Assembly (NCBI GenBank): GCA_031364845.1
Contig: JANLWX010000007.1
Span: forward strand, 64,001-128,000
Source of the DNA: Candidatus Eiseniibacteriota bacterium
GTDB lineage: Bacteria; Eisenbacteria; RBG-16-71-46
Reading direction: 5' to 3'
DNA length: 64,000 nt
The translations under genes were made by a program, and so were the position numbers. The notes under the pieces are model-generated. The model did no database searches. It was not told the DNA's origin and saw nothing but the letters and a program-made list of their open reading frames with translations. Below are positions 1 to 64,000 of the stretch, piece by piece; positions within the stretch are counted from its first letter, which is position 1; every line of letters starts with the position of its first letter.

Positions 1-2660
1 GCGACGAGGCAGCCGAGCAGGCTCACGACCGTAATCGATCCGAGCTGAGCGTTCGCGGGCACCTGTGACAGCGTGAGGATGCCGAATCCGGCCGTCACCG
101 CGAGTGCGTTGACGAGGATGCCGGGTCCGGTCGCGGTGAGCGCGTCGAGCACCGCGGCCCCGTGCGGCTCGCCGCGCCGCGTGGCCTCGCGGTAGCGATG
201 GACCAGGTGAATCGCGAAGTCGACGCCGACGCCCAGCACCATGCTCGCGAACATCGAGGTCGCGACGCCGAGCGGCATGCCCACGACTCCCATCATCGCG
301 AACGTGCCCGCCACCGCGATGCCGGCCGGCGCCATGCACAGGATTCCCCAGCGCATCGAGCGGAACAGGATCGCGCTGACCGCGACGATCCCCAGCAGCG
401 AGGCGAGCAGCGAACCGACCTGCGAGCGCACGATCGCCTGGATCAATGCCTGGCTCACGGCGACGTCGCCGGCGAAATCGATCCGCATCTTCAAAGGTGC
501 CAGATGCTCGCGCTCATAGTCGCGAATCTCCGCCATGAGCTGCCGCGTGTCTCGGTAGTTCGCGTTCTTCAAGAATACTGTGATCAGCGCGTGGTCCAAC
601 TGCGGGGTTGCGACTTCGCCGACGCGCCCGGCGCCGAACACCGTCCGAAGTGCCGACCACAGCCAGCGCACGCGATCGGGATCGCTCGGAATGCCGCGCG
701 ATCCCGGTGACCGATCGCTCATGAGGAATTCAACGGTCGCGATCTGATCCGAGGGCCCGAGAACTCCGCCGACCGAAAGCTGCGACCGGGCGCGCACGAA
801 CTGTTCGAGCGAGTCGAGCGCCATGAGCAGCGACGGAATTGCGAGCCGCTGGGAGAGAAGCGCGAACATGAGGGTGTCGGACGGTTCCGGCATCAACAGG
901 AACTGCGCCGAGCCGTGGTAGAGCGGCGTCGTGACGGCGATGCGGCCGTCGCGGCGTTCGGCGCTTTCGACGACCGAGGACCAGTATGAAGGCTGGCCGA
1001 GTTCCGGCAATCCGGGGCGGCGCGACGCGGAGGATTGCCGGGCGGATCGTGGCAGGACGCTCACCCAGAGCGAGCAGCCGGTGAGCAAGGTGGGGTCGGC
1101 GATGAGGCTGTCCGGGAACAGCGTCACGTTGCCGTGCAGATCCGCAGGAGACAGCGTGCCCTGGATGAGAAGCGGGCGTCCCGTGTCGACCGACAGCAGC
1201 AGCCGATGCGTCCCGAAGAACTGCCGGTTGAAGTACTGCGTCGCCCGATAGAACGCGCTCGAGGGCGCGAACCCGCTGATCCAGCTGTCCTGGATCTCCA
1301 CCTTGCGGATCGCGAGCGGTGAAGCGAGCAGCGCGATCGCCGTGAGCGTCAGGGTGATCACGGGCCGCGCGCCGAGTTTTGCGATCCACGCGACCCATGC
1401 GCGCGGTGCCGCATCGCCCGCGTCACGCGTCCGTCCGGCGAGTGCGCGCGCCGGCAACAGCACCAGCAGTGCCGGGATCACGGTGAGTGTCCACACCATG
1501 CAGAACACGATGCCGGCCGCGGTGAAGATGCCGAACGCGCGGATCGGCGCGAGTGGCGACAGCGCGAATGCGAGAAAGCCGATCGCGGTGGTCCATCCGG
1601 TCGCCATCACCGGCAGGCTCGTCTCGTCGAGCGCCGCGCGAACCGCGGAGGTGATCGGTTCGTTCGGATGCGCGGCGACACGCTGGCGGTACGACGTGAA
1701 CACATGGATCTCGTCCGCGAGCCCCATCGACACGAGGATCACGGGCAGCACCGCCATCGTGAGATACACCGGCACGCCGAGCCAGCCCATGAGTCCGAAC
1801 ACGAACACCAGGCACGCGAGCGCTTCGCTCAACGGAAGCCAGGTCGCGGCAAAGCTCCTGAAGCTGATCAGGAACACGAGCCCCATGAACACGATCGCGA
1901 TCGGGAGCAGGCCGACGTGGCGGGCGATCGCCTCGCGCAGCCGGGCGATGGCGCGGGCGCCGTCGCCGGAAGCAGCGTCGAAGGCATCGCGCTGCGCACG
2001 GTGCTTCGAGATGCCGAGGTCTTCGAGAATGTGGACGCCGAGCAAGGCTTCCGCGACCGGCGCGCCGATCACGGTCACGTCGTGGCCCGCGGTGTCGGCG
2101 GCAGCGATCACCTCTCGGACGCTCGAGACGATCGCCGCGCGATCGGTGCCCGCATCGATCCCGGCGAGGATCGCGGCGGCACGCGCGTCGCGCGCGAGCA
2201 GCGTGCCCGACAGGAGTCCGATGTCGGCGATCTCGCCGCGCAATCGATCCATGTCGGCAGCCGTCGCCGGCAGCGGATCGAGGAGTTCGCGCCGGAGCAG
2301 CGTTCCCGGACGGAAGCGTTCGCTGGGTTCGGTCGCGAGGCTGCGCACGCTCGCCGAATCGATCCCGGGCAATTCCTGGAAGGCGTGCGTGAGGCGCGCG
2401 ATCAATGCCAGAGTGCGCGCGTCGTAGATTCCATCGGGGTTCCGCGAACGGACGACGATCACGAGCGGATCGTGTACGCCGAAAGCCTGACGCACCTGAT
2501 TGTCGAGCAGCACCGCGGGATCGCGCGGCGGGATCAGCGCGTGGCCGTCGGTGCGCAGGTGCAGTCGCAGCATCCCGGGCGCCACCGCTAGCGTGACGGC
2601 GAGCGCGAGAGCGAGGACCAGGCGCGGGCGCCGGATCGCGAAGTCGTGGAGATGCTTCAA
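1..2660 (-). CDS. MMPL/RND-family membrane transporter, 3' end outside window
   Basis: Absent from the ORF track because there is no in-window stop. I translated both ends by hand: TTG at 2660 gives MKHLHDFAIRRPRLVLALALAVTLAVAPGMLRLHLRTDGHALIPPRDP..., and the same frame reads PANAQLGSITVVSLLGCLV at the window edge. Hydrophobic blocks typical of MMPL proteins. Starts 9 nt after the upstream stop. Confidence 0.85.
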   Translation of the reverse strand, partial: MKHLHDFAIRRPRLVLALALAVTLAVAPGMLRLHLRTDGHALIPPRDPAVLLDNQVRQAFGVHDPLVIVVRSRNPDGIYDARTLALIARLTHAFQELPGIDSASVRSLATEPSERFRPGTLLRRELLDPLPATAADMDRLRGEIADIGLLSGTLLARDARAAAILAGIDAGTDRAAIVSSVREVIAAADTAGHDVTVIGAPVAEALLGVHILEDLGISKHRAQRDAFDAASGDGARAIARLREAIARHVGLLPIAIVFMGLVFLISFRSFAATWLPLSEALACLVFVFGLMGWLGVPVYLTMAVLPVILVSMGLADEIHVFTSYRQRVAAHPNEPITSAVRAALDETSLPVMATGWTTAIGFLAFALSPLAPIRAFGIFTAAGIVFCMVWTLTVIPALLVLLPARALAGRTRDAGDAAPRAWVAWIAKLGARPVITLTLTAIALLASPLAIRKVEIQDSWISGFAPSSAFYRATQYFNRQFFGTHRLLLSVDTGRPLLIQGTLSPADLHGNVTLFPDSLIADPTLLTGCSLWVSVLPRSARQSSASRRPGLPELGQPSYWSSVVESAERRDGRIAVTTPLYHGSAQFLLMPEPSDTLMFALLSQRLAIPSLLMALDSLEQFVRARSQLSVGGVLGPSDQIATVEFLMSDRSPGSRGIPSDPDRVRWLWSALRTVFGAGRVGEVATPQLDHALITVFLKNANYRDTRQLMAEIRDYEREHLAPLKMRIDFAGDVAVSQALIQAIVRSQVGSLLASLLGIVAVSAILFRSMRWGILCMAPAGIAVAGTFAMMGVVGMPLGVATSMFASMVLGVGVDFAIHLVHRYREATRRGEPHGAAVLDALTATGPGILVNALAVTAGFGILTLSQVPANAQLGSITVVSLLGCLV

Positions 2661-2669
2661 CGCGCGGCG

Positions 2670-3332
2670 TCAGCCCGAATGGGGGTCGTCGGAGCCGGGT
2701 ACTGCGCCGTTCGCCTGCGGCGGGAGATATCCGTGCTGCGCCATGCGCGCCCCGCTCGCGGCGTGATCCTCGTTCGCCATGGCGTGAACTCCGCCGGCAT
2801 CGCACCAGCGGTTGTAGAAGTTGAACAACGCGCACACGGTGATCGCGTCATAGACCGCCTCCTGCGACCATCCGGCCCGGACGACCGCATCGATATGTTC
2901 GCGATTCAAGTCCCAGGACGCGCGGTTCATCTGCTCGACGAATGTGAACAGCGCGCGGTCGGCCTCGGATATCGGTGCGGTGACGAGGTCCGCGAGCACT
3001 GCATCCACGCGTGCGCGATCGCCGAGCAGCTCCGCCGCGACCGCGGCGTGGCTGTTGAGTCAGAACGGGCAATGGTTGAGCCGCGACGTGTAGGCCGCGA
3101 TCAACTCGCGCAGCCCCGGTTCGAGCGGCGAGGGTCCGCGCATCACCTCGTGGGTGAAGCGCGACAGGTGCTGCGTGCGTTCGGGCTTGTAGGCGAACAG
3201 GAACATGATCTGCGGCACGTCCATGCCCGCGCGCGCGAGGCCCTCGATCACGCCGGCGTATGCGCCGGCCGGCGATTCGTGCAGCGCCGGCAGGAACATC
3301 GCTTCGCCCGTCGCGCCGGGATCGCCCTTCAC
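2670..3332 (-). CDS. AhpD/carboxymuconolactone decarboxylase-like peroxidase, probable selenoprotein (C-P-F-U, UGA at 3060-3062)
   Basis: ORFs 3060..3332 and 2670..3008 share a frame and read through as RELIAAYTSRLNHCPF*LNSHAAVAAELLGD. This is the AhpD E..S..N.CxxC...H motif with TGA at the second Cys. The GTG start overlaps the thioesterase stop (GTGA). 220 aa. Confidence 0.85.
3027..3054 (-). promoter_or_regulatory. Bacterial SECIS-like hairpin downstream of UGA 3060-3062
   Basis: mRNA reads UGA-CUCAA-CAGC-CA-CGCCGC-[GGUC]-GCGGCG-GA-GCUG. The apical loop begins with G, 17 nt after the UGA. Confidence 0.65.
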
Positions 3333-3757
3333 GAGACTTCCTCGTACGCGCGCGCCGCGCGCAGCAGCTCATCGGGAATCGGAGCCGGCACCATGCGGCC
3401 GTTCTCGCGGCGCATGAACGCGACCTGCTGCTCGCCGCGCGCGACCGGTTGTTCGCCCTGCGCCGTCGCGAGCAGATAGTCGAACTTCATCGTGAGCCGG
3501 TTCTGCGCGGCACCGCCGAAGTGCATGCGGACGATCACTTCGTCGAACGGTTCCAGCTCGCGCAGGTATTCGCACGAGCAGCGCGTGGTCACGAGCACGA
3601 GCCCGCCGCCGATCTCTTCGAGCATGTTCGGCGCGTGGTCGCGCAGGAACAACTCGCGGCAGCGGCCCTGCCAGCGGATGAAGTTCACGTAATAGACATT
3701 GCCGAGCAGGTTGGTCTCTTCGAACGCGACCACGTGACGCATTTCATAGCCCGCCAT
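3329..3757 (-). CDS. Enediyne PKS-associated hotdog thioesterase (SgcE10/CalE7/DynE7 family)
   Basis: FEETNLLGNVYYVNFIRWQGRCRELFL signature; 142 aa; overlaps the 3' end of pksE. Confidence 0.93.
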   Translation of the reverse strand: MAGYEMRHVVAFEETNLLGNVYYVNFIRWQGRCRELFLRDHAPNMLEEIGGGLVLVTTRCSCEYLRELEPFDEVIVRMHFGGAAQNRLTMKFDYLLATAQGEQPVARGEQQVAFMRRENGRMVPAPIPDELLRAARAYEEVS

Positions 3758-6700
3758 CGTCCCTCCTTGCGAGCACCGCCATCACCGTGGGTTCCGTTGC
3801 GTCCTGGATCGAGGCGAGGTAGGTCGCGACCCGCAGCGGGCCCGACGCGAGCACCGTCCAGCCGTCGGCGCCGGTCTCGACCAGCACTAGCGGCTGATCG
3901 CCCGCCCAGCCTGCCTTGCGCAGACACTCGTGCGCTGCCCACACCCGCGTGGCGGCCGGACCGAGTTCGCCCGCCGACTCGCTCGCCATCCGTTCCGCGA
4001 GGCCGAAGCGCCGCGGTCCGAGCAGATCGCGCCATTGCAGTTCGGTGCGCGCGATCACACCGGCGACGTCGCAGCCGATCGGCCCGCAGCCGCCGATCGC
4101 GAACGTCAGCGTGCCCGCATGCGATGACGAAACCGATTGCGCGGGCTCGGACGGAAGCGAAGGCTTGCCGTTGGGGTCGCGGTGCACGGCGATCGCGCGG
4201 CCAAAGGCGAGGCTCATCGCGTGTTCGCTGTTGCCTCCGCGGGTGGCGTGGCCGTTCGCCGCGAGCGCCACGCGCACGGCCGAGCCCGGAATCAACTCGG
4301 CGACGCGCCGCTCGACGTAGGGTCCGAGCAGCGGCAGCGGCCACGCGCCGGCGCGCGCGACACCCGGCATCGCCTTGAGTTCGAGTCCTTCCCAGCGTTC
4401 GCGCACGCGGCCGCCGGCGTCCGCGATCTCGAGGTCGTAGACGAACCGATCCCCGAGCCGCGACCGCTCGCGCGCGTGCACGGTCCACGGCGCGCCCGCG
4501 CCCAGATCGCCGGGGACGATGCGCGCGACCGCGGTCGGCAGCACCGTCATGTGGGGGATGCACGCCTGGATGCCGTGGATCGCGGCGTCGCGCGCGCCGG
4601 GATCGCCGAGCACGAGGTCGGCGGGCACGTAAGGCCCGAACCACTCGGGCCGGGTGTCGGTCGCGATCTCGACCACGCATTCGGTCGCTCGCAGCACACG
4701 GTAGTTCAGCACGCGCTGGAAGCGGCCGCTCTGGAACAGCATGCCGCCGTAGAGATCGCGTTCCGGATCGAGCGGCAGCGGTCCGTTCAAATCGTCACGA
4801 TCGGCGAGGTGTTCCAGGCCCGCGGGCCGCGCGCCGAACACGCAGCGCGCCTCGAAGTGATCGACCGCGAAATCCGATTCGGACGAACGCAGCACGACGT
4901 CGACGCTGCCGTCCTCTCGCATGAGCGCCGCCACGCGCAGCGTGCACTCACCACCCGCGGGCACGGTGATCGGGCGATGGAACGCGACGCGCTCGAACAC
5001 CGGAGCATTTGATTCGCCGGCGAGCGTCATCGCGACCTGTGCGATCGCTTCGAGCCCCATCACGGCCGGCAGCAGCATCACGCCGCGATAGACGTGGTCG
5101 CGCAGATAGGGATCGCTCTCGGGCGAGAGATCGGTGTCGACCACCAGCTCGATGCCGGGATAGTGGACCGCGATCCGCTCGATGAACCGCCGCAGCGGCA
5201 TCGGCGGCTGCTCGAGTGCCAGCGTCGGTAACTCGCCGATGCGTCCGGCGACGATCACCGACGAGCCCGGCAACGGTGCGCGCAGCAGGCGCGACAGCAT
5301 CCCGATGCCGGCCTCTGGCGCGATCGGTGTGATGCCTTCGCGCATCAGCGCATCCAACCGCCCGAGTCGCTCGCCCATGCCGGTGCCGGACCACACCGAC
5401 CACTCCACCGACAGGCAGCGGCAGGCAGCGTGCTCGGTCTGGAAGCGCTCGACGAAGCGCGTGAGCCATTCGTTCGCGAGGCCGTAGTCCGCTTCGCCGC
5501 GTAGTCCGGTGCGCGCGATGATCGAGCCGAACGTGACGAACAGTTTGAGCGTGCCGGGATCGATCGCCGCGAGCACGTTGCGCGCGCCGTCGAGTTTCGT
5601 GCGCAGCGTGCGCTCGACGATGGCTTCAGTGAGCGCGCTCAGCGGGCGCGGTTCGTTGATGCCGGCGCCGTGCAGCACCGCGACGACCGGGCCGAGACGC
5701 TGCTCGATCGAGCGCACTGCGTCGCGCACGGCTTCCGCGTCGGTGACGTCGGCCGCGGCGTAGTACGTCGTCACACCCGCGGCCGCGAAGCGCGCGAGGT
5801 TCGCCGCCAGCGCGGGATCGCTGCCGGCATCGGAGCGCCCGATCAGGCCGAGCTTCACGCCGTATTCGCGTGCGAGTGCCAGCGCGCATTCGGCCGCGAT
5901 GCCTTTGCCGCCGCCGGTGACGAGCATCACGTCGTCCTTCGCGAGCGGCGGAGCGTGCACGGCGGCCGTTTCCGTGAGCGGCGTCATCACCGGTTCGTGG
6001 CGCCGCCCATCGCGGTCGTAGCGCGCCTCGTGATAACCGAGTGCCGCGTTCGCTTCGGCGACGATCCAGGCGACGGCGTCTTTGTGGTCGTACGGCACAT
6101 CCACCACGCACGTCGTGGTGTCGCGCGATTCGAGGTGCAGGCTGCGCGCGAACGCGCCGCCGCCGCCGCCCTGCTGCACGACCACGAAGCGCGCGCCGCG
6201 GTCCGCCATCGCGAGCCGCGCGCCTTCGAGCAGCCGCGCGATGTCGCGCGCATCAGGCTCCGCGGCGAGGCACACGACGACTCCGCGGCCGGTGCCCTCG
6301 GCGTGCAGTGCGCGTTCGAGGTCCGCCGCGATTGGATGCTGAGCGTCGGCGAGCACGCGCCATTCCGCGGGGCCGGCGGGCTTCGGACGTGACGGGCGCG
6401 GGCGTTCGACTTCGCGCACGACGAACGGACGCACCCAGGGACCGACGCCTTCGGCGATGCGGCGCGGCGCTTTCGGCGCGCCGCCGGTGCGCAGCTCGGC
6501 CAGCGCGATCGCGAGTTCGGCGACCGTGGCTCCGGCATAGCTCGCGGGATCCGCGGGCGCGGGCAAGCCGAGGCGCCGCGCGCCGTCGACTGCCAGTTGC
6601 CCGACGGTGATCGAGTTCAGGTGCAGGTCACCGAGCAGGCGATCATCGTCACCGACCGCGGATACCGGCAGCTCGACCTGTTCGGCGACGAGCCGCCGCA

Positions 6701-9608
6701 CGACTTCGAGCACAGCCGCGGGGTCGTCGGCGGACTCGGCGCCGTTGCCGTGCGCGGCGCCGTTCGTGGCCGCCGGTTCGTGATCGCGATCGACGGTTGC
6801 CGTGGCGCCGCTCGTCGTGTGCGCCGCTACGGCGTGCGTGCCTGCGTCCGAAGGCAACGGCGCCTGCTCGCACGGATTCGCGAAGAAGCTCAGCGGGCGA
6901 TCGAGGTCGAACGCGCGCGCGAAACGCCCGGCGAACAACGGCTGCGGATCGACCGCGCCGCCGAGCGCCCACACCGCGCCCGTCGCGCGCAGCAGGCCGG
7001 CGATCGATTCGCTGCCGGCGTCGAGTGCGATCGCGGGGGCGGGGCCGAGATCCGCGACCAGTCCGCTCAGCACGTGCCCTGGACCGACCTCGATCCACAA
7101 ATCCACATTGCGCGCATGGCTCACGGCTTCCACGAAGCGCACCGGATGCGTGACCTGGCGACACAGCAGCTCTCGCACGTCGTCGTCGCGCCCGAGCGGA
7201 GTACCGCTCACGGTCGAGAGCACGCGGCGCTCGACCGGTTCGAATCGTTCGCGATCGAGCTGCGCGCGCAGCGCCGGTTCGGCCGCGGCCACGAGCGGCG
7301 AGTGGAACGCATGCGATACCGCGAGCGCGGTCGCCGGAATGCTCCGCGCCCGCGCGATCTCGACCACCGCGGTGACGGCGTTCGCTTCACCCGCGATCAC
7401 GGTGCGGCGCGGGCCGTTCAAGCCCGCGATCACCACCGCATGTCCCGCGATCAGAGTGCCGACTTCTTCAGCCGTCGCGGCGAGGCTCGCCATGGTTCCG
7501 TTCGAAGCCGCGAGATCCGCCATCGCGCGTCCGCGCGCGGCGGCGATCCGCACCAGCGCGTCCGCGTCGAACACCGAGGCCCAGTGGCATGCCGTGATCT
7601 CGCCGAGGCTGTGGCCCACGGCCACCTCGGCGCACACGCCGAGCTCATCGAGCAGCCGAAGTGCTGCGAGTGAATTCGTGACGATCGCGGGCTGCGCGAT
7701 CTGGGTCGCGGTCGTGTCGGTGGTCGTTGCCGCTTCCGCCGCGACACGCGTTGCGACCGCGTCGTACAAAGGCCGCAGCGACTCGAACCGCCGCGCCCAC
7801 AGACCGCCTGCGACGTTCGAGGGCGCGCCCTGGCCCGTGAACAGAAATCCGATGCGCGGTGACGTGCCGCCCAGTGCGCCCAGGCTGATGCCGCGCGCGA
7901 CATCGAGCCGTACCTCGACGCCTTCGGCGAGCCACGCATCCAGCACACCGAGGCGTTCGTCGAGTTCGCCTGGCGTCGAGGCGACCACCGCCGCGCGTCG
8001 CGCATCGGCGCCGGCCGTTGCCTTCGCCGCCAGCGAGTTCTGCAACGTGCACGCGACGTCCGCCATCTCGGCCAGGGAGAGCCGGCCGGCCAGCGCGCGA
8101 AGCCGCGCGATCTGATCGCGGAGCGCCTGCGTGTCGGCGCCCTCCAAGAGAAACAACTCGGCATCCTGCGGACTGGAGATCAGCGCTCGCTCATCGTCCG
8201 TGAGCGCCGTGCGGCGTTCCGGGGTCGCGCTCTCGATCACGACGTGCGTGTCGATCCCGCCGAAGCCCATCGCGCTCACCGCGGCGCGCAGCGGCATGCC
8301 GGACGGCCACAACTCTCCCGAGCGCGGCGTTCTGAGATCGGCACGGTCGCGCACGAGACGCGGGTGCGGATCGCGCTGTCCCGCGAGCGGCGGCAGCACC
8401 TGCGCGCGCACCGACATCGTCGCCTTGATCAGCCCCGCCACGCCGGCCGCGGCCTTGGTGTGGCCCATGTTCGCCTTGATCGATCCGAGTGCGGCGGCGG
8501 GTGCGGTGCCGGTGCCGCGCGCGCGCAGGATCACATCCAACTCGGTGAGGTCGCCGACTTCGGTTCCGGTCCCGTGTCCTTCGAAGTAGCCGATCGTTTC
8601 CGCGCCGAAGCCCGCGCGGCGATAGGCGCGCTCGAGTGCGAGCAACTGGCCCGAAGCTTCGGGCCGCGTCATGCCGCCGCTGCCGTCCGAAGCCACGCCC
8701 CAGCCGCGGATCACACCGTGGATGCGCCGTCCTTCGGCGCGCGCCTGATCGGCGCGCATCAGCACCACGAAACCGCAGCCTTCGCCGGGCCAGAAGCCGG
8801 TGGCGCGGGCGTCGTAGACGCGCATGTCCTCGCGCGCGAGCACGCCGACGCGCGAGAACCCGACCAGTTCGAACGGATCGAGGCTCAGATCGACGCCGCC
8901 CGCGAGTGCGAGGTCGAGATCGCCCGCCGCGAGCGCCGAGCATGCGGTGGTGACCGCGAGCAGCGACGAGGCGCACGCGCCATCGACGGTGTAGCCGCCG
9001 CCGTTCAGGTCAAAGTGATTGCAGATGCGTCCGGCGATCGTGTTCGACAATCCGCCGGCAAGCGACTCGCCGCCGACGGCCGGGAACGGAGCCTTGTAGC
9101 GCGTCTCGAGCGAGGCGAGGAACGCCTGGCGGCGCTCGGGCGCCCAGTCGCTCTCCGCGAGTGCGGCGTCGACCACGCGCCGCACGTAGGGCCAGCGCAA
9201 ACGCAGCGTGTTCGCGCGCGAGAATTCGCCGGTCAGCGTGTTGCCGACCAGCACTCCGGTCATCGCGCGCGGCAGGCCGTGTCCGTCGGCGAAGCCCGCG
9301 TCGGCCAGCGCCTGATCGGCGACGTCGAGCGCCAGCCAGTGCGCGAGGTCGACCTCGCGATACGTGGCGCCGGCGGTGCGGAAGCGCACGCGATCGAACT
9401 CGTAGCCTTCGATCACCGCGGCCTGCGTGGTCGTCACCGAGTCCGACAATCCGGCGTCCGCGTGATAGTCCTCGATCCGCAGGCGCTCGGCCGGCATGCG
9501 GCGGAACGCGCGGCGCTGCGCGAGCGCGTTCTCCCACAGTTCGGCGGGGGAGCGCGCATCGGGGTAGCGGCAGCCCATGCCGATGATCGCGATCGCGTGA
9601 TCAGGCAT
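3744..9608 (-). CDS. pksE: Iterative type I enediyne polyketide synthase (KS-AT-ACP-KR-DH-PPTase)
   Basis: 1954 aa. KS: DGACASSL, EGHGTGT, GHTKAAAG. AT: GHSLG and HAFH. Internal ACP: DLHLNSITVGQL. KR: TGGGKGIA and DYGLANE. DH: HVYRGVMLLP and DAAIHGIQAC. C-terminal PPTase: SSSHA, GCD, RVWAAHECLRKAG. This domain order is diagnostic of PKSE. Confidence 0.95.
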   Translation of the reverse strand: MPDHAIAIIGMGCRYPDARSPAELWENALAQRRAFRRMPAERLRIEDYHADAGLSDSVTTTQAAVIEGYEFDRVRFRTAGATYREVDLAHWLALDVADQALADAGFADGHGLPRAMTGVLVGNTLTGEFSRANTLRLRWPYVRRVVDAALAESDWAPERRQAFLASLETRYKAPFPAVGGESLAGGLSNTIAGRICNHFDLNGGGYTVDGACASSLLAVTTACSALAAGDLDLALAGGVDLSLDPFELVGFSRVGVLAREDMRVYDARATGFWPGEGCGFVVLMRADQARAEGRRIHGVIRGWGVASDGSGGMTRPEASGQLLALERAYRRAGFGAETIGYFEGHGTGTEVGDLTELDVILRARGTGTAPAAALGSIKANMGHTKAAAGVAGLIKATMSVRAQVLPPLAGQRDPHPRLVRDRADLRTPRSGELWPSGMPLRAAVSAMGFGGIDTHVVIESATPERRTALTDDERALISSPQDAELFLLEGADTQALRDQIARLRALAGRLSLAEMADVACTLQNSLAAKATAGADARRAAVVASTPGELDERLGVLDAWLAEGVEVRLDVARGISLGALGGTSPRIGFLFTGQGAPSNVAGGLWARRFESLRPLYDAVATRVAAEAATTTDTTATQIAQPAIVTNSLAALRLLDELGVCAEVAVGHSLGEITACHWASVFDADALVRIAAARGRAMADLAASNGTMASLAATAEEVGTLIAGHAVVIAGLNGPRRTVIAGEANAVTAVVEIARARSIPATALAVSHAFHSPLVAAAEPALRAQLDRERFEPVERRVLSTVSGTPLGRDDDVRELLCRQVTHPVRFVEAVSHARNVDLWIEVGPGHVLSGLVADLGPAPAIALDAGSESIAGLLRATGAVWALGGAVDPQPLFAGRFARAFDLDRPLSFFANPCEQAPLPSDAGTHAVAAHTTSGATATVDRDHEPAATNGAAHGNGAESADDPAAVLEVVRRLVAEQVELPVSAVGDDDRLLGDLHLNSITVGQLAVDGARRLGLPAPADPASYAGATVAELAIALAELRTGGAPKAPRRIAEGVGPWVRPFVVREVERPRPSRPKPAGPAEWRVLADAQHPIAADLERALHAEGTGRGVVVCLAAEPDARDIARLLEGARLAMADRGARFVVVQQGGGGGAFARSLHLESRDTTTCVVDVPYDHKDAVAWIVAEANAALGYHEARYDRDGRRHEPVMTPLTETAAVHAPPLAKDDVMLVTGGGKGIAAECALALAREYGVKLGLIGRSDAGSDPALAANLARFAAAGVTTYYAAADVTDAEAVRDAVRSIEQRLGPVVAVLHGAGINEPRPLSALTEAIVERTLRTKLDGARNVLAAIDPGTLKLFVTFGSIIARTGLRGEADYGLANEWLTRFVERFQTEHAACRCLSVEWSVWSGTGMGERLGRLDALMREGITPIAPEAGIGMLSRLLRAPLPGSSVIVAGRIGELPTLALEQPPMPLRRFIERIAVHYPGIELVVDTDLSPESDPYLRDHVYRGVMLLPAVMGLEAIAQVAMTLAGESNAPVFERVAFHRPITVPAGGECTLRVAALMREDGSVDVVLRSSESDFAVDHFEARCVFGARPAGLEHLADRDDLNGPLPLDPERDLYGGMLFQSGRFQRVLNYRVLRATECVVEIATDTRPEWFGPYVPADLVLGDPGARDAAIHGIQACIPHMTVLPTAVARIVPGDLGAGAPWTVHARERSRLGDRFVYDLEIADAGGRVRERWEGLELKAMPGVARAGAWPLPLLGPYVERRVAELIPGSAVRVALAANGHATRGGNSEHAMSLAFGRAIAVHRDPNGKPSLPSEPAQSVSSSHAGTLTFAIGGCGPIGCDVAGVIARTELQWRDLLGPRRFGLAERMASESAGELGPAATRVWAAHECLRKAGWAGDQPLVLVETGADGWTVLASGPLRVATYLASIQDATEPTVMAVLARRDDGGL

Positions 9609-10554
9609 GGGCGAACTCGCGCTCTTGAGTGAAGTGGTTCTGGATGCGCTGGCGCCACACTTCGAAGGCCGGAGCGTCGCCTTCGCTCTCGAGATTCTGG
9701 CGCGCGCGCTCGGTGATCGCGGCGGCCTCGGGAGCGGTCATTCCGCACAGGATCTCGCACGCGAGGTCTGTGCCGGGCGCGGGATTCCCCGCGCGCACGC
9801 GGGCCTGCGCGGCGAACGCCGCACCCTGCGCGACTTCGGGGAGAAATGTGCCGCACGCCGCACGCAGTGCCGTCAATCCGGTGCGATCGATGCCCCCCGC
9901 GTATGTGGCGGCGAGGCCCGCGCCCGCCCACAGATCGCTGCGGCGCGCGGGATCGAAGCGCGCGATCGTGCGCGCGATGCGCGAGGGCTCGGCGCCTTCG
10001 ACGAACCACAGACTGCGTCCGAGGCCCTGATCGAACACACGCTGCGCATGGGCGCTCAACTGCTCCGGTCGCCGCTGTTCCGTGATGGTTCGCGGCCAAT
10101 GGAAGTATCCGTCGTGGAAGCCGAGGCCGTCGATCACGAGCCAGCGCAGCACCGGATCGTCCTCGTTTTTCATGAAGCGGGCGACGTTGCCGCCGAGCCG
10201 CGCCGCGGCCCAGCCGGCACCGATGTACACCATGTAGGCGTGGGGCGCGCCCGGGCCTTTGAGCAGCGCGCGCCACTGGCTGTCCCGCCACGGCATTACG
10301 GTGTCGAGCAGCGCGAGGCCCATCGCGGCACCTTCCCAGGCGAAGCCCGCCATCTCGCGCTCCACCCCCGCGAGGCGCTCGGGCAGCCGGTCGGCGCGCG
10401 TGACATCGAGGGCGGCGTGGTATCCGTCGACGAAGGTTCCGCCGATGGCTTCGAGGCGCTGGCGGACCGCGGGCGCGGCCCCGCGAAAACCGCGGCGCTC
10501 GAAGCGAGTCTCAGCGGCGGAAATGCCGAACACGAGCCTGCGAAGCGCGCGCAC
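9601..10554 (-). CDS. unbL: DUF1702 / enediyne cassette protein E3 (UnbL)
   Basis: Motifs GFAWEGAAMGL, YIGAGWA, WLVIDGLGFHDGYF, FDQGLGRSLWF, DLWAGAGLAATYAGG. GTG at 10554 with GGAGG 9 nt upstream; 8-nt overlap with pksE. Confidence 0.9.
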   Translation of the reverse strand: MRALRRLVFGISAAETRFERRGFRGAAPAVRQRLEAIGGTFVDGYHAALDVTRADRLPERLAGVEREMAGFAWEGAAMGLALLDTVMPWRDSQWRALLKGPGAPHAYMVYIGAGWAAARLGGNVARFMKNEDDPVLRWLVIDGLGFHDGYFHWPRTITEQRRPEQLSAHAQRVFDQGLGRSLWFVEGAEPSRIARTIARFDPARRSDLWAGAGLAATYAGGIDRTGLTALRAACGTFLPEVAQGAAFAAQARVRAGNPAPGTDLACEILCGMTAPEAAAITERARQNLESEGDAPAFEVWRQRIQNHFTQEREFAHA

Positions 10555-10826
10555 GAGGGAACGCCTCCATGATCGAACGTGCCCGGTGAGTGTGTCCCGC
10601 GCGTGATTCAAGACAGACGGCGGCGGTGTTTGGGGTCGAAGCGGCTGGCGGCCCAGGCACGAGTGTGCTTCGCACGAAGTTTCCGCCCCCATGCGCATGA
10701 ATGTCAAGGATTTCCACGTTTCAAGCCGCCCCCGGTTGGCGTAAGCTGTCGCTGCCTCGCCTAGCATGAACCGGGCGGACCTGTAGCCCGGTCCGGGCCT
10801 GGGGCTCGCCGCGCTCCGGAGCAACC

Positions 10827-12790
10827 ATGAACGCATTCGTCCTGCGCACGATCGTGATGGCCGTGATGCTCGCCGCGGGATCGTTCTGGATCCGGCACAA
10901 CGACCGGCCGGTCGTGGAAGCGGGCGTTCGGTTCGAGGAGATCTCCGAGCGCGCCGGCTGCCGCAACGTGCACACGAAAGTCGAGCTGTCGCCACGTTTC
11001 GCGAACATCATGCCGTGGCTGGCTTCGGTCGGCGCGGCCGTTACCGCGGCGGACTACGATGGCGACGGTTGGATCGACCTCTACCTCACGAACTCCGGCC
11101 GCGGCGACGCCAATCGGCTGTTCCGCAATCGCGGCGACGGGACCTTCGAAGAGCGCGCGGCCCAGAGCGGTGTGGCGTGCGGCAACGCCGAAGGCGCGTG
11201 CATGCACGCGGTGTTCGGCGACATCGACAACGATGGCGATCCGGACCTCTACGTCGCCAAGTGGGCCGCCGAGAACCAGCTGTTCGAAAACCAGGGCGAC
11301 GGAACGTTTCGCGACGTGACCGCGCGCGCCGGAGTCGGGCACTGGGGCTACGCGAACTCGGCGACGTTCGTCGACTTCGATCGCGACGGGCGGCTGGATC
11401 TGCTGGTCGGCAACTATTTCGCAGAGCAGGTCATCGATCCGCGCACCGGTGCGCTCGCGCGCTCCGATCTGTGGAATCCGGTTTCGAGCCGCGTGATGCA
11501 CTCGACGTTCACGCACGCCGACAACGGCGGCCGCACGCTGCTCTATCGCAACCGCGGCGACGGCACGTTCGAGGACGTTGCGGAAGCGTCGGGACTCGAG
11601 TTCCGCGGATGGACGCTCGCGGTCGGAGCGGCCGATCTCGACAACGACGGCTGGCCCGACCTCTATCTCGCGAACGACTTCGGCCCCGACGAGCTGTACT
11701 TCAGCACCGGCAGCACGGAGCAGCCGCCGCGCTTCCGGCGTGTCATCGACACTTCCGGCCATCCGGGGATCGGCGACGACTGGTGAAGGGCATGAACGTC
11801 GACTTCGGCGATGTCGATGGCAACGGCTATCTCGACATCTACGTCACCAACATCTTCGAGCGGCGCTACAAGAGTGACGAAGGCAACATGCTGTGGCTCA
11901 ACTTCGCGCGACCGGGAACGGCAGGGGAGCGGCGGTTCGTGAACGTCGGGCTCGAGAGCGACGTCTACGACGGCGGCTGGGGCTGGGGTGCCAAGTTCCT
12001 CGACGCGAACGACGACGGGCTGCTCGACATCCTGGCACTCAACGGCTTCGTCAAAGGCGATCCCGACCACACCTACTGGTATGCGCTGCAGGAGATGGTG
12101 ACGCAGATGAAGAACAACTCGGCCGATGCCGCGGACTGGCCGGCGATGGGGCCGCGCGATCTGTCGGGCGGCCAGTCGAGTCGGCTATTTCTACAACAGG
12201 CGAAGGCCGCGCGGCCTTCCGGCCGGCGCCCGCCTGGTGATGGCGGTCCGCGCTTCGCCGAGCTGGCGACTTCGGCGGGCATCGACGATCGCGAGAACGG
12301 CCGCGGCGTCGCGGTGCTCGACTTCGACAACGACGGGGCACTCGACCTGTGCATCGCGAACCAGGGTGGACCGTCGCTGCTTTATCGCAACCGGCTTCAG
12401 CGCACCGCGACCGGTCCGCACTGGATCGGCCTTGCGCTGCAAGGTCGCCCGGATCTCAAGGGCTCGCTCGGCGCGGGTGCGCAGGTCAGCACCGCCGGAG
12501 CGATCGGCGCGCGCGCGGTGCTCGTGAGCGGCGATCGCACGCAGACGCTCGAAGTCTCAGGCGGCACCGGCTTCGCATCGCAAAGCGATCCGCGCCTTCA
12601 CTTCGGCATCGGCGAGCGCACTCGCGCCGACCTGCTGACCGTGCGCTGGCCGAGCGGACGCGTGCAGACCTTCTCGGGCGCCGAGCTCGACGCATGCCTC
12701 GGCGGCTACGCGCGGCTTGTCGAAGGCGGGGCACTCGAGCCGCGCGCCGGATCGCCGGCGGGCACCGCGGTGGCGAGCGTGACCCGATGA
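10827..12790 (+). pseudogene. unbV: ASPIC/UnbV (E4, CRTAC1-like FG-GAP repeat) protein interrupted by a 1-nt frameshift at ~11784-11787 (true lesion or assembly error)
   Basis: The N-half (10827..11786) has DxDxDG repeats and ends GIGDDW*. The C-half continues in another frame as KGMNVDFGDVDGNG...GWGWG...AIGARA...GGTGFASQSDPRLHFGIG...VRWPSG (ASPIC/UnbV domain). Adding one base gives a single 654-aa ORF. Confidence 0.85.
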
Positions 12791-13806
12791 GCACGCCGCC
12801 ACGTTCACGCAGCCGCTCGGGCTTCGTATGGACGGTGCTCGCGATCGTGGGAGTCGCGGCGATCGCCGTCGTCGCCGTGCGGCGCGGCGGACTGCTCGAC
12901 CTTCCCAAAGTTCCCGACGGCGTGACCGCGGAGTCCGCGGGCCTCGCAAATCTCGATCAACTCCGGCAGCGGGCCGCGGAACTGGAAGCCGCGCAACGTG
13001 GCGACTCCGACGCAGCGCTGGTGGCGGCGAGCACCGGGCTCAAGGCGGTGGCCGATGGTGAGGTTGGCCCCGGGCTCGATTCACTACGCCACGCGCTGCG
13101 CCTCGCTCCCGACGACCTCGTGCTCGGCAATGCATATCGAATGGCAGTGCTGAAGCTGCGCCGCGCGGCGATGAAGGACGCAGCCGCACGCGCGGCGCTG
13201 GCCGGGCGTCTGCCGCCGGCGATCGAGCACGAGCCGATCGCATTTCTGGAGACGCTGCGGCGCGAGCATCCGAGCCGCGAGGTCACGCTGCAGCTCGCAC
13301 TCGCATGGGTCGACGAGTTGATGCTGTTCGGAGCGCTCGAGATCAAGGCACCGGCGAGTGTCGAGTCGGTGACGCTTTTGAGCGGCATCCTCGAGCAGGA
13401 GCCGTCGTACGTTCCCGCCCTGTTCGGGCGCGGGCTCAACTATCTGCACCGGCCTTCGCGGCTGGTGTGGCCGGAGTCAAAGAAGATGGCGCCCGACGCT
13501 GCGAGCCGCGACATCGGGATGTGCGTGGCGATCGGCCGCAAGATCGGCGGCGGTTCGCCGCAACTGGTCGGCACGCTCGCGCTCACACTCGGCGACGCCT
13601 ACGCCCGCGAAGGGCGCTTCGAGAACGCGCGCTCGTGGTGGCAGATCGCGCAGAACAGCGGAGGCGGAGCCGAACTCGGAGCCGCGGCGCGCCGGCGCTT
13701 CACGTGGGGCGATCGCGACGTGCCGGACCGCCTCGAGCAGGAGCTGGAGACGCGCATGTCGGACCTCGACCATCCGCTTTCGGATCTGGCGGTGATATGG
13801 CAGTGA
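12787..13806 (+). CDS. Membrane-anchored TPR-like protein of unknown function
   Basis: ATGA overlap with unbV; N-terminal TM segment (FVWTVLAIVGVAAIAVVAV); TPR-like helices such as ALRLAPDD and LGDAYAREGRFENARSWWQ. Confidence 0.75.
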   Translation: MSTPPRSRSRSGFVWTVLAIVGVAAIAVVAVRRGGLLDLPKVPDGVTAESAGLANLDQLRQRAAELEAAQRGDSDAALVAASTGLKAVADGEVGPGLDSLRHALRLAPDDLVLGNAYRMAVLKLRRAAMKDAAARAALAGRLPPAIEHEPIAFLETLRREHPSREVTLQLALAWVDELMLFGALEIKAPASVESVTLLSGILEQEPSYVPALFGRGLNYLHRPSRLVWPESKKMAPDAASRDIGMCVAIGRKIGGGSPQLVGTLALTLGDAYAREGRFENARSWWQIAQNSGGGAELGAAARRRFTWGDRDVPDRLEQELETRMSDLDHPLSDLAVIWQ

Positions 13807-14720
13807 GCGCGGCGACTTCCACGGCGGCGCCGGTGCGCGTCGTCATCCCGACGCTCAAGGATCCGCGCGTGATGATCGCGTTGGCACTCACGGTGTGGAC
13901 CACGTTCGGGCAGACGTTCCTCTATTTCGACCGCGATCTGAGCCAGATCGCCGTGGCATTGGTCGCCGGGTGCGTGCTCGACATGCTGTTCGCGTTCGTC
14001 CTGCTGCGCCAGGTTCTGGTTCCGATCAGCGCCTACATCACCGGACTCTCGATCGCGATCCTGCTCGAGAGCTACGACTGGCGTGTGTTCGCGATCGCCT
14101 CGGCGTGGGGGATCGCGTCCAAGTATCTGCTGCGCGCGGGCGACCGGCACTTCTTCAACCCGTCCAACTTCGGCATCGTCGCGGCATTGGTACTGATGCA
14201 GGGCGTCGCGACCGTGGCACCCGGATCGCAGTGGGGAGGGGATTACCGCGTCGCGTTCCTGATCCTCGCGCTCGGCATGATGATGATGCGCCGCTTGAAG
14301 CGGCTCGACCTCGCGTTCGCTTGGCTCGGCGGCTACGTGGTGATGAGTCTTCTGCGCGTGGCGCTCGGGCAGGGCGGGCTGATCTTCGCGCTCGGTCCTT
14401 TGACCGGTGCCGAGTTCGCGCTGTTCACGTTCTCGATGCTGCCCGATCCCAAGACCAGCCCGCCGACTTCGCGCGGGCGCATCGCGTGGGGCCTGACGAT
14501 CGCGGTGATCGACGGCGTCCTGCGCCTGCTCGAGGTGCGCTACTCGATGTTCTACGCGCTGTTCGCGATGTGCGCGTTGCTGCCGGCGTTCCACGCGGTG
14601 GCGGCGGCGCGCGGCGTGCGCGAATCCGATCCGTGGCGCACGGTGGTCGCGGTGTGGGGGCGCCCGCGCGGTGGACCTGCGGCGGACACTGCTCGACGCG
14701 ACGTGCGCCGGCCCGACTAG
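13797..14720 (+). CDS. unbU: Enediyne cassette protein E5 (UnbU; RnfD/NqrB-like membrane protein)
   Basis: Motifs KDPR, SAYITGLSIAILL, ASKYLLR...HFFNPSNFGI, FTFSMLPDPKTSP; polytopic membrane protein; start at ATG 13797 or GTG 13803. Confidence 0.85.
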   Translation: MAVSAATSTAAPVRVVIPTLKDPRVMIALALTVWTTFGQTFLYFDRDLSQIAVALVAGCVLDMLFAFVLLRQVLVPISAYITGLSIAILLESYDWRVFAIASAWGIASKYLLRAGDRHFFNPSNFGIVAALVLMQGVATVAPGSQWGGDYRVAFLILALGMMMMRRLKRLDLAFAWLGGYVVMSLLRVALGQGGLIFALGPLTGAEFALFTFSMLPDPKTSPPTSRGRIAWGLTIAVIDGVLRLLEVRYSMFYALFAMCALLPAFHAVAAARGVRESDPWRTVVAVWGRPRGGPAADTARRDVRRPD

Positions 14721-16795
14721 AGCACCACCACCCGCCGGCTCACGATCGTTCCGCCCTGGCGCGCCACCAAGAAGTAGACGCCTCCGCCGAGACCACGACC
14801 GTCCAGTCGCACCTCGACACTACCGTGGGCCGCGGGACTGTTCCACAACCGGCGCACCCTGCGTCCGGCGACGTCCATGAGTTCGAGTGAGGCGGGGCCG
14901 CGGCCGGGCCACACAGCCGCGACCATCGCGAAGTCGCGCACCGGGTGCCGCGAGAGTTGAATCCGAGGTCCGAACCCGATCGAGCCCGGATCCACCGCCG
15001 CGGTTTCGAGAGGCTCGATCACCACGCGCGTTCCGGTGCGATGGATGCGCGCCGCGGGCACGGTGAGCAGGCCGAGCGAATCGGGGGCCAGCACTCCCGC
15101 CTGGATGATGGCACCGTCGCTCGCGAGCTCGACGCGATACGCATAGACGCTGCCCGGCGTCACGATGAAGCGCTGCAGACGGCGTGGAGTGATGTCGGCC
15201 GTGCAGGACTCCGGCGCGGCAAACGTATTCCAGCGCGTGGCGAGACTGCGCAGCGAGAGCGTGACCTGCCATTTCGTGGGCTGGTCCACGATCGTCGTGT
15301 CCCACTCGACGAATCCGTTGATCGTCCCGACGCTGTCTCCCGAGGCCGGGTCCCCGTCGCCGGGATCGTGGTCGGCACTGCAGCGCGAGAGTGCGGGGAA
15401 GCTTCGGTCGCGGCGGAAGCGGTAGAGGTAGCGCGCGTCCTCCATCGGACTCCAGGCACCTGGAGCGCCGCCGTGCGGCCGGTTGTCCCAGAAGAAGTAG
15501 CCGCCCTGCCGGTGCGTCTGCATTGCGGCGAACCACGGCGGCTTTTCGTTCCACCCGACGACGATGTCCTGGCGGCCGCTGAACATCACCATCGGTGCCA
15601 CGCCGCGCGCCGCATTGAGTGCCGCGAGATGGCGCGCATTCAAGCGATCGTAGACGGGCATTCCTTCGTCGGTCGGAAGGTTGGTGGCCGCGACATCGCC
15701 CCACATGCGGTTGAACGCTGCGCGCGGAAACCCGGACGGATCGGGCACGAACGACAGGTCGGCCCGGGGCACGGTGCCCCACACCGCGGCGACGCGCTCG
15801 GGGTCGTGTGCTGCGAGGAACACACCGAAGGACGCGCCCATCGATCCGCCCGACGTGTAGATCCGCTGCGCATCCACGGGCAGGTTGGCGAGCGCCCAGT
15901 CGAGCGTGAACAGCACGCGGGCGTGGGTGACGCCGCGCACGATTCCGGTGGTGGGCGGAAGGTTGATCGCGAGCACGTCGTAATCCTCGTGGTAGCCGTA
16001 GAACGAGGTCGCGACGTCGCCGTTCGAGACGTAGTCGTCGACGGCGCCGCGCCATTCGCCGGCTTGCCCGGTCGAGCCGAGGCCGTTGAGGAAGTTACCG
16101 CCGCGGCCGTGGCCACGGAACAGAAGTCCGTTGGCGGGGGCCGCTCCGCCGCGCACCACGGCATGATCGTACGGCCAGCTCGCGCGGTTCGACATCGCGG
16201 GGAAGAGCGCCGTGGCGACGTCAGTGGTCCACAGCGTGTAGACCTCGAATGTGAACGGTGGCTGGATCAGCGTGCGCTGATAGACCGGGCGTGGTCGAGC
16301 CATCGTTTCGGGCACCGGGATCGCCAGCGCGTTCGTGCCTGGCAGGAGCGAGGTGTCTTCGCTGCCCGCGCCGAGTTGCGCGGTGACCGCGTAATAGCGT
16401 GTGCCGGTGGCAAGGGGAGTGGCGACGAACAGACCGCGCACCGGCGTGAGCGGGGCGGCCGCCGAGTCGATGGAGAACGCGGAGACCACGTTGCGCAATC
16501 CCGACAGCCGCCGGTCGCACCATGTTGAATCGCCGACCGCACCGAGCAACGTGGCCCCCGCGAGGTCCCCGGCGTCATCGAGCGGCAGGTTCGACGCGTA
16601 GGCGCGGTAGGTCCAGCCGACGCCGGCCGGCGAGGTCCACGTCAGGAAGGTCTGGCCGTGGCGATGGGCGGCCGCGAGGCTCGACACCCGAGTGGCGTGG
16701 CCTGGAGTCGCGAGGATAGCGGTCGTTGCCAGGGTGATCGCGGCGATCGCGGCGCGCGATGTGGCGAGGCGGGTGCGCCGGGCAGCGGCTTCCAT
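14717..16795 (-). CDS. Secreted alpha/beta-hydrolase-fold protein with C-terminal FlgD/T9SS-type sorting domain
   Basis: Signal peptide; GGSMG nucleophile elbow with candidate Asp (GRQD) and His (PHGG); C-terminus LELMDVAGRRVRRL...GVYFL...RRVVVL. ATG 16795 with GGAGG. Confidence 0.75.
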   Translation of the reverse strand: MEAAARRTRLATSRAAIAAITLATTAILATPGHATRVSSLAAAHRHGQTFLTWTSPAGVGWTYRAYASNLPLDDAGDLAGATLLGAVGDSTWCDRRLSGLRNVVSAFSIDSAAAPLTPVRGLFVATPLATGTRYYAVTAQLGAGSEDTSLLPGTNALAIPVPETMARPRPVYQRTLIQPPFTFEVYTLWTTDVATALFPAMSNRASWPYDHAVVRGGAAPANGLLFRGHGRGGNFLNGLGSTGQAGEWRGAVDDYVSNGDVATSFYGYHEDYDVLAINLPPTTGIVRGVTHARVLFTLDWALANLPVDAQRIYTSGGSMGASFGVFLAAHDPERVAAVWGTVPRADLSFVPDPSGFPRAAFNRMWGDVAATNLPTDEGMPVYDRLNARHLAALNAARGVAPMVMFSGRQDIVVGWNEKPPWFAAMQTHRQGGYFFWDNRPHGGAPGAWSPMEDARYLYRFRRDRSFPALSRCSADHDPGDGDPASGDSVGTINGFVEWDTTIVDQPTKWQVTLSLRSLATRWNTFAAPESCTADITPRRLQRFIVTPGSVYAYRVELASDGAIIQAGVLAPDSLGLLTVPAARIHRTGTRVVIEPLETAAVDPGSIGFGPRIQLSRHPVRDFAMVAAVWPGRGPASLELMDVAGRRVRRLWNSPAAHGSVEVRLDGRGLGGGVYFLVARQGGTIVSRRVVVL

Positions 16796-17031
16796 GAGAC
16801 CTCCATCGCGCGGTGGATGTTGCCGGACCGTCTCGATCATCGCAGGGCCGGCACACCCCGGGCAACGGAAAGCTGGGGAGTTCTCGCCCCGCGCGCCCCG
16901 GCGCTGATACACTTGCGGCTGGCGGATGCGCATCCCAATCGGACACCTGAGGGTACGCGTCCGCCCCCGATCGTGTCGGCGCCTCCCGCATCCCGGCCCC
17001 GCACCCACTTCAAGGATGTTGGAGGCCATCG

Positions 17032-19785
17032 ATGTCATTTCGCACGCCCGCGCGCCGTGAAGCGTTTCGCATCGTCCGTTTCCTGTTCGCGCTGATCGCC
17101 GCGCTGTCTTTCAGCGCGCATCTGGCGGCCGCGGAGCCGTACCTGTTTCCGAAGACTCCGGACGGCGGACCCGAGATTCGCGATGCCCTGGATGTCGCGC
17201 CCTATCTCGCGTCATGGAAGGCGGCGGGTCTCTCGCGCAGCCGCTCGCTCGCGACTCCGGCGACCGCGAATCAGGAGGCTTACGATGTCCGCTACTACGA
17301 TCTCGACCTGGTGATGACACCCGCAGGGCCTCAGGTTGCGGGCACGGTGCGTATGAAGGCGACGGTGGTGAGCGGTCCGCTCACGAGCGCGGACCTCGAT
17401 CTGGCGCAGAATATGGTTGTGGACGCCGCAACTTCCAATGGTGCTGCGACGACATCCTCACGTCCGCCCGACCTGGTGACCGTGGATCTCGACCGCCCCT
17501 ACCTCACCGGCGAGACGTTCGACATCACGGTGACCTATCACGGCAACCCCGTGAGTGGCTCGTTCGGCATTCAGACGGTCAACGGCCGCACACTCATCTG
17601 GAGTCTCTCGGAACCGTTCGGCGCGCGCGACTGGTGGCCGTGCAAGGACGCGTCCGAGGACAAGGCGGACTCGCTCGACGCGCGGTTCACCGTTCCGACC
17701 GGGCTCATCACCGCATCGAACGGAGCGCGGATCTCGGCCACCGACAACGGCACGATTGCGGTTTCGCGCTGGCGCGAGCGCTATCCGATCGCCACGTACC
17801 TCGTTTCGATCGCGAGCTATCCCTACACGACCTCGACCGACTGGTACCGGCCGACGCCGGCCGACTCGATGCCGATTCAGTTCTTCAACTTCCCCGAGTC
17901 GGTGGGAGCCGCGGCCTCATCGCAGGCCAAGGTCAAGAACATGATCGCGGCGTTTGCGGCGCGCTTCGGTGAATACCCGTTCCTCGCCGAGAAATACGGA
18001 CACGCGGAGTTCACGTTCGGCGGCGGCATGGAGCATCAGACCTACACCAGCCTCGGCACCTACAACGAATCGGTGGTCGCTCACGAACTGGGTCATCAAT
18101 GGTTCGGCGACCGTGTGACGTGCCGCGACTTCCATCACATCTGGCTCAACGAAGGGTTCGCGACGTACACCGAGGCGCTGTGGTCGGAGGCCAACGGGGG
18201 AACGGCGGCCTACTTCGCCGACATCAACATCAACAAGTTCTATGGAGCCGGCACGATCTACGTGCCCGATCTCTTCGATGTGGACCGGATCTTCGATTCG
18301 AATCTCAGCTACAACAAGGGTTCGTGGGTGCTCCACATGCTGCGGCATGTCCTGGGCGATGCGACGTTCTTCGCGGCACTCCAGCAGTACGCGATCCAGT
18401 ACGGGTACTCGACCGCAGTGACCGAAGACTTCCGCGACGTGTGCGAAGCCGTCTCGGGCCGCGATCTCGACGCGTTCTTCCAGCAATGGATCTACGGCGA
18501 GTACTACCCCGCCTACCGCTCCGCGTGGACCTCGGTCGCGGCCGGCGGCGGCTTTGACGTCACGCTCACGCTCGACCAGACCCAGACATGGGGTCTGTTC
18601 ACGATGCCGGTCGACGTGAAGATCACCACGTCCACGGGCGCGGTCACGTTCGTGGTGCCCGACTCGCTGGCATCGCAGACTTTCACGCTGCACGTCGCCG
18701 ATCCGCCGAGCGACGTCGCGATCGATCCGGACGGCTGGATCTTGAAGACCGTGCAATCACCGGTCGTCAATCCGACGTTCACGAAGTCGATCCTGCTCGT
18801 GAACGGCGTCGACTGGGACACCTACGGCACCGAGATCCGCAGTTCGTACACGAGCAAGGCGTTCTGGGGGAACTACACGATCGACTTCTGGGATCACTTC
18901 CAGGAACCCGCGATCGGCTATCCCACGACGCTGCCCGATCCGATCGGCCATGGCCCGGTTCCGCCTTCGGTGCTTGGCAACTATCGGTGCGTGATCTGGG
19001 CCGGCAACAACTTCAACGGCGATCTCGCGTCCTGGTACGACACCCCGATCCTGTCGTACCTCCAGCACGGTGGAAACGTGCTGCTGATGTCACGCATGGG
19101 CGATCAGTTCCTCGGCGATTCGCTGCGCAACTACCTCGGCATCAACTTCGTTCCGGGTTCGCAGCTGTTCGATTGCATCGCCACGCGTCCGGGGCTCACG
19201 AACCTCACGCTGAACGGCACCCAGAGCTTCAACGCCTTGTTCGACACCGTGCGCACCCGCAGCGACACGCAGCTCCTCTACACCGCCAACGCGAACTACA
19301 CGCCCGATCGCGGTATCGGCGTGGTGCGCGAACCGGTCGGAGGCGCGGGCCGGCGCCCCAAGGGCGGCCGCATGATCTTCCTGTCCGGCCGGCCGTATCG
19401 CTGGGCGAACACCGCGCTGCGCAACAACGTCACCACGATGATCGGGAAATACTTCTCGGAGCCGATCGGCGGGGTCGCGGTGGAAGACGAAGCACCGCGC
19501 GCCTTCGGCTCGGTCGAACTCTCGGCGGCCGTGCCCAATCCGTTCGGCGCTTCGACGACACTGCGTCTCGCGCTGCCGCGCGCGGGAACCGCGCGACTCG
19601 AAGTGTTCGACACCGGCGGGCGCCGCGTGCGGAGCCTGTTCGCCGGCCGGCTCGCTGCGGGCGCTCACGAGTTCACGTGGGACGGCCGGGATGATCTCGG
19701 GCATCCGAGCGGTGTGGGGATCTACTGGGCGCTCGTGAACTCGGAACAGGGGACGGCGGCGCGGAAGCTGATCCGGATTCGGTGA
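17032..19785 (+). CDS. Secreted M1-family aminopeptidase with C-terminal FlgD/T9SS-type domain
   Basis: GGMEH, HELGHQW...NEGFATY and YNKG motifs; C-terminal PNPF...VFDTGGRRVRSL...WDGRDD...GIYW. Confidence 0.92.
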   Translation: MSFRTPARREAFRIVRFLFALIAALSFSAHLAAAEPYLFPKTPDGGPEIRDALDVAPYLASWKAAGLSRSRSLATPATANQEAYDVRYYDLDLVMTPAGPQVAGTVRMKATVVSGPLTSADLDLAQNMVVDAATSNGAATTSSRPPDLVTVDLDRPYLTGETFDITVTYHGNPVSGSFGIQTVNGRTLIWSLSEPFGARDWWPCKDASEDKADSLDARFTVPTGLITASNGARISATDNGTIAVSRWRERYPIATYLVSIASYPYTTSTDWYRPTPADSMPIQFFNFPESVGAAASSQAKVKNMIAAFAARFGEYPFLAEKYGHAEFTFGGGMEHQTYTSLGTYNESVVAHELGHQWFGDRVTCRDFHHIWLNEGFATYTEALWSEANGGTAAYFADININKFYGAGTIYVPDLFDVDRIFDSNLSYNKGSWVLHMLRHVLGDATFFAALQQYAIQYGYSTAVTEDFRDVCEAVSGRDLDAFFQQWIYGEYYPAYRSAWTSVAAGGGFDVTLTLDQTQTWGLFTMPVDVKITTSTGAVTFVVPDSLASQTFTLHVADPPSDVAIDPDGWILKTVQSPVVNPTFTKSILLVNGVDWDTYGTEIRSSYTSKAFWGNYTIDFWDHFQEPAIGYPTTLPDPIGHGPVPPSVLGNYRCVIWAGNNFNGDLASWYDTPILSYLQHGGNVLLMSRMGDQFLGDSLRNYLGINFVPGSQLFDCIATRPGLTNLTLNGTQSFNALFDTVRTRSDTQLLYTANANYTPDRGIGVVREPVGGAGRRPKGGRMIFLSGRPYRWANTALRNNVTTMIGKYFSEPIGGVAVEDEAPRAFGSVELSAAVPNPFGASTTLRLALPRAGTARLEVFDTGGRRVRSLFAGRLAAGAHEFTWDGRDDLGHPSGVGIYWALVNSEQGTAARKLIRIR

Positions 19786-19841
19786 ACAGGGTGCCGCGAA
19801 TGTCGGATTTTGCTCCAACAGGCAGGAACGTGGTTCACATT

Positions 19842-19922
19842 CTTCAACTTGCCTCCGAGAATGGCGAGCGCGAGCTCCACCGGATTGTTGTAGCCGTGCC
19901 CGCGGAACACGAATCGCGGCAT
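19842..19922 (-). pseudogene. Truncated HxlR-family (winged HTH) regulator remnant
   Basis: Strong RBS GAGGAGG followed by MPRFVFRGHGYNNPVELALAILGGKLK, resembling the HxlR N-terminal Y..PVE.AL..IGGKWK. The resemblance stops after ~27 codons. Confidence 0.6.
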
Positions 19923-19938
19923 TGCGAACCCCTCCTCA

Positions 19939-19979
19939 ACTCACCCGGGGGTGAGTCTCTAACAAAATAGTGCGTTCTT
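19939..19979. promoter_or_regulatory. Candidate operator: palindrome ACTCACCC-GG-GGGTGAGT plus a degenerate second site CTAAC-N6-GTGCG
   Basis: Perfect 8-2-8 inverted repeat at 19939-19956, between the divergent HxlR remnant and the DJ-1 operon. Confidence 0.45.
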
Positions 19980-20099
19980 GATGAATGCTCCGAGGATCGC
20001 GACAGTGCTCCGGATGAATACATCGTGTGAGCAGGCCATCGCCCACGACGATGGAAGGCCATCGTACTGCAGCCACGTCCCGCCTCCTCGGAGAAGATC

Positions 20100-20837
20100 A
20101 TGTCCGCGAATATCCAGCCCTACGGCCGCGCGAAGAAGATTCTGTGCGTGGTTGCCAACCCATCCATCTCGACCACCCTCGGCTGGCCCGTAGGCTTCTG
20201 GGCCTCTGAACTGACCCACGCTTGGTACGAGTTCACCGAGGCCCGGTACGAAGTGACCATCGCGAGCCCCACGGGCGGCAAGGTCGAAATCGATGCGCTC
20301 AGCGATCCCTCCGATCCGAGCGGTTACTCCGCCCACGACCTGTTGAGCTTGGGCTTCCTTGCCAGTCCGAGCCACGCGGCCCTGCTCGCGGACACGCCGG
20401 CGATTGGCGCCCTGGACGCCGCAGGGTTCGACGCGCTGTATATCGCCGGAGGCCAGTCGCCGATGTTCACGTTTCGCGGCGACGCGGCGCTTCAGAAACT
20501 GATCCAGACGTTCTACGAAGAGGGCAAGGTGACGGCGGTGGTGTGCCACGGCACCGCGGCGTTGCTTGATGTGAGGCTGTCCGACGGCTCGTTGTTGATC
20601 GCGGGCCGGCACATGACGGGTTTCGCGAACAGCGAGGAGAACTTCGCCGATCAGGCCGTCGGACGCACGGTGATGCCGTATCGCATCGAAGACGAAGCAA
20701 GACGAGCGGGCGCCAACTTCGTCACCGCACCCGCCTTCCGTCCGCACGCGGTGCGCGACGGCCACCTGATCACCGGCCAGCAGCAGTATTCGGGACGCGC
20801 GGCAGCCGAACTCGTGCTGCAGGCGCTGGGGAGATGA
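20100..20837 (+). CDS. DJ-1/PfpI (type 1 glutamine amidotransferase-like) protein
   Basis: GFWASEL, IAGGQSPM, AVVCHG (catalytic Cys) and LITGQQ motifs. Confidence 0.9.
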   Translation: MSANIQPYGRAKKILCVVANPSISTTLGWPVGFWASELTHAWYEFTEARYEVTIASPTGGKVEIDALSDPSDPSGYSAHDLLSLGFLASPSHAALLADTPAIGALDAAGFDALYIAGGQSPMFTFRGDAALQKLIQTFYEEGKVTAVVCHGTAALLDVRLSDGSLLIAGRHMTGFANSEENFADQAVGRTVMPYRIEDEARRAGANFVTAPAFRPHAVRDGHLITGQQQYSGRAAAELVLQALGR

Positions 20838-21505
20838 GCATGCGGATCGCGATCATCGGCGCGGGCAATGTGGGTTCGGCGCTGGGCGCTCGTCTGGCGC
20901 CTCTGGGAGAAGAAGTGCGTTTCGGTGTGAGAGCGGGCTCGGACGCCTCGGGCGCGATCGCGCGCTCGGGGGGAAAGGCGATCGCGCTCGGCGTGCGTGA
21001 AGCCGCCGCGGGCGCCGAAGTCGTGTTCCTCACCGTTCCCGCAGCGGTGGCGATCGATGCCGCGCGCGAAGCGACGCCGGCGAGAGGTGCCGTTCTGATC
21101 GATTGCACCAATCCGGTGGAGTGGAAGGATGGGCCGGTGGCCGCACCGCCGCCCGAAGGCTCGGTCGCTGCGGCGCTCGCTGCGGCACTTCCCGGTGTCC
21201 ACGTGGTGAAGGCCTTCAACATGTTCGGCGCCGAGATCCACGCCGATCCCGTGCTCGCGGGTCGCGCGGCACAGGTGCCGATGGCAGGCGACGACGACGC
21301 CGCGAAGGCGCAGGTCATGGCACTCGCGCGGCGGATGGGATTCGAGCCGATCGATGCCGGTCCGTTACGCAACGCGGCGCTCCTCGAAGCGATGGCGGTA
21401 TTGTGGATTCATCTCGCCCTCAAGGGCGGTCTTGGACGCGAATGGGCGTTCCAGGCGACGGGACGGAAGGCGGATCGTTTGTTTGCAGGCGCAGGGAAGG
21501 CTTGA
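20834..21505 (+). CDS. NADPH-dependent F420-reductase-like oxidoreductase (F420_oxidored family)
   Basis: IIGAGNVG, IDCTNP, VVKAFN, GDDDAAK and IDAGPL motifs; ATGA overlap with the upstream gene. Confidence 0.88.
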   Translation: MSMRIAIIGAGNVGSALGARLAPLGEEVRFGVRAGSDASGAIARSGGKAIALGVREAAAGAEVVFLTVPAAVAIDAAREATPARGAVLIDCTNPVEWKDGPVAAPPPEGSVAAALAAALPGVHVVKAFNMFGAEIHADPVLAGRAAQVPMAGDDDAAKAQVMALARRMGFEPIDAGPLRNAALLEAMAVLWIHLALKGGLGREWAFQATGRKADRLFAGAGKA

Positions 21506-21512
21506 TTCCGCC

Positions 21513-22838
21513 TCACCTGGCGCGCGCAGCCTTCGCCAGGACCTCTGCGCTTGACCGCCGTACGCGCGGGAGTTCTGGATTGGCGTGATCGACCGCGTAG
21601 AGGCCGAAGCGCCCGTGCCAGCCCTCGGCCCACTCGAAGTTGTCGAGCAGTGACCAGTGCAAGTAGCCGCGAACGTTGGCGCCGCGCGCGATCGCGCGCG
21701 CGAGCGTGTCGAGCGACGCCGCAAGCACCGCGGGCCGCAGCGCGTCGGTGGCATCGGCGACACCGTGCTCGGTGATGAGCACCGGGATGTCGTGCTGCGC
21801 GTCCGGTGCCCGCGCCTTGGCGACGGCGCGCGCGACGCGGTCCGCGCGCTCAACCGCGGCCGCGAGCCCTTCCGCCCACATCTCCCATCCGAGATCGTTC
21901 ACCTGGGAGCCGCGCCGCGCGACGTGCGGCACCGGGCCGGTCGCGCGCACCATCCAGCGCGTGTAGTAGTTGAGCCCGTAGTAGTCCATCGCGCCGTGGA
22001 GCTCGGGCACGCGCCGGCGCACGCCTCGCGCTCCCGGAATCGAGAGCGCGATCTCACCGGTCACCGCGGCCACGTGCACGGCTTCGTTGAACACGCGGTC
22101 CTCGAAATGCGCGCGCAGCGCGTCGAGCGGCATCCACCAGCGATCGGCTTCGAGCTGCACCAGATGCTTCGCGAATCCCACGATCGCCGCGCGGCCGTCG
22201 CCGTCGGCGTCGATGCGGTCCTCCTCGTGCAGGATGCGGTAGGCGCGGCCATGCGCTTCGAGCATGTTCGCGATCACGCACAGCGCGGCACTGTCGTCGC
22301 GCTTGCGCGGCGGCCACAGCCCTTCCGAGTACGCGCGAAACGCATAGACCTCGGGCTCGTTGACCGTGCACCACCAATCGACTTCGCCGCCGTACTCGCG
22401 CGCGCAGAAACGCGCGAAATCGCAGAACGCGTCGATCGTCGTGCGCGCCTCCCAGCCGCCGTGATCCGCGATCCACAGCGGATTGGTGAAGTGGTGCAGC
22501 GTGACGATCGGTGTGAGGTGGTGCCGCGCGAGCGAGGCGAACACGTCGTGGTAGTGCGCGACGGCGGCGTCGTCGATGCGGCCGTGCTCGGGCTCGATGC
22601 GGCTCCATTCGATCGACAGCCGGTGCGCGTTGTGGCCGTCGGCCTCGGCGAGCGCGAAGTCGGAGTCGAAGCGCTCGTAGTGGCGGCACGCATCGCCGCT
22701 CTGGCAGGCGCCTCGGATGGCGCCGGGCAGTTGTTCGAAGCGCCACCAGTCGTTCAGGCGATTGCCGCCTTCGACCTGGTGTGCCGAGGTGCCGGCGCCC
22801 CACATGAATCCCCTGGGGAATCGCGGCGTGTCGTTCAT
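21513..22838 (-). CDS. Glycoside hydrolase family 1 (beta-glucosidase)
   Basis: FMWGAGTSAHQVEG, TVNEP (acid/base), ITEHG (nucleophile), WSLLDNFEWAEG. Confidence 0.93.
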   Translation of the reverse strand: MNDTPRFPRGFMWGAGTSAHQVEGGNRLNDWWRFEQLPGAIRGACQSGDACRHYERFDSDFALAEADGHNAHRLSIEWSRIEPEHGRIDDAAVAHYHDVFASLARHHLTPIVTLHHFTNPLWIADHGGWEARTTIDAFCDFARFCAREYGGEVDWWCTVNEPEVYAFRAYSEGLWPPRKRDDSAALCVIANMLEAHGRAYRILHEEDRIDADGDGRAAIVGFAKHLVQLEADRWWMPLDALRAHFEDRVFNEAVHVAAVTGEIALSIPGARGVRRRVPELHGAMDYYGLNYYTRWMVRATGPVPHVARRGSQVNDLGWEMWAEGLAAAVERADRVARAVAKARAPDAQHDIPVLITEHGVADATDALRPAVLAASLDTLARAIARGANVRGYLHWSLLDNFEWAEGWHGRFGLYAVDHANPELPRVRRSSAEVLAKAARAR

Positions 22839-23059
22839 GCGGGGGTTATCGGCCCGGGCGCATGAACACTTTGCGCCCCGCGCGGCTGCGCGATCCGATC
22901 CACTGCGCGTCGCCAGGTGCGCGCAGCGCCATCACGGGTTTCCCCATCCCGCAGACCCCGGCATATGCTGCGGGCTTCCAGAACCCTCATGAATGGAATT
23001 GTCGTACCCAGCATGGGCGGCAGAATAGCCCACGGCGGAGGCGTGTCGAGAGTGTTCAG

Positions 23060-23956
23060 GTGGTCGAAGTGACGAGAGACGCGCGGCGCGTGGGGATCGG
23101 ACTCCGCGACGGCTGGCAGCGCCTGGTGCCTGCGGACTGGCTGCGTGGCTGGCAGCCGCAGCGCTTCGAGTTGAACGGAGGCTGGACCGAGGTCGTCGTG
23201 ATGGGCGAAGGCCCGCCGCTGGTGCTGCTGCCGCCGCTGCCGGGCTACAAGGAGTCGTGGCTCGCGTGTGCGGGGTTGCTCGCGCGCGAGTTCCGCGTGA
23301 TCACCTTCGATCTGCGCGCGCGATTCGCGGGCCCGCCGCGCTGGGACGCGCTGCTCGACGACGTCACGAGCATTCTCTCCGTGCACGCTCCGGGGCGTGT
23401 GCGCCTCGCCGGTCATTCGCTGGGCGGCGCGCTCGCGCAGCGCTGGACGCTCGCGCATCCGGAACGTGTGGCCGCACTCGTTCTTTCCAGCACGTTCGCG
23501 CGCGTCACGAATCCGCGCGGCAACTGGTGGGCGCGCTTCGTCGAGCAGCCGGTGGTGCTCGCGGGCCAGCGCCTGCTGCCGGATGCGCTCGCGCGACCGC
23601 TCGCGCGCCACGGCGCCGCGCGCGGCGCGTGGGTCTACGACGCGCGCTGCGACGATGCCGTGCTCGACTTCGTGCGCTTCTGCATGCGCGACCTCGCGGT
23701 CGCCGACGCGCGCCAGACCGTGGCGCTCGCGATCGCGCACGACACGCGCGCCACGCTCGCGTCCTTGGCACCTCCAGTGCGCATCGTGGTCGGTGAACTC
23801 GAGAGCGTGTTCTACCTCGAGGCACTCGCCGAGTTGCGCGCGCTGTTGCCGCGTGCCGACTTCGTCGAGTCGCCGGGCGTGAGCCACCTGCATCTGCTCT
23901 CGAGCCCGCAGTGGCTCGCGGAGCGGATCGCCGAGTGGATGCGGGGGAGGACGTGA
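23060..23956 (+). CDS. Alpha/beta hydrolase
   Basis: GEGPPLVLL, GHSLGG, AHPERVAALVL and a C-terminal His; start uncertain (GTG 23060 or 23069). Confidence 0.8.
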   Translation: MVEVTRDARRVGIGLRDGWQRLVPADWLRGWQPQRFELNGGWTEVVVMGEGPPLVLLPPLPGYKESWLACAGLLAREFRVITFDLRARFAGPPRWDALLDDVTSILSVHAPGRVRLAGHSLGGALAQRWTLAHPERVAALVLSSTFARVTNPRGNWWARFVEQPVVLAGQRLLPDALARPLARHGAARGAWVYDARCDDAVLDFVRFCMRDLAVADARQTVALAIAHDTRATLASLAPPVRIVVGELESVFYLEALAELRALLPRADFVESPGVSHLHLLSSPQWLAERIAEWMRGRT

Positions 23957-25227
23957 CCGCGGCCACCGCGGCCGCGGACGACTTTCGCGATCGCTTTCGC
24001 GCGCTGCGCCACCGCAACTTCCGGCTCTACTGGGGCGGTCAGCTCACGTCGCTGATCGGCACCTGGATGCAGAGCGTCGCACAGGGCTGGCTCATGCACC
24101 GGCTCACGTCCTCGGCGTTCATGCTGGGACTGCTCGTGTTCACGCAGTTCCTGCCGGTGCTGATTTTCAGCCTGTGGGCGGGCGTGATCGCCGACCGCGT
24201 CGACAAGCGGCGCATGCTGCTGATCACGCAGACGTGCGCGTTCGTCCAGGCGGTCGTGCTCGCAGTGGTCGTCACACTCGGCATCGCCGAGCCGTGGATG
24301 GTGCTGGTGCTCGCGTTCGTGTACGGCACGTTCAACGCGTTCGACCTGCCGGCGCGCCAGTCGTATCTGGTGGAGTTGGTCGGCAAGGAGGACCTGCCGA
24401 ACGGCATCGCGCTCAATTCGGCGGCGTTCAATACCGCGCGCGTGATCGGTCCCGCGATCGCCGGCATCCTGCTGGCGCGGGTCGGCGAGGCGGGATGCTT
24501 CTGGATCAACGCGCTCTCCTATCTCGCGGTGATCTCGAGCCTGTGGCGCATCCGTGTGGATCGCGCAGCGGTGGCACCCGCGAACCGCTCGAACTCGCTG
24601 ATGGAAGGCGTGCGCTATGTCGTGAAGACGCGGCCGCTGCGCAATCTGCTCGTGCTGCTCATGTTCATGTCCGGGCTCGGATTCCAGTACTCCGTGTTGC
24701 TGCCGGTCTACACCAAGGACATCCTGCATGAGAACGCAGACACGTTCGGCTGGCTGATCTCGGCGTTCGGCGTGGGTTCGTTGGTGTCGGCGGTGCTGAT
24801 GACGCGCCGGCTCGATCGCTGGGCGCTGCGGCGCAACCTCCAACTCGGCCTCGTCACCGCCGCGATCGGCATGGGTGTGTTCGCATGGTCGCGATGGCTC
24901 ACGCTCTCGCTCGCGATGGGTTACCTCGCGGGCTTCGGGCTCATCCTCTATGTCGCGAGCACCAACACGCTGATCCAGCTCACGACCGAGGACCGATTCC
25001 GCGGCCGCATCATGAGCTTCTATACGGTGATGTTCATTGGCTCGGCACCCTTCGGCGCGCTCATCAGCGGACTCGTTGCCCAGCACTTCGGAGCGCCGTG
25101 GGCCACGACGCTCAGTGCGGTGGTGCTCGCGGCGGGCGCGGTGTGGATCACGTATCGCCTGCGGTTGATCGCGGCGCGCGAAGCCGCCGCTCCGGCACCG
25201 CCGACGCACGTGGAGAAGCTGGGGTAA
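23953..25227 (+). CDS. MFS transporter (MFS_3/DHA3-like)
   Basis: ALRHRNFRLYWGGQ..S.IGTWMQ, GVIADRVDKRR, FRGRIMS; GTGA overlap and GGAGG RBS. Confidence 0.92.
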   Translation: MTAATAAADDFRDRFRALRHRNFRLYWGGQLTSLIGTWMQSVAQGWLMHRLTSSAFMLGLLVFTQFLPVLIFSLWAGVIADRVDKRRMLLITQTCAFVQAVVLAVVVTLGIAEPWMVLVLAFVYGTFNAFDLPARQSYLVELVGKEDLPNGIALNSAAFNTARVIGPAIAGILLARVGEAGCFWINALSYLAVISSLWRIRVDRAAVAPANRSNSLMEGVRYVVKTRPLRNLLVLLMFMSGLGFQYSVLLPVYTKDILHENADTFGWLISAFGVGSLVSAVLMTRRLDRWALRRNLQLGLVTAAIGMGVFAWSRWLTLSLAMGYLAGFGLILYVASTNTLIQLTTEDRFRGRIMSFYTVMFIGSAPFGALISGLVAQHFGAPWATTLSAVVLAAGAVWITYRLRLIAAREAAAPAPPTHVEKLG

Positions 25228-25242
25228 AGCCCGGCGCGGGCG

Positions 25243-26328
25243 TCAGTGGCCCGCGGGCGACTCCAACTGCGCGAACAGCCGCCGCACGCCCGCGCGCGTG
25301 TGGCCGCCGATCATGGCGCGCGTCGCGATGCGCTTCACCTCCGGGCGCGTGAGCTTCGGGCGCGTGTCGCCGCACGGAAACGCGGGATCGCGCCGCGCTT
25401 CACGCAGCGAAGCCAGCGCCCACAGCGCGGGCCACAGGCAGAACATCCGGTAGCGCCAGTGGCGTGCGGGAATGCGCTCGAGGTATTCCGGCACTTCGCC
25501 GAGTGCCGCGCGCGCGAGCGCTTCGAGCCGCCGTGCCGCCGCCTTGGCCCCGACGCGCGACGGATCGACGAGTTCGTGCGGTTTCAGTTGGTATTCGTCG
25601 AGCCACGCCGCCGGCACGTAACAGCGCCCGCGCCGCACGTCGCGCGGCCAGTCGAGCAGGATGTTCGTGAGCTGGAGCGCCTCGCCGACCGCGGGGGCGA
25701 GCTGGATCAATTCGGCGTCGGTGTCCGGTTCCTTCGCGGGCGCGCGCAGCGCGTGGAGCTGCGTCAGCATCACGCCGACGCAGCCCGCCACCACGAAGCA
25801 GTAGTCGTGCAGCTCCGCCTCGGTGTCGAGGTAGGCGGGAAGCGCGGCCGGATCGCCTTCGCGTGCGGCGGCGCGCACGGCGTAGCGACGCATGCCGTTC
25901 GCCATCAGCGTGACTGCGCGCGCGACGATCATGCGATCGCCCGCATCGAGCCCCGCATAGACGCGCAGCACCGCGGGAAGATGGGCGACCAGCTCGAGGT
26001 CCGGTGAAGCCGCTCTGAGCGCGTGCGCGGAACGCGCGAGTTCATCCGCCGCCGCGCCATGCCCGCCGAGCGCTTCGACGAACAGATCGAAGCGCCCGCC
26101 GACTTCCGAAGGTGCTCCCGGCCACGAGTCCTCGAGCGCGTCCGCCGCCCGGCACAGGAGGTAGGCGATCTCGACCGTGTCGTGCATGGAGCCGCGCAGC
26201 ACGCCGATGTTCGCTGCGAACGTGCGCGACACGCGCGGCAGCACCTCGTGACAATAGGCGCGATCGGCGGCGAGATTCGCACCACCCGCGACTTGCGGCG
26301 AGAAGGATTCCGCGCTCGGCGCCGTCAC
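25243..26328 (-). CDS. Squalene/phytoene synthase family protein
   Basis: VSRTFA, YLLCRAADALED, DYCFVVAGCVG, ALQLTNILLDWPRD...GRCYVP; GTG start overlaps the upstream stop. Confidence 0.88.
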   Translation of the reverse strand: MTAPSAESFSPQVAGGANLAADRAYCHEVLPRVSRTFAANIGVLRGSMHDTVEIAYLLCRAADALEDSWPGAPSEVGGRFDLFVEALGGHGAAADELARSAHALRAASPDLELVAHLPAVLRVYAGLDAGDRMIVARAVTLMANGMRRYAVRAAAREGDPAALPAYLDTEAELHDYCFVVAGCVGVMLTQLHALRAPAKEPDTDAELIQLAPAVGEALQLTNILLDWPRDVRRGRCYVPAAWLDEYQLKPHELVDPSRVGAKAAARRLEALARAALGEVPEYLERIPARHWRYRMFCLWPALWALASLREARRDPAFPCGDTRPKLTRPEVKRIATRAMIGGHTRAGVRRLFAQLESPAGH

Positions 26329-26795
26329 GCGGCTTCGATCTCCTCGATCTCGGCGGTCCAGCGCACGGAGACCGCATTGCGGAGCGTCGCCGCGGTCGGG
26401 CATTTCTCCTGGTGCCGCGCGAGCGCGCGGTCCACCGTCTCGCGCGTGCCGGACGGGATGCGCAACCGGTAGTGGACGACGATCTCTGTAAGCACCGGCA
26501 TTCCCTCGCGCACCTCGTGCAATCCTTCGGCCTCGGCCGCGATCGCGTCGTTCGGAAGCTTGACCTGCCGCACATCCAGCGCGGCTTTCAGGGTTCCGAG
26601 CATTCAGCCCGCGGTGGCCGCGACGATGAAGTCGACGGGCAGCGGAAGCTCGCGCTCCGGATCGAGCCGGAACAGCTCGCGAACCGCGCCATGCACTCCG
26701 AAGTCCACTTCGGGGCCGGATTCGAGATGCGCGCGGCGATGCAGCGGCCCCAGCACTTCGAGGCGTGAGCGCGACGTATAGAAAGGTTCGGTCAT
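26325..26795 (-). CDS. OsmC-like protein, probable selenoprotein (UGA at 26604-26606)
   Basis: ORFs 26604.. and 26325..26603 share a frame and join as PVDFIVAATAG*MLGTLKAAL...HQEKCPTAATL. The TGA occupies the first catalytic Cys of the OsmC/Ohr fold. ATG 26795 with AGGAG; 156 aa. Confidence 0.85.
26564..26592 (-). promoter_or_regulatory. Bacterial SECIS-like hairpin downstream of UGA 26604-26606
   Basis: CCU-GAAA-GCCGCGC-[UGGAU]-GUGCGGC-AGG; loop has G at position 2 and lies 25 nt after the UGA. Confidence 0.6.
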
Positions 26796-26959
26796 GAAGT
26801 CACTCCTGGCGAGAGGTGGCGCGGCAAAGATAGGGAGAACGGTGGACACGCGCCAGCGCAGTCGGGTTCGAACGCCATCGATTAGAGCGCGTGTTGAACT
26901 TGCCTCGCATGCCGCCAAGTATGCTAGCTTTTCCGCCCCTGTCGTTTCCGGAGGTATCC

Positions 26960-27901
26960 GTGTCCCCGTCTCGCGCGTTCGCGATGGCCGCCCTGCTTGG
27001 CCGGACCACCGCGTTTCTCATGTTCGGACTGTTGGTGGTGGGGGCGGTCGTGCGGACGACCGGGTCCGGGCTCGCGTGCCCCGACTGGCCGCTGTGCGAA
27101 GGACGGCTGATCCCGCGCTTTCAGTTCAACGTGCTGATCGAGTGGGGCCACCGCATGGCCGCACTGCTCGTGAGCGTGATGTTGTTCGCGACTGCGGCAT
27201 GGGTGTTGGCGCGGCGGGAGTTGCGCGCCCGGCTCGGCGGATTGATCGGGCTTTCGGTTCTGCTGCTGTTCGTTCAGATCCTGCTCGGCGCGCTCACCGT
27301 GTGGAAGCTGCTGAGCCCGGCGGTCGTGAGCAGCCACCTTGCGGTCGCGGTGCTGCTGTTCGTCACGCTGCTCGTGTTCTCGCTGCGGGCCGACACGCAT
27401 GCGGACCTCGAGGAAGCAGGCGCGACGCCGGCCGTGCCGACTCCGGCGCCCGGTCTCACGGCGGCGTTCGCGGTCGTCGCGGTGCTCACGTATGCGCAGG
27501 TCGTGCTCGGCGGGCTCGTGAGCACGAATCACGCTTCGACCGCGTGTCCCGACTGGCCGACCTGCCGCGGGGAGTGGTTTCCGGCGATGACCGGGCTCAT
27601 CGGGATCCACATGCTGCACCGGTTCGGCGGCTATCTGGTGGCGCTCTCGGTGCTGATGCTGGCGCTCGCCGCGCGCAGCGAGTCGCTGCCGGTGCTCGCC
27701 GGCGCGCGGGCGGCGTTCACACTGGTGGTGGCGCAGGTGATCCTCGGCGTGTGCAATGTCCTGCTGGCAGCCCCGGTGTGGGTATCGGCGATGCATCTCG
27801 CGACCGCGGTCGCCCTGCTCGCCACGCTGGTCATCACCACCTACCGACTCGCTTCGGCGCCGGCGCCGCACCCGGCGATGGTGCCGGCGGAGGCGCGATG
27901 A
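26960..27901 (+). CDS. ctaA: Heme A synthase (COX15/CtaA)
   Basis: GSGLACPDWPLC, IEWGHR, second CPDWPTC, HMLHR; GTG 26960 after GGAGG. Confidence 0.9.
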   Translation: MSPSRAFAMAALLGRTTAFLMFGLLVVGAVVRTTGSGLACPDWPLCEGRLIPRFQFNVLIEWGHRMAALLVSVMLFATAAWVLARRELRARLGGLIGLSVLLLFVQILLGALTVWKLLSPAVVSSHLAVAVLLFVTLLVFSLRADTHADLEEAGATPAVPTPAPGLTAAFAVVAVLTYAQVVLGGLVSTNHASTACPDWPTCRGEWFPAMTGLIGIHMLHRFGGYLVALSVLMLALAARSESLPVLAGARAAFTLVVAQVILGVCNVLLAAPVWVSAMHLATAVALLATLVITTYRLASAPAPHPAMVPAEAR

Positions 27902-28824
27902 GCACCGCGACCGTCGTGGCTCCGCGTCCGAACCTGTCGCGCCTGATCGCGGGGTACGTCGAGTTCACCAAACCGCGCATCGTCATGCTGGTCCTGGTCA
28001 CCGGGGCTCCGGCGCTGCTGATCGCGGCACGCGGCCTTCCCGGCGCGCGCGTGGCACTCGCGGGCCTGATCGGCACGGCGCTCGCGGCGATGTCGGCCGC
28101 CTGCTTCAACCACTACTACGACCGCGACATCGACGCCCTGATGCGGCGCACCGCCTCGCGGCCGCTGCCCTCGGGGCTGATTCCGCCTTCGCACGCCGTG
28201 ATCCTCGGGTTCACGCTCGGCATCGCCGCCCTCGCGATTCTCGCGGCGTTCACGAATCTGCTCGCCGCCGGACTCGGACTGGCGTCGATCTTCTACTACG
28301 CCGTCGTCTACACGGTGTGGCTCAAGCGGCGCACGCCGCAGAACATCGTGATCGGAGGGGCTGCCGGCGCTTCGGCGCCGATGATCGCGTGGGCCGCCGT
28401 GACCGGCGAGGTCAGCCTCGCCGCGGTGCTGTTGTCATCGATCGTGTTCCTGTGGACGCCGCCTCATTTTTGGGCGCTGTCGCTCTATCGCAGCGACGAC
28501 TACGCGCGCGCCGGCATTCCGATGCTGCCGGTCACGCACGGGGAGGCGGAGACCCGCCGCCAGATCGTCCTCTATTCGTGGATCCTGGTACCCGGAACCC
28601 TCGCGCTGTGGCCGCTCGGGCTTATCGGCCCGGTGTACCTGATCCCGGCAGTGCTGCTCGGTGTGGAGTTCCTGCGCCGCGCCCACCGGCTGCACGCGAG
28701 CGGCTCGATACCCGATGCGGTGGGCCTGTTCCGCTACTCGATCCTCTATCTGCTGCTGCTCTATCTCGCGCTCACTGCCGATGCGATCGTCCGCTACGTG
28801 GTGCCGGGATCCGCGGCAGGTTGA
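27898..28824 (+). CDS. ctaB: Protoheme IX farnesyltransferase (heme O synthase)
   Basis: TKPRI, NHYYDRDIDALMRRT..RPLPSG, LKRRTPQNIVIGG, WTPPHFWAL. Confidence 0.95.
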   Translation: MSTATVVAPRPNLSRLIAGYVEFTKPRIVMLVLVTGAPALLIAARGLPGARVALAGLIGTALAAMSAACFNHYYDRDIDALMRRTASRPLPSGLIPPSHAVILGFTLGIAALAILAAFTNLLAAGLGLASIFYYAVVYTVWLKRRTPQNIVIGGAAGASAPMIAWAAVTGEVSLAAVLLSSIVFLWTPPHFWALSLYRSDDYARAGIPMLPVTHGEAETRRQIVLYSWILVPGTLALWPLGLIGPVYLIPAVLLGVEFLRRAHRLHASGSIPDAVGLFRYSILYLLLLYLALTADAIVRYVVPGSAAG

Positions 28825-28920
28825 CGACTTCACACGCGTAGGAGGTCGTGGTAGTTTCCCGCGCGTTTGCTTCCAACACACTCGCGCAGTTCGCGCCGGA
28901 CCGTTCAACCTGGGGAGTCT

Positions 28921-29946
28921 ATGGCAGGACGACTGCAAGCGAAGGTGCCGTTCGGCCGATACGCGCTGGCGGTGCTCGCATGCCTGCTGGCAGCGACCGG
29001 CTGCAAGCTCGAACAGTTCCCGCAGAGCACGCTGGATCCCAAGTCCGACTACGCGTGGGCGATCCAGCGACTGCTCGACCAGCAGGTGTTCTGGGTCGTC
29101 GTGATCTTCGTGCTGGTGCTGGTGGCGCAGTTGTTCATCCTCGTGAAGTTCCGCGCGCGGCCCGGCGCACCCGAGCCCAAGCATATCCACGGCAACACGA
29201 TGCTCGAGATCGCGTGGACGATCGCGCCCGCCATCATCCTCACGCTGGTCGCGGTTCCGACCGTCGTCACCATCTACAAGACTCAGGCGCCGGCGCCCGC
29301 CGGTTCCCTGCAGGTGCGCGCGATCGGGCATCAGTGGTGGTGGGAGTTCCAGTACCCCGAGCTGGGCGTGACGACCGCGAGCGAACTGTATGTGCCGGTC
29401 GGCCGCACTGTGTCGGTCGCCATCGAGACGGTGGACGTCATGCACAGCTTCTGGTTCCCCGCGATGGGCGGAAAGCGTGACGCGATTCCCGGACGCGTGA
29501 ACCACATGTTCTTCAAGCCCGACTCGACCGGCACCTACATGGGCCAGTGCGCGGAGTTGTGCGGCACGTCGCACGCGAACATGCGCATGAAGCTGGTGGT
29601 GAACGCCCCCGAGGAATTCGACGCATGGGTCGAGCGGCAGAAGGCGGCTCCGGTCCATCCGGATTCGACGTCGCTCGCGGCCCAGGGCAAGGCCATCTTC
29701 TCGCAGGGCGCATGCATCGCGTGTCACTCGATTTCCGGCGTTTCGGCCGGCGTGATCGGGCCGAACCTGACGCACGTCGGCAGCCGATCGACGATCGCGG
29801 GTGCGATCTACGAGAACACCCCCGAGAATCTCGGACACTGGCTCACGGATCCGCCGGCCCGCAAACCCGGCTCGCTCATGCCGAATCAGGCCCTGACCAA
29901 AGATCAGGTGGCCGCGCTGGTCGCCTACCTGACCAGCCTCAAGTAG
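28921..29946 (+). CDS. ctaC: Cytochrome c oxidase subunit II with fused cytochrome c (caa3 type)
   Basis: Lipobox-like LAATGC, GHQWWW, DVMHSF, CuA motif CAELCGTSHANM, heme c motif CIACH. Confidence 0.95.
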   Translation: MAGRLQAKVPFGRYALAVLACLLAATGCKLEQFPQSTLDPKSDYAWAIQRLLDQQVFWVVVIFVLVLVAQLFILVKFRARPGAPEPKHIHGNTMLEIAWTIAPAIILTLVAVPTVVTIYKTQAPAPAGSLQVRAIGHQWWWEFQYPELGVTTASELYVPVGRTVSVAIETVDVMHSFWFPAMGGKRDAIPGRVNHMFFKPDSTGTYMGQCAELCGTSHANMRMKLVVNAPEEFDAWVERQKAAPVHPDSTSLAAQGKAIFSQGACIACHSISGVSAGVIGPNLTHVGSRSTIAGAIYENTPENLGHWLTDPPARKPGSLMPNQALTKDQVAALVAYLTSLK

Positions 29947-29962
29947 CGGGAAAGGAACCCAC

Positions 29963-31768
29963 ATGGCCACCACCGCCGCGACCGTTCACGCCGCTGCACC
30001 GTCCGAATCCGGACTGTGGAGCTGGCTGACGACGGTCGATCACAAGCGCATCGGCGTTCTCTATGGCGTGACCGCGTTCATCTTCTTCCTCATCGGCGGC
30101 ATCGAGGCGTTGATGATCCGCATCCAGCTGATGCGTCCGGACATGAACTTCGTGAGCCCCGACGTCTACAACCAGCTGTTCACGATGCACGCCACGACCA
30201 TGATCTTCCTTGCGGTGATGCCGCTGTCGGCGAGCTTCTTCAACTTCCTGATCCCGCTCATGATCGGCGCGCGCGACGTCGCGTTCCCGCGCCTGAACGC
30301 GTTCAGCTACTGGGTGTTCCTGTTCGGCGCGATCTTCATCAACCTCAGCTTCGTGCTGGGTGGTGCGCCCGACGCCGGCTGGTTCGGCTATTCGAACCTG
30401 ACGTCCAAACAGTACTCGCCCGGCCACGGCGTCGACTTCTGGGCGATCGGCCTCCAGATCCTCGGCATCGCATCACTGGCCGCCGGCTTCAACTTCATCG
30501 TGACGATCATCAACCTGCGCGCGCCCGGCATGAAGTTCATGCGGATGCCGGTGTTCGTGTGGATGACGCTCGTCACGTCGTTCCTGATCATCCTCGCGTT
30601 CCCGGTGATCACGGTCGCACTCGTGTTCCTGACGTTCGACCGCACCGTCGGCACCAACTTCTTCATCCCGACCGCCGGCGCCGACCCACTGCTGTGGCAG
30701 CATCTGTTCTGGCTGTTCGGGCACCCCGAGGTCTACATCCTGATCCTGCCCGCGATGGGCATCGTGTCCGAAGTGCTGCCGACGTTCTCGCGCAAGCCTC
30801 TGTTCGGCTATCCGGTGATCGTCTACTCGGGGATCTTCATCGGTTTCATGGGCTGGGGCGTGTGGAGCCATCACATGTTCTCGGTCGGGCTCGGGCCGCT
30901 CGCCGACTCGTTCTTCGCGCTGTCGACCATGCTGATCGCGATACCGACCGGCGTGAAGATCTTCAACTGGCTTGGCACGATGTGGGGCGGACGCCTCGAG
31001 TTGAAGAGCGCGATGCTGTTCGCGATCGGCTTCATCATCCTGTTCACGATGGGCGGGCTGTCGGGCTTCATGCACGCCTCGCCGCCGGCCGACCTGCAGC
31101 AGACCGACACCTACTTCGTCGTCGCGCACATCCACTACGTGCTGTTCGGCGGCGCGATCATGGGCATCTTCGCGGGCATCTACTACTGGTTCCCGAAGAT
31201 GACCGGGCGCATGCTCGACGAGCGGCTCGGGAAGTGGCACTTCTGGCTGCAGATGATCGCGATGAATCTCGCGTTCTTCCCGATGCACTTCGTCGGCCTG
31301 CTCGGCATGCCGCGACGCGTCTACACCTACAGCGCGAACATGGGCTTCAACGAGATGAATTTCTGGTCGACGGTCGGCGCGCTGATGATCGCCCCCGCGA
31401 TCCTGATCTTCATGTGGAACGTGCTGTCGAGCGTGCGCAACGGTAAGCCGGCCGGGAACGACCCGTGGGGCGGCGCGACACTCGAATGGGCGATTCCGTC
31501 GCCTCCGCCGGTCTACAACTTCGCCTCGGTTCCCGAGGTCAAGAGCCTGGATCCGCTGTGGCATCCGGAGAGCCGCGAAGCAGCACTCGCCTCCAACCAA
31601 ATGCACGGGCCCATCCACATGCCGCCGAGTTCTCACTGGCCGCTCGTGAGCGCGCTCGGAGTCGCAATGCTGCTCTCGGGCATCCTGTTCGGTTGGTACG
31701 TCGGAATTCCCGGCCTGATCCTCATGGTGGTCGGCATCTACTGCTGGGCCTTCGAGCCCTGCGACTGA
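29963..31768 (+). CDS. ctaD: Cytochrome c oxidase subunit I (A1 type)
   Basis: DHKRIG, WLFGHPEVYILILP, VWSHHMF, VVAHIHYV, GMPRR. Confidence 0.97.
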   Translation: MATTAATVHAAAPSESGLWSWLTTVDHKRIGVLYGVTAFIFFLIGGIEALMIRIQLMRPDMNFVSPDVYNQLFTMHATTMIFLAVMPLSASFFNFLIPLMIGARDVAFPRLNAFSYWVFLFGAIFINLSFVLGGAPDAGWFGYSNLTSKQYSPGHGVDFWAIGLQILGIASLAAGFNFIVTIINLRAPGMKFMRMPVFVWMTLVTSFLIILAFPVITVALVFLTFDRTVGTNFFIPTAGADPLLWQHLFWLFGHPEVYILILPAMGIVSEVLPTFSRKPLFGYPVIVYSGIFIGFMGWGVWSHHMFSVGLGPLADSFFALSTMLIAIPTGVKIFNWLGTMWGGRLELKSAMLFAIGFIILFTMGGLSGFMHASPPADLQQTDTYFVVAHIHYVLFGGAIMGIFAGIYYWFPKMTGRMLDERLGKWHFWLQMIAMNLAFFPMHFVGLLGMPRRVYTYSANMGFNEMNFWSTVGALMIAPAILIFMWNVLSSVRNGKPAGNDPWGGATLEWAIPSPPPVYNFASVPEVKSLDPLWHPESREAALASNQMHGPIHMPPSSHWPLVSALGVAMLLSGILFGWYVGIPGLILMVVGIYCWAFEPCD

Positions 31769-31785
31769 TCGGGGAGGACGCTCCA

Positions 31786-32394
31786 TTGTCGGGTACTGCC
31801 GTAGCCGCCCACGATTCCGGGCACGAAGCGCATCCCACCAGCACCGGCCTCAACAGCCGGAAGATGGTGTTCTGGGCCTTCATCGGCTCCGAGTGCATGC
31901 TGTTCGGTTCACTGATCGCGACCTATCTCGTGTACCGGGGCCGCGACAAGGTCGGTCCGCATCCGCACGAGATCCTCAACATTCCGTTCACGTCGTTCAG
32001 CGCGTTCGTGCTGCTGATGAGCTCACTCACGATGGTGCTCGCGCTCGCGGCCGTTCAGCGCGGCAACAAGCGCGGCACGCAGATCTGGCTCGCCGCGACG
32101 GCACTGCTCGGCATGGTGTTCGTCGGGGGCCAGTGCTACGAGTTCACCGAGTTCTATCTGGAGGGGCTCAAGCTCCAGACGAATCTGTTCGGGGCGACGT
32201 TCTACGTCTTGACCGGATTCCACGGGACGCACGTGACGGTCGGCGTCATCTGGCTGTGGTCGCTGTTCATTCTGGCGGGGAAGGGCAAGCTCGGCCCCGG
32301 CCAGTCCCTCGACGTCGAGATCTGCGGTCTGTACTGGCACTTCGTCGACGTCGTGTGGATCGCGATCTTCACGCTGATCTACCTGATCCAGTAG
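31786..32394 (+). CDS. ctaE: Cytochrome c oxidase subunit III
   Basis: FIGSECMLF, LTGFHGTHV, GLYWHFVDVVW; TTG start after GGGGAGG. Confidence 0.93.
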   Translation: MSGTAVAAHDSGHEAHPTSTGLNSRKMVFWAFIGSECMLFGSLIATYLVYRGRDKVGPHPHEILNIPFTSFSAFVLLMSSLTMVLALAAVQRGNKRGTQIWLAATALLGMVFVGGQCYEFTEFYLEGLKLQTNLFGATFYVLTGFHGTHVTVGVIWLWSLFILAGKGKLGPGQSLDVEICGLYWHFVDVVWIAIFTLIYLIQ

Positions 32395-32404
32395 GGAGAA
32401 GCCG

Positions 32405-32710
32405 ATGAGCGAGCACAAGGGCGCGCAGCCGGAAGGGCACGGACACCCGGGAGCCAAGGAATACCTCGGCATCGCCGTCATCCTCACCGTGATCACCGCC
32501 ATCGAAGTCGCGGTGTTCTACGTTCCGTCGCTGAAGCCGATCCTGATCCCGACGCTGCTGATCCTGTCGGCCATCAAGTTCGCGCTGGTCGTGATGTTCT
32601 ACATGCACCTCAAATTCGACCACAAGTTGTTCTCGTGGCTGTTCGTGGTGCCCATGCTGCTCGCCGTCGCCGTGATCACGGCGTTGCTCAAGCTGTTCGG
32701 AGTCTTCTAA
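32405..32710 (+). CDS. ctaF: Cytochrome c oxidase subunit IV (caa3 CtaF-like)
   Basis: LTVITAIE and KFALVVMFYMHLKFD; three TM helices; last gene of the operon. Confidence 0.88.
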   Translation: MSEHKGAQPEGHGHPGAKEYLGIAVILTVITAIEVAVFYVPSLKPILIPTLLILSAIKFALVVMFYMHLKFDHKLFSWLFVVPMLLAVAVITALLKLFGVF

Positions 32711-32737
32711 GGCTCGCCTGGCGGACGCAGCGAAAGA

Positions 32738-32779
32738 CAAAAAAGAAAACGCCTCGAAGGACGGATCCCTCGAGGCGTT
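32738..32779 (-). terminator. Rho-independent terminator (for the tRNA, possibly bidirectional)
   Basis: Stem AACGCCTCGA/TCGAGGCGTT (32748-32779) followed by a long U-tract on the minus strand. Confidence 0.75.
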
Positions 32780-32786
32780 CTAATTT

Positions 32787-32863
<77 letters not shown>

Positions 32864-32874
32864 ACGTGGAGCGG

Positions 32875-32903
32875 AATCTACGCGACACCATGGACACTGT
32901 CAA
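32875..32903 (-). promoter_or_regulatory. sigma70 promoter of tRNA-fMet
   Basis: TTGACA-N17-TAGATT directly upstream of the tRNA. Confidence 0.75.
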
Positions 32904-33083
32904 ACGCGAGGGCCGTTTGGAGTGTCCGGCTTTTGTCCCGGCGTATCTTCAAATGCGTCCATAACTCGGAGTCATCTGCGCGCCGTTGATCGAGTTGCGC
33001 GCATCGCGGGCCGTGACTATGCTGCGCCCTCGTTTCGCTGAGCACCGGGAACCTGATGCCGCATGCTGCGGAGGATCTAGACT

Positions 33084-33839
33084 TTGATTTCGAGCCGGTT
33101 CGCATGGATCTCGGGCCTCGCCGCCCTGCTCACCGTGTCGCTCGCCCCGGGCGAAGTGCGTGCTGCGGCCGAGGTCAGTCGCTGCAGCCTGGTCCTTTCG
33201 GGGATGCCCTCCTCGATCCAGGGCGGTGACTTCAACAAATTCATCGACTTCATCAACGAGACGCAGCTCACTTCGCGCGGCCTCGAGGGGCTGGAGAAGG
33301 TGGGCTCGGCGTGGATGTTCGAAGCCCAGTTGCGCTACTTCGTCCGTCCCAACATGGCGGTGAACGTGGGCGTCGGGCAGATCCGTGCAGTCAGCGATCG
33401 TGAATACCTTCCCGCCCTCAACCTCGCGATCCAGCTGCACAGCGAAGTCCTCTCGATCCCGGTGCACGTCGGCGGCGCCTACTATCTCGAGCCCTACAAT
33501 CAGGGCGACTTTCAGGCGCGCGCCTATTTTGGCGCGGGTGTGGTGAGCCTGGTCTACAACCGCGCGCTGTTCCAGCAGGAAGGCGTCGGCATCCCGGATC
33601 TCGTGAACCTCAAGACGGTCGCGACGCAGGATTCGCCGGGCTACTACCTGGAGTTCGGCGGACACATGTTCTTCGCGTCCCGGTTCAACGTGCTGATGGG
33701 CGTCATGTACCGCAGCGCCAAGATCGATCGGCTCGTCGACAGTGAGACCGGCCTCCCGTATCCGACCCCGACCGGCGATCCGTACACGCTGGATTTCTCG
33801 GGAGTGAGCGGACGCTTCGGACTGGGGATCGGCTTCTGA
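33084..33839 (+). CDS. Outer-membrane beta-barrel protein
   Basis: Signal peptide, alternating beta-strand pattern, C-terminal GLGIGF. Confidence 0.75.
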   Translation: MISSRFAWISGLAALLTVSLAPGEVRAAAEVSRCSLVLSGMPSSIQGGDFNKFIDFINETQLTSRGLEGLEKVGSAWMFEAQLRYFVRPNMAVNVGVGQIRAVSDREYLPALNLAIQLHSEVLSIPVHVGGAYYLEPYNQGDFQARAYFGAGVVSLVYNRALFQQEGVGIPDLVNLKTVATQDSPGYYLEFGGHMFFASRFNVLMGVMYRSAKIDRLVDSETGLPYPTPTGDPYTLDFSGVSGRFGLGIGF

Positions 33840-33934
33840 TTTCCCGCTGACGCGAAACGCTCGAGGCCCCGCATTCCGGCGTACCGGAGCGCGGGGCCTC
33901 GTCGCATCAGGGCCGATCGAGATGCTCGGACAAT

Positions 33935-34288
33935 CTAGCGCGTCGTGCTGTCGGTCCCCGACATCCGGTAGATGATCTCACCCGGTCGCGCCATGCCCGT
34001 GCTGCGCAACTTGCGCTCGGCGAGTTCCTGCCGTGACCGCGGGTCCTTCGCATCCTTCTCGATGGCGAGAATCTCGGCGCGCGTGTGGTTCACCTCTTGT
34101 ACCGTGCGCTGCTGCTCCTGACGCAGCCGCGACAGGCGGAAGAAGCTGTGGTCGCTGAGAAAGCCGACCCACGCGCACCACGCGATCGCGACGAGCCACG
34201 CCCAGTGCAAGCGGCGGCGGATGGGATCGGAGGGCATGGCATAGCGGGAGAGACGGTAACGACGGATGCGATTTCCGATGTCGCGCAT
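33935..34288 (-). CDS. ftsB: Septum formation initiator (FtsB/DivIC family)
   Basis: TM segment plus coiled coil plus ELAERKLR..GMARPGEIIY; downstream of eno, a commonly conserved pairing. Confidence 0.8.
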   Translation of the reverse strand: MRDIGNRIRRYRLSRYAMPSDPIRRRLHWAWLVAIAWCAWVGFLSDHSFFRLSRLRQEQQRTVQEVNHTRAEILAIEKDAKDPRSRQELAERKLRSTGMARPGEIIYRMSGTDSTTR

Positions 34289-34416
34289 GACGTCCATGTC
34301 CTCGGGACAAAGGGGATCATCGATGATGGCGCAGGCCCGAATCCTTGCGGGCGGCGCGCGGTGCACGGTGCTTCATCTGTTCCGACGATCGCCGTCTGAG
34401 CGCGATCGCGCGGCGT

Positions 34417-35750
<1,334 letters not shown>

Positions 35751-35825
35751 GGCGTCGGAGCTTGCAAGTTGCGATGCCTGAAGCCCTTGACCACCCCGGA
35801 ATCCGCCGCCTATGGTGCCTCCCCA

Positions 35826-35852
35826 TGAAACTTTCGCCCCGTGCCGCGCGTA
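35826..35852 (+). promoter_or_regulatory. ECF-type (SigW-like) autoregulatory promoter
   Basis: TGAAAC-N17-CGTA, 25 nt upstream of the ECF sigma gene. Confidence 0.6.
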
Positions 35853-35877
35853 GGCGGGCTGTAGATGTGCCGCGCAC

Positions 35878-36447
35878 GTGACTGACGACGACGCCGAACT
35901 CGTACGGCGGTGCCTGGAGGGCGATGAGCGGGCCTACGGCCTCATCGTCGAACGCTATCAGGCTCGAATCTTCTCGCTGGCGTGGCGCATGGTTCGCCAG
36001 CGGGAGGATGCCGAGGATCTGACCCAGGAGACGTTCGTGCGGATGTTCCGCGCGGCGGCCCGATACGATCCGACGCGGCCGTTCGCGGCCTGGTTGTTCA
36101 CGATCGCTTCACGGCTGTGCATCGACCACATTCGCAGGCGGCGGTTGCCGTCGGTCTCGCTCTCGATGTCGGAGCCCGGTTCGGGCGAAGAGCGGCAGAT
36201 GGATATCGAAGATCCGGGGCTTGGGCCCGACGAAATCACGTCCCGGGAGGAAGAGGAGCGGAACACGCAGGATCTGATCGACAGCCTGCCGCCGCATTAT
36301 CGAATTGTCGTGATGTTGAGACACCAGGAAGACCTGTCGTACGACGAGATCGCAGCCGCGCTCGAAATGCCGTTGGGCACGGTGAAGGCTCGAATCCACC
36401 GGGCACGCGCACTGCTTCGGGGGCGCATCGAGGGAGAACACTCGTGA
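35878..36447 (+). CDS. ECF RNA polymerase sigma factor (SigW-like)
   Basis: DAEDLTQETF, FAAWLFTIA, LSYDEIA...GTVKARIHRAR. Confidence 0.95.
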   Translation: MTDDDAELVRRCLEGDERAYGLIVERYQARIFSLAWRMVRQREDAEDLTQETFVRMFRAAARYDPTRPFAAWLFTIASRLCIDHIRRRRLPSVSLSMSEPGSGEERQMDIEDPGLGPDEITSREEEERNTQDLIDSLPPHYRIVVMLRHQEDLSYDEIAAALEMPLGTVKARIHRARALLRGRIEGEHS

Positions 36448-37070
36448 AGCCAGCATGCATCGAGACCCAGCGCGTCGAGGACTACCTCGACGACGCGCTC
36501 GCTCCGGCCGAGGTCGCCGCGTTCCGCGAACACCTGCGTGGCTGCGCCGGATGCGCCGCAGAATTGGCCGCATGGACCCGCGTGTTCCATACCCTCGACT
36601 CGACCCCGCTGCTTGATCCCGGCCCCGCGCTCACCCAGCGCGTGCTCGCTGCCGTCGTCCCTTCCCGTATCCGCCAGCGCTGGCTGCGCACCGTGGGCTG
36701 GACCTACGCCGGTTCGCTCGCGGCAAGCGTGGCAGCGGCCGTGGTCGCGGCCAATCTGCCCGGCGCGCGACTGTGGCTCGATGTCGCCTCCGCGGAAGCG
36801 TCGCGCCACGTGGTCCAGTTGTTCATGTTCGTGCTCAACGCGCTCGCCTTCGCCACGCTCGGCATCGCCAACGGCTGGGGCGCGCTCGCCTCGCTCTTGA
36901 ACCGCATTGCCCCGCTGCCGCGCGCACTGGCGTCGCTGCTTCAGCATCCGCCGGTGGAAGTGGCGCTGTGGGCGGCCGCGGTGATCTGCATCGCGCTGCT
37001 GTGGTGGCTTCATGGACGCGACCGCTCGGCGTCGCGCCGGATCGATCCGCTCGGACTGATGGGGGTGTGA
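36444..37070 (+). CDS. Zinc-binding (zf-HC2/ZAS) membrane anti-sigma factor
   Basis: HLRGCAGC (HxxxCxxC) followed by TM helices; GTGA overlap with the sigma gene. Confidence 0.88.
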   Translation: MKPACIETQRVEDYLDDALAPAEVAAFREHLRGCAGCAAELAAWTRVFHTLDSTPLLDPGPALTQRVLAAVVPSRIRQRWLRTVGWTYAGSLAASVAAAVVAANLPGARLWLDVASAEASRHVVQLFMFVLNALAFATLGIANGWGALASLLNRIAPLPRALASLLQHPPVEVALWAAAVICIALLWWLHGRDRSASRRIDPLGLMGV

Positions 37071-37071
37071 C

Positions 37072-38286
37072 ATGAGGACGAATTCCGGGGCGCGATCGCT
37101 CTCGAGGGTGCGGGGCACGCTGGCCCTGATGCTGATGACGGTCGCCACCGCGGCGTTCATCGCCGCGCTCCCGGCGCAGAGCCTCGCCCAGTCGAAGTCC
37201 CGGAGCGACTCGACGCGTCACGCGAAGAGCATCCGCATCAGCTCCGATGGAATTCGGATCGACGGCGGGAGCGGCGAATCCACCGAGCTCGACGTCAAGG
37301 GTGCGGTGAAGATCGGCGACGGTGTCATCCGCATCACCACCGACAGCGACACGCAGACGGTGCGCCGGCGCTCGGTCCACATCAATGGACCGGTCGTGGT
37401 GGTGGACGACGGCAGCGCGGGTCTCGTGCGCGTGTTCGCCGATGCCGAGGTCGCCAAGGACGAGCGGATCGAGGGTGATGTGGTCGCCGTGTTCGGATCC
37501 GTCCAGGTCGCGGGTCATGTCGCGGGAAACGTGGCCGCGGTGTTCGGTTCGGTCAGTCTCGAGCCGGGCGCGGTCGTGGACGGCGACGTGGTGGCGATCG
37601 GCGGCGCGCTCGATCAGGCCGCGGGTGCGATCGTCAATGGTGAGAGCGTGTCGCTCGGCCTCTTCTCGTGGCATCCCGGAGTTCCCACGCTGCGCGTCCT
37701 GCTGCTGTCGGTGCTCGGCAGCTGGATCATGACGCTGATCCTCGGCTGGATGCTGGCGCTCGTCTTCCCGCATCGCATGCGCCGCGTGGCGCTCACCGCG
37801 TCGCAGCGGACCGCGGGCTCGTTCGTGCTCGGAGTGGCCTCGGGTCCGCTGGTCGTGATCGCCGTGGTCCTCATGCTCATCACCGTGGTCGGTATCCCGT
37901 TCGCGCTCATGCTGCCGCTCGCCTACATCTTCATTGTGTGGGCCGGACAATTGACGACCTCGTACGTCCTCGGCTGCCGGTTGCTGCGCCGCAAGATCGG
38001 CGACGGCCAGCCGATGGCTCCGCTTGCTGCGGGAACGTTGTTCGTCGCGATGTTCTTCGCACTTGGCGCAATCCTCGCAGGACCCCAGGGCGCGGTACGC
38101 ACGTTCGCGCTGTTCTTCACGCTGCTCGGGGCGCTCATGGTGCTCGGTCTGTCCGTGGTCGGCACCGGGGCGGTGCTGCTGTCGCGGCTCGGATCGCGTC
38201 CTCGCGATGGTGCGATGCCGGCACCGGCGAACACCGTGTCGCCTCCCGCTGACCCGACCATCATTCCGGCGACTCCGGTCGCCTGA
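37072..38286 (+). CDS. Membrane protein with bactofilin-like beta-helix repeats and C-terminal TM bundle
   Basis: Repeats IEGDVVAVFGSVQV / VAGNVAAVFGSVSL / VDGDVVAIGG, followed by several TM helices (ITVVGIP). Confidence 0.75.
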   Translation: MRTNSGARSLSRVRGTLALMLMTVATAAFIAALPAQSLAQSKSRSDSTRHAKSIRISSDGIRIDGGSGESTELDVKGAVKIGDGVIRITTDSDTQTVRRRSVHINGPVVVVDDGSAGLVRVFADAEVAKDERIEGDVVAVFGSVQVAGHVAGNVAAVFGSVSLEPGAVVDGDVVAIGGALDQAAGAIVNGESVSLGLFSWHPGVPTLRVLLLSVLGSWIMTLILGWMLALVFPHRMRRVALTASQRTAGSFVLGVASGPLVVIAVVLMLITVVGIPFALMLPLAYIFIVWAGQLTTSYVLGCRLLRRKIGDGQPMAPLAAGTLFVAMFFALGAILAGPQGAVRTFALFFTLLGALMVLGLSVVGTGAVLLSRLGSRPRDGAMPAPANTVSPPADPTIIPATPVA

Positions 38287-38494
38287 ATCCGGGACATCCC
38301 CCGGGGGAAACCCCGCTTTCAAAGGCGCCCGCTGGGTGGTCCGGCCCCGTTTCGATCGACGATCCCCGGCGAAGCGCGCTGAAGGCGGTGTGAGCGGGCA
38401 TCGATCTTCATGTCCCGCAACAGGTTTCGCAGGCTGATCGAAACCCGACCCCGGGGGGGTCGGGGGCACGGATATGGCGTTATGACGTTCGTAT

Positions 38495-39490
38495 ATGAAC
38501 GCTCTTCACGCCCTCCGTCCACTCGCCCTGGTGCTGTCGCTCGCGCCATTCATGAGCACCCCGCTGCCCGCACACGAGGTCGACGCCTCGGGTACCGCTC
38601 AGGGGCTCGTCATCCACGACGCGGCGAGCACGTTGCGTGAATATTGTGCGCCGGACTCCGAAGGTCGGCTGTGGATCACGCTTCCCGGCGGGTGGCGCTT
38701 CGAGTTGATCACGTCGACCGACGATCCCGGCATCATCAACCCGGGAGACGGCGCCTTCCATCCGTTCGACGCCGCGGAAGTCACGGCGGCCCTCGCCCAG
38801 CTGAGCTTCCCGGTTGCGGGGATCTCGGCCGAAGTCTTCCTGCTGCCCTATCCGCGCCGCGCGCAGATCGAATCGGCAGCCGGCCCGCGGCTGATCCTAA
38901 TGTCGCCCGGTGTGCGTCCGCTCACGCGCGAACACCAGCATGCCGAGTTCGTTCACGAGCTGGGCCATGTCGTCCATCACGCGCTGATGCCGGACGGTGA
39001 CGGTCGCTGGGACACGTATCGCAGACTCCGCGAGATCGACGACGCACGCTACTCGCCGACGGCCCCGCACGCGGATCGTCCGCACGAGATTTTCGCCGAG
39101 GACTTCCGCGCGCTGTTCGGCGGACCGCGGGCGACCTATTCCGGCACGATCGAGAACTCGAGCCTCGCTTCGCCCGAGGATGTTCCCGGACTCTCGTCGT
39201 TCATGCTCGGGCTCGCCGGCGTCACGGCTCCGCTTCCGATTCTTGCTTCGCCGAACCCCACGCGCGGCGCGCTGCGGTTCACGCTGGCCGGCGCGAGCGA
39301 GGTGCCGCTCGACCTGTTCGATGCCGGCGGACGACGGATCGCGAGCCTCGCGCCCCGTGCGACCGCGGGCGCAATCGAATGGAATTTCGACGGCTTCGAC
39401 GCGGCGGGACGCCCGGTGGCACCGGGCGTGCTGTTCGCGCGGCCGCGCGGCGCGCGTCACAGCGCTGCGCGCATCATCGTCGTCCCCTGA
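38495..39490 (+). CDS. Secreted zincin-like metalloprotein with short FlgD/T9SS-type C-terminal domain
   Basis: Signal peptide, VHELGH...EIFAEDF, C-terminal PNPTRG...LFDAGGRRI...GVLF. Confidence 0.7.
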   Translation: MNALHALRPLALVLSLAPFMSTPLPAHEVDASGTAQGLVIHDAASTLREYCAPDSEGRLWITLPGGWRFELITSTDDPGIINPGDGAFHPFDAAEVTAALAQLSFPVAGISAEVFLLPYPRRAQIESAAGPRLILMSPGVRPLTREHQHAEFVHELGHVVHHALMPDGDGRWDTYRRLREIDDARYSPTAPHADRPHEIFAEDFRALFGGPRATYSGTIENSSLASPEDVPGLSSFMLGLAGVTAPLPILASPNPTRGALRFTLAGASEVPLDLFDAGGRRIASLAPRATAGAIEWNFDGFDAAGRPVAPGVLFARPRGARHSAARIIVVP

Positions 39491-39531
39491 AGCCACGCCT
39501 CGCGTCACCTCGCGCGGCGGCGCTGCGCGGT

Positions 39532-40185
39532 TCAGTGACGGAACAACGTCGACAACTCGAACTCGCCCGAGTTCGCGCGCGCGTGCTGATCACCGAATCC
39601 CGCGAAGTTACGCACCGCGTCGAACACCGAGCGCGGGAGGCCCGTGATCACGCCGAACCCTGAGCGGCGCTTCGACTCCACTTCGCCCGACAGCCAGCCT
39701 TCCCCTTCTTCGAGATCTTCGACGCTCAGCGGCTTGAGCGTCACCGAAACCGCGAGGTAGTAGCGGGCCCCGGCATCGATCTGCGCGATGCGGCCGACCG
39801 GCAACGACAGCGGCCTCGAAAGCACGATGCGCACCGAGTCGAGCGAGCTGAGCGTCATGCTCGCGGCCCCCGGACGCTCGATGTGAAAGTTCTCACTCCA
39901 GACTTCGTAGCGGATCTTGAGCGGGGATTCGAACGTGCTCTCCAGACGGTCGAACCAACCGCTGCGACGACGCCACAGTTCGACGTGCAGCAGCAACGTC
40001 GCGGGCATTCCGCGCGACAGGCTCTGTTCGACGCGCGGCGGGAACAGATCGTCGAGCTGGAGGTCGACCCACAGGTAGCCCTCACGTTCACGCGGACGTT
40101 GCACGTCCACCGTGAGCGCATCCGCGGCCGGCGCGAGCACGACGAGCGCGAGCAGCGTGGCGGCGAGCCCGGGCATGCGAAACAT
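39532..40185 (-). CDS. DUF4390-family periplasmic protein
   Basis: Signal peptide; LSRGMPATL...WRRRSGWFD...IRYEVW pattern; located with ntrY/ntrX-like genes. Confidence 0.7.
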   Translation of the reverse strand: MFRMPGLAATLLALVVLAPAADALTVDVQRPREREGYLWVDLQLDDLFPPRVEQSLSRGMPATLLLHVELWRRRSGWFDRLESTFESPLKIRYEVWSENFHIERPGAASMTLSSLDSVRIVLSRPLSLPVGRIAQIDAGARYYLAVSVTLKPLSVEDLEEGEGWLSGEVESKRRSGFGVITGLPRSVFDAVRNFAGFGDQHARANSGEFELSTLFRH

Positions 40186-40203
40186 CGCGAGTATGCCGGC
40201 CGT

Positions 40204-41505
40204 TCAGAACGGGCGCTTGAGCCGGAAGCTCACGACCGGATCGGAGCCGGACTCATGCAGGTTCTTTGCGACATAGATGCGCAGGTTGTCTTCGGACGTG
40301 CCGAGGCCGATGCCGGCGTCGGCGGCCAGGCGCTGGCGCCCTACGTCCCAGTGATGCGCGTCGTTCTGCCACGCGCGTCCCGCGTCGAGAAACGCGATCG
40401 CGTGCAGTCCACCTTGGAAGAAGTCGCTGCGCAGCCGCCACAGTCCGATCGTGTATTCGGTCTGCGTGAGCAGCAGCTGGTTGCCGCGATAGGTTCCGAA
40501 GGTGTGCGCGCGCAGACCGTCGACGCCGCCGGCGACGAAGATGCGTTGCGCGGGAATCGTCCCTTCGATTCCATGCCCCGCCGCGATCCGCAGCGCGAGC
40601 GTGCTGGCCGGCGACAGGCGGAATACGCTGCGCACGTCGGCGAGCAGCCGCGTGTATTCGAAGTCACCGCCCCGGCCGTGCCCCGCGCGCTCGAGATCGA
40701 CCCAGTGCGTGAACCCGGCGCGCAGGCGCGCGCTGGTGTGTCCGCGCTGTTCGAGCCGCCATGAAATCGTGCGTGCCTCACCCGGATCGATCGCGGGATT
40801 GTCGCGCAGCTCGCGGTCACGCTGAAAGAACGAGCGCGTGCCGCGGTCCAGCGCGAGCGAGCGGTACTCGTCCTTGCGCAGGTGCACACTGAACGTCGAG
40901 ATGCCGGGCATGCGCACTGAGGCGTAGACGCCGCCGCCTTCGCGTTCGAAGTAATCGCGATAGTCCTGGCGGCCGAACAGCAGGGCGAAGCTGTTTTCGA
41001 CGTCGGGAACCTGCTGAAGGTCGTTGTGATCGGTGCGCCGCGACACCGAGAAGCCGGCAGCAAAGCGCTCGGGGTCGACGATCGGCTGCTCCACCTGCAG
41101 GCCGTAGAGCACGCGCTCGCGCTGGAACGCGTACTCGAGCCTGGCGCCGGCGCGCGGTCGCATCGTACCCAGGTCCTGGATCTCATAGCCCCACCCGATG
41201 CGCAGCCGGTCGACCCGGTTGTAGTCGAGGATCACGTGCGAACGCGTGATGCCTCCGCGCTGCCGCCACGTATCGGGATCGGTGATGAGCTGCTCGCCGA
41301 ACGGAGCGCGCGGCGAACGCGCTTCGTTGGGTGATGTCGCGCGGTCGAGCAGCGACTCGTCGGTCACATCGTCATCGGGCGCGAACGTGAGCGAATCGGG
41401 CATCGGGATCGGCGACTCATCGGCGCTGGCGCGCACCGGGAGCATGCCCACCACGAAGGCCAGCGCGATCAGCCACATATAGCAACGCATGAGGCGGTGG
41501 GTCAC
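40204..41505 (-). CDS. BamA/TamA-like (Omp85 surface antigen) outer-membrane protein
   Basis: YNRVDRL, GGVDGLRAH..G, FLDAGRAW, C-terminal RLKRPF; GTG 41505 after GGAGG. Confidence 0.75.
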   Translation of the reverse strand: MTHRLMRCYMWLIALAFVVGMLPVRASADESPIPMPDSLTFAPDDDVTDESLLDRATSPNEARSPRAPFGEQLITDPDTWRQRGGITRSHVILDYNRVDRLRIGWGYEIQDLGTMRPRAGARLEYAFQRERVLYGLQVEQPIVDPERFAAGFSVSRRTDHNDLQQVPDVENSFALLFGRQDYRDYFEREGGGVYASVRMPGISTFSVHLRKDEYRSLALDRGTRSFFQRDRELRDNPAIDPGEARTISWRLEQRGHTSARLRAGFTHWVDLERAGHGRGGDFEYTRLLADVRSVFRLSPASTLALRIAAGHGIEGTIPAQRIFVAGGVDGLRAHTFGTYRGNQLLLTQTEYTIGLWRLRSDFFQGGLHAIAFLDAGRAWQNDAHHWDVGRQRLAADAGIGLGTSEDNLRIYVAKNLHESGSDPVVSFRLKRPF

Positions 41506-41531
41506 TGCGGTACCTCCGAGGGGTTCGCCAC

Positions 41532-42875
41532 TCACCGGCGGGCGATTCCGTACTTGCGCATCTTGCGGTGCAGATTCGTGCGATCGATGCCGAGGCCGGT
41601 CGCGGCTTGCGTGACATTCCCGTTCGCGCTTTCGAGCGCTTTGCGAATCGCCTCCGCCTCGCGTCGTTCGATCTCGCCACGCAGACCGACTCCATCGCCG
41701 TGTTCCGCGCTGCGCTCGAGCCACGAGGTGAGATCCTCGGCGCGCACTTCAGTTCCTTCCACCAGGATCGCGGCGCGTTCCATGAGATTTCTCAACTCAC
41801 GTACGTTCCCCGGCCAGTGGTATTCCTCGAGCAACGTCTGCGCATCCGGCGTCAGGCGTTTCGGCGCATGTCCTTCCGTCGTGCAGAACTGGTTCAGAAA
41901 GTGTTCCGCGATCGGCGCGATGTCCGCTGGACGTTCGCGCAGCGGTGGCACGTGAAGGGGAAGCACGTTGAGCCGGTAGAACAGATCCTGCCGGAAGCTG
42001 CCGTCTTCGACCGCCGTGGCGAGGTCCTTGTTGGTCGCGGCGACGATGCGGACATCGAAGGTCTGCGTGCGGGTCGCGCCGACCTTCTCGACTTCGCCGG
42101 TTTCGATCACGCGCAGCAGTTTGGCCTGCGCGTCGAGTGCCAGGTCGCCGATCTCGTCGAGGAACAGCGTGCCGTGGTCCGCGAGTTCGAGGCGTCCCTT
42201 CTTGCTCTGAAGCGCGCCGGTGAACGCTCCGCGCTCGTAGCCGAACAGTTCGCTCTCGACCAGATCCTTGGGGATCGCGGCACAGTTGATCTTGACGAAC
42301 GGTCCCGACGCGCGCCGGGAGAGCACGTGGATCGCCTGCGCGACGAGTTCCTTGCCCGATCCGTTCTCGCCCGTGATCAGCACGCGTCCCTGCGAAGGAG
42401 CGACCCGTCGCACGCTCTCGATGAGTGCCGCGATCGCGGAACTCGATCCGAGAATCCCGAGGTCGTCGCCGGGTTTGGAATTCGCGGCGCGCCGCAGGCC
42501 GGTGATCTGCGCGGCCTGCATCACGACATCCAGGAGACGCTCGCGATCCGGTGGCTTCTCGATGAAATCGAACGCGCCGCGCTGGCCGGCGCGCATCGCG
42601 TTGGCGATGGTCGCCTCGCCCGAGACCACGATCACGCCGACGTCGGGCGCGTTCTCTCGGATGCGTTCGAGCGCGTCGAGACCATGCATGCCGGGCATCG
42701 CGAGATCGAGCAGCACCACGTCGAAGCGGCGCTCCTCGAGCGTCGCGATCGCGCGTTCGCCGGTCTCCGCCTCGGCGACCGTGTGCCCCGCGTGTTCCAG
42801 CACCGCGCGCAGCGCGTCGCGGATGGCGGGATCATCGTCGACTACCAGCACGTCCAGCCGCCTGCTCATCGTCAT
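41532..42875 (-). CDS. sigma54-dependent response regulator (NtrX/NtrC family)
   Basis: REC domain (VVDDD, LLDL), [28 protein letters not shown], Fis-type HTH. Confidence 0.95.
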
Positions 42876-42906
42876 CGTCCCTCGTTTCCTTTCAGAATTC
42901 CGCGCA

Positions 42907-44412
42907 TCATGCGCCTGCGGCCCGTGGCAGCGCGACCCGGGCCTCGGCGCCGCCGCCTTCGCGGTCGTCGAGCGTGATCGTACCGCCGTGCTGCTGGACG
43001 ATGTCGCGCACCAGCGACAGGCCGAGTCCGCTGCCGCGCCTTTTCGTGCTCACGTACGGCTCGAACAGCCGGCCGCGCACTGCGGGCGGGAGACCGGCAC
43101 CCCGATCGAGCACCACGAGCGTGACCTGTTCCGCGTTCGCGCGGACTTCGATTTCGATCGCGGCGTGCGGCGGGCTGGCTTCGCGCGCATTGAGGACGAG
43201 GTTGTGGATCGCGCGCGTCAACAGCAACCGGTCGCCAAGGATCGGAGCAGCTTCGCACCGATACTCGACCGGGTCGAGCATGGCGGTGTTCGCCTGGAGG
43301 ATCGCGCGCACGATTTCGTCCAGATCGAACGACTCGAACCGCGGTTCCGGCAGCCGCGCGTACTGTGAGAACTGCTCAGCGAGCCGATGCAGATGGTCGA
43401 CTTCGCGCAGCACGCTCGCGAGACTGCGGCGGAACGATTCACGCTCGGCTTCCGGCACCGCCGCGATCTGCGCCTCGACCAGCTGCAGCGAGAGCTGCAT
43501 CGGCGTCAAGATATTGCGGAACTCATGCGCGAGTTTTCGCGCGACATCGCGCCACGCGGCTTCGCGTTCGGCCTGCTGGACCGCTTCACGCGCGGATTCG
43601 AGTCCCGCGGCCATTTGGTTGAACGACGACCCGAGCGATCGCAGCTCGAGCGCCCCGGCGGGCGCGACCCGTGCCGCGAGATCCCCCGCGGCGACGCGCT
43701 CCAACGCTTCCGACAGCGTCTGAATCGGCCGCGCAGTGTCGCGCGCGATCGTGTGGGAGAGGAAGACCGCACCGGCGACCAGCATCACGACGATCGCCGC
43801 GACCATGATCATGTAGACGCGGCGTTGCAGATCCACATACACACCGAGCTGGCGATAGTAACCGGTGCCGGTGCCGAGGTTTTCGATCTGCTCGAAGAAT
43901 TCCGGGCTCACGCGCACACCGGCGACGACCGCATCACCGCCCGCCGCCTGGCTCACGCCCGCGATCGCGCCGGCCGGGAAACGCAGTACTTCGCCGGACT
44001 CGAGCGCGGGCGAAATCGCATTCGCGAGATCGAGCGGTGTGGCCTGGATCACGCCGCGCGGAGTCACCTGTGCGACCCGCTGCCATTGCCCGCTCGCATC
44101 GCGCCGGTACACCTGAAGGAAATCGACGCCCGCCGCCGCCAGCTGCGCGCTCCACGATTGCTCGGTCGCCAAGGACAGCGATCCCGTCCAGCGCGACGCC
44201 CACACGTCGGACTGGGTGAGCAGCGTGGATTCGAAGCGCGCGAGTGAACCCTTGCCGATCTCGAGTCCGGCTTCGAGCGCGCGGGCCACACCCGGTCGAT
44301 ACCAGCGATCGATGGAGCGTCCGAGCTGATCGAGTGTGAACCAGGTGAAGACCGCGGTGGGAAGCAGCGCCAGCGCGAGGAGCGCAACCAGGAGCCGGTT
44401 TCGGAGCGTCAT
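42907..44412 (-). CDS. NtrY-like HAMP sensor histidine kinase
   Basis: Two TM helices, HAMP, AWRDVARKLAHEFRN, NLVLNA, DRGAG, GSGLGL. Confidence 0.92.
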   Translation of the reverse strand: MTLRNRLLVALLALALLPTAVFTWFTLDQLGRSIDRWYRPGVARALEAGLEIGKGSLARFESTLLTQSDVWASRWTGSLSLATEQSWSAQLAAAGVDFLQVYRRDASGQWQRVAQVTPRGVIQATPLDLANAISPALESGEVLRFPAGAIAGVSQAAGGDAVVAGVRVSPEFFEQIENLGTGTGYYRQLGVYVDLQRRVYMIMVAAIVVMLVAGAVFLSHTIARDTARPIQTLSEALERVAAGDLAARVAPAGALELRSLGSSFNQMAAGLESAREAVQQAEREAAWRDVARKLAHEFRNILTPMQLSLQLVEAQIAAVPEAERESFRRSLASVLREVDHLHRLAEQFSQYARLPEPRFESFDLDEIVRAILQANTAMLDPVEYRCEAAPILGDRLLLTRAIHNLVLNAREASPPHAAIEIEVRANAEQVTLVVLDRGAGLPPAVRGRLFEPYVSTKRRGSGLGLSLVRDIVQQHGGTITLDDREGGGAEARVALPRAAGA

Positions 44413-44437
44413 GCCCCGGCTGCGAAAGATTCCGAAC

Positions 44438-45505
44438 TCATGCTGCCGGGCTCAGGCCGCCGAGCTGTCCACACGCCGCCCAGATCTCGCCGCCCAGCGT
44501 GTTGCGCACGGTGACCGCGGGCGCCTTGGGATACAGCCACTCCGCGAACTGCCGGATTGAGTCCGGCGTCGGCCGCTTCCATTCGAGGCCCGGCACCGGA
44601 TTGTAGGGGATGATGTTGATCTTGCTCGGCAGCTCGCGCGCGAACGCGCTGAGGCGATCGGCATCGGCGAGCGAGTCGTTGACGCCTCCGAGCAGTGTGT
44701 ATTCGAGGGTCACGCGCCTGCCGACTTTGTGGCCATAAGCGGCCGCCGCATCGAGCAGCGTGCGGATCGGCCAGCGCTTGTTCACCGGCACCAGTTGATC
44801 GCGAAGCGTGTCGGTGGTCGCGTGCAGTGAGATCGCGAGTCCCAGCGCCAAACCTTCCGTACCGAGCCGCTCGATCTGCGGCACCAGGCCGCTGGTCGAG
44901 ACCGTGATGCGACGCGCCCCGATGTTGAGGCCGCGCGGCTCATGGAGGATGCGGATCGCGCTCATCACCGCATCGTAGTTGGCGAACGGCTCGCCCATGC
45001 CCATGAACACGAGGTTGAAGCGGTTGTCCTTCCAGCCGTGGTAGTCACCCATCGCCACGACTTGCGAGACGATCTCTGAGGGCTTGAGATTGCGCAGCAA
45101 CCCCATCAACCCGGTCGCGCAGAACGAGCACTTGAGTGCGCATCCGACCTGGCTCGAGAGGCAGAATGTCAGGCGGCGGTCCGTGCGCATCGAGACGCAC
45201 TCGACCCGTGCGCCGTCCGCGAGCGTGAGCACGAACTTCTGAGTGAGGCCGTCCTTCGTCGAGTGGACCGAGATGTCCCCGGCGAGGCGCGTGTCGACGA
45301 TTTCGTGCAGCCGTTCACGCAGGCTCGCCGACAGATTCGTCATCCGTTCCGGGGTGCGCTCGTGTTTCTGGTAGACCCACGCATAGATCTGATCCGCGCG
45401 ATATTCGGCTTCTCCGGCCTCGGTCAGAACCCGGGCAAGATCGTCCCGGCTCATTCCATGGAAATTGGGAGGATGGAGTGCCGGCGAAGGCGTGCTCGGG
45501 AGCAT
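44438..45505 (-). CDS. rlmN: 23S rRNA m2A2503/tRNA methyltransferase (radical SAM)
   Basis: CLSSQVGCALKCSFCATG, VFMGMGEP, AISLHA, C-terminal AACGQL. Confidence 0.96.
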   Translation of the reverse strand: MLPSTPSPALHPPNFHGMSRDDLARVLTEAGEAEYRADQIYAWVYQKHERTPERMTNLSASLRERLHEIVDTRLAGDISVHSTKDGLTQKFVLTLADGARVECVSMRTDRRLTFCLSSQVGCALKCSFCATGLMGLLRNLKPSEIVSQVVAMGDYHGWKDNRFNLVFMGMGEPFANYDAVMSAIRILHEPRGLNIGARRITVSTSGLVPQIERLGTEGLALGLAISLHATTDTLRDQLVPVNKRWPIRTLLDAAAAYGHKVGRRVTLEYTLLGGVNDSLADADRLSAFARELPSKINIIPYNPVPGLEWKRPTPDSIRQFAEWLYPKAPAVTVRNTLGGEIWAACGQLGGLSPAA

Positions 45506-45610
45506 GGCGGATCCGAATCGGGCTGAAGGGTGGGGGCGGGCGGCGTGCCGCTTCCGAATCGCATGGACGCTAGCAAAGCGAATCCTTTGCAGTCAATCGA
45601 GCCAGATGGT

Positions 45611-45631
45611 ATGCATTGCGGCGCAATGAAT
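45611..45631. promoter_or_regulatory. Candidate ArsR operator (10-1-10 inverted repeat)
   Basis: ATGCATTGCG-G-CGCAATGAAT, overlapping a putative -10 (TTGCAG-N17-TATGCA) and the start codon. Confidence 0.5.
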
Positions 45632-46105
45632 CCAGAATGGTTCAAATCTCAGCGCGTGCTGCAGTGTCTCGGGGACGGATCCCGGTTTCGGGTCATGGCC
45701 GAACTCGTGCGCGGCGAACGATGCGTCACCGAGCTGGCGATGCTCGTCGGTCTCTCGCAGTCCTGCACCACCCGGCACCTTCAGGTGCTCGAGCGTGCGG
45801 GACTCGTTTCCAGCCGCCGATCGGGCAAGCGGGTGGTCTTCTGTGTTCGCGAGGACCCGCGCGTGGTGGCTCTGCTGGCGTGGGCGCTTCCGCTGGACGC
45901 GGGCCGCGATGACGCTCCCCTGTTCGACGTCCCGGCAATCCCGAGTGGGAACTCCCTGGATGCCGACCGCAATGGAGCGCAACGCATTGCGCCGGAACGC
46001 CTGAACCCGGCCCATGTCGCGAAGGAGCCCGCTGAGGATCCCGAACTGCAGCCCGTCGGGGGTTCGCGAGGAAGGGCCCGCGAGCTTGAGGACTTCCTCC
46101 TGTGA
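45626..46105 (+). CDS. ArsR/SmtB-family transcriptional regulator with disordered C-terminal tail
   Basis: LGDGSRFRVM..L...ERCVTELA..VGLSQSCTTRHLQVLERAGLV..RRSGK. Confidence 0.85.
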   Translation: MNPEWFKSQRVLQCLGDGSRFRVMAELVRGERCVTELAMLVGLSQSCTTRHLQVLERAGLVSSRRSGKRVVFCVREDPRVVALLAWALPLDAGRDDAPLFDVPAIPSGNSLDADRNGAQRIAPERLNPAHVAKEPAEDPELQPVGGSRGRARELEDFLL

Positions 46106-47133
46106 AACACATGCGCGTCGGTGCAATTGATATCGGCTCGAACTCGATCCGGCTGCTCGTCGCCGATCTCCAGGACGGCGAGGACCGCGTGCTGACGACC
46201 GTCTCCCGAGCGGGCGAGTCGTGCCGGCTGGGCCGCGACCTCGGGCGCACCGGCATGATCGAGAAGGCGCTGGCGGAGCGGGCTGCGGAGCTGACCGCCG
46301 ATTTCGCCAAACGCGCGCGATCGCTGGGTGCCACGCACACGCTGGCCGCGGCCACGGCTGCCCTGCGGAGCGCCAACAACGGACCCGAGACCGCTGCCTT
46401 GATTTCGGAGCGTTCCGGCGTGGCGGTCCGCATCCTCTCGGGCGACGAAGAGGCTCGCATGGTTTATGGAGCTGTGGTGCTGGGCCTGGGAGCCGCTGCC
46501 CGCCGCAGCCCGTGCATCGTGTTCGACATCGGCGGCGGCAGCACCGAGGTCGTGAGCGGGCTCGGCTCGGTTCCCGGACGCTGGACCAGCCTCAGTTTCG
46601 GCGCGGTGAGCCTCACCGAGCGATTCCTGCTCGGCAATCCTCCCACCGGGGATGAAATGGAAGCGCTGTGCCGTCACGTCGAGGCTGAAGTCATGCACCA
46701 CTGTGCATCCATGCCACCAGTAACCCCGGTTCTCGCAGGCGTAGGAGGCACCGTCACGGTCCTCGCCATGACCGACCGGGTGCTCTCGTCCTACGAACCC
46801 ACGTTGCTCGAAGGCTGGCGAATCCCCCGGGAACGCCTGATCGCGCTGGTCGATCGGCTGTCCCGCAGCACCGAGGACGAGCGCCGTCGGTGGCCGGCAA
46901 TGGGTGAGGGCCGGGCCGACATCGTGATCGCCGGCGCGCTCGTGGTCCGGACTCTGATGGAGCGATTTCCGTCGACCGCGCTGGTCTGCTCCACGCAGGG
47001 CCTCCGGTATGGACTCGCCCGTCTGGCCGCGGAAGAGTCGGTCGCCCTCGGGGCTGCGACCTCGGCTCCGATCGAATCTGCATCCGAGGCGAACTTCCCC
47101 GTTGACCCGCCTTCGGGTACGGGCGGATACTGA
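46102..47133 (+). CDS. ppx: Ppx/GppA family phosphatase
   Basis: AIDIGSNSIRL, ATAALR, LSGDEEAR, DIGGGSTE, GRADIVIAG, GLRYG. Confidence 0.92.
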   Translation: MKHMRVGAIDIGSNSIRLLVADLQDGEDRVLTTVSRAGESCRLGRDLGRTGMIEKALAERAAELTADFAKRARSLGATHTLAAATAALRSANNGPETAALISERSGVAVRILSGDEEARMVYGAVVLGLGAAARRSPCIVFDIGGGSTEVVSGLGSVPGRWTSLSFGAVSLTERFLLGNPPTGDEMEALCRHVEAEVMHHCASMPPVTPVLAGVGGTVTVLAMTDRVLSSYEPTLLEGWRIPRERLIALVDRLSRSTEDERRRWPAMGEGRADIVIAGALVVRTLMERFPSTALVCSTQGLRYGLARLAAEESVALGAATSAPIESASEANFPVDPPSGTGGY

Positions 47134-47137
47134 GCAC

Positions 47138-47190
47138 CGGCAATCAAAAGTTTTGAGGTCCCCAGGTCTCACGCAGAGCTTTGATTACCG
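47138..47190. other. Imperfect inverted repeat / long hairpin upstream of the small secreted-protein gene
   Basis: CGGCAATCAAAAGTTTTG...CAGAGCTTTGATTACCG. Confidence 0.5.
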
Positions 47191-47269
47191 CAACCGGCTC
47201 CCTCCGCCGGCAGCGGCTAGAAAACCTCTTTCCATTTCACTGAGGTTTCAAGAGGGGAGCGGCAACGCA

Positions 47270-47569
47270 ATGTTCAAAGTTCGCAACAGGCTCCTGATCG
47301 CCGTGATTCTGTTCGCGATCGCTTTCTGCGCCTGTCTGAACGCGGAAGCCGGAGCGCGCACGCTATTGCGCCCCGGATCGAACTCCTCGTACGGACAACT
47401 GAAGCCAGGCGCGATGGCGAACGCAGGCGAGCCCGATGTGGGAGACAACGGGAAGAACGGTCCGCCGAGCACCGGCAACGGTTCCGGCGCAGCCATCATT
47501 CCCACTCCGACGGGTTATCGCTGGATCATCGCGGCATGGGCAGCACGGTATCTCGGAGTGGGCTGGTAG
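47270..47569 (+). CDS. Small (99 aa) secreted protein / candidate signalling propeptide
   Basis: RBS AGAGGGGAG; Sec-type signal peptide MFKVRNRLLIAVILFAIAFCACLNAEA; Gly/Asn/Pro-rich middle (AGEPDVGDNGKNGPP); Trp-rich C-terminal helix. Confidence 0.7.
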   Translation: MFKVRNRLLIAVILFAIAFCACLNAEAGARTLLRPGSNSSYGQLKPGAMANAGEPDVGDNGKNGPPSTGNGSGAAIIPTPTGYRWIIAAWAARYLGVGW

Positions 47570-47663
47570 TCGTCAGTACCCACTCGTCACCAGCAATGTG
47601 ATCGTGCCCTGGAAAGGACAGCCAGGGTGCTCCGATGCGGTCGTGATCACCGAGGGTTGAAAA

Positions 47664-50600
47664 GTGCAGCGAGCGATCCCCCCCGATCTGGCTCAGGCCC
47701 GCCGCTCCGAAAGGAGCGGGGCGCCGCAGCATGAAGCGATCGGCGATCTTCATCTCGCGGCCGACAATTTCGTCGGTGCCGCCGAGGAATATGTCGCGGC
47801 TCTTCGCGAAGTCGGCGCGTCGGAGCCCGCGGAGCGGTGCCGCCTGCTCGAGCGGCTTGCCGAAGCCAATCGCCGCCGCGGAGACTTCGATGGCGCGATG
47901 ACGGCGCTGATCGAAGCACGCGCGACCGCGCGACTGCTGATGGATTCGCGGTGGAACGCGCGGATTGCCGCCCGCTTCTCGCATGTGCTCGCCGACCGCG
48001 GGCTCCATCGCCGCAGCCGCCGGTACGCGCACTACTGCTATCGCGTGCTGCGCGACACCGACGAACACCGCATCGTCGGACAGGTCAGTGTGACGCTCGG
48101 TCTGTGCAGTGCGCGACTCGGTCAGAGCCAGGAGGCGATCGACTGGCTTCAGAGCGCGGCTGCCACGTTCCGCCGCATCGACGATGTCGAAGGCCTGGTG
48201 ACCGCACTCAACAATCTCGGTCTCGTCTACAAGAACCTGCGCGAATGGCGTGAAGCGACCCGCTTCATCGAACAGGCGCTGCGCCTCGACGAGCGCGCCG
48301 GCCTCTACGCGCGGATGCGGGGCCACAATCAGAATCTCGGGTTGATCCGCTATCGTCTCGGCCAGTGGGATCTCGCTGAAGAAAACTTCCGCCAGTCGCT
48401 CAAGATCTCGCGCGACATCGGACATGCGCAGGGCGAGTCGGTTGCTTTGCTGGCGCTCGGCATGCTCTGCCGCCGACGCCGCCAGTTCGAGCGCGCCGAT
48501 GAGCACTTCCAGCGCGCGCTCACGCTCTCGACGCGCGCCGGAGCGCGCCGCGAACAGATCCTGTCGCGCGAGTTCCTGGGAGAACTGGCACTCGACCGCG
48601 GCGATGCGATCTCCGCCGAGCGCCACATCGCGCCGGCGCTCGAGGAGGCGATCGCGCTCGCGCCGCAGGGTGATCTCGTCGCGGAACTGGAGACGCGCCT
48701 CGGCCTCACCTTCACCGCGCTCGGTCGCATCGACGAGGCGCAGTCGCATCTGCTGCGCGGCATGATGGTCGCGGAGCATATCGGTGATCGCGTGGAGCAT
48801 GCGGTCGCCGAGCGTGGGCTCGCGCGCCTCGATGCGATCCGCGGGAATCCCGCCGCGCTCGAAGCCAAGATCCGCTCGGCGGCTCAGGTGTTCGAAGGAC
48901 TCGGCGAGACCTATGAACTCGCCGTGACCCTGTCGATGTGGGGTGAGGCACTGCTCGACCTGCCGAAGAGCACCCGGTTGCGGGTGCCGCTCGAGGCAGT
49001 CGGTGATGCCGCCAAGCGTTCCGCCGCGCTGTTCCGCGAGCTCGGCGTGATCGCACTCGCGGCCGAGGCGCTCATCACGCTCGCGCGGCTCGAAAGCGAA
49101 CGCGATCACTATGATCAGGCGCTGTCGCTGCTCGAGAAGGCGGAGCAATGGCTCGCCGATGCCGGATCCGCCGAGACCGAGGAGCGCGCGAAGGCGCTGC
49201 GCCGCGAACTCGAGCAGCAGTACGTCGCGGTTTCGCTTTCGACCTGCAACGAATTCCGGGCACTCGAGGAAGCCAACCGTCTGTTCCGCGAGACCAGCGA
49301 CATGGACGGCCTGCTCGCGGGCACCGTGCGCCTCGCGGTCGAGAGCGCGGGCGGCGATCGCGGATTTGTGGCGTTCAGCCACGGCGGTGGACGGCTCGAA
49401 GTCGTCGCGCAGTACGGGCTCGGCCGCGATCGCGCGCGCCGCATCCTGCGCGTGATCGAAGGTGTCGGCGGCAGCCGCATCGCCGAGAACGGACCGGTGT
49501 TCTCGAGCCGGGTCACTGCCGATCCTCGCTTCGGCGCGGCGCTGACCGACGCGCTCGAGAACGTCGGATCGCTCGTGTGCGTGCCGCTCAATTTCCCGTC
49601 GCAGTCGGTCGGCATGGTCTACGTCGATCGCCTCAACGACAATCTGCTCGGCCCGTTCCGCCAGCGCGAATTGAATCTGCTCGCGGTACTCGCGAACAGC
49701 GCCGCGGTCGCGATCGTCGAAGCCCAGCGCTCGCTGCTGCTCGCCGAGAACAAGCAACTGCGCGACAAGCTCAAGCCGATGCCCGGCGTCGAGCGCGTCG
49801 TGACCGATTCACGCGAGATGACCTCGATCCTCAAGCTGATCGCGAAGGTCGGCGACAGCTCGGCGACCATTCTGTTCATGGGCGAGACCGGCACCGGCAA
49901 GGGCCTGCTGGCTCAGGTCGTGCACGAGGTCTCCAACCGGCGCGACAAGGCGTTCGTGATGGTGAACTGCGCCGCACTGCCCGAGCAGCTGCTCGAGAGC
50001 GAGCTGTTCGGCTACGTCCAGGGTGCGTTCACGGGTGCCGTCCGCGACAAGGTCGGCCTGTTCGAGGAAGCGAGCGGCGGGACGATCTTCCTCGACGAGA
50101 TCGAGAAGGTTCCGGAGACGGTGCAGGCCAAGCTGCTCCACGTGCTCGACAGCGGCGAGATCCGCCCGGTCGGAGCGACGCGCAGCCGCAAGGTGGATGC
50201 GCGCGTGATCTGCGCCACCGGCTGCGATCTGCGAGAGCGGATCAAGGACGGCCGGTTCCTCGAGGATCTCTACTACCGCCTGAACGACATCTCGATTCGC
50301 GTGCCCTCGTTGCGCGAGCGCCGCGAAGACGTGCCCGTGCTGGCGCAGCATTTCCTCGGCTACTACTCGAAGCAGATGGAGAAGCGGATCACGGGTTTCG
50401 CGCCGGGCGTGATGAAGGCGTTCCTGGACTACGAATGGCGCGGCAACGTGCGCGAACTCGAAAAGACCGTGAAGCGTCTCGTGGTGCTCGCGGACGACGG
50501 CGACACGCTCGACACCACGCTTCTGCCTTCCGACATGCTGGAGACGATGCCTGCGGCCGGCGAGCGGGCACCGGGTATGAGCCTGCGCTCCAACGTTTCG

Positions 50601-50747
50601 CAGCTCGAGAAGAAGATGATCGCCCAGGCACTCGAGCGCCATCATTGGAACAAGGCGCGTACCGCGCGGGAGCTGGGCCTCAGCTACCCGACGCTGCTCA
50701 CCAAGATTCGGAGCTTCAAGATCGAGCGTCGCCCGGCCCACTCGTGA
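47664..50747 (+). CDS. TPR-GAF-AAA+-HTH sigma54 enhancer-binding protein
   Basis: ~520 aa of TPR repeats (ALNNLGLVY, NLGLIRYRLGQWDLAEENFRQSL), GAF domain, GETGTGK, GAFTGA, FLDEI, WRGNVREL, Fis HTH; no TM segment or REC domain. Confidence 0.93.
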   Translation: MQRAIPPDLAQARRSERSGAPQHEAIGDLHLAADNFVGAAEEYVAALREVGASEPAERCRLLERLAEANRRRGDFDGAMTALIEARATARLLMDSRWNARIAARFSHVLADRGLHRRSRRYAHYCYRVLRDTDEHRIVGQVSVTLGLCSARLGQSQEAIDWLQSAAATFRRIDDVEGLVTALNNLGLVYKNLREWREATRFIEQALRLDERAGLYARMRGHNQNLGLIRYRLGQWDLAEENFRQSLKISRDIGHAQGESVALLALGMLCRRRRQFERADEHFQRALTLSTRAGARREQILSREFLGELALDRGDAISAERHIAPALEEAIALAPQGDLVAELETRLGLTFTALGRIDEAQSHLLRGMMVAEHIGDRVEHAVAERGLARLDAIRGNPAALEAKIRSAAQVFEGLGETYELAVTLSMWGEALLDLPKSTRLRVPLEAVGDAAKRSAALFRELGVIALAAEALITLARLESERDHYDQALSLLEKAEQWLADAGSAETEERAKALRRELEQQYVAVSLSTCNEFRALEEANRLFRETSDMDGLLAGTVRLAVESAGGDRGFVAFSHGGGRLEVVAQYGLGRDRARRILRVIEGVGGSRIAENGPVFSSRVTADPRFGAALTDALENVGSLVCVPLNFPSQSVGMVYVDRLNDNLLGPFRQRELNLLAVLANSAAVAIVEAQRSLLLAENKQLRDKLKPMPGVERVVTDSREMTSILKLIAKVGDSSATILFMGETGTGKGLLAQVVHEVSNRRDKAFVMVNCAALPEQLLESELFGYVQGAFTGAVRDKVGLFEEASGGTIFLDEIEKVPETVQAKLLHVLDSGEIRPVGATRSRKVDARVICATGCDLRERIKDGRFLEDLYYRLNDISIRVPSLRERREDVPVLAQHFLGYYSKQMEKRITGFAPGVMKAFLDYEWRGNVRELEKTVKRLVVLADDGDTLDTTLLPSDMLETMPAAGERAPGMSLRSNVSQLEKKMIAQALERHHWNKARTARELGLSYPTLLTKIRSFKIERRPAHS

Positions 50748-51084
50748 GCGAGTGACGTCTTCGAGTTCTGCCTTAGAGGGGTCCATTCGTTCCTCGACCC
50801 CCGGCGATTGAAGACCCTTAAAGACGGCTGACCTCGCGAACCCGAGACCGCCCGTCTCTCCATCCTCGAAACACACAAGTTCTTTCCCTCACCACCATAA
50901 AAACAATTGCTACCCAAGTCCCTTATTCGGCGCGGACTTAGATTCTGCCCTCGAAATCACGCAGAAGTCTTGTGTCACCCGAAACACCCGGGGCAAACTC
51001 AGGACTAAGAATGGCGAAGCGAATCGAACTCGATTCGATTGTGCGACATGGTGTTACGGGATTGTCTTGTCGCCGTCAGATCGC

Positions 51085-51100
51085 TGGCATGCAGGGTGCT
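51085..51100 (+). promoter_or_regulatory. sigma54 (-24/-12) promoter
   Basis: TGGCATGCAGGGTGCT (GG-N10-GC), preceded by an AT-richer region with inverted repeats (AAGTCC-N13-GGACTT at 50916-50940). Confidence 0.7.
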
Positions 51101-51109
51101 TTAGTAATC

Positions 51110-51536
51110 AGGCGGAGGGGGGGGACCTCCAAACCAAGTTCAGCGAGCGATTGCTGGACGAACAAGACATCTGGGCTAGCCGGTTCCGTAGGAGTCGGTC
51201 AAGGGTTACGAGCCCCAGTCTCACAAGGACGAATGCACCGCCCTCTACGACCGGCTAGCTTGGAGTAACACTCCGAACATCGAACACCACCCACGACTTT
51301 TCATATTCCCGGGGTGCTCCTGATACGACAGGCGGCGGGTCCGCTGACGACGAGGGCTCCTGATCCCGCTGCAAGTTGAGCGCCCCGGGGTATTCAAGGA
51401 CACCGGTTTCTAGCAACTTCGGCCAGCATTGGGGGATGCCTCGGTCGACGCGGCTTAGCTCTTCGAAGCCGGTGTCCTCGTTTCGAGAAAGTGTGGCGCG
51501 GCTCACACACACGTGAGACCGCGCCGCACTGTTTTT
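51110..51536 (+). ncRNA. Candidate ~430-nt structured non-coding RNA, family unrecognised
   Basis: Bounded by a sigma54 promoter and an intrinsic terminator. Consecutive long helices 51175-84/51250-59, 51308-19/51378-89 and 51397-410/51465-78 enclose sub-hairpins; GNRA-capped hairpin at 51138-59; no convincing ORF. Confidence 0.6.
51490..51536 (+). terminator. Rho-independent terminator
   Basis: AGTGTGGCGCGGCTCAC...GTGAGACCGCGCCGCACT followed by GTTTTT. Confidence 0.8.
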
Positions 51537-51668
51537 GCCGTCGTCGGTGTGGCGAAGACTGTGGATCCGCGATTCTCCGCCCGTCCCCGCCCCGTAACTT
51601 GTTGGCGCATAAGGATGGCCCCGTCCACTCGGAGCCCATCTACAATCTGCGCCTCACAAGGAAAGCGA

Positions 51669-51683
51669 TGGCACGGGCATTGC
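51669..51683 (+). promoter_or_regulatory. sigma54 (-24/-12) promoter of the lipoprotein operon
   Basis: TGGCACG-GGCA-TTGC, an exact consensus match 64 nt upstream of ATG 51748; IHF-like TAACTTGTTG at 51595-51604. Confidence 0.8.
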
Positions 51684-51747
51684 CGTTGCTGTTCCGTTCG
51701 CGACTCGTAACCCCAAGGATCGCCTCGCTTACGGAAAGGACAGGCCC

Positions 51748-52572
51748 ATGAGATCCGCCCTGGTCATGACGTCGATGCTCGCCCTGGCAGGCTTGGTCGC
51801 CGGGTGCAACGACTCCACCGCACCCCGAGATCTCATCGCACCCGCGGCTCCGCGCGGCCTGGTGACGGTGACCGGGGACCACGTCGTGTACGTGAGCTGG
51901 CTCGCCAACACCGAAGGCGATGTGGCCGGCTACCGGATCTACGAGGCGCCGTGCCCTGACGGCGACGGGTGCCCCTACGATCCGGTCGGCGTCACCTCGA
52001 GCACCCGATTCACGATCGAGGGGCTCACCAACGGCGAGACGCGCTTCTTCGCCGTCGCCGCATTCGATCATGCGGGCAACGAGAGCGCCCTATCCAAGGA
52101 TCTCGCCTTCGACACGCCGCGACCTGAAGGATTCGACCAGTTCCTCAGTGACGCGACCGACCAGCCCGCGACGAGCGGCTGGGACTTCTCGGCCCGGGCG
52201 GTGCGCGCGTTCGATGATCCGGCGGTCGACGTTTACTATGTACGCTCGAGCGGGGTGGATCGGATCGTCGCGCCGTTCGTGGACACCGACATCCAGGACG
52301 CGGGTTACGCGACCACACTCGATGCCATCGACTTTGCGCCGACCGGCGGCTGGTCGCCGACCGGCGCCACGGAACTCGTGGTCGGGCACTGTTACATCGT
52401 GCGGACGTTCGACGATCACTACGCCAAGCTGAGGGTCACGGGCCTCGCGGCGGGCCGCGCGCAGTTCGATTGGGCCTATCAAATCGATCCGGGCAACCGC
52501 GAGCTCAAGGCGCGGCCCGCCAATCGCGAAGGGGGCCGGGTCCGCCGGCACACCGTGGCGCTGGTGCCATGA
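51748..52572 (+). CDS. Lipoprotein with FN3-like domain and beta-rich C-terminal domain
   Basis: Lipobox LVAGC; PAAPRGL..VTGD..V.VSW..N.E.DVAGYRIY...VAAFD.AGNES (FN3-like). Confidence 0.8.
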   Translation: MRSALVMTSMLALAGLVAGCNDSTAPRDLIAPAAPRGLVTVTGDHVVYVSWLANTEGDVAGYRIYEAPCPDGDGCPYDPVGVTSSTRFTIEGLTNGETRFFAVAAFDHAGNESALSKDLAFDTPRPEGFDQFLSDATDQPATSGWDFSARAVRAFDDPAVDVYYVRSSGVDRIVAPFVDTDIQDAGYATTLDAIDFAPTGGWSPTGATELVVGHCYIVRTFDDHYAKLRVTGLAAGRAQFDWAYQIDPGNRELKARPANREGGRVRRHTVALVP

Positions 52573-52586
52573 GGGGGTAAGAACAC

Positions 52587-53096
52587 ATGGGGTGGCAGCG
52601 GGCGATAGGTTTGTTCGTGGGGCTCGCAGTGCTGTTGTCAGGCTGCGTGCAAGCCTATCGGTCGGTGCGGCCGGAACCCCGGTTGTACGCGGCAGCGCGT
52701 CCGGCACCCGGTTACTACTGCTATGATTGTCACGGCTATCGGTTTCTGGACCCGTACTACGACTGGTGCCCCCCGAACGGCTATCGGTTCCAGTGGTCCC
52801 AGTCCCCGCAGCTCATGCGGGTGTACCGGGAACGCTATGTGGCTTTGAAGCAACGCGATCGCAACCTGGGAAAGTTCCGCTACTCGGACCGCTACCGCTC
52901 CACGCGGCGCTATCGCGAGTCGCGGCCATACGAGGACGACGCGGAAGGGAAGCGCAGGCCCGGACAGGGCATCAAAGATTCTCGACGGGAGCAGGACGCC
53001 CCACGTCGGGGTAAGAGCGAACGAGCTCCGCGCGATTCGGACGATTCCCGGCCGAAGAAGTCGCGAGGCCAGAGGCCGCAAGGGACCGAATCATGA
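52587..53096 (+). CDS. Lipoprotein with CYDCH motif and charged disordered tail
   Basis: Lipobox LLSGC; YYCYDCHGYRFLDPYYDWC; ATGA overlap with the next gene. Confidence 0.7.
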   Translation: MGWQRAIGLFVGLAVLLSGCVQAYRSVRPEPRLYAAARPAPGYYCYDCHGYRFLDPYYDWCPPNGYRFQWSQSPQLMRVYRERYVALKQRDRNLGKFRYSDRYRSTRRYRESRPYEDDAEGKRRPGQGIKDSRREQDAPRRGKSERAPRDSDDSRPKKSRGQRPQGTES

Positions 53097-54490
53097 CTCG
53101 ACGCCACGCCGTTCTCACCGCATTCGCGTTGCTTCTGCTCCCGGTGCTTCCGGGTGTCGTGGCCGCGCGCGGATTTTCGGTCGATGTCTGGACGAACCGC
53201 GGCAACGACGGAGTCTATAAGCCCGGCGAAGCCATCGACATCAAAGTGCGCCCGTCCGAAGACGCCTACGTCCTTCTCTACGAGATCGATGCCGAGGGCT
53301 ACGTTCACAAGCTCTACCCATACGACCGCTCGAGCGGCATGCTCGAAGGGCGCCGCACCTACCGCCTCGGCGAGGATCAGGACGAGGCGGAACTCGTCGC
53401 ACAGGGCCCGGTCGGACAGGGCTTCATCGTGGCGATCGCCTCGCTCGACCCATTCGAGCCGCTGCCCTGGTATCTGCGTTCGGTCGATCGGCAGGCCGAG
53501 GAACTCGGCTACGACGGCGCACCCGAAGACGAACGCGAAGGCATCACGGCCGAAGGACGCATCGTCGGAGATCCGTTCGTCGTCATGGAGCGCATCCGCC
53601 GGCGCGTCGTCGCGGATCCCAACGACTCCGAGGGCTTCACGACCTCCTACACGAGCTACTACCTCCATCACGAAGTCCGCTATCCGCGCTACCTGTGCAA
53701 CGATTGCCACCGTCCCGACCGCTACACGTTCTGGGACGGATACGATCCTTACTACGCCACGTGCAGCGTGTTCGACTTCCGCGTGAATTATCACTGGAAC
53801 TGGGGACCGTCGTACTGGTTCGGCAGCGTCCCCTACTTCGTCTACGTCTATCGCGACGACTGTCCGCCGCAGTTCCGCAATCCCGGCCGTCGTTCGTGGT
53901 CGTCATGGGATGGCTGGGGCCGCTGGCAGAATCTGTGGGGCGGAGGTCTCCGGCGCTTCAAGACGCCGCCGCCGACGGGCTACGTGCCTCCGACCAAGTA
54001 CGACGGCGAGTTCCGCCGTCCGGTGTCGCGCGCCCTTCCCCCGGGCTTCATCGCCTCGACACCCAAGGAGCGACTCGGACGGCGCATCGGAGTGCCCACG
54101 GGCCGCCAAACCGGCGATTTCGGCGATCGCGATTCGAAGGATCGTGGAGATCTCGGTGGCCGGCTGCGGCGCGACCAGCCGCTGAAGCCTCGTGGCGATG
54201 GCGAAGACGTCCGCGATCGCGGGTCGGTCCGCCGTGGCGCCGAACGTCCGGTGCCTGCACGCGAAGCGCCGCGTCCGGATCTGCCGGGCGGGCGTCGCGA
54301 CCGCGACGAATCACCGGGACCGGATCGGATCGAGCGGCGTCAGTCGCCGCCGCCGCCGCCCGCGCCGAAGAGCGAACCCGAAGTTCAGCGCGCGCCGCGC
54401 AACGACCCGCCGCCCCGGACACCGGAGCCTCAGCGTTCTCCGCGCCCGCAGACGGAGCGCGAAGACAACGGATTCCGCGGACGCCGTTGA
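53093..54490 (+). CDS. Secreted DUF4384-like domain protein with CNDCH motif and Pro/Arg-rich tail
   Basis: Signal peptide; VDVWTNRG..GVY.PGE.I.I.V...DAYV.LY.ID.EG...LYP; YLCNDCH...DPYYATC. Confidence 0.78.
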   Translation: MTRRHAVLTAFALLLLPVLPGVVAARGFSVDVWTNRGNDGVYKPGEAIDIKVRPSEDAYVLLYEIDAEGYVHKLYPYDRSSGMLEGRRTYRLGEDQDEAELVAQGPVGQGFIVAIASLDPFEPLPWYLRSVDRQAEELGYDGAPEDEREGITAEGRIVGDPFVVMERIRRRVVADPNDSEGFTTSYTSYYLHHEVRYPRYLCNDCHRPDRYTFWDGYDPYYATCSVFDFRVNYHWNWGPSYWFGSVPYFVYVYRDDCPPQFRNPGRRSWSSWDGWGRWQNLWGGGLRRFKTPPPTGYVPPTKYDGEFRRPVSRALPPGFIASTPKERLGRRIGVPTGRQTGDFGDRDSKDRGDLGGRLRRDQPLKPRGDGEDVRDRGSVRRGAERPVPAREAPRPDLPGGRRDRDESPGPDRIERRQSPPPPPAPKSEPEVQRAPRNDPPPRTPEPQRSPRPQTEREDNGFRGRR

Positions 54491-54635
54491 TTCGGGAACC
54501 TATCGCACTGGGTGGCGTCCCGCCCTCGGGATCGGCGAGAATGCGCCCGTTCGAATGGACGACGACCTTCGCATTCGCGGCGTGTGAGACACCAGTCTCA
54601 CGCGCCGCGAATGCCACCTATCGGAGCTCCCCTTG

Positions 54636-55583
54636 ATGCGACGCGTTCACCGCGGCACCCGTTTCCTGCGCCGTCTTGTCTTTGCCTTCGCGCTCGCGAC
54701 CGGAGCGGGTCTCGGCACCTGGGCGCCGAATGCAACGGCGGCTCCGTCGGGGTTCGCGTTCCTCGAGATTCCGGCGGGCGCGCGTTCAGCGGCACTCGGT
54801 GGGGCGCTCGCCACGATGACGTCCGGCGCCGAGGCGATGTTCGGCAACGTCGCCTCGATCGATCCGACCCGTGGAATCCAGGTGAGCGGCGGACACAGCG
54901 AGTTGATCCAGTCACTGCGCCACGACTACTTCTCCGTGTCCGGGCACGCCTGGGGCGGCGGGCTCGGTGCCTCGATGCGCGCGCTCTATTCGGAGCCGAT
55001 CGACGAGCGCGACGAAGTCGGCAATCTGATCGGTACCTTCGGGGCGCACGATCTCGAATTTGCACTCGGCTATGGCGGACCCCTGATGCCGGACGTGCGT
55101 TTCGGCGTCTCCGCCCAAATGATCCGCGAGCGCATCGCCAACGAGGCCGTGACGACTTACGGCATCGGCCTCGGTGCCCTGTGGGAGCCCGCGGGCCCGC
55201 TCGACTTCGGCCTCACGGTTCAGAACCTCGGCCCGGCCGCGCACTACAAGATCAACGGCATCGAAGGTGAAGCGGTCGGACTCCCTGCGGCCGTGCAGGG
55301 TGGCGCGTCCTATTCCATCGCGGCGGGTGCGCGCATGTCGGCGCGCGCGGCACTCGAAGGACGCTTCACTCGCGGGCGCGGCGGCATCGGGATTCTCGGT
55401 GCTGAGATCTCCGACGTCTCGGGAGCCGCGTTGCGCTTCGGCGTCCGCGCGAACGACGACGCTTCGACCTTCAGCGCCGGCGCCGGCTACGCGCTCACCG
55501 GGCTACAGTTCGACTACGCGTGGGTTCCGTTCAAGCTCGATCTCGGCGACACGCACCGGATTTCGTTCACCGCGAAGTTCTGA
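54636..55583 (+). CDS. PorV/PorQ-family outer-membrane beta-barrel
   Basis: FLEIPAGARSAALGGA, DYAWVPF.DLGDTHRISF, C-terminal Phe. Confidence 0.82.
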   Translation: MRRVHRGTRFLRRLVFAFALATGAGLGTWAPNATAAPSGFAFLEIPAGARSAALGGALATMTSGAEAMFGNVASIDPTRGIQVSGGHSELIQSLRHDYFSVSGHAWGGGLGASMRALYSEPIDERDEVGNLIGTFGAHDLEFALGYGGPLMPDVRFGVSAQMIRERIANEAVTTYGIGLGALWEPAGPLDFGLTVQNLGPAAHYKINGIEGEAVGLPAAVQGGASYSIAAGARMSARAALEGRFTRGRGGIGILGAEISDVSGAALRFGVRANDDASTFSAGAGYALTGLQFDYAWVPFKLDLGDTHRISFTAKF

Positions 55584-55604
55584 AGTGCGCCCGGGTCGGG
55601 GCGG

Positions 55605-56360
55605 TCACTTGCGGCGCGGGTCTTCCCCCGCCATCGGCCAGGTTTCGAGGCGCAACCGGCCGTTTTCGAGCACGGCGTAGGTGAAGCGCTCGATCCAGTC
55701 GCCGAGCACCATGAAGTCCCGTCCACTTTCGTGGTGCTCGAAGGCGTGATGAAAATGGCCGATCATCACGGCATCGTAGCCTTCCGCGAACCGGGGCCGG
55801 GCGATTTCGCGAACCAGCAGGTCGCCATCGAGTTTGCGCTGATCCCGCGAATGGCGGGATTGCCGCGACACCCACCCCGCGAGCGGAATGCCCAGATCGG
55901 GGTGGATCGCGCGGTAGAGGCCGATGCAGACGGGGTTTCTCAGCACCTTTTTCAAAACCTTGTAGCCGAGGTCGCCGCCGATCAATCCATCCCCATGATG
56001 GATCCACAGCTTTCGGCCCTGGGCATCGAGCGTGAGCGGACCGTCATGGATGGTCACACCGAGTTCGTCCGCCAGGAACGTGCCGAGCCAGTGATCGTGG
56101 TTGCCGCCGAGATACGTGATCGGAATGCCGGCCGCGCGAACGCGGCCGAGCGCGCACAGGGTGTGGAAGTGGCGGCGGGGGATCGTGGTGCCGTACTCGA
56201 ACCAGAAGTCGAACAGATCGCCGACGATGGTGAGCGAGCCAGCCCGTCCCGGCAGCGAGGCGAGAAACGAATGCAGATGGGATTCACGGGCGGCCTCACG
56301 GTCTCTCGACTCCGCGCCAAGGTGTGCGTCGGAGATGAAGAACGCGGCGTCCGGGACCAT
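55605..56360 (-). CDS. lpxH: UDP-2,3-diacylglucosamine hydrolase
   Basis: FISDAHLG, GDLFDFWFEY, GNHD, HHGDG, GHFH, LGDW. Confidence 0.88.
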   Translation of the reverse strand: MVPDAAFFISDAHLGAESRDREAARESHLHSFLASLPGRAGSLTIVGDLFDFWFEYGTTIPRRHFHTLCALGRVRAAGIPITYLGGNHDHWLGTFLADELGVTIHDGPLTLDAQGRKLWIHHGDGLIGGDLGYKVLKKVLRNPVCIGLYRAIHPDLGIPLAGWVSRQSRHSRDQRKLDGDLLVREIARPRFAEGYDAVMIGHFHHAFEHHESGRDFMVLGDWIERFTYAVLENGRLRLETWPMAGEDPRRK

Positions 56361-56679
56361 GGCGGCAGTCTACGAGCACCCAACCAAACCCGCAACGCAC
56401 ACCGCGTCCGGCATGTTCGAATCCGCGCACGGGACTTGAGCGGGCAACGCGATGAGGTTGGGGAGCATCCTAGTGCGGACGGCCTGACTCACGGACGGCA
56501 GGCCATGATGCAACGGAACATCGGATGGAATCGAACGCTATCGCGGGGCGGAAATCCGCGGGGAATTTTGCGGGTTGGTGACAGACGGTCCGATCAGGTC
56601 GATAACCTGACCTAGGGAACGATCTGAGTCGTGTTATCCGGACGGCTTCCGTCCGCAGGATGGCAACTGGGAGGAGTAC

Positions 56680-58188
56680 ATGAGCAATCATCCGTTCACG
56701 TCGCAGAAGCCTCGTGGATATTTCACGGGGGCGGCCCTGCTGGTCGCCGTCGGACTCGTCATCGGCCTGGGACTGTCGGCGGGTCTCGATTTCCAGAAGA
56801 CCTCCACCGCTCAGAAGACGACAATGGTTCCGGCGGCGAGCACGATGGCCGCGGTGCCCGAAAGCCCGTTCGTGTCGGTCGTCGAGCAGGCGCTTCCCGC
56901 CGTCGTGTTCATCGATGTTCGCAAGAACGCCGCGAGCAGCCGGACCGGCGATCCGCAGGCCGATCTGTTCCGCCGCTTCTTCGGCGAAGAGGCCCCGCGC
57001 CGCCAGCAGCAGGCTCCGCCCAGCTCGGGCTCCGGCTTCATCGTCGATACGGACGGCCACATCCTCACCAACAATCACGTGGTGCGTGACGCCAGCGACA
57101 TCACGGTGACGCTCAACGACCGCCGTTCGTTCAAGGCGAAGGTCGTCGGCGCCGACCCCGAGACCGACGTCGCGGTCATCAAGATCGAAGGCGAAAACCT
57201 GCCAGTGCTGCGTCTCGGCGACTCGGGCCAGGTGCGCATCGGCGACTGGGCGATCGCGATCGGCAACCCGCTCGGCATGCTGCGCGGCTCCGTCACGGTC
57301 GGCATCATCAGTGCGCAGGGTCGCTCGGATCTCAACATCTACGGCGGGACGCCGCAGTACCAGGACTTCATCCAGACCGACGCCTCGATCAACTTCGGCA
57401 ACTCGGGCGGACCGCTGTGCAATATCCGCGGCGAGGCGATCGGCATCAACACCGCGATCAACCCGAGCGGCCAGGGCATCGGCTTCGCGATTCCGATCAA
57501 CCTCGCGAAGCACGTTTCGGATCAACTGATCGCCCACGGCACGGTGAAGCGCGCGATGCTGGGTGTGTTCCTCGCGGAACTGACACCCGAAATCGCAGAA
57601 GGCTTCGGCCTTGGACGCACCGACCAGGGCGTGATCATCCGCGACGTTCAGGATGGTTCGCCCGCCGCGCGCGCGGGGCTCAAGCGCAACGATGTGGTGG
57701 TCGAATTCGACGGGCAGCCGGTCACCGAGTTGCAGAAGTTCCGCATTCGCGTTGCCGATACCCCGGTGGGCAGGAGTGTCCCGGTCACCGTGCTGCGCGA
57801 CGGCAAGCGTGAGAAGTTGAACGTGACGCTCACGAGCAAGGAAGATGACCCGGTCGCCTCCGGCGATCCCGCAGCGCGGACCCCGGAGACCGTCTCGGAG
57901 CTGGTGGGCGGACTCAAGGTGCGCACGTTGAGCGAGGAAGAGCGCGCCGCGTCCAAGCTGACCGGCGGTGTGGCGGTCGCCGATGTCGCCGAGGGCAGTG
58001 CGGCCAGCGACGCCGGAATCCAGGCCGGTGACATCATCCAGGAAGTCGGCGGAAAGGACGTGAAGTCCGCCGCGGACTTCGCCAGACTGATCCGTGAATC
58101 GAAGAGCCAGAGGAAGCATGTCGTTCTGCTGGTCAGCAGCCCGAACGAAGCGCCGCGATTCGTGGCGCTCCGACTCGAAACACGTTGA
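56680..58188 (+). CDS. degP: Do/DegP/HtrA serine endoprotease with two PDZ domains
   Basis: SGSGFI, LTNNHVV, TDVAVIK, IQTDASINFGNSGGPL, two PDZ domains. Confidence 0.93.
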   Translation: MSNHPFTSQKPRGYFTGAALLVAVGLVIGLGLSAGLDFQKTSTAQKTTMVPAASTMAAVPESPFVSVVEQALPAVVFIDVRKNAASSRTGDPQADLFRRFFGEEAPRRQQQAPPSSGSGFIVDTDGHILTNNHVVRDASDITVTLNDRRSFKAKVVGADPETDVAVIKIEGENLPVLRLGDSGQVRIGDWAIAIGNPLGMLRGSVTVGIISAQGRSDLNIYGGTPQYQDFIQTDASINFGNSGGPLCNIRGEAIGINTAINPSGQGIGFAIPINLAKHVSDQLIAHGTVKRAMLGVFLAELTPEIAEGFGLGRTDQGVIIRDVQDGSPAARAGLKRNDVVVEFDGQPVTELQKFRIRVADTPVGRSVPVTVLRDGKREKLNVTLTSKEDDPVASGDPAARTPETVSELVGGLKVRTLSEEERAASKLTGGVAVADVAEGSAASDAGIQAGDIIQEVGGKDVKSAADFARLIRESKSQRKHVVLLVSSPNEAPRFVALRLETR

Positions 58189-58197
58189 ACCCGGATT

Positions 58198-58224
58198 TGG
58201 GAGGCGGCCGCAGGCTGCCTCCCA
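58198..58224 (+). terminator. Hairpin after degP (possible terminator)
   Basis: TGGGAGGCGGCC-GCA-GGCTGCCTCCCA; no clear U-tract. Confidence 0.45.
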
Positions 58225-58256
58225 CTCCGAGTCACAGCCGATGCCCGCGGCCAACC

Positions 58257-58332
58257 GGCAGGCTGATGAAGAACCCGAGTGCAGCGAGGAGCGACCGAGC
58301 AACGCAGCAATCGGGTTTTTCATCAGCCTGCC
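58257..58332. repeat. MITE/REP-like element, short copy (76 bp)
   Basis: Terminal IRs GGCAGGCTGATGAAGAACCCGA / TCGGGTTTTTCATCAGCCTGCC; internal GAGCAACGCAGCAATCGGG shared with the copy at 59653. Confidence 0.8.
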
Positions 58333-58397
58333 AAGGCGCGGGCACCGTGCTTAGGGTCTCCGGGTCAGTCCCGGCCGAAAAAAGAGGACGATCGATC

Positions 58398-59615
58398 GTG
58401 CGAAGGACTCGCCGTCTGATGTCGTTTGTGACAACGCTGCTGATCGCGACCTCCGCGTCGTTCGCCGCCGTGCGTGCGGACGGTCCGGTCGCCACACCGG
58501 GCGTGACCACGCTCACCGGCCTGCGTTCGTGGTCGGCTCCTTCGAACACTCGTGTGGTTCTCGCCTTTTCGGCGATGGTGACGCCGGTGGCGCCTGACTC
58601 CGGCAAGAGCCGCGAGTTGGTGGTCGCGTTCCCGGGCGAGACGCTGCCGCGCGCGGCCGACGTTCCCTCGATGCTCGCCGTTCGCGACGGGCTCATCGAC
58701 TCGGTCGTCGTGCAGGATTCGCCGACCGGCGCGCGCGTGCTCATCACCTTCCGCGACACGGTCAAGTTCCGCGTGTTCCCGTTGCCGGGCGAGGCGGACA
58801 AGCAGTACCGCCTGGTCGTGGACGTGGCGCGCCCGGGTGGCGCGGCGGCCGAAGAGAAACGACTCGCAGGCATCGCGAACGCGAAGAAGCGCGACCGCGT
58901 CCGCATCGTCACGGTCGATGCCGGACACGGAGGCGACGACACCGGAGCGCGCGGCCCGCGCAACGTGCTCGAGAAGCGCGTCACGCTCGGCGTCGCCAAG
59001 GCGCTGGTCGAGGAGCTCAACAAGATTCCCGGCATTCGCGCGGTCAACACGCGCGACGGCGATTTCTTCATCCCGCTGCGCGAGCGCTATCGAATCGCCG
59101 AACGCATGAACGCCGATCTGTTCGTGAGCATCCACGCGAACTCCTCACGGCGTCGCGGGAGCGGCAAGGGCACGGAGGTCTACTTTCTGTCGGTGCGCGG
59201 CGCGAGCGATCAGGCCACGCAGGATCTGGCTGACATCGAAAACGCGGCCGATCAGCTGGGCGGCGTGCCTTCGCAGGCCGAGGATGATCTCGTGAACATC
59301 CTCTACGACGTGAAGCGCAGCTCAGCCCAGCAGCAGAGTCAGTTGCTGGCGGAAACGCTGCTCGACCACCTGGGCGAAGACCGCCGCCTCGAGCAGCGCG
59401 GCGTGAAGCAGGCGGGATTCGCCGTGCTCAAGTCGGTCGAATTCCCGTCCGTACTGGTTGAGACCGCGTTCATCAACAACCCGGTCGAAGCCAAACTGCT
59501 CGGAAATCCGGAGTTCCAGAAGCAGCTCGGCCGCCAGCTCGCCGCCGGCGTGAAGATGTACTTCCAACGGGCGGGAGTCACGCTTGGCTCGGAGACCTCG
59601 CAGGCGAGGCCATAG
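58398..59615 (+). CDS. N-acetylmuramoyl-L-alanine amidase with AMIN-like domain (AmiC-like)
   Basis: TRVVL...YRLVVDV, VDAGHGGDD.GA.G...EK, LFVSIHAN, FAVLK..PSVLVETAFINN. Confidence 0.92.
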   Translation: MRRTRRLMSFVTTLLIATSASFAAVRADGPVATPGVTTLTGLRSWSAPSNTRVVLAFSAMVTPVAPDSGKSRELVVAFPGETLPRAADVPSMLAVRDGLIDSVVVQDSPTGARVLITFRDTVKFRVFPLPGEADKQYRLVVDVARPGGAAAEEKRLAGIANAKKRDRVRIVTVDAGHGGDDTGARGPRNVLEKRVTLGVAKALVEELNKIPGIRAVNTRDGDFFIPLRERYRIAERMNADLFVSIHANSSRRRGSGKGTEVYFLSVRGASDQATQDLADIENAADQLGGVPSQAEDDLVNILYDVKRSSAQQQSQLLAETLLDHLGEDRRLEQRGVKQAGFAVLKSVEFPSVLVETAFINNPVEAKLLGNPEFQKQLGRQLAAGVKMYFQRAGVTLGSETSQARP

Positions 59616-59652
59616 CGCTAGCTATGCGTTTTCTCAGGACATTCTTGCCACC

Positions 59653-59775
59653 GGCAGGCTGCTGAGAAGTCCGAGTGCAAGGCGCGAGGAAGCGAGGAGC
59701 GAGACGTGTCCGCAGGACACTTCGCAGCGACGAGCGCCTGAGCAACGCAGCAATCGGGCTTCTCAGCGGCCTGCC
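59653..59775. repeat. MITE/REP-like element, long copy (123 bp)
   Basis: Terminal IRs GGCAGGCTGCTGAGAAGTCCGA / TCGGGCTTCTCAGCGGCCTGCC; homologous to 58257-58332. Confidence 0.8.
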
Positions 59776-62700
59776 TTTTCGATCCGCTTCTCGGGCGCAT
59801 AGTCGATCTGCTTGCCGTCCTTCGTGAGCTTGATCACGAACTGCTCGATCGCATCGCGAACCCGGGCATCGGTCTCGAGGCGGTTGCGCCCACCCGACAG
59901 CACCGAATAGTCGTCACCGCCGGTCGCCATGAAGTCGTTGCACGCGACCTTGTAGAGGCGCTGCGGATCGAGCGGCTTGCCGTCTGCCAGCGTCAGTGAC
60001 ACCACACGCTCCCCGGCGGGTGCCGTCAGGTCGAATGAATATCGGATGCCGCTCACCTGCGTTACCCGTTCGCCGCGCAGCCCCTGCTCGAGTGCCGTCT
60101 TCACATCGGCGCCCGTGATCTCCAGCGTGAACACGCGATTGTCGAACGGCATCACCTCGTAGACCGTGCCCTTGGTCACCGGGCCTTCCGCGAGGTCGGC
60201 GCGCAGTCCGCCGCTGTTCTGCATCGCCACGTCGACACCGCTCGCTGCGCGAATCGCGTCGGTCACGAAGTTGCCGAGCGTCGATTCACCGCCGCGGTTG
60301 CGCGTGAGGCGCCGCACGTTGGTGCCGAGGCGCTGATCGGCGATCGGAGCCACCGCTGCGTTCCACATCGCCACGCGCGCCTGCACGGCAGGATCGGCCG
60401 TCACTTCATCGGCATACGTGGTGCGCAGATCGCAACGGCGCTCGATGACGCTACGCGTTACCGGATCGGTCACGAGGTCGCACACCGCGATCGTTCCGCC
60501 GTGCGAACCCGCGATCGCGATCGGGATGCCGTCCACTTCGTCGAGCACCAGATTGTGGCTGTGCCCTCCGAACACCGCATCGAATCCCGGGACGCGCGCA
60601 ACGCGGTTCAGGTCGCCGCCGCGTGACTTGCGGTTGGAATCGCTCTCGGACGGGACATGGCCGACGCCAAGCACCACGTCGGAGAGCGGCCGCAGACGCG
60701 GAACCACTTCCGCCGCGGCGGTCGAGTCGTCGATGAACTGCAGATGAGCGACGTACTTCGACAGCGTCACCGACGGCGTATAGCGATACGAGAGGCCGAC
60801 CACACCCACGCGCGCGCCTCGGCGTGTGAACGAGGTGTCGGACCGCACCCAGTCCGGAAGCCGGCCGGTCTTGCGTTCGCGCATGTTGGCACTCAGCACC
60901 GCGAAGTTCATCTCGCGTGTGCGCTGCACCAGCGTGTCCGGGCCCCAGTCGAATTCGTGATTGCCGACCGCTGCCGCCGCGTAGCCGAGCGCATTCATCT
61001 GCGCAGCGACCGGCCGGCCGAACTGGAGGTTCGAGATCATCGTGCCCTGGAACATGTCGCCACCGTCGATCAGCACGGTGCCCTCGGGATTCTCCGCGCG
61101 CAGCTTCTCGACCCACGCCGCGAGCACCACCGAACCGCCGGACGAGCGATTGTTGCGCGGGGCGCCCGGCAGGATCGCGCCGTGGAAGTCGGTGGTCTCG
61201 AGCACGCGGAGGGTGGGGAAGCGGGCATTGGCAATCATGCCGAGCGCCTGTGCCCGCGTCGGAGCCGGGCCAATCGTCGAGACACCGGTGAGCAGCGCGC
61301 GCCGGAACGACGCGATCGCTTCGTCCTTCGATACGCCGGGGGCGGACTCGAGCCCTGCGTAGTGCGAACGCAACGCCGCCTGCGTGCAGGCTTCAGCGAT
61401 CGCGTCGCGGGTGACGGGATCGCGAACGGAGATCCCCGCGCGACGCGTTGCCGCCGCCCAGTTCTGCGACGCGTCCGCGCGATCCGCCGTGCTGTCGGAG
61501 CGCCACCCGTAAGCGCGCGCGATCCACTCCTCGACTTCGATTCCGAGCGCCGGCGCATCCGCCCGCAGTCCCCGCACGGACTCCGGCGTCATCACGTCGC
61601 GCCGCACGAGCAGGTCGATCAGCGGGCGCTCGGCTGACGTCGCATGATCGGGCCGCAGCGACCACGCGTTCGGCGCAGCACCTTCGTAAGTACCGGCGCT
61701 CGCGATTTGGCGCGCCATCGCCTCGCGCACCGTGAGGCCGATCGAGCGCAGGCGCCGCGCGCGGCGCACCGCATCGAAACCGCCGCCGCCGTTCATGCGG
61801 TAGCTGTTCACGACCACCTTGAAGCGCTGGGCCGGTTCCACCGCCACGCCCCGGAATTTCAGATCCAGGATCCGCTCACCCGCGGGCCGCGTGAGATCGA
61901 TCGCGTACTCGACTCCGGACGCGGTGTCGAAGTTGTAGCCCGGGAACGCGGGATCGAACAGCGGCGTGCCCGCCGCGTAGCGATATTCCGTGAACGCCCG
62001 TGCCGACTGCTCGAGAGCTTCCCGCAACTCGGACCCGGTCATCTCGACCACGCCGAGTGAGTTGGCGTAGGGGTAGACCCGCAGCAAATCGCCGCGCGTG
62101 ACGCGTCCGGCCGCGATCCGCGTCGCAGGGTCGGGCAGCGCCGCGAGCGAGACGTCGGCGCCCGAAGCCGCGAGCTGTGCGCGATGGATCAGCTCCCACA
62201 ACGAGCCGTTCGCCAGCCGGCCGCGCGGCGCATCGAGATCGGCGCTCGTGAGCCCGACTTCCTGCGCCAGCAAAGCCAGCGCTTCGTCGTGCCACGGTTT
62301 CGCGAGCGCCGACAACGCCGGATCGTCCGAGACCGTGTCGGTGACCGCGGCCATGTATCCGCGATTCTGACTGATGCGCCACGGACTGTCCGGAGTCTCG
62401 CGCGTGAACGTCAGCTCCACGCGCCCGAGCTGCTCACCGTTCTTTCCGGCCTGCGTCACGAGCACGCCCTGAATGCGCGCGAACGGAATCACCGCATGCG
62501 AGTGTCCGAGCACCAGCACGTCGATCCCCGGCACCTGCGTCGCGAGCCGGTGGCCCCAGTTCTCGTCGGGCGTGTCGCCGCGGCGCTCGATGCCGGTGAC
62601 CGGGTCGCGCTCGAGTCCGGTGTGCGCCACCAGCACGACCGCATCGCAGCGTTCCTGAGTGCGCAGACGGTCGGCTTCCTGGCGCGCCGCCACAACCGGA

Positions 62701-63275
62701 TCGTCGAAGCGCACGCCCTTCACATTGGTGGTGTCCATGAAGCGCGGCACGGCCGGCGTGCAGATTCCGATCAGGCCGATCCGCAGCGGGCCCGCCACCT
62801 TCACGATCGACGGCACCAGCAGCGAGCGCCCATCGCGCGATCGCACGACGTTCGCACCGAGCCAGGGGAATCGCGACGTCTTGCGCGCGCGCTCGAGCAT
62901 GTTCCAGCCGTAATCGAATTCGTGATTGCCGGCCACCATCGCGTCGTATCCGAGCGCGTTCATGGCCGTGATCATCGGATCGGGCCGCCGCTGCGGTCCC
63001 ATGCGATACGCGGCCTCGACGCCGCCTTCGATCGCATCGCCCGCATCGACCAGAATCGTCGGAGCTTCACCCGCGCGCGCCGCGCGGATCAGCGTGGCGA
63101 GTTTCACGAGCCCGCGGTTGGATGGCTTGCCGACGGCGTAGTCCCACGACGTGAGTGCGCCGTGCAGATCGGTGGTGTGGAGCAGAGAGACTTTGGCCTG
63201 TTCGGCGGCGGTCGCGGGCAGCGCGAGGGCGAACGTGATCAGCGAGATCAGCGAGGCGTAACGGAGAGTGCGCAT
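59763..63275 (-). CDS. Secreted tandem 2',3'-cyclic phosphodiesterase / 5'-nucleotidase (YfkN/CpdB-UshA-like)
   Basis: Two metallophosphoesterase modules (TTDLHG...DAGD...GNHEFDYG...GHSH and TTDFHG...DGGD...GNHEFDWG...GGHSH), each followed by a 5'-nucleotidase C domain. Confidence 0.9.
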   Translation of the reverse strand: MRTLRYASLISLITFALALPATAAEQAKVSLLHTTDLHGALTSWDYAVGKPSNRGLVKLATLIRAARAGEAPTILVDAGDAIEGGVEAAYRMGPQRRPDPMITAMNALGYDAMVAGNHEFDYGWNMLERARKTSRFPWLGANVVRSRDGRSLLVPSIVKVAGPLRIGLIGICTPAVPRFMDTTNVKGVRFDDPVVAARQEADRLRTQERCDAVVLVAHTGLERDPVTGIERRGDTPDENWGHRLATQVPGIDVLVLGHSHAVIPFARIQGVLVTQAGKNGEQLGRVELTFTRETPDSPWRISQNRGYMAAVTDTVSDDPALSALAKPWHDEALALLAQEVGLTSADLDAPRGRLANGSLWELIHRAQLAASGADVSLAALPDPATRIAAGRVTRGDLLRVYPYANSLGVVEMTGSELREALEQSARAFTEYRYAAGTPLFDPAFPGYNFDTASGVEYAIDLTRPAGERILDLKFRGVAVEPAQRFKVVVNSYRMNGGGGFDAVRRARRLRSIGLTVREAMARQIASAGTYEGAAPNAWSLRPDHATSAERPLIDLLVRRDVMTPESVRGLRADAPALGIEVEEWIARAYGWRSDSTADRADASQNWAAATRRAGISVRDPVTRDAIAEACTQAALRSHYAGLESAPGVSKDEAIASFRRALLTGVSTIGPAPTRAQALGMIANARFPTLRVLETTDFHGAILPGAPRNNRSSGGSVVLAAWVEKLRAENPEGTVLIDGGDMFQGTMISNLQFGRPVAAQMNALGYAAAAVGNHEFDWGPDTLVQRTREMNFAVLSANMRERKTGRLPDWVRSDTSFTRRGARVGVVGLSYRYTPSVTLSKYVAHLQFIDDSTAAAEVVPRLRPLSDVVLGVGHVPSESDSNRKSRGGDLNRVARVPGFDAVFGGHSHNLVLDEVDGIPIAIAGSHGGTIAVCDLVTDPVTRSVIERRCDLRTTYADEVTADPAVQARVAMWNAAVAPIADQRLGTNVRRLTRNRGGESTLGNFVTDAIRAASGVDVAMQNSGGLRADLAEGPVTKGTVYEVMPFDNRVFTLEITGADVKTALEQGLRGERVTQVSGIRYSFDLTAPAGERVVSLTLADGKPLDPQRLYKVACNDFMATGGDDYSVLSGGRNRLETDARVRDAIEQFVIKLTKDGKQIDYAPEKRIEKAGR

Positions 63276-63442
63276 ATTAAGGAAGGAACGCTAGCACCGG
63301 CGCGAAACCAGCGTCAATAATTCGGGTGGAGATTTGCGGCGGTCCGGTGTCCCGCGCTTCGTGGCCTGGCGACCGCGCGAATGTCCGCGTTTCGCAAGCC
63401 CGCGGCTTGCCCGTCACGCACACGTACTCCTAGTATCGCGCC

Positions 63443-64000
63443 GTGAGCGAACTCATCGCGTGCCCCGACTGTGGCCATCGCAATCCTTCCGGAGCGCGAA
63501 GCTGCGAGCACTGCAACTTCCCGCTCGTGCCTCCGCAGCACGCGGATGCCGACGCGCTTCCCGAGCCGGCGCCCGCCGCCACCACGGGACCCGTTCCGCC
63601 GCACGTCGTCGAACCCGAGACGCCGCTTGCGGCACCCGCCCCCGAAGTGGTGCCGCCGGTCGTGCTGCGCCGGCCGACGCCACCGCGCCCGCGCGGCAAC
63701 ACGCAGATCGTTTCACTTTGGCTGATGTTCGCGGTGGTCGCGGCGATGGCGCTGGTGTGGCTCGCGATCAAGACCAACCTCGACCGGCAGAATGCGCCGA
63801 TCGAAGGGGCCAAGCCGGATCAACAGGAGCGCGCCAACGAGATGCGCGCGATCCTCGCCAAGGACTCGACCGACATCGCGGCCCATGTCGGGCTCGCGGA
63901 CGTGCTCTACGACTCCGGAAACTGGCCCGAAGCGATCGTTCACTACCGCGCCGCCGTGAGCCGCGATTCGAGTCTGACCACGGCACTGGTCGATCTCGGC
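63443..64000 (+). CDS. Zinc-ribbon + TM + TPR protein, 3' end outside window
   Basis: Absent from the ORF track. Manual translation from GTG 63443: MSELIACPDCGHRNPSGARSCEHCNFPL, Pro-rich linker, TM (IVSLWLMFAVVAAMALVWLAI), TPR (AHVGLADVLYDSGNWPEAIVHY). Confidence 0.85.
   Translation, partial: MSELIACPDCGHRNPSGARSCEHCNFPLVPPQHADADALPEPAPAATTGPVPPHVVEPETPLAAPAPEVVPPVVLRRPTPPRPRGNTQIVSLWLMFAVVAAMALVWLAIKTNLDRQNAPIEGAKPDQQERANEMRAILAKDSTDIAAHVGLADVLYDSGNWPEAIVHYRAAVSRDSSLTTALVDLG

Follow-up and report, generated by a model that had tools for sequence, protein, structure and literature searches.

The stretch of DNA analysed here (64,000 nucleotides, hereafter the window) carries an intact cluster of eight genes around a minimal enediyne-type cassette, in a diderm, non-actinomycete host that is probably Eisenbacteria-like. 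All five cassette families reported by the first-pass annotation, namely PKSE, a CalE7/SgcE10-type thioesterase, UnbL, UnbV and UnbU, were confirmed in this part of the window by Pfam, PDB matches and comparisons with Streptomyces. The cluster counts eight genes, however, not five, and the window begins inside it. Three genes had been missed: an HpnN-like RND lipid exporter, an AhpD-like selenoprotein with a C-x-x-U motif and a membrane-anchored TPR-like protein, here called X. Genes are arranged in two divergent operons. The minus-strand operon holds UnbL, PKSE, the CalE7-type thioesterase, the selenoprotein and the exporter, with neighbours either overlapping or 9 nt apart; the plus-strand operon holds UnbV, X and UnbU. 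All cluster genes other than unbV, which is discussed below, are open and show a strong third-position GC bias. The 14 sequencing runs listed for the stretch are all DNA, with 0 on record as RNA.

The PKSE (3744..9608, minus strand, 1954 aa) is a polyketide synthase of the iterative type I class which shares the KS-AT-ACP-KR-DH-PPTase architecture of actinomycete PKSEs. KS, AT, PP-binding, KR and DH domains were found with Pfam, their catalytic motifs being present, and the last 205 residues are predicted to adopt the fold of an Sfp-type phosphopantetheinyl transferase (pLDDT 93.3); each Foldseek match listed for this fold down to rank 34 was a PPTase. Among the top 20 matches listed, Streptomyces plasmid PKSEs were 47.3-48.5% identical over 99% of the length. 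The best relatives (52-77% identical) were closer than any Streptomyces match listed (at most 48.5%). Names on the best homologues include Gemmataceae, Pirellulales, Acidobacteriota, Pyrinomonadaceae and Heteroscytonema, and the closest ones already bear the name 'enediyne polyketide synthase'. The hotdog-fold thioesterase (3329..3757, minus strand, 142 aa) is of the enediyne type (E10/E7 family), with PDB matches to CalE7 (2w3x, 6.3e-41), to SgcE10, an 'ACP-polyene thioesterase' (4i4j, 4.3e-39), and to DynE7 (1e-33). UnbL/E3 (DUF1702; PF08012, 2e-117) occupies 9601..about 10578 on the minus strand. Its longest ORF reaches 10995, with the PF08012 match at residues 148-455 of this long ORF; homology and codon bias start near a GTG at 10578, and the frame-specific GC signal stops near 10550.

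On the plus strand, UnbV/E4 (10827..12790) belongs to the CRTAC1/ASPIC family, with FG-GAP repeats and UnbV_ASPIC recognised by Pfam, and is an FG-GAP beta-propeller with an N-terminal membrane anchor. The start of gene X (12787..13806, plus strand, 339 aa) overlaps the unbV stop (ATGA). Its product, a membrane-anchored TPR-like helical protein, matched no Pfam family, and its AF2 model (pLDDT 87.4) gave structure matches to generic TPR proteins only. UnbU/E5 (13797..14720, plus strand, 307 aa; PF03116, 1.3e-11) is a polytopic membrane protein, distantly RnfD/NqrB-like. X has at least 322 clusters of homologous proteins; unbV adjoins X in 46 of 48 testable loci, unbU does so in 50 of 51, and in one genome (G042) X and UnbV are a single fused protein. 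Gene order across these loci shows X, UnbV and UnbU as a conserved, putative operon. X is moreover predicted to bind UnbV. Over 3 runs the modelled complex had a median score of 0.68, the best control 0.00; of 157 solved complexes 116 attained this mark, and of 215 mismatched pairs 2. Between runs, at least 62% of contacts were in common, with a partner pLDDT of at least 86, and the modelled interface maps to invariant columns in both alignments.

These three genes often stand apart from a PKSE. Of the 7 loci that extend 7 kb or more to each side, 2 have a PKSE, UnbL or thioesterase gene beside unbV-X-unbU and the other 5 have the trio without them; of the 23 loci that extend 3 kb or more to one side, 6 have such a gene. 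In a genome of the same phylum (G160) the synthase half and the unbV-X-unbU half lie on separate contigs, and there, as in G161, UnbL-PKSE-TE stands between housekeeping genes. An acidobacterial genome (G571) has a DUF1702 gene about 2 kb upstream of X, and a search with the one query used found no CalE7-like thioesterase in it. It is therefore possible that the trio works for other synthases as well. Going further, one could take the trio for a general envelope module that stands beside the synthase by chance, the polyketide part being UnbL-PKSE-TE (plus the selenoprotein and the pump) alone. This we consider unlikely, since all 3 genomes of the phylum in which X was found have a cassette, and X occurs in 0 of the remaining 203, two of which bear a cassette as well. 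The divergent layout of unbL and unbV-X-unbU also recurs in four loci (L033, L035, L037 and L073), a PKSE gene lies downstream in L075 and L078, and E4 and E5 are fixed in actinomycete cassettes, as seen in the Streptomyces cluster and in the relevant passages of PMC10760148.

The two other additions end the synthase operon. The selenoprotein (2670..3332, minus strand, 220 aa, motif C-P-F-U) is an AhpD-like/CMD-family 'peroxidase-related' protein (PF02627, 2.7e-11; TIGR01926, 94.6 bits, over the cut-off of 81.8). Its in-frame TGA at 3060..3062 is a selenocysteine codon: in 6 of 7 related loci a TGA falls in the same column of the alignment, this column holds Cys in 11 of 13 full-length homologues, all 8 of the 8 homologue fragments chosen stop just short of it, and the genome encodes tRNA-Sec and SelB. 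A SECIS-like hairpin (3027..3054, minus strand) starts 6 nt past the UGA, with an inner stem of 6 bp (GCCGCG/CGCGGC) and a GGUC loop. Its fold z-score of 0.26 is alone not significant, and an Rfam search returned no match; 18 nt of the hairpin (CACGCCGCGGTCGCGGCG) are identical across the window and five loci, adjacent synonymous sites being variable, and the hairpin of L045 combines a different stem of 7 bp with the same GGUC loop. The AhpD-like UGA gene occurs in 7 of 61 related loci, where it adjoins unbU or PKSE, and no AhpD-like gene was found in the four other cassette loci of the phylum.

The exporter (1..2660, minus strand, 910 aa; PF03176 MMPL, 2.6e-27), of the MMPL/HAE3 type, is the last gene of its operon, and 72 bases of it lie to the left of the window (C85:63928-66660). 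TIGR00921 (HAE3) matched with 194 bits, under the cut-off of 351.9, and among solved proteins the hopanoid transporter HpnN came closest (5khn, 4.1e-11). Burkholderia HpnN (RND, HAE3/MMPL-like) and the window pump both belong to the lipid-moving RND branch, the confident similarity extending over one stretch of about 150 residues and both HpnN models matching far below their cut-offs. MMPL homologues with 41-43% identity adjoin the cassettes of G047 and G042, so that 3 of the 5 cassettes in the phylum, counting that of the window (G000), have such a neighbour. Selenoprotein and exporter are not universal.

The five families are those of the minimal 'warhead' cassette of actinomycetes (C-1027, calicheamicin, dynemicin). 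As comparison we took the annotated plasmid cluster of Streptomyces sp. NBC_00887. Besides the PKSE, likeness to Streptomyces proteins over the full length amounts to 36% identity for E3 (a DUF1702 protein, E 6e-47), 32% for E5 (an 'enediyne biosynthesis protein', E 8e-33) and 28% for E4, the latter via the orthologue of G160 (E 5e-47). Gene order differs, being E4-E5-E-E10-...-E3 in Streptomyces and two divergent operons in the window. Unlike the Streptomyces cluster, the window has X between E4 and E5, places the selenoprotein and the RND pump inside the synthase operon, and is without flavin reductase, P450, second DUF1702, NRPS, sugar and resistance genes; unlike the hosts of actinomycete cassettes, its host is diderm.

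The left flank was taken as contig C85:24001-64000, of which 22 likely ORFs over the nearest 31-35 kb or so were scanned; it contains Lon, HSP20, glycosyltransferases, the SUF system and similar genes. The right one (32 ORFs, the rest of the window) consists of secreted hydrolases and housekeeping genes, as previously described. Neither of these scans gave classical tailoring, apoprotein or resistance genes, and a large tailoring region left of the window, which would have changed the reading of the cluster, did not turn up. Second DUF1702, flavin reductase, P450, epoxide hydrolase, NRPS and sugar genes were likewise absent from the cluster and the scanned flanks. The description of a cluster with almost no tailoring genes holds for the classical ones but overlooked three conserved accessory genes, including a redox selenoprotein.

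With enzymes for cyclisation and decoration, apoprotein and self-resistance genes missing, we infer from gene content that the product is most likely linear, a simple polyene or polyyne, and no enediyne chromophore with a 9- or 10-membered ring. One may object that the five cassette genes are all present and intact and that an exporter is at hand, so that a true cyclic enediyne core might be made, undecorated and unstable, which cycloaromatises and acts as a short-lived toxin. Indeed, the PKSE is 48.5% identical to the plasmid PKSE of Streptomyces clavuligerus, a host that makes an unstable nine-membered enediyne according to passages of PMC13626215; instability and cycloaromatisation of the core are reported for its cryptic clavulynes. 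We find this quite improbable in view of the missing second DUF1702, flavin reductase, P450, epoxide hydrolase, apoprotein and resistance genes, since the annotated Streptomyces cluster has most or all of these along with the cassette. Besides, the phylum's four other cassettes are equally bare, two of them being UnbL-PKSE-TE only at the locus.

Two sequence defects raise the question whether we are dealing with a cluster in decay, or a silent one, that yields no product at all. In the assembly, unbV is broken by a one-base frameshift at 11784-11786. Logan contigs of runs X1 (3367 nt, depth 12.9) and X2 (565 nt, depth 3.89) have one more G after 11784, which turns unbV into a single frame; for runs X3 and X4 the base at 11784 lies outside their coverage. 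Metagenome orthologues of UnbV are a single ORF in 25 of the 27 examined. An error of the assembly most likely accounts for the frameshift, and the 'repaired unbV' once thought necessary for expression is superfluous, the frame being whole in independent contigs of two runs. The second defect concerns the G-x-D-x-E motif of the PPTase domain, where Ala replaces the metal-binding Glu in the window and in its closest homologue; of the 44 sequences aligned, 40 have Glu. Since the only further PPTase in the genome is an AcpS-type one, priming may be impaired. This change is, however, common to a full-length homologue otherwise 77% identical and is therefore older than any recent decay. As the remaining genes are open with their strong codon-position bias and the selenoprotein retains its UGA and hairpin, we hold decay to be very doubtful.

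The host is an uncultured sediment bacterium. Its window encodes a PorV/PorQ family protein (54633..55583; 107 bits, over the cut-off of 90), an LpxH-like protein (55605..56360; E 1e-25, under the equivalog cut-off), two sigma-54 activators and one Omp85-family barrel, and LpxC is present elsewhere in the genome. The host markers cited earlier (lpxH, PorV-like, sigma54) are thereby borne out, the LpxH-like match with the reservation given. Among the best 120 relatives of the enolase, Candidatus Eisenbacteria appears in 3 of the 4 names that state an organism. An assembly or binning artefact from another organism, for instance an actinomycete, is scarcely credible: although the genome is a bin of 233 contigs with an estimated contamination of 3.66% and the cluster sits in a 24-kb segment that is missing in G133, the one same-genus genome compared, it lies in the middle of a 151-kb contig, both its flanks are side by side in G133 (DNA identity 74-85% and 77%), its GC and codon bias match those of the flanks, cassettes flanked by housekeeping genes occur in four further genomes of the phylum (PKSE identity 46-54%), and the best PKSE relatives are not those of Streptomyces. 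With a contig that is neither visibly chimeric nor actinobacterial, as the adjacent flanks and the enolase indicate, the core reading stands, namely a diderm non-actinomycete with a minimal cluster of PKSE type.

Enediyne-type cassettes outside actinomycetes are already on record, and the kind is known. Passages of PMC10308959, which reports such genes from metagenomes and RefSeq, assign to non-actinobacterial phyla 160 of the 210 enediyne-type KS domains from metagenomes, and place PKSE-type synthases without known product in Proteobacteria, Cyanobacteria, Bacteroidetes, Chloroflexi and others. In the corresponding part of PMC4480864, Actinomycetales account for 54 of the 61 enediyne clusters known at the time, and 'cassette only' and non-Actinomycetales clusters are flagged. 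The window cassette represents the same phenomenon as these genes. Its implied rarity outside actinomycetes was overstated, given the 160 of 210 domains and the names of the homologues. The same passages of both papers deal with KS domains and counts, give no account of accessory genes and do not mention X, the selenoprotein, the pump or an Eisenbacteria-like host. As to the selenoprotein, AhpD-like/CMD C-x-x-U proteins of the Sargasso Sea selenoproteome (PMC1088965) share its fold family, motif and Sec/Cys pairing, and the NCBIfam 'alkylhydroperoxidase-related (seleno)protein' belongs to the same CMD/AhpD family; unlike these known CMD selenoproteins, that of the window is translationally packed in a polyketide operon. 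A literature search joining enediyne and selenium terms gave no paper with both among the 12 best-ranked matches.

The minimal cassette is described, in passages of PMC9992847, as a PKSE, a thioesterase and three conserved genes of unknown function, and a PKSE-bound polyene figures as common intermediate in part of PMC9682884. We propose that the PKSE, primed by its own PPTase domain, would build an ACP-bound conjugated polyene from malonyl units. The thioesterase would free this polyene from the ACP; in characterised systems, the product so released is a linear heptaene. UnbL, the UnbV-X pair, which would be anchored in the inner membrane and face the periplasm, and polytopic UnbU would process the polyene further, possibly towards a polyyne. 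The selenoprotein may reduce peroxides or otherwise shield the oxidation-prone chain, and the RND pump may shift the hydrophobic product out of the inner membrane, in the direction of the envelope or the medium. Gui et al. 2024 reportedly suggested that the cassette itself reaches a diiodotetrayne, in which case the product could be more reactive than a 'simple polyene'. All in all, we think it reasonably probable that, by the steps proposed, the eight-gene cluster makes a simple linear polyene or polyyne that is handled at the cell envelope.

The cluster is real and intact. All five families of the cassette named in the first-pass annotation, i.e. the polyketide synthase PKSE, its thioesterase TE, UnbL (E3), UnbV (E4) and UnbU (E5), were confirmed by Pfam, PDB and Streptomyces matches. 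To that extent its description as a five-gene cassette holds; three more genes, encoding a pump, a selenoprotein and a protein here called X, also belong to it. In PMC9992847 the minimal cassette is stated to comprise PKSE, thioesterase and three further conserved genes to which no function had been assigned. TE (3329..3757, minus strand) is a hotdog thioesterase of the CalE7/DynE7/SgcE10 type. Its gene overlaps the PKSE stop, and its matches were CalE7 (2w3x, 6.3e-41), SgcE10 (4i4j, 4.3e-39, labelled 'ACP-polyene thioesterase') and DynE7 (2xfl, 1e-33). UnbL is a DUF1702 protein (PF08012, 2e-117) in an ORF at 9601..10995 on the minus strand. Since codon bias and homology begin only near residue 140-148 of this long ORF, translation probably starts at the GTG at 10578. 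A search of the genome contigs with UnbL, in which two of the six query peptides came from the spurious N-terminal extension, returned two loci. On the plus strand, UnbV combines FG-GAP repeats with UnbV_ASPIC (PF07593, 2.6e-20), and UnbU is an RnfD-like membrane protein (PF03116, 1.3e-11).

The PKSE (3744..9608, minus strand, 1954 aa) showed KS, AT, weak PP-binding, KR and DH matches in Pfam and the catalytic motifs VDGACASS, HGTGT, GHSLG and HxxxGxxxxP. Its last 205 aa had no Pfam match, ACPS included. When a profile of six orthologous tails was compared with the PDB, the top sequence match was Sfp, at an E of only 0.24, with the motifs GKP, SH, G-x-D-x-E and W-x-x-K-E in register. The AlphaFold (AF2) model of the tail, from a 44-row alignment, reached a pLDDT of 93.3, and all its listed matches down to rank 34 were 4'-phosphopantetheinyl transferases. 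As the model matches PPTases throughout these ranks, the enzyme has the PKSE-defining architecture KS-AT-ACP-KR-DH-PPTase, with a C-terminal Sfp-type PPTase domain. The best 120 homologues, 52-77% identical and 1918-2038 aa long, have the same domains. They are called 'enediyne polyketide synthase' wherever JGI names them, and NCBI names among them include Gemmataceae, Pirellulales, Acidobacteriota, Pyrinomonadaceae and a cyanobacterium. A plasmid tblastn with the PKSE returned 49 records, 46 of them from Streptomyces, the top 20 listed being 47.3-48.5% identical at 99% query coverage. A PUFA synthase of the PfaA type was rejected: TIGR02813 matched KS-AT only, with 444.7 bits against a cut-off of 1010.1, and the single PP-binding match does not correspond to tandem ACPs.

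The first-pass annotation had assumed that unbV needs repair, an assumption we can now drop. In the window, a stop codon at 11786 closes the frame after ...GIGDDW, and the coding sequence continues with KGMNVDFGDVD in a frame shifted by one base. Logan contigs from four sequencing runs (X1-X4) were aligned to the stretch. The run X1 contig (3367 nt, depth 12.9, one other difference) carried an extra G behind 11784, as did the run X2 contig (565 nt, depth 3.89), and this G restores a single frame, ...DDW-V-KGMN...; runs X3 and X4 left the position uncovered and speak neither for nor against it. Run X2 comes from a different sample within the study of X1, and X1 itself may derive from the source sample, so their support is not fully independent. 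The UnbV N-terminus is complete in 27 metagenome loci, and 25 of them encode unbV as one ORF of 635-706 aa, the two exceptions having an internal stop (L065) and a frame change (L086). Since the contigs from both runs carry the extra G and 25 of the 27 loci have a single ORF, the assembly most likely contains a homopolymer error at this position. Such a single-base error falsely labels unbV a pseudogene. Joints and loose ends at 11100..12340 could be read as a rearrangement; they are short contigs of other FG-GAP genes, present in all four runs, that match the unbV repeats at 90-95% identity before diverging. Related FG-GAP genes are numerous in the sediment communities, and matches of this kind could mislead read-depth estimates.

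Gene X (12787..13806, plus strand) lies between unbV and unbU, its ATG overlapping the unbV stop and its end overlapping the unbU start by 10 nt. On the minus strand the overlaps are 8 nt for unbL/PKSE, 14 nt for PKSE/TE and 4 nt for TE/selenoprotein, and 9 nt separate the selenoprotein gene from the pump gene. This spacing indicates two operons; between the divergent genes (10400..10900), a search for promoter and terminator consensus sequences found neither. The X protein has an N-terminal membrane anchor and a weak TPR match, otherwise no Pfam family. At least 322 clusters are homologous to it, and the top 120 of the listing are 47-87% identical over the full length. It was modelled as a helical-repeat solenoid (pLDDT 87.4), for which Foldseek returned generic TPR proteins only (E about 1e-3, query TM at most 0.44), from which no function can be inferred.

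A complex prediction was run on UnbV and X of G160, a genome of the same phylum, with anchors removed and custom alignments. Over three runs the pair had a median score of 0.68, whereas none of three controls exceeded 0.00. Of 157 solved complexes, 116 attain the mark of the pair, and of 215 mismatched pairs, 2 do; these counts apply only roughly to such custom input. At least 62% of the contacts were common to the runs, partner pLDDT was at least 86, and the predicted contact residues fall on invariant columns in both alignments. In G160 numbering, the predicted interface comprises residues 186-193 and 227-234 of X and residues 227-229, 312-319, 346-351 and 418-430 of UnbV. In G042, also of this phylum, UnbV is fused to an X-related C-terminal TPR domain (860 aa, L018:1981-4563); the only UnbU-like gene found there sits 3.9 Mb away from the fusion. 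The prediction and the fusion together support, and do not prove, a physical pairing of UnbV and X. With the X profile, 61 metagenome loci were collected. Upstream of X lies unbV in 46 of the 48 loci where this could be tested, and downstream lies unbU in 50 of 51. Where one outer side extended for at least 3 kb, only 6 of 23 loci also held PKSE, UnbL or TE; where both sides extended for at least 7 kb, 2 of 7 did. Because the trio is often apart from any PKSE, it may also serve other synthases. X occurred in one of 401 sampled Acidobacteriota genomes (G571), too few for a co-occurrence test; it adjoins a DUF1702 gene there, and the query used found no CalE7-like thioesterase. In a 20.9-kb locus of an Acidobacteriota MAG (L007), one DUF1702 gene precedes UnbV, UnbU and an additional two or three UnbV paralogues, with an MMPL gene nearby and weak KS-like matches only, i.e. 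an Unb set without PKSE. We did not find a conserved unbV-X-unbU operon with a predicted UnbV-X pair described before.

Between pump and TE, two short ORFs in the same frame are split by a TGA at 3060..3062. Read-through would yield a 220-aa CMD/AhpD-like protein with the motif N-H-C-P-F-U-L-N-S-H, which reaches TIGR01926 'peroxidase-related enzyme' (94.6 bits, cut-off 81.8). The TGA occupies exactly the same column in six of seven related loci, a library-wide search found Cys at this column in 11 of 13 full-length homologues, and all eight fragment homologues picked stop directly before it. Twelve nt after the UGA, the 18 nt CACGCCGCGGTCGCGGCG fold into a stem of 6 bp closed by a GGUC loop. 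These 18 nt are shared unchanged by the window and five loci, despite varying flanking synonymous sites; in the distant locus L045 the same loop caps a different stem of 7 bp. The fold energy of the hairpin is by itself not significant (z 0.26), and an Rfam scan of 1..15000 with E up to 1 gave no match, hence no catalogued SECIS or riboswitch. The genome encodes tRNA-Sec and a SelB above its cut-off. The Sec/Cys column, the hairpin and the Sec machinery point to a predicted AhpD-like C-x-x-U selenoprotein, one that gene callers will cut in two at the UGA. AhpD-like and CMD C-x-x-U selenoproteins already appear as a known family in a passage of PMC1088965; inside clusters of this kind, we did not find such a predicted protein described before. 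A literature search combining enediyne and selenium retrieved both together in none of the 12 best-ranked of 4,537 papers, a weak negative. An AhpD-like gene was close to the trio or the PKSE in 7 of the 61 X-profile loci. The plasmid of Streptomyces sp. NBC_00887 encodes a 367-aa carboxymuconolactone-decarboxylase-family protein with a C-P-Y-C motif (L089:2095-3198), about 6 kb upstream of E4, the first cassette gene, with five genes between. Orthology between it and the predicted selenoprotein of the window was rejected, as only the C-P-x-C motif region aligns (E 0.006).

The last gene of the minus-strand operon (1..2660, extending 72 bases beyond the left window edge) encodes a 910-aa MMPL/HAE3-type RND transporter. 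It scored 96 bits with Pfam MMPL (cut-off 20.5) and 194 bits with TIGR00921 (cut-off 351.9), stayed far under the cut-offs of the HpnN models, and has the hopanoid transporter HpnN as its best solved relative (4.1e-11). Such a pump could provide export-based self-protection; Pfam and NCBIfam scans gave no family name suggestive of an apoprotein or self-resistance. Leftwards from the pump, the scan covered 22 likely ORFs: a FlgD_ig-tailed secreted protein, one unknown ORF, HSP20, Lon, several unknowns, a GFO-type oxidoreductase, glycosyltransferases, an outer-membrane barrel and the SUF system. The right flank opens with an alpha/beta hydrolase, whose match to a T9SS sorting tail is weak and sub-threshold, and also holds an M1 peptidase, DJ-1, GH1, an MFS transporter, cytochrome oxidase, enolase and genes of similar kind. 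FlgD_ig or T9SS-type C-terminal sorting domains were seen in the neighbouring secreted proteins at 14717..17038 (minus), 17032..19785 (plus) and L004:18151-19851, and FlgD_ig-tailed proteins also lie within or beside the cassettes of two same-phylum genomes, G047 (L016:11019-13310) and G042 (L018:4938-6503).

A classical 9- or 10-membered enediyne cluster would share the five families seen here. We rejected it as the core-processing and tailoring genes are missing beside the cassette: a Pfam scan of the 22 left ORFs, the cluster and 32 right ORFs contained no second DUF1702, flavin reductase, P450, epoxide hydrolase or peripheral-moiety pathway. The right flank is thus as bare of tailoring genes as had been claimed, and the left ORFs hold no large tailoring region outside the window. 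The cassette of Streptomyces sp. NBC_00887 resembles ours in its E5 'enediyne biosynthesis protein' (32% identity to the window UnbU, 8e-33), its DUF1702 protein (36% to UnbL, 6e-47) and its CRTAC1-family E4 (28% full-length identity to the intact G160 UnbV orthologue, 5e-47). However, the immediate neighbours of that cassette include a flavin reductase, a P450, an NRPS and a second DUF1702, none of which lies beside ours.

A chimeric contig had been considered as an explanation for such a cassette outside the actinomycetes. The genome G133, the only other one of this genus in the collection and 93% complete, has no DUF1702 and carries Lon (85% DNA identity), HSP20 (74%) and GH1 (77%) on one contig with a 523-bp spacer. 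Here about 24.4 kb lie between Lon/HSP20 and GH1 (about 61073..85512 of contig C85, window -2927..21512), made up of the eight genes and five neighbours (two FlgD_ig-tailed secreted proteins, the hydrolase, the M1 peptidase and DJ-1). Because the flanking genes, 74-85% identical in DNA, adjoin in G133, the comparison of the two sequences argues for a lineage-specific gain or loss of the segment and disfavours chimerism at the cluster. Evidence for a mobile element was not found: there were no direct or inverted repeats of at least 12 nt at the segment ends, no remnants in the G133 spacer, and no integrase or tRNA to be seen at the segment.

The host was confirmed to be a diderm non-actinomycete, as the first reading had held: the window encodes a PorV/PorQ-family barrel (107 bits, cut-off 90), an LpxH-like gene, an Omp85-family barrel and two sigma-54 activators, and LpxC is encoded elsewhere in the genome. 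Among the best 120 enolase relatives, four names gave an organism, three Candidatus Eisenbacteria and one Limnocylindria. The window is bases 64001-128000 of C85 (151,394 bp) in a 4.6-Mb bin of 233 contigs, rated 97% complete and 3.7% contaminated. GC is 62-72% all along, with the high third-position GC typical of real genes, a bias used to select among many overlapping ORFs. Well-biased ORFs of 149-404 aa at 36297..39490 and 25246..26472 had no Pfam or NCBIfam match. Runs X5-X14 (sediment, soil, freshwater) contained 0.05-0.07 of the words and are uninformative on habitat.

Within the phylum, DUF1702 was above cut-off in 5 of 206 species genomes, the source included, and gene X in 3 of 206, all three with the cassette. 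G047 has UnbL-UnbV-UnbU-PKSE-TE plus a divergent MMPL pump and no X; G042 has the order UnbV-X-like fusion, pump, UnbL, PKSE, TE. The cassette locus of G160 and G161 consists of UnbL-PKSE-TE only, between housekeeping genes, with unbV-X-unbU of G160 on a separate contig (62-73% identical); housekeeping genes flank the cassettes of G047 and G042 as well. Cassettes outside the actinomycetes are not new, and PKSE-type genes there are already documented: in one survey, Actinomycetales supplied 54 of 61 clusters, and entries marked 'non-actinomycetales' or 'cassettes only' appear in the legend of a figure (PMC4480864).

PKSE and thioesterase release 1,3,5,7,9,11,13-pentadecaheptaene. A PKSE-bound polyene is named as the common intermediate in a statement of PMC9682884. 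The anatomy of the cluster suggests that the product is synthesized and released in the cytoplasm. Anchored UnbV-X and polytopic UnbU would then process it on the periplasmic face, a topology read only from positively charged N-termini followed by one hydrophobic helix. The selenoprotein would provide redox protection or maturation, and the HpnN-like pump would export the product. The cassette may reportedly reach a diiodotetrayne, going by the title of work by Gui and colleagues from 2024. Beyond this mechanism we tentatively propose, while holding it rather unlikely, that the diderm 'enediyne' cassette is a two-compartment machine for an envelope lipid. UnbL-PKSE-TE would be its cytoplasmic unit and make a conjugated polyene, which UnbV-X and UnbU would remodel at the inner membrane, possibly to a polyyne. 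The C-x-x-U selenoprotein would guard or mature the oxidation-prone chain, and the pump would deliver it to the outer membrane. E3-E5 would then have served membrane polyene chemistry originally and been recruited later by actinomycetes for warheads. The PPTase domain bears on the mechanism suggested by the anatomy. The Glu of G-x-D-x-E, a metal ligand in Sfp, is present in 40 of 44 aligned PKSEs and replaced by Gln in two. It is Ala in the window (G-C-D-V-A-G, 4059..4070, PKSE residues about 1845-1850) and in P0005, the closest PKSE homologue (77% identical). One further PPTase only was found in the genome, of AcpS type, on contig C114. This variant and the single AcpS-type alternative count against the mechanism read from the anatomy, as does the frequent separation of the trio from any PKSE.

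Enediynes are among the most potent natural cytotoxins. E3, E4 and E5, companions of every enediyne synthase, were in 2023 still said to be of unknown function in a passage of PMC9992847. The cluster described here is a stripped-down natural version, in which three conserved helpers join the five core genes and a decoration pathway is absent. These helpers, a predicted UnbV-binding membrane partner, a predicted selenium-dependent redox protein and a lipid-type exporter, hint at where the chemistry takes place and what it needs. The cluster offers a practical target for heterologous expression, both for the product of 'orphan' non-actinomycete cassettes and for the roles of E3-E5. If the two-compartment proposal were true, the bare eight-gene cluster would be the simplest natural system in which to learn these roles.

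Follow-up and report, generated by a model that had tools for sequence, protein, structure and literature searches.

A family of AhpD-like selenoproteins (COG2128/TIGR01926), carrying selenocysteine (Sec) in a CxxU motif, has been predicted from the Sargasso Sea and GOS metagenomes (excerpts of PMC1088965 and PMC2398784), and a table of a 2026 review lists an 'AhpD-like protein, TIGR01926, CxxU' (excerpt of PMC13188914). In these excerpts, the sole gene colocation mentioned is with genes for Prx-like selenoproteins. Bmp8, the tetrabromopyrrole debrominase of the bmp cluster, also has the CMD/AhpD fold and is encoded in a natural-product cluster; according to an excerpt of a review, it strips a bromine after thioesterase off-loading, via cysteine oxidation (PMC5577590). 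The polyketide synthase/thioesterase (PKSE/TE) pair of the enediyne cassette has also been described (PMC9992847, excerpt).

Here we report on a window, the whole 64,000-nucleotide stretch of DNA that was analysed, in which an AhpD-like gene stands fourth in a polyketide operon of an uncultured Ca. Eisenbacteria-related lineage. We consider it probable that positions 2670–3332 form a single, unbroken gene whose product is a thiol/selenol oxidoreductase of the AhpD fold with Sec at the UGA at 3062–3060, located within a PKSE operon; this estimate covers identity, Sec decoding and operon membership jointly, and the role of the enzyme is weighed apart from it. The features of the locus are as follows.

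3..2660, minus strand: MMPL/HAE3 RND-type transporter, translated from a TTG that lies 9 nt past the end of the AhpD gene
2670..3332, minus strand: AhpD-like gene (TIGR01926 / PF02627), 220 residues with a GTG start, from profile matches and an AF2 model
3002..3054, minus strand: longer alternative hairpin with apical loop GAGC and an MFE of -30 kcal/mol
3033..3048, minus strand: short candidate SECIS hairpin, 6 bp, whose GGUC loop opens 17 nt past the UGA
3060..3062, minus strand: in-frame UGA, predicted U91, the second position of C88-x-x-U91
3329..3757, minus strand: hot-dog thioesterase (4HBT_2; E10-type), whose stop overlaps the AhpD start and whose orthologues adjoin PKSE elsewhere
3744..9608, minus strand: iterative type I PKS of the PKSE type, 1954 aa, KS-AT-KR-DH detected
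9601..10995, minus strand: DUF1702 protein (E3/UnbL-type; PF08012, 392 bits), first gene of the operon
11015..12790, plus strand: UnbV/ASPIC FG-GAP protein (E4-type; PF07593, 72.5 bits), divergent from the operon
13305..14720, plus strand: membrane protein resembling E5/UnbU, judged from its conserved place and from tblastn against other cassettes

An AhpD-like gene with an in-frame UGA

The minus-strand frame from 3332 to 2670 was translated into 220 residues with a single internal TGA at 3062–3060, giving the sequence ...LNHCPF-U-LNSH... with the UGA at residue 91, and it terminates at the TGA at 2672–2670. The translation agrees with the first-pass annotation, which had read two apparent ORFs as one frame broken by TGA at the second Cys of the AhpD CxxC motif and had expected standard annotation to yield two fragments; the ORF listing indeed splits the gene into 3060–3332 (90 aa) and 2670–3008 (112 aa). 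The start candidates are the GTG at 3332–3330, preceded by GAGGAAG at 3343–3337, 5 nt upstream, and an alternative ATG at 3299. The read-through protein scored above the cut-offs of TIGR01926 (NCBIfam; 94.6 bits, cut-off 81.8) and PF02627 (43.8 bits, cut-off 23), and far under those of the selenoprotein-specific models NF041238 and NF053654, which places it outside those two subfamilies.

The AF2 model of the protein (pLDDT 88) found its best Foldseek matches (E about 2e-8) among AhpD-fold proteins, namely the Cys-type AhpD and peroxidase-related structures 3c1l (Mlr4105), 6k40, 2prr and 2pfx, with which it shares the all-helical AhpD fold (TMt 0.77–0.83). The stretch R-E-L-x..C-x-x-C-x-x-S-H aligns residue for residue with Deinococcus radiodurans AhpD (6k40), and the E-x11-C-x-x-C-x3-H motif of the solved Cys-type proteins aligns with the protein reported here, in which E76 and H95 complete E-x11-C-x-x-U-x3-H around C88 and U91. 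In contrast to the Cys-type proteins, Sec takes the place of the second Cys, identity amounts to only 24–28%, and the operon contains no AhpC/peroxiredoxin partner gene; AhpD of Mycobacterium tuberculosis (1gu9) was a weak match (E 0.15–0.2). With the AhpD-like selenoproteins, on the other hand, the protein shares an HMM score above cut-off, Sec in place of the second Cys of the motif (CxxU) and Cys homologues, and a candidate hairpin lies 3' of the UGA. It belongs to this catalogued 'AhpD-like, CxxU' family (TIGR01926/COG2128), which the first-pass annotation had rightly called established, and the selenoprotein itself is ordinary, not new, and split in two by gene callers.

Comparison with related genes indicates that the in-frame TGA almost certainly encodes Sec. 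The column of U91 is occupied by Cys in 13 of the 14 aligned full-length homologues, among which E76 and H95 are invariant, and by Trp in homologue P0009. TGA fills this column in 28 related genes, which come from several phyla: 14 of 16 genome loci of related AhpD genes, the metagenome contigs L128 and L129, and 12 of 14 close matches from an Acidobacteriota sample, the other two carrying TGC. The Cys/TGA pairs that the first-pass annotation proposed to look for do exist at this column. Six pairwise comparisons of the sequence 3' of the UGA gave dN/dS values of 0.17–0.42 (0.17–0.24 within the PKSE-linked trio, and 0.38–0.42 against the stand-alone copy L042), and by this measure the downstream frame is under purifying selection. 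A search of the genome for Sec machinery, also proposed earlier, recovered a complete set, comprising selA (549.8 bits), selB (339.6 bits) and selD (356.8 bits, carrying a TGA of its own), all exceeding their cut-offs, and a tRNA-Sec with anticodon TCA (63.4 bits). A contig from sequencing run X2 (903 nt, spanning 2577–3479) showed 11 differences, none at the TGA codon, and a contig from run X3 covers the codon with no difference listed there, both being Logan contigs rather than raw reads, in which minor alleles could go unseen. Because the codon recurs in related genes and in contigs from the metagenome and from other runs, the TGA is neither a chance nor an assembly feature.

The candidate SECIS hairpin is conserved, yet it stands out only weakly in statistical terms, and the dinucleotide-shuffle, RNAalifold and column-sliding results do not separate it from coding and composition effects. 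Its position directly 3' of the UGA is conserved family-wide, and the G-loop hairpin that the first-pass annotation described 17 nt past the UGA is present with the loop GGUC; however, its stability did not exceed that of dinucleotide-shuffled sequences (z = 0.16), so that the short hairpin, taken alone, is within chance. Across 17 sequences the hairpin was 89% paired, with C-G to U-A double changes in L114, L115 and L121. RNAalifold on 17 sequences retained four pairs with a covariation term of zero, and when the pairing partners were slid by +3 columns the covariation was similar (0.243 vs 0.211), which is what Ala-codon repeats would produce. A MAFFT alignment of 28 sequences gapped L121 and L024, leaving pairs uncounted, and a codon-anchored synonymous shuffle was used instead. 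In this test 23 of the 28 Sec forms folded better than synonymously recoded versions of themselves (mean z -0.68; window z -1.65), and the two Cys forms serving as controls gave z of +0.8 and +1.5, a weak trend among related sequences. An Rfam scan of 2600–3400 (E up to 10) returned three chance-level matches (E 4–6), none of them SECIS-like. A fold like the alternative extended hairpin was predicted in the PKSE-linked relatives L128 and L129 as well.

The enediyne-type operon and its relatives

Gene order and spacing support the placement of the AhpD-like gene inside the transcription unit that, in this enediyne-type cassette, runs E3-PKSE-TE-...-MMPL. The operon reads E3(DUF1702)-PKSE-TE-AhpD(Sec)-MMPL, with AhpD as the fourth of five genes and with E4 and E5 divergent; E3/E4/E5/E/E10 are the names of the genes of the minimal enediyne PKS cassette in the enediyne literature. 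Adjacent genes overlap by 8 nt (E3/PKSE), 14 nt (PKSE/TE) and 4 nt (TE/AhpD, where the TE stop TGA at 3331–3329 and the AhpD GTG at 3332–3330 combine as GTGA), and a 9-nt gap separates AhpD from MMPL. This overlap and gap support the earlier assignment of the gene to the pksE operon. A scan of 2300–3900 revealed nothing that resembles a promoter or a terminator. The MMPL gene runs 73 nt past the start of the window, encodes 910 aa in full and is followed by a convergent gene.

Like the minimal enediyne cassette, the locus unites DUF1702, UnbV/ASPIC, a membrane protein, a KS-AT-KR-DH PKS and a hot-dog TE; it differs in the host phylum and in the Sec-AhpD gene inserted between the TE and the MMPL exporter. 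The PKS has 46–55% full-length identity to four other cassette PKSs from the same phylum, and Pfam detected neither an ACP nor a PPTase domain in it alongside KS, AT, KR and DH. The window belongs to the phylum of the Ca. Eisenbacteria MAG G017; of 206 genomes of this phylum that were searched, 5 contained an enediyne-type cassette, an occurrence that is new.

To be found directly after the TE is exceptional for an AhpD gene. This was the case in 2 of 23 other PKSE/TE loci, both from the closest metagenome relatives (L128 and L129), which share the gene order TE-AhpD(Sec)-MMPL as well as the TGA and the overlap at GTGA, at protein identities to the window of 77–78% for PKSE, 82% for TE, 74–79% for AhpD and, in L128, 73% for MMPL. 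In other cassettes MMPL often directly follows TE with no AhpD between them, which points to TE-MMPL as a recurrent module, new here, that received the AhpD insertion. Around the 16 closest-relative AhpD loci, PKSE, TE and MMPL were found within about 7 kb at none, and DUF1702 was found in none of three tested genomes with Sec-AhpD orthologues; the neighbours of stand-alone copies are heterogeneous. The linked trio forms a clade (support 100/99), and a stand-alone copy from Ca. Eisenbacteria branches as its sister (90/93), suggesting that the AhpD gene was recruited into the cassette once. A distant CMD-type match in L105, obtained by tblastn with the AhpD query, is separated by about 18 kb from a gene resembling E3, at a locus with no full-length PKSE and no TE, and was judged unrelated.

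The placement of Sec-AhpD in a PKSE operon is unusual and limited to a small group of related uncultured bacteria. As far as the sampled sequences go, Sec-AhpD is no general part of PKSE pathways, and the link holds only in the three-sequence clade. The earlier proposal of a selenoenzyme built into a PKSE pathway stands with respect to operon membership but not beyond this clade, and the suggested tally of AhpD between TE and MMPL went against it, 21 of the 23 other loci having no such gene and the closest relatives being stand-alone. What is new is a selenoprotein gene embedded in an enediyne-type operon and, by the substitution rates given below, kept there under selection.

Possible roles of the AhpD-like enzyme

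The AhpD-like enzyme is predicted to be a selenol/thiol reductase, for which protection would be the likeliest function. A resident stand-alone Sec-AhpD of the Ca. Eisenbacteria lineage would have been recruited once between the TE and the MMPL exporter; the selenolate of U91 would attack an electrophile or an oxidised substrate such as a hydroperoxide, a disulfide or a sulfenic acid, C88 would resolve the adduct as a selenenylsulfide, E76 and H95 would act as a proton relay, and a cellular thiol reductant would recycle the enzyme. This chemistry is modelled on the mechanism of M. tuberculosis AhpD. In a protective role the enzyme would remove peroxides or oxidised species to which an oxidation-prone polyene/polyyne product gives rise. 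Provided that Sec is real, we judge a protective partner of the exporter to be the leading role, at somewhat short of an even chance, followed by a passenger as a serious contender and by true tailoring, including dehalogenation, as improbable.

As a passenger, the gene would encode a general antioxidant Sec-AhpD that is co-transcribed from its position between TE and MMPL and is functionally unrelated to the polyketide, a reading that is possible though not favoured. It fits a Sec-AhpD family that is widespread with heterogeneous neighbours, that is present in genomes without the cassette, and that in G017 and G953 occurs together with the cassette on different contigs. Against it, the insertion, the GTGA overlap and the TGA persist in relatives whose flanking genes have only 73–82% protein identity, and dN/dS is 0.16–0.37; these observations indicate that selection has retained the gene, although a general function under selection would leave the same pattern.

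The proposal that Sec-AhpD is a dedicated tailoring enzyme, namely a deiodinase-like reductive dehalogenase or a different reductase that relies on a selenol, with a halogenated or oxidised polyyne or polyene intermediate freed by the thioesterase as its substrate, is unlikely. The deiodinase idea of the first-pass annotation does have a genuine precedent, since the AhpD/CMD fold performs reductive dehalogenation in the Bmp8 debrominase (PDB 6ohi/6ohj), which matches the protein in sequence (E 1.1e-5) and structure (Foldseek E 1.5e-4, TMq 0.60); moreover, the AhpD gene directly follows and overlaps the TE gene, and it evolves about as fast as PKSE, TE and MMPL within the trio. However, Bmp8 ranked only 17th in Foldseek and is Cys-based, the sequence search placed the protein much nearer to generic peroxidase-related proteins (E 1.4e-15), a scan of 15 ORFs next to the operon turned up no halogenase domain, most other PKSE/TE loci lack AhpD, and its closest relative is a stand-alone gene. 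The enzyme may still work in a Bmp8-like manner.

That the cassette of this clade gained a selenium-dependent AhpD-fold enzyme acting on the polyketide itself also appears doubtful, if a shade less so. Such an enzyme could be a selenol reductive dehalogenase of a TE-released halogenated polyyne, convergent with Bmp8 and with deiodinases, which are selenocysteine enzymes, or a selenol reductase that would keep the reactive product reduced until its export by MMPL. Either would be the first step in the making of a polyketide to rely on a selenoenzyme. Should the enzyme act on the product, a natural-product pathway would depend on the supply of selenium, and attempts to express it in a heterologous host whose Sec decoding does not match would fail without any outward sign. 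In practice, a cluster-mining pipeline that takes the TGA for a stop will list a pair of hypothetical fragments and overlook the enzyme.

Very improbable is a gene that is not a selenoprotein, through a nonsense mutation, an assembly error, two separate ORFs or a UGA read as Trp or Cys: the weak hairpin statistics and the Trp of P0009 are outweighed by the shared TGA column across phyla, the Cys at the catalytic position of Cys forms, the low dN/dS after the TGA, the complete Sec machinery, the contigs from other runs, and the use of TGA as the ordinary stop of TE and of the AhpD gene itself.

In the literature library searched, no paper connected an enediyne/PKSE cluster with a selenoprotein, and none contained both of the terms selenoprotein and enediyne, in keeping with the first-pass statement that no such case was known. 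Enediyne and carboxymuconolactone decarboxylase occur together in one paper, which by its title deals with the comparative genomics of Pseudomonas.

Reading frame and decoding of the AhpD-like gene

The first-pass annotation had joined two apparently separate ORFs into one AhpD-like frame, broken by TGA at the second Cys of a CxxC motif, and translation of the minus strand from 3332 to 2670 agreed with this. The gene and its candidate recoding elements are as follows.

3332–2670, minus strand: AhpD(Sec) gene, a single frame of 220 codons
3048–3033, minus strand: candidate SECIS hairpin, 6 bp, loop GGUC
3054–3002, minus strand: alternative extended hairpin, the MFE fold of the window

The internal TGA at 3062–3060 (residue U91, within LNHCPF-U-LNSH) is the sole in-frame stop ahead of the terminal TGA at 2672–2670, and a plain ORF listing splits the gene into pieces of 90 and 112 aa, as had been anticipated for standard ORF calling. 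Two starts are candidates. The GTG at 3332–3330 is preceded 5 nt upstream by GAGGAAG and shares GTGA with the stop of the upstream thioesterase gene, while an ATG at 3299 is included because it agrees with the start position of many homologues; whichever start applies, no more than 29 nt separate the gene from the thioesterase. The MMPL transporter gene starts with TTG 9 nt past the AhpD stop, and this spacing and the GTGA overlap, both described earlier, were read in the sequence.

The complete Sec machinery that the earlier reading called for was found in the source genome assembly (233 contigs, 97% complete), with selD at 356.8 bits, selA at 549.8 bits, selB at 339.6 bits, and tRNA-Sec at 63.4 bits (anticodon TCA by ARAGORN). 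The selA and selB genes are on contigs other than C122, which carries the remaining two.

Contig C122, 15304–16230: selD (loci L001/L014), with one in-frame TGA and itself a selenoprotein gene
Contig C122, 15045–15138: tRNA-Sec, ~170 nt from selD

Close relatives in species-representative genomes comprised 16 loci (49–61% identity), with TGA at the Sec column in 14; one of the others is a fragment aligning from residue 88 only, and one does not reach the column. Among 401 evenly sampled Acidobacteriota genomes, 13 yielded 14 close matches, and the predicted Cys/TGA pairs appeared there as 12 TGA and 2 TGC forms, one of the latter from genome G760. Back-translated search patterns are unable to match TGA at Cys, so the genome scan had no bias towards Sec forms. 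Nei-Gojobori dN/dS past the UGA was 0.17–0.24 within the linked trio (the window and metagenome loci L128 and L129), 0.38–0.42 against the stand-alone copy L042, and resembled dN/dS before the UGA. Two sequencing runs from a study of the probable source sample provided contigs (rather than reads) over the codon: one of 903 nt from run X2 spanning 2577–3479, with 11 differences from the window and none at 3060–3062, and one from run X3 over 2992–3113, also identical at 3060–3062. The TGA is not an assembly error. A TGA=Trp code was ruled out, since TGA terminates both the thioesterase and the AhpD gene themselves. Together, the machinery, the TGA-bearing relatives, the selection past the stop, the contigs of other runs and the use of TGA as a normal stop make it very likely that UGA 3062–3060 is decoded as Sec.

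Between the window and L128 or L129, dS before the UGA (0.40–0.48) was about half of that after it (0.82–0.87), a pattern absent between L128 and L129; possible causes are chance or constraint exerted by the thioesterase end that overlaps or adjoins this part. Contigs of runs X2–X4 that depart from the window at 3050–3051 carry other AhpD-like genes, also with TGA after C-x-x, so several Sec-AhpD organisms share the habitat.

Protein family and the putative SECIS element

The read-through protein matched the NCBIfam model TIGR01926 'peroxidase-related enzyme' (94.6 bits, cut-off 81.8) and passed Pfam CMD/PF02627; its scores against the AhpD-related selenoprotein models NF041238 and NF053654 were far under their cut-offs. 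An AlphaFold2 model built from a 15-row alignment was all-helical (mean pLDDT 88, pTM 0.84), and its top Foldseek matches were AhpD-fold proteins (3c1l, 6k40, 2prr, 2pfx; E ~2e-8). The R-E-L-...-C-x-x-C-x-x-S-H pattern of D. radiodurans AhpD aligns with the protein column for column. Among 14 homologues picked from the best 120 of 1334 matches, E76 and H95 are invariant, C88 is retained in 12, and position 91 is Cys in 13 and Trp in one (P0009), so that the TGA occupies the best-conserved redox residue of E-x11-C-x-x-C-x3-H, a signature whose name and residue roles come from the M. tuberculosis AhpD literature. That full-length database proteins are Cys forms is expected, because gene callers truncate Sec forms.

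The annotation had treated CxxU AhpD-like selenoproteins as established, in line with three sources: a prediction from Sargasso Sea data (27 sequences; PMC1088965), the GOS survey, with 299 selenoproteins and 902 Cys homologues of AhpD-like 1 (COG2128; PMC2398784), and a 2026 review table listing the family under TIGR01926 (PMC13188914). The AhpD protein therefore adds a member to a family already known. Its setting in a PKSE (enediyne-type polyketide synthase) operon, which the annotator did not know to have been described, was likewise not found in the literature searched, a body with subscription papers largely outside it. We regard the selenoprotein as ordinary and its biosynthetic context, retained in evolution within an uncultured phylum, as unusual.

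The G-initiated hairpin loop noted 17 nt after the UGA is present. In most relatives the hairpin occupies an equivalent codon-anchored position, with 89% of cells paired across 17 sequences; its covariation score of 0.211 was reached in 5 of 500 column shuffles, and double synonymous changes preserving pairing (C-G to U-A) occur in loci L114, L115 and L121. This evidence was weakened by the controls. A +3-column shift of the 3' partners gave 77.5% pairing and a similar score of 0.243, as successive alanine codons (GCN) would predict; RNAalifold kept four pairs and no covariation term; and the MFE of the window hairpin equalled that of dinucleotide shuffles (z 0.16). Under gene-by-gene shuffling of synonymous codons, 23 of 28 Sec forms were more stably folded than the recoded versions (mean z −0.68; the window z −1.65, with 5% of shuffles as stable) and the Cys forms folded worse (z +0.82 and +1.48, one being that of G760), a trend in the right direction but weak, from related sequences and a Cys control of n=2. 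A fold like the extended hairpin was predicted in the operon-linked L128 and L129. A SECIS-like element 3' of the UGA is present and plausible, although these statistics fall short of proof.

Proteins of ~330 aa from Terriglobia (P0002–P0008, and locus L047 at 7001–7657) begin just past the CxxU of a first AhpD domain and continue into a second, Cys-type domain; apparently they are tandem Sec-AhpD/Cys-AhpD proteins, cut at the TGA by gene callers so that the N-terminus is missing. A complete tandem form is P0009 (385 aa), whose domain 1 carries CFFC and whose domain 2 has Trp at the Sec column.

The operon and its relatives

Upstream of the AhpD gene are the following genes.

3329–3757, minus strand: hot-dog thioesterase (TE)
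3744–9608, minus strand: polyketide synthase KS-AT-KR-DH, 1954 aa (PKSE)
9601–10995, minus strand: DUF1702 protein (E3)
11015–12790, divergent from the operon: UnbV/ASPIC protein (E4)
13305–14720, divergent from the operon: membrane protein (E5)

These genes match the set of the minimal enediyne cassette (E3/E4/E5/E/E10); Pfam detected no ACP or PPTase domain in the PKS. The operon junctions are overlaps of 8, 14 and 4 nt and then the 9-nt gap, 2300–3900 contains no site resembling a promoter or terminator, and a convergent gene lies beyond the MMPL gene (910 aa). The unit is therefore E3-PKSE-TE-AhpD(Sec)-MMPL, bearing out the assignment of the AhpD gene to the pksE operon.

Genomes with DUF1702 above cut-off numbered 5 of 206 in the phylum (the source genome included), 5 of 401 in a Myxococcota sample and 9 of 401 in an Acidobacteriota sample; enediyne-type cassettes marked by E3 do occur outside actinomycetes, though rarely. 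Several E3/E4/E5 sets had no nearby PKSE (G973 at 1.09 Mb, G796, G972, G646). The 16 loci of close AhpD relatives had no PKSE, TE or MMPL gene within ~7 kb, the neighbours of stand-alone copies were heterogeneous (35 ORFs of 14 loci), and DUF1702 was found in none of three tested genomes with Sec-AhpD orthologues. Genomes G017 and G953 have both the cassette and a Sec-AhpD gene, on separate contigs.

Twelve other PKSE/TE loci came from genomes (G164, G101, G017, G053, G471, G500, G600, G918 with two, G642, G953, and G973, found using TE as query). No AhpD/CMD gene followed TE in these 12 by tblastn, or by Pfam in 10 of them (29 ORFs in four loci of the phylum; 24 of 66 listed ORFs in six further loci), L089 (G600) and L144 (G973) being checked by tblastn alone; the genes after TE were housekeeping genes, regulators, ABC/MacB/HlyD transporters or MMPL. 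A metagenome scan with TE gave 11 loci. In both of the closest, L128 and L129 (TE 82%), AhpD comes next after TE, its TGA falls at the Sec column and the two genes overlap by GTGA as in the window; MMPL follows in L128, and L129 ends ahead of that point. The AhpD gene was absent from the remaining nine, of which L135 has only 519 nt past TE. The link to PKSE pathways drawn in the first-pass annotation thus held for the nearest relatives and failed in 21 of 23 other loci; a general link across clusters is not supported by these comparisons.

A same-strand MMPL gene comes directly after TE in 7 of the 23 other loci (L128, L086 in G471, L144 in G973, L130, L131, L133, L138), and TE-MMPL would appear to be an export module that recurs in PKSE cassettes. 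With AhpD after TE in only 2 of 23, its gene looks like an insertion into this module. The TE-MMPL order occurs in two or more phyla as well as in metagenomes, and the G471 transporter is fused to a LolA-like domain. In a 40-row AhpD tree (L113, which duplicates L045, was left out, as were L026, L056 and L057, which are partial), the linked trio forms a clade (support 100/99), its sister is a stand-alone Eisenbacteria copy (90/93, under the star threshold), and Sec and Cys forms are interspersed. Our reading is one recruitment in one lineage, kept while flanking genes diverged to 73–82% identity. Operon membership is supported and conserved, in the clade of three only.

Proposed mechanism and role

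The Sec reading is strongly supported and the family known; the function we infer. Beside the observed fold, motif, Sec column and operon membership, we propose that the U91 selenolate would be the attacking residue, C88 would resolve its adduct as a selenenylsulfide, E76 and H95 would relay protons, and a thiol reductant would recycle the enzyme. No AhpC/peroxiredoxin partner gene is present in the operon. The AhpD gene adjoins an exporter and follows the thioesterase that would off-load the product of a polyene/polyyne pathway prone to oxidation; a protective role fits this position and is tentatively favored, at slightly under even chances. Somewhat less probable is a co-transcribed passenger with a general antioxidant function.

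A tailoring role on the polyketide, for example dehalogenase-like, is the least probable of the three. An iodinated intermediate has reportedly been found for enediyne cassettes. One genuine fold precedent is the debrominase Bmp8 (PDB 6ohi/6ohj; E 1.1e-5, Foldseek rank 17), which, according to a review, removes bromine after thioesterase off-loading via cysteine oxidation (PMC5577590), but this similarity is ten orders of magnitude weaker than that to generic peroxidase-related proteins, and no halogenase was found among 15 neighbouring ORFs scanned. Beyond the cassette, no halogenase or obvious further tailoring gene was seen, and a 773-aa ORF at 14717–17038 had no Pfam match. Farther along the window are genes for an M1 peptidase with a FlgD-Ig domain (17032–19785), a GH1 glycosidase (21513–22838), a squalene/phytoene synthase (25243–26403) and a long UbiA prenyltransferase (26794–28824).

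Follow-up and report, generated by a model that had tools for sequence, protein, structure and literature searches.

The window described here is a stretch of 64,000 nucleotides of one strand from a Candidatus Eiseniibacteriota bacterium (GCA_031364845.1 JANLWX010000007.1:64001-128000), numbered 5' to 3' from its first letter. We know of no cultured member of Candidatus Eisenbacteria, and a literature search found no regulatory RNA described for them. Within the window, 1000 bases without a credible open reading frame separate the stop of a sigma-54 activator gene (ORF 47664-50747) from the next gene (51748). The features of this gap and of its surroundings, with what each assignment draws on, are as follows.

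47270..47569, + strand: gene for a small exported protein of 99 aa with a signal peptide and an SGEPD motif, just upstream of the activator gene (context, outside the RNA)
47650..47690, + strand: start region of the activator mRNA, with the Shine-Dalgarno sequence GAGGG, a GTG start at 47664 and a C7 tract, ATCCCCCCCGAT, at 47677-47688 (codons 5-8)
47664..50747, + strand: gene for a sigma-54 activator (bEBP) of 1027 aa with TPR repeats, a GAF domain, a sigma-54 interaction AAA+ domain and a Fis-type HTH
50748..51084, + strand: spacer from the activator gene to the RNA promoter (motifs by eye, aligned spacers of 20 loci)
51085..51099, + strand: sigma-54 promoter P1, TGGCATGCAGGGTGC (TGGCAT-N6-TGC; pattern and conservation)
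51114..51130, + strand: 5' hairpin GGAGG-GGGGGGA-CCUCC at the predicted transcript start (the same in 42 of 42 long-form RNAs)
51138..51159, + strand: variable hairpin, with a GCGA loop in this genome (helix 2; double changes in 4 of 5 tested pairs)
51170..51264, + strand: domain 1, with a 14-bp closing helix UCUGGGCUAGCCGG/CCGGCUAGCUUGGA, inner helices and an invariant apical hairpin GGGU(U)ACGAGCCC (helices 3-6)
51308..51389, + strand: domain 2, with a 12-bp closing stem in this genome, variable in sequence and length (MFE fold)
51397..51478, + strand: domain 3, with a 12-14-bp closing helix and an invariant apical module GGCC-ACAYUGGGGGAUGUC, loop at 51426-51439 (helices 7-9)
51490..51536, + strand: terminal hairpin (51490-51530) and TTTTT (51532-51536), a likely terminator (MFE fold)
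51669..51683, + strand: sigma-54 promoter P2, TGGCACGGGCATTGC, near-consensus, serving the downstream operon (19 of 19 relatives' loci reaching P2)
51748..55583, + strand: downstream operon encoding a 274-aa fn3-like lipoprotein, a 169-aa protein, a DUF4384 protein and a PorV/PorQ-family outer-membrane protein (Pfam, NCBIfam)

The activator, whose ORF in the window begins GTGCAGCGAGCGATCCCCCCCGAT, matches the Pfam families Sigma54_activat (3.8e-64), TPR_12, GAF and HTH_8, the nearest NCBIfam model, NifA, falling below its cut-off. In all 20 loci retrieved from relatives, the C-terminus of this activator is encoded on the RNA's strand and upstream of it, which bears out a sequence-only reading of this DNA that had placed an RNA directly behind its putative activator gene. 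The 274-aa lipoprotein gene lies 3' of the RNA in all 18 loci that reach it, and the order activator, RNA, lipoprotein gene is found in every locus reaching those genes. The activator is preceded, in 19 of 19 relatives as well as in the window, by an ORF of 96-122 aa that shares the signal peptide and SGEPD motif of the small exported protein, and orthologues of the lipoprotein gene occur in five further families at 42-46% identity. The spacer between the activator gene and P1 contains an A/T-rich motif, a hairpin with an ACTTAG loop and a TTGY-N3-GCAA-like element, all seen by eye across 20 loci.

The RNA is flanked by two of the four TGGCAY-N6-TGC sites in the 64-kb window (at 51085 and 51669), where 1.04 such sites are expected and none of 100 shuffles reaches four. 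The first of these, P1, has its -24 GG and -12 GC at the correct spacing directly upstream of the inferred RNA 5' end, which we place at ~51111 as a prediction from the usual -12 spacing, and it is kept in 20 of 20 loci of relatives and in all 20 loci examined from four other families. P2 is kept in all 19 relatives' loci long enough to include it. The -24/-12 promoter first read at 51085-51099 (TGGCATGCAGGGTGC) thus stands, with P1 present in each of the relatives' loci, as does the argument that the next operon has a promoter of its own and that the RNA is not just its leader, for which P2 and a terminator ahead of it now speak. The genome encodes rpoN, and from these motifs we consider it very probable that the RNA is sigma-54 dependent. 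Because the promoter is of the sigma-54 type, the RNA would need an enhancer-binding ATPase for its transcription, and we infer from conserved adjacency alone that the neighbouring activator drives P1. A scan for the 5' hairpin in one genome per species found at least 119 loci, mostly in Candidatus Eisenbacteria among the matches listed. Among those listed matches, 73 have a sigma-54 motif starting 28-33 nt upstream, 51 have both the promoter and a flank of 700 nt, of which 50 show the activator upstream (the sequence of the 51st ends early), and the activator is found upstream in none of the 29 loci that lack the promoter.

The region behind P1 is highly structured. A 441-nt stretch has a minimum free energy of -200.6 kcal/mol as compared with -163.9 +/- 7.1 kcal/mol for shuffles (z = -5.19; none of 100 shuffles equals it), and the run of helices listed by the sequence-only reading is present throughout: the GGAGG/CCTCC pairing at 51114-51130, the GCGA-loop hairpin at 51138-51159, and three large domains closed by GCTAGCCGGT/ACCGGCTAGC (51170-51264), CCCGGGGTGCTC/GAGCGCCCCGGG (51308-51389) and AGGACACCGGTTTC/GAAGCCGGTGTCCT (51397-51478). 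Only the GCGA tetraloop needs qualification, the hairpin that carries it being conserved and the loop sequence being peculiar to this genome. The intrinsic terminator proposed at the end of the RNA is likewise recovered in the MFE fold as a hairpin at 51490-51530 followed by U5; a simple terminator scan did not flag it because its loop exceeds the scanner limit. In most relatives a U-rich stretch also lies 3' of domain 3, and there may therefore be two stop points. Domain 2 is variable, and its length ranged from 91 to 147 nt among the 20 relatives' loci measured.

Support for the fold comes from covariation, as the sequence-only reading had anticipated for a genuine structured RNA. We aligned 42 distinct full-length RNAs with MAFFT and evaluated a structure of 71 pairs in nine helices derived by alifold; this structure comes from the same alignment on which it was tested, the sequences are related, and domain 2 was left out as it aligned too poorly. 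Across the 42 RNAs, 93.7% of cells pair; shifting the 3' partners by 1-3 columns lowers this to 35-48%. Double changes occur in 30 of the 71 pairs, amounting to 192 such cells compared with 60 +/- 7 in shuffles; none of 500 shuffles reaches any of the five covariation measures. The helices of domain 1 are 89-100% paired with double changes in 8 of 31 pairs, and those of domain 3 show double changes in 18 of 30 pairs. RNAalifold applied to 20 relatives similarly identified compensatory changes in 10 of 38 pairs in the 5' half and in 16 of 24 pairs in domain 3. Two hairpins, the one at the 5' end and the one at the apex of domain 1, never vary and are therefore uninformative in this respect.

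The RNA matches no known family. Searched with Rfam 15 at gathering scores, the whole window gave no match except a tRNA at 32790-32863, and a permissive search of 50700-51800 (E up to 10) returned only three chance miRNA/lncRNA matches of 11-20 bits, where gathering scores are 60-90; the earlier view of an unrecognised RNA is therefore upheld. Nor did we find the conserved protein-coding signal that was to count against it, since the five ORFs overlapping the RNA region have no Pfam match and the alignment of relatives contains indels of 1, 2 and 4 nt within conserved blocks.

Fourteen short contigs (127-346 nt) from four metatranscriptome runs in four studies match the region, covering only 51127-51423 of 50900-51800; none extends into the 227 nt preceding that interval or the 377 nt following it, and there is no bridge to the flanking genes. 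One contig of 171 nt differs from the window by a single letter, and the loose ends of the contigs resemble relatives' versions of the same RNA. Because they are assembled, these contigs show that the RNA is present in RNA libraries and do not speak to its ends, strand or level. They come from relatives and near-relatives. The uncovered 51111-51126 and 51424-51536 have no bearing on the RNA ends. The transcript looked for across ~51110-51536 is thus represented by contigs within 51127-51423, though not over its full length. The share of the stretch found in each run is small (0.10-0.13 of words in the four runs, 0.04-0.13 in the 15 runs listed) and has no meaning for habitat or abundance. Taken together, we have little doubt that ~51111-51536 on the + strand is the gene of a highly structured, non-coding RNA of ~425 nt.

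The RNA is single-copy in this genome, both in a DNA search and in a search for its 5' hairpin, which is found in one place. DNA matches to it occur in 26 of 41 related genomes, including 22 of 24 within the family, as one or two pieces at a single locus each. The 5' hairpin reaches much further: of the phylum's 206 genomes, 135 contain its exact sequence, in one copy each save for one genome, and a reversed control gave two matches. By family (numbered here f1 to f18, this genome being of f1), the exact hairpin is found in 82 of 88 genomes of f1, 3 of 3 of f2, 5 of 10 of f3, 6 of 15 of f10 and 38 of 41 of f18, and near-exact versions accompany the cassette in the distant families f9 (GGAGGGGGGACCTCC) and f12 (GGAGTGGGGACCTCC). 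In f17 the RNA is kept in four of five genomes with its 5' end remodelled and without the GGA loop, and at one f15 locus and one f7 locus the lipoprotein gene is present and the activator and the RNA are both absent.

Judged from these sequences, the RNA is modular, combining one invariant 5' hairpin with lineage-specific domains over a length range of 135 to ~500 nt. The forms that we distinguish are these.

f1 (this genome): variable hairpin, domains 1, 2 and 3, terminal hairpin; 279-503 nt to the end of domain 3
f18: ~135 nt, a single branched domain whose closing helix and U-run form the terminator; 12 of 36 pairs compensatory
f10: ~230 nt, with an apex like that of domain 3
f3: >500 nt, with a long insert ahead of domain 1
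f2: a further form

A helix of the domain 1 type recurs in other forms, and the apical module of domain 3 is shared with families f3 and f10. The clearest sign that this is an independent RNA rather than a leader is the 135-nt short form, because it has a canonical terminator. We conclude that the RNA family is new and well supported, single-copy, sigma-54-linked and absent from the RNA catalogue.

Taken as a whole, the best explanation of these observations, and one to which we give slightly better than an even chance, is a gene for a trans-acting regulatory RNA that would be driven by the activator and may feed back on the activator mRNA. Under this explanation the RNA would be transcribed from its sigma-54 promoter, most likely under the TPR-GAF activator encoded directly upstream, and the same activator would probably switch on the adjacent envelope-protein operon from P2; against such a shared activator, a TGT-N12-ACA element precedes P2 and none is found upstream of P1 (0 of 20 loci). 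The loop of the 5' hairpin, GGGGGGGA, and the apex of domain 3, UGGGGGAU, would then pair with the C7 tract in codons 5-7 of the activator. Pairing at the activator start may block ribosome loading and so close a negative feedback loop, as Qrr does on luxO mRNA; repression would be the likelier sign because pairing at codons 5-7 falls within the ribosome footprint.

The activator start itself is under unusual constraint. Across 20 genomes (this one and 19 relatives representing 19 genera), column identity is 0.94 over the first 27 nt of the gene as compared with 0.61 over the next 33 nt, and third codon positions are 0.85-1.0 identical at the start as compared with 0.58 further on. Because synonymous sites are conserved, the constraint acts on the RNA and not on the peptide VQRAIPPD alone. 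The region is not folded on its own (z = +1.9). C7 runs are rare, with 160 on both strands of the 4.6-Mb genome (9.2 Mb), and ATCCCCCCC occurs six times on both strands. We scored complementarity by counting exact stretches between each genome's RNA and its own activator start, as folding of the full-length duplex gave long, uninformative duplexes. In all 18 genomes the loop of the 5' hairpin has 8 complementary nt to the activator start of the same genome, and in all 18 the domain-3 loop has 7-10; the apex of domain 1 matches the Shine-Dalgarno region over 7-8 nt in 11 of the 18, and this genome is not among them. A C7 or C6 tract occupies the same codons in both f3 activators (2 of 2 genomes), a C5 run lies in the leader in both f2 genomes (2 of 2), and there is no C-run at the activator start in any of eight genes examined in f18, f10, f9, f12 and f17. 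An identity of 11 nt between the variable hairpin (CAGCGAGCGAT) and the activator start was also considered and set aside as coincidence, because the hairpin varies in relatives and the start region does not.

Several observations keep the feedback pairing tentative, and we would put it at somewhat below even. Stretches of 7-8 nt with G-U pairs are common by chance, other sporadic 7-mers having been seen, and covariation between the RNA and its target is not available because both partners are invariant in the family. The hairpin is exact in f18 and f10 and near-exact in f9 and f12, yet the activators examined there have no C-run; the hairpin's universal role must therefore differ, or its target varies by lineage. 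The C-tract is confined to some families, and the feedback, if real, would thus be a feature of this order. Furthermore, the apical module of domain 3 is conserved over ~25 nt, far beyond what a 7-nt pairing needs, the anti-Shine-Dalgarno match of domain 1 is limited to the 11 of 18 genomes noted above, and a search of this genome, which is 97% complete, found no Hfq.

Even so, the arrangement invites comparison with RNAs that sigma-54 activators control elsewhere. Qrr RNAs are ~100 nt long, with four stem-loops and a conserved 32-nt core, depend on Hfq and occur in several copies. The RNA described here shares with LuxO-Qrr a sigma-54 promoter, probable bEBP control and, from sequence complementarity, loops that could pair with the activator start. 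Unlike Qrr, it is single-copy, multi-domain and 330-500 nt long in the family, no Hfq was found in this genome and no Qrr match in Rfam, and, in contrast to LuxO, the activator has TPR and GAF input domains and no receiver domain. The Qrr-like complementarity itself is seen in 18 of 18 f1 genome pairs, is compatible with f3 and is absent from the eight genes of f18, f10, f9, f12 and f17, with no covariation between the partners. Qrr sRNAs are reported to pair with luxO mRNA and so to exert feedback on their own activator (PMC3262071).

In gene order and size class the locus is the same as that of CrcZ and CrcY. In Pseudomonas these are sigma-54-dependent RNAs of ~400 nt encoded directly downstream of the bEBP gene CbrB, and CrcZ sequesters Hfq/Crc through repeated A-rich motifs. 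However, no repeated motif was seen in the present RNA (CAAG is unconserved and GGA unenriched), Hfq was not found in the genome, and there was no Rfam match. GlmY of enterobacteria is a further sigma-54/bEBP-dependent sRNA, encoded beside the two-component regulator GlrR and acting as a protein decoy; the present RNA resembles it in being sigma-54/bEBP-linked and encoded next to a regulator, but it has no match in sequence or structure, no evident RapZ-type logic and an activator with other input domains. We class this RNA with Qrr, CrcZ and GlmY as to kind; it is related to none of them by sequence or fold, and its modular build is unusual.

Among the alternatives, the one that survives best is that the RNA is a protein decoy, with a CsrA dimer as the candidate ligand gripping the GGA of the 5' hairpin loop and that of the domain-3 apex; we hold this to be unlikely. 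The domain-3 apex, ACAYUGGGGGAUGU, resembles what we take to be the consensus of high-affinity CsrA ligands, RUACARGGAUGU, and of the four GGA columns that are conserved in the alignment two lie in loops, namely in the 5' hairpin and the domain-3 apex, where the motifs are conserved well past the needs of base-pairing. CsrA is encoded by one gene in this genome (90 bits), its antagonist FliW was not found there, and 179 of the phylum's 206 genomes encode CsrA, among them members of every family with the exact hairpin (82 of 88 genomes of f1, 3 of 3 of f2, 10 of 10 of f3, 15 of 15 of f10 and 38 of 41 of f18). The family without CsrA in any of its five genomes, f17, is the one in which four of five genomes keep the RNA with the GGA loop missing, and f15 lacks CsrA in all eight genomes and lacks the RNA at the one locus examined. 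This correlation in f17, however, comes from a single lineage, families f7, f8, f11, f13 and f14 have CsrA without the exact hairpin, and the short form of the RNA carries the hairpin GGA only.

A sponge of the CsrB/RsmZ type, which the sequence-only reading had raised from repeated CAAG and CAAGGA, is not supported. CAAG does occur six times in this copy, as first counted, where 1.66 are expected and 2 of 500 shuffles reach six, but the repeat is not conserved: 42 related RNAs contain a mean of 1.4 copies, no alignment column keeps CAAG, and we reject CAAG/CAAGGA as a functional repeat, enriched as it is in this genome only. GGA numbers 9.9 per RNA versus 9.25 in shuffles. Because GGA is unenriched and only two conserved GGA lie in loops, a CsrB-like sponge with multiple sites lacks support, and it is a two-site decoy that we retain as the rival. 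The likeness to CsrB/RsmZ-type RNAs is limited to the presence of CsrA, the failure to find FliW and the two conserved GGA loops; the differences are two loops as opposed to many, no enrichment of GGA, and a sigma-54 promoter instead of one dependent on GacA/UvrY.

A somewhat less probable alternative is that the RNA is a base-pairing regulator of other mRNAs, for example those of envelope proteins, whose C-rich or Shine-Dalgarno sequences would be met by its G-rich loops or CCUCC, with the match to the activator secondary or coincidental. Many sRNAs carry their seed at the 5' end, and here the 5' end is the most conserved part and is kept in families without the C-tract in the activator. Two sites that could pair with the hairpin over 11-12 nt, GGAGGTCCCCCC and GAGGTCCCCCC, are found 11 nt ahead of the starts of two genes for exported proteins, C193 (243 aa) and C225 (737 aa), but neither was kept in homologues (30 relatives searched, 25 loci read), and across the phylum the 11-mer does not exceed its reversed control in frequency when the copy in the RNA gene is left out of the count. 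We thus discarded C193 and C225 as targets of the hairpin, with the qualification that the C193 protein family has 27 matches in this genome, making the orthology of C193 uncertain. The leader of the adjacent operon likewise has no conserved complementary motif beyond an ordinary Shine-Dalgarno sequence, and the failure to find Hfq weighs against other mRNA targets also.

We regard it as very unlikely that the RNA or its transcription acts solely in cis on the operon, whether by read-through or antitermination, by occluding P2 or by way of an embedded enhancer. The RNA is on the same strand as the operon and ends ~130 nt before P2, the U-rich stretch behind domain 3 in most relatives may offer two stop points, and the DNA of the terminal hairpin contains a TGT-N12-ACA element whose distance from P2 is fixed. 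Measured back from the end of P2, the element is found at 137-192 nt in 16 of 19 loci, as compared with 0.2 loci in shuffles. It is perhaps an enhancer site of P2, because in the short form it lies beyond the RNA terminator, and in this genome it may double as the stem of the terminator. Against a purely cis-acting role, P2 is conserved in all 19 loci, the canonical terminator of the short form is well ahead of P2, no metatranscriptome contig joins the RNA and the operon, and ~300 nt of covarying structure exceeds what occlusion needs. That there is no RNA gene here at all, the region being instead a small gene for a protein or a spacer that regulates purely as DNA, is highly improbable: several ORFs of 46-98 aa overlap the region in a GC-rich genome and parts of the spacer resemble protein-binding DNA, but the overlapping ORFs have no family match, frame-breaking indels fall within conserved blocks, pairs change by compensation and to G-U wobbles, and the contigs from RNA libraries are restricted to the RNA region.

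We return to a trans-acting RNA that is probably controlled by its neighbouring activator, which agrees in outline with the sequence-only reading save for the CAAG/CsrA motif. Irrespective of its target, the alignment is ready for an Rfam-type family, and the analysis marks out a conserved four-part cassette consisting of an exported small protein, a TPR-GAF activator, the RNA and an envelope operon. The feedback hypothesis is concrete and lends itself to a check in a heterologous host, for which the organism need not be cultured. One could go further and read the cassette jointly, such that the exported protein or a peptide would be sensed by the TPR-GAF activator, which in turn would switch on both the envelope operon and a modular riboregulator whose G-loops clamp the C7 tract; that all of these parts hold together seems to us improbable. 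On that reading the universal 5' hairpin would serve as an RNA effector module of a new type, deployed in at least five architectural forms, and, if it is true, the logic of LuxO and Qrr would have been rebuilt phylum-wide from different parts.

The two sigma-54 promoters of this locus, P1 for the structured RNA gene and P2 for the downstream envelope-protein operon, are accompanied by different upstream elements, and the spacer behind the TPR-GAF activator gene carries a third conserved feature:

~50870-50960, A/T-rich motif (AAAGTTTCTTTATA-like) with a long hairpin behind it, in the same spacer in L002-L020
~51036-51052, TTGY-N3-GCAA palindrome-like element, also in relatives
51490-51530, TGT-N12-ACA element, at near-fixed spacing before P2

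The TGT-N12-ACA element lies 137-192 nt before P2 in 16 of the 19 loci of relatives L001-L019, and none was found upstream of P1 in the loci of relatives. This makes a candidate enhancer site, one that resembles the NifA site TGT-N10-ACA. Before P1, by about 55-75 nt in most relatives, stands TTGY-N3-GCAA, which may be a binding site serving that promoter. Both the A/T-rich motif and the long hairpin after it, whose loop keeps ACTTAG(C), are conserved 3' of the activator gene in the window's genome and in L002-L020, and may represent that gene's terminator or a protein site.

Other sigma-54 features are present in the window:

23766-23780 (+), match to the sigma-54 pattern TGGCAY-N6-TGC
39417-39431 (+), match to the same pattern
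41532-44412 (-), second sigma-54 activator, NtrC type (receiver, AAA+ and HTH), adjoining a HAMP histidine kinase

The two pattern matches are additional to P1 and P2, and because of the NtrC-type activator there are further candidate drivers of P1 or P2 in the genome.

The RNA itself is not uniform across the phylum. Family f17 departs at the 5' end, which reads G(Y)GGGGCUUCCGAAAG in four of five genomes (L151-L154) and in these lacks the GGAGG/CCUCC hairpin that is invariant in the window's family; CsrA was found in none of the five f17 genomes.

Further protein-coding features of this genome:

47270-47569 (+), gene for a 99-aa exported protein with a signal peptide, central SGEPD motif and aromatic C-terminus
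G000:C193:202-933 (-), 243-aa exported protein with C-terminal WGSIKSLYR, of a strongly expanded family
56680-59615 (+), protease of the HtrA/DegP type containing two PDZ domains, and AMIN-domain amidase

The 99-aa gene is directly 5' of the activator gene, and a counterpart reading frame of 96-122 aa occurs in all 19 loci of relatives compared; by analogy, a small secreted protein adjoining a TPR receptor recalls peptide-sensing regulators. The window's genome contains 27 matches to the family of the 243-aa protein, and one relative contains 34; in many cases they form tandem repeats within frames of 1000-2000 aa. Finally, the protease and amidase genes, situated 3' of the operon, are in line with an envelope theme.
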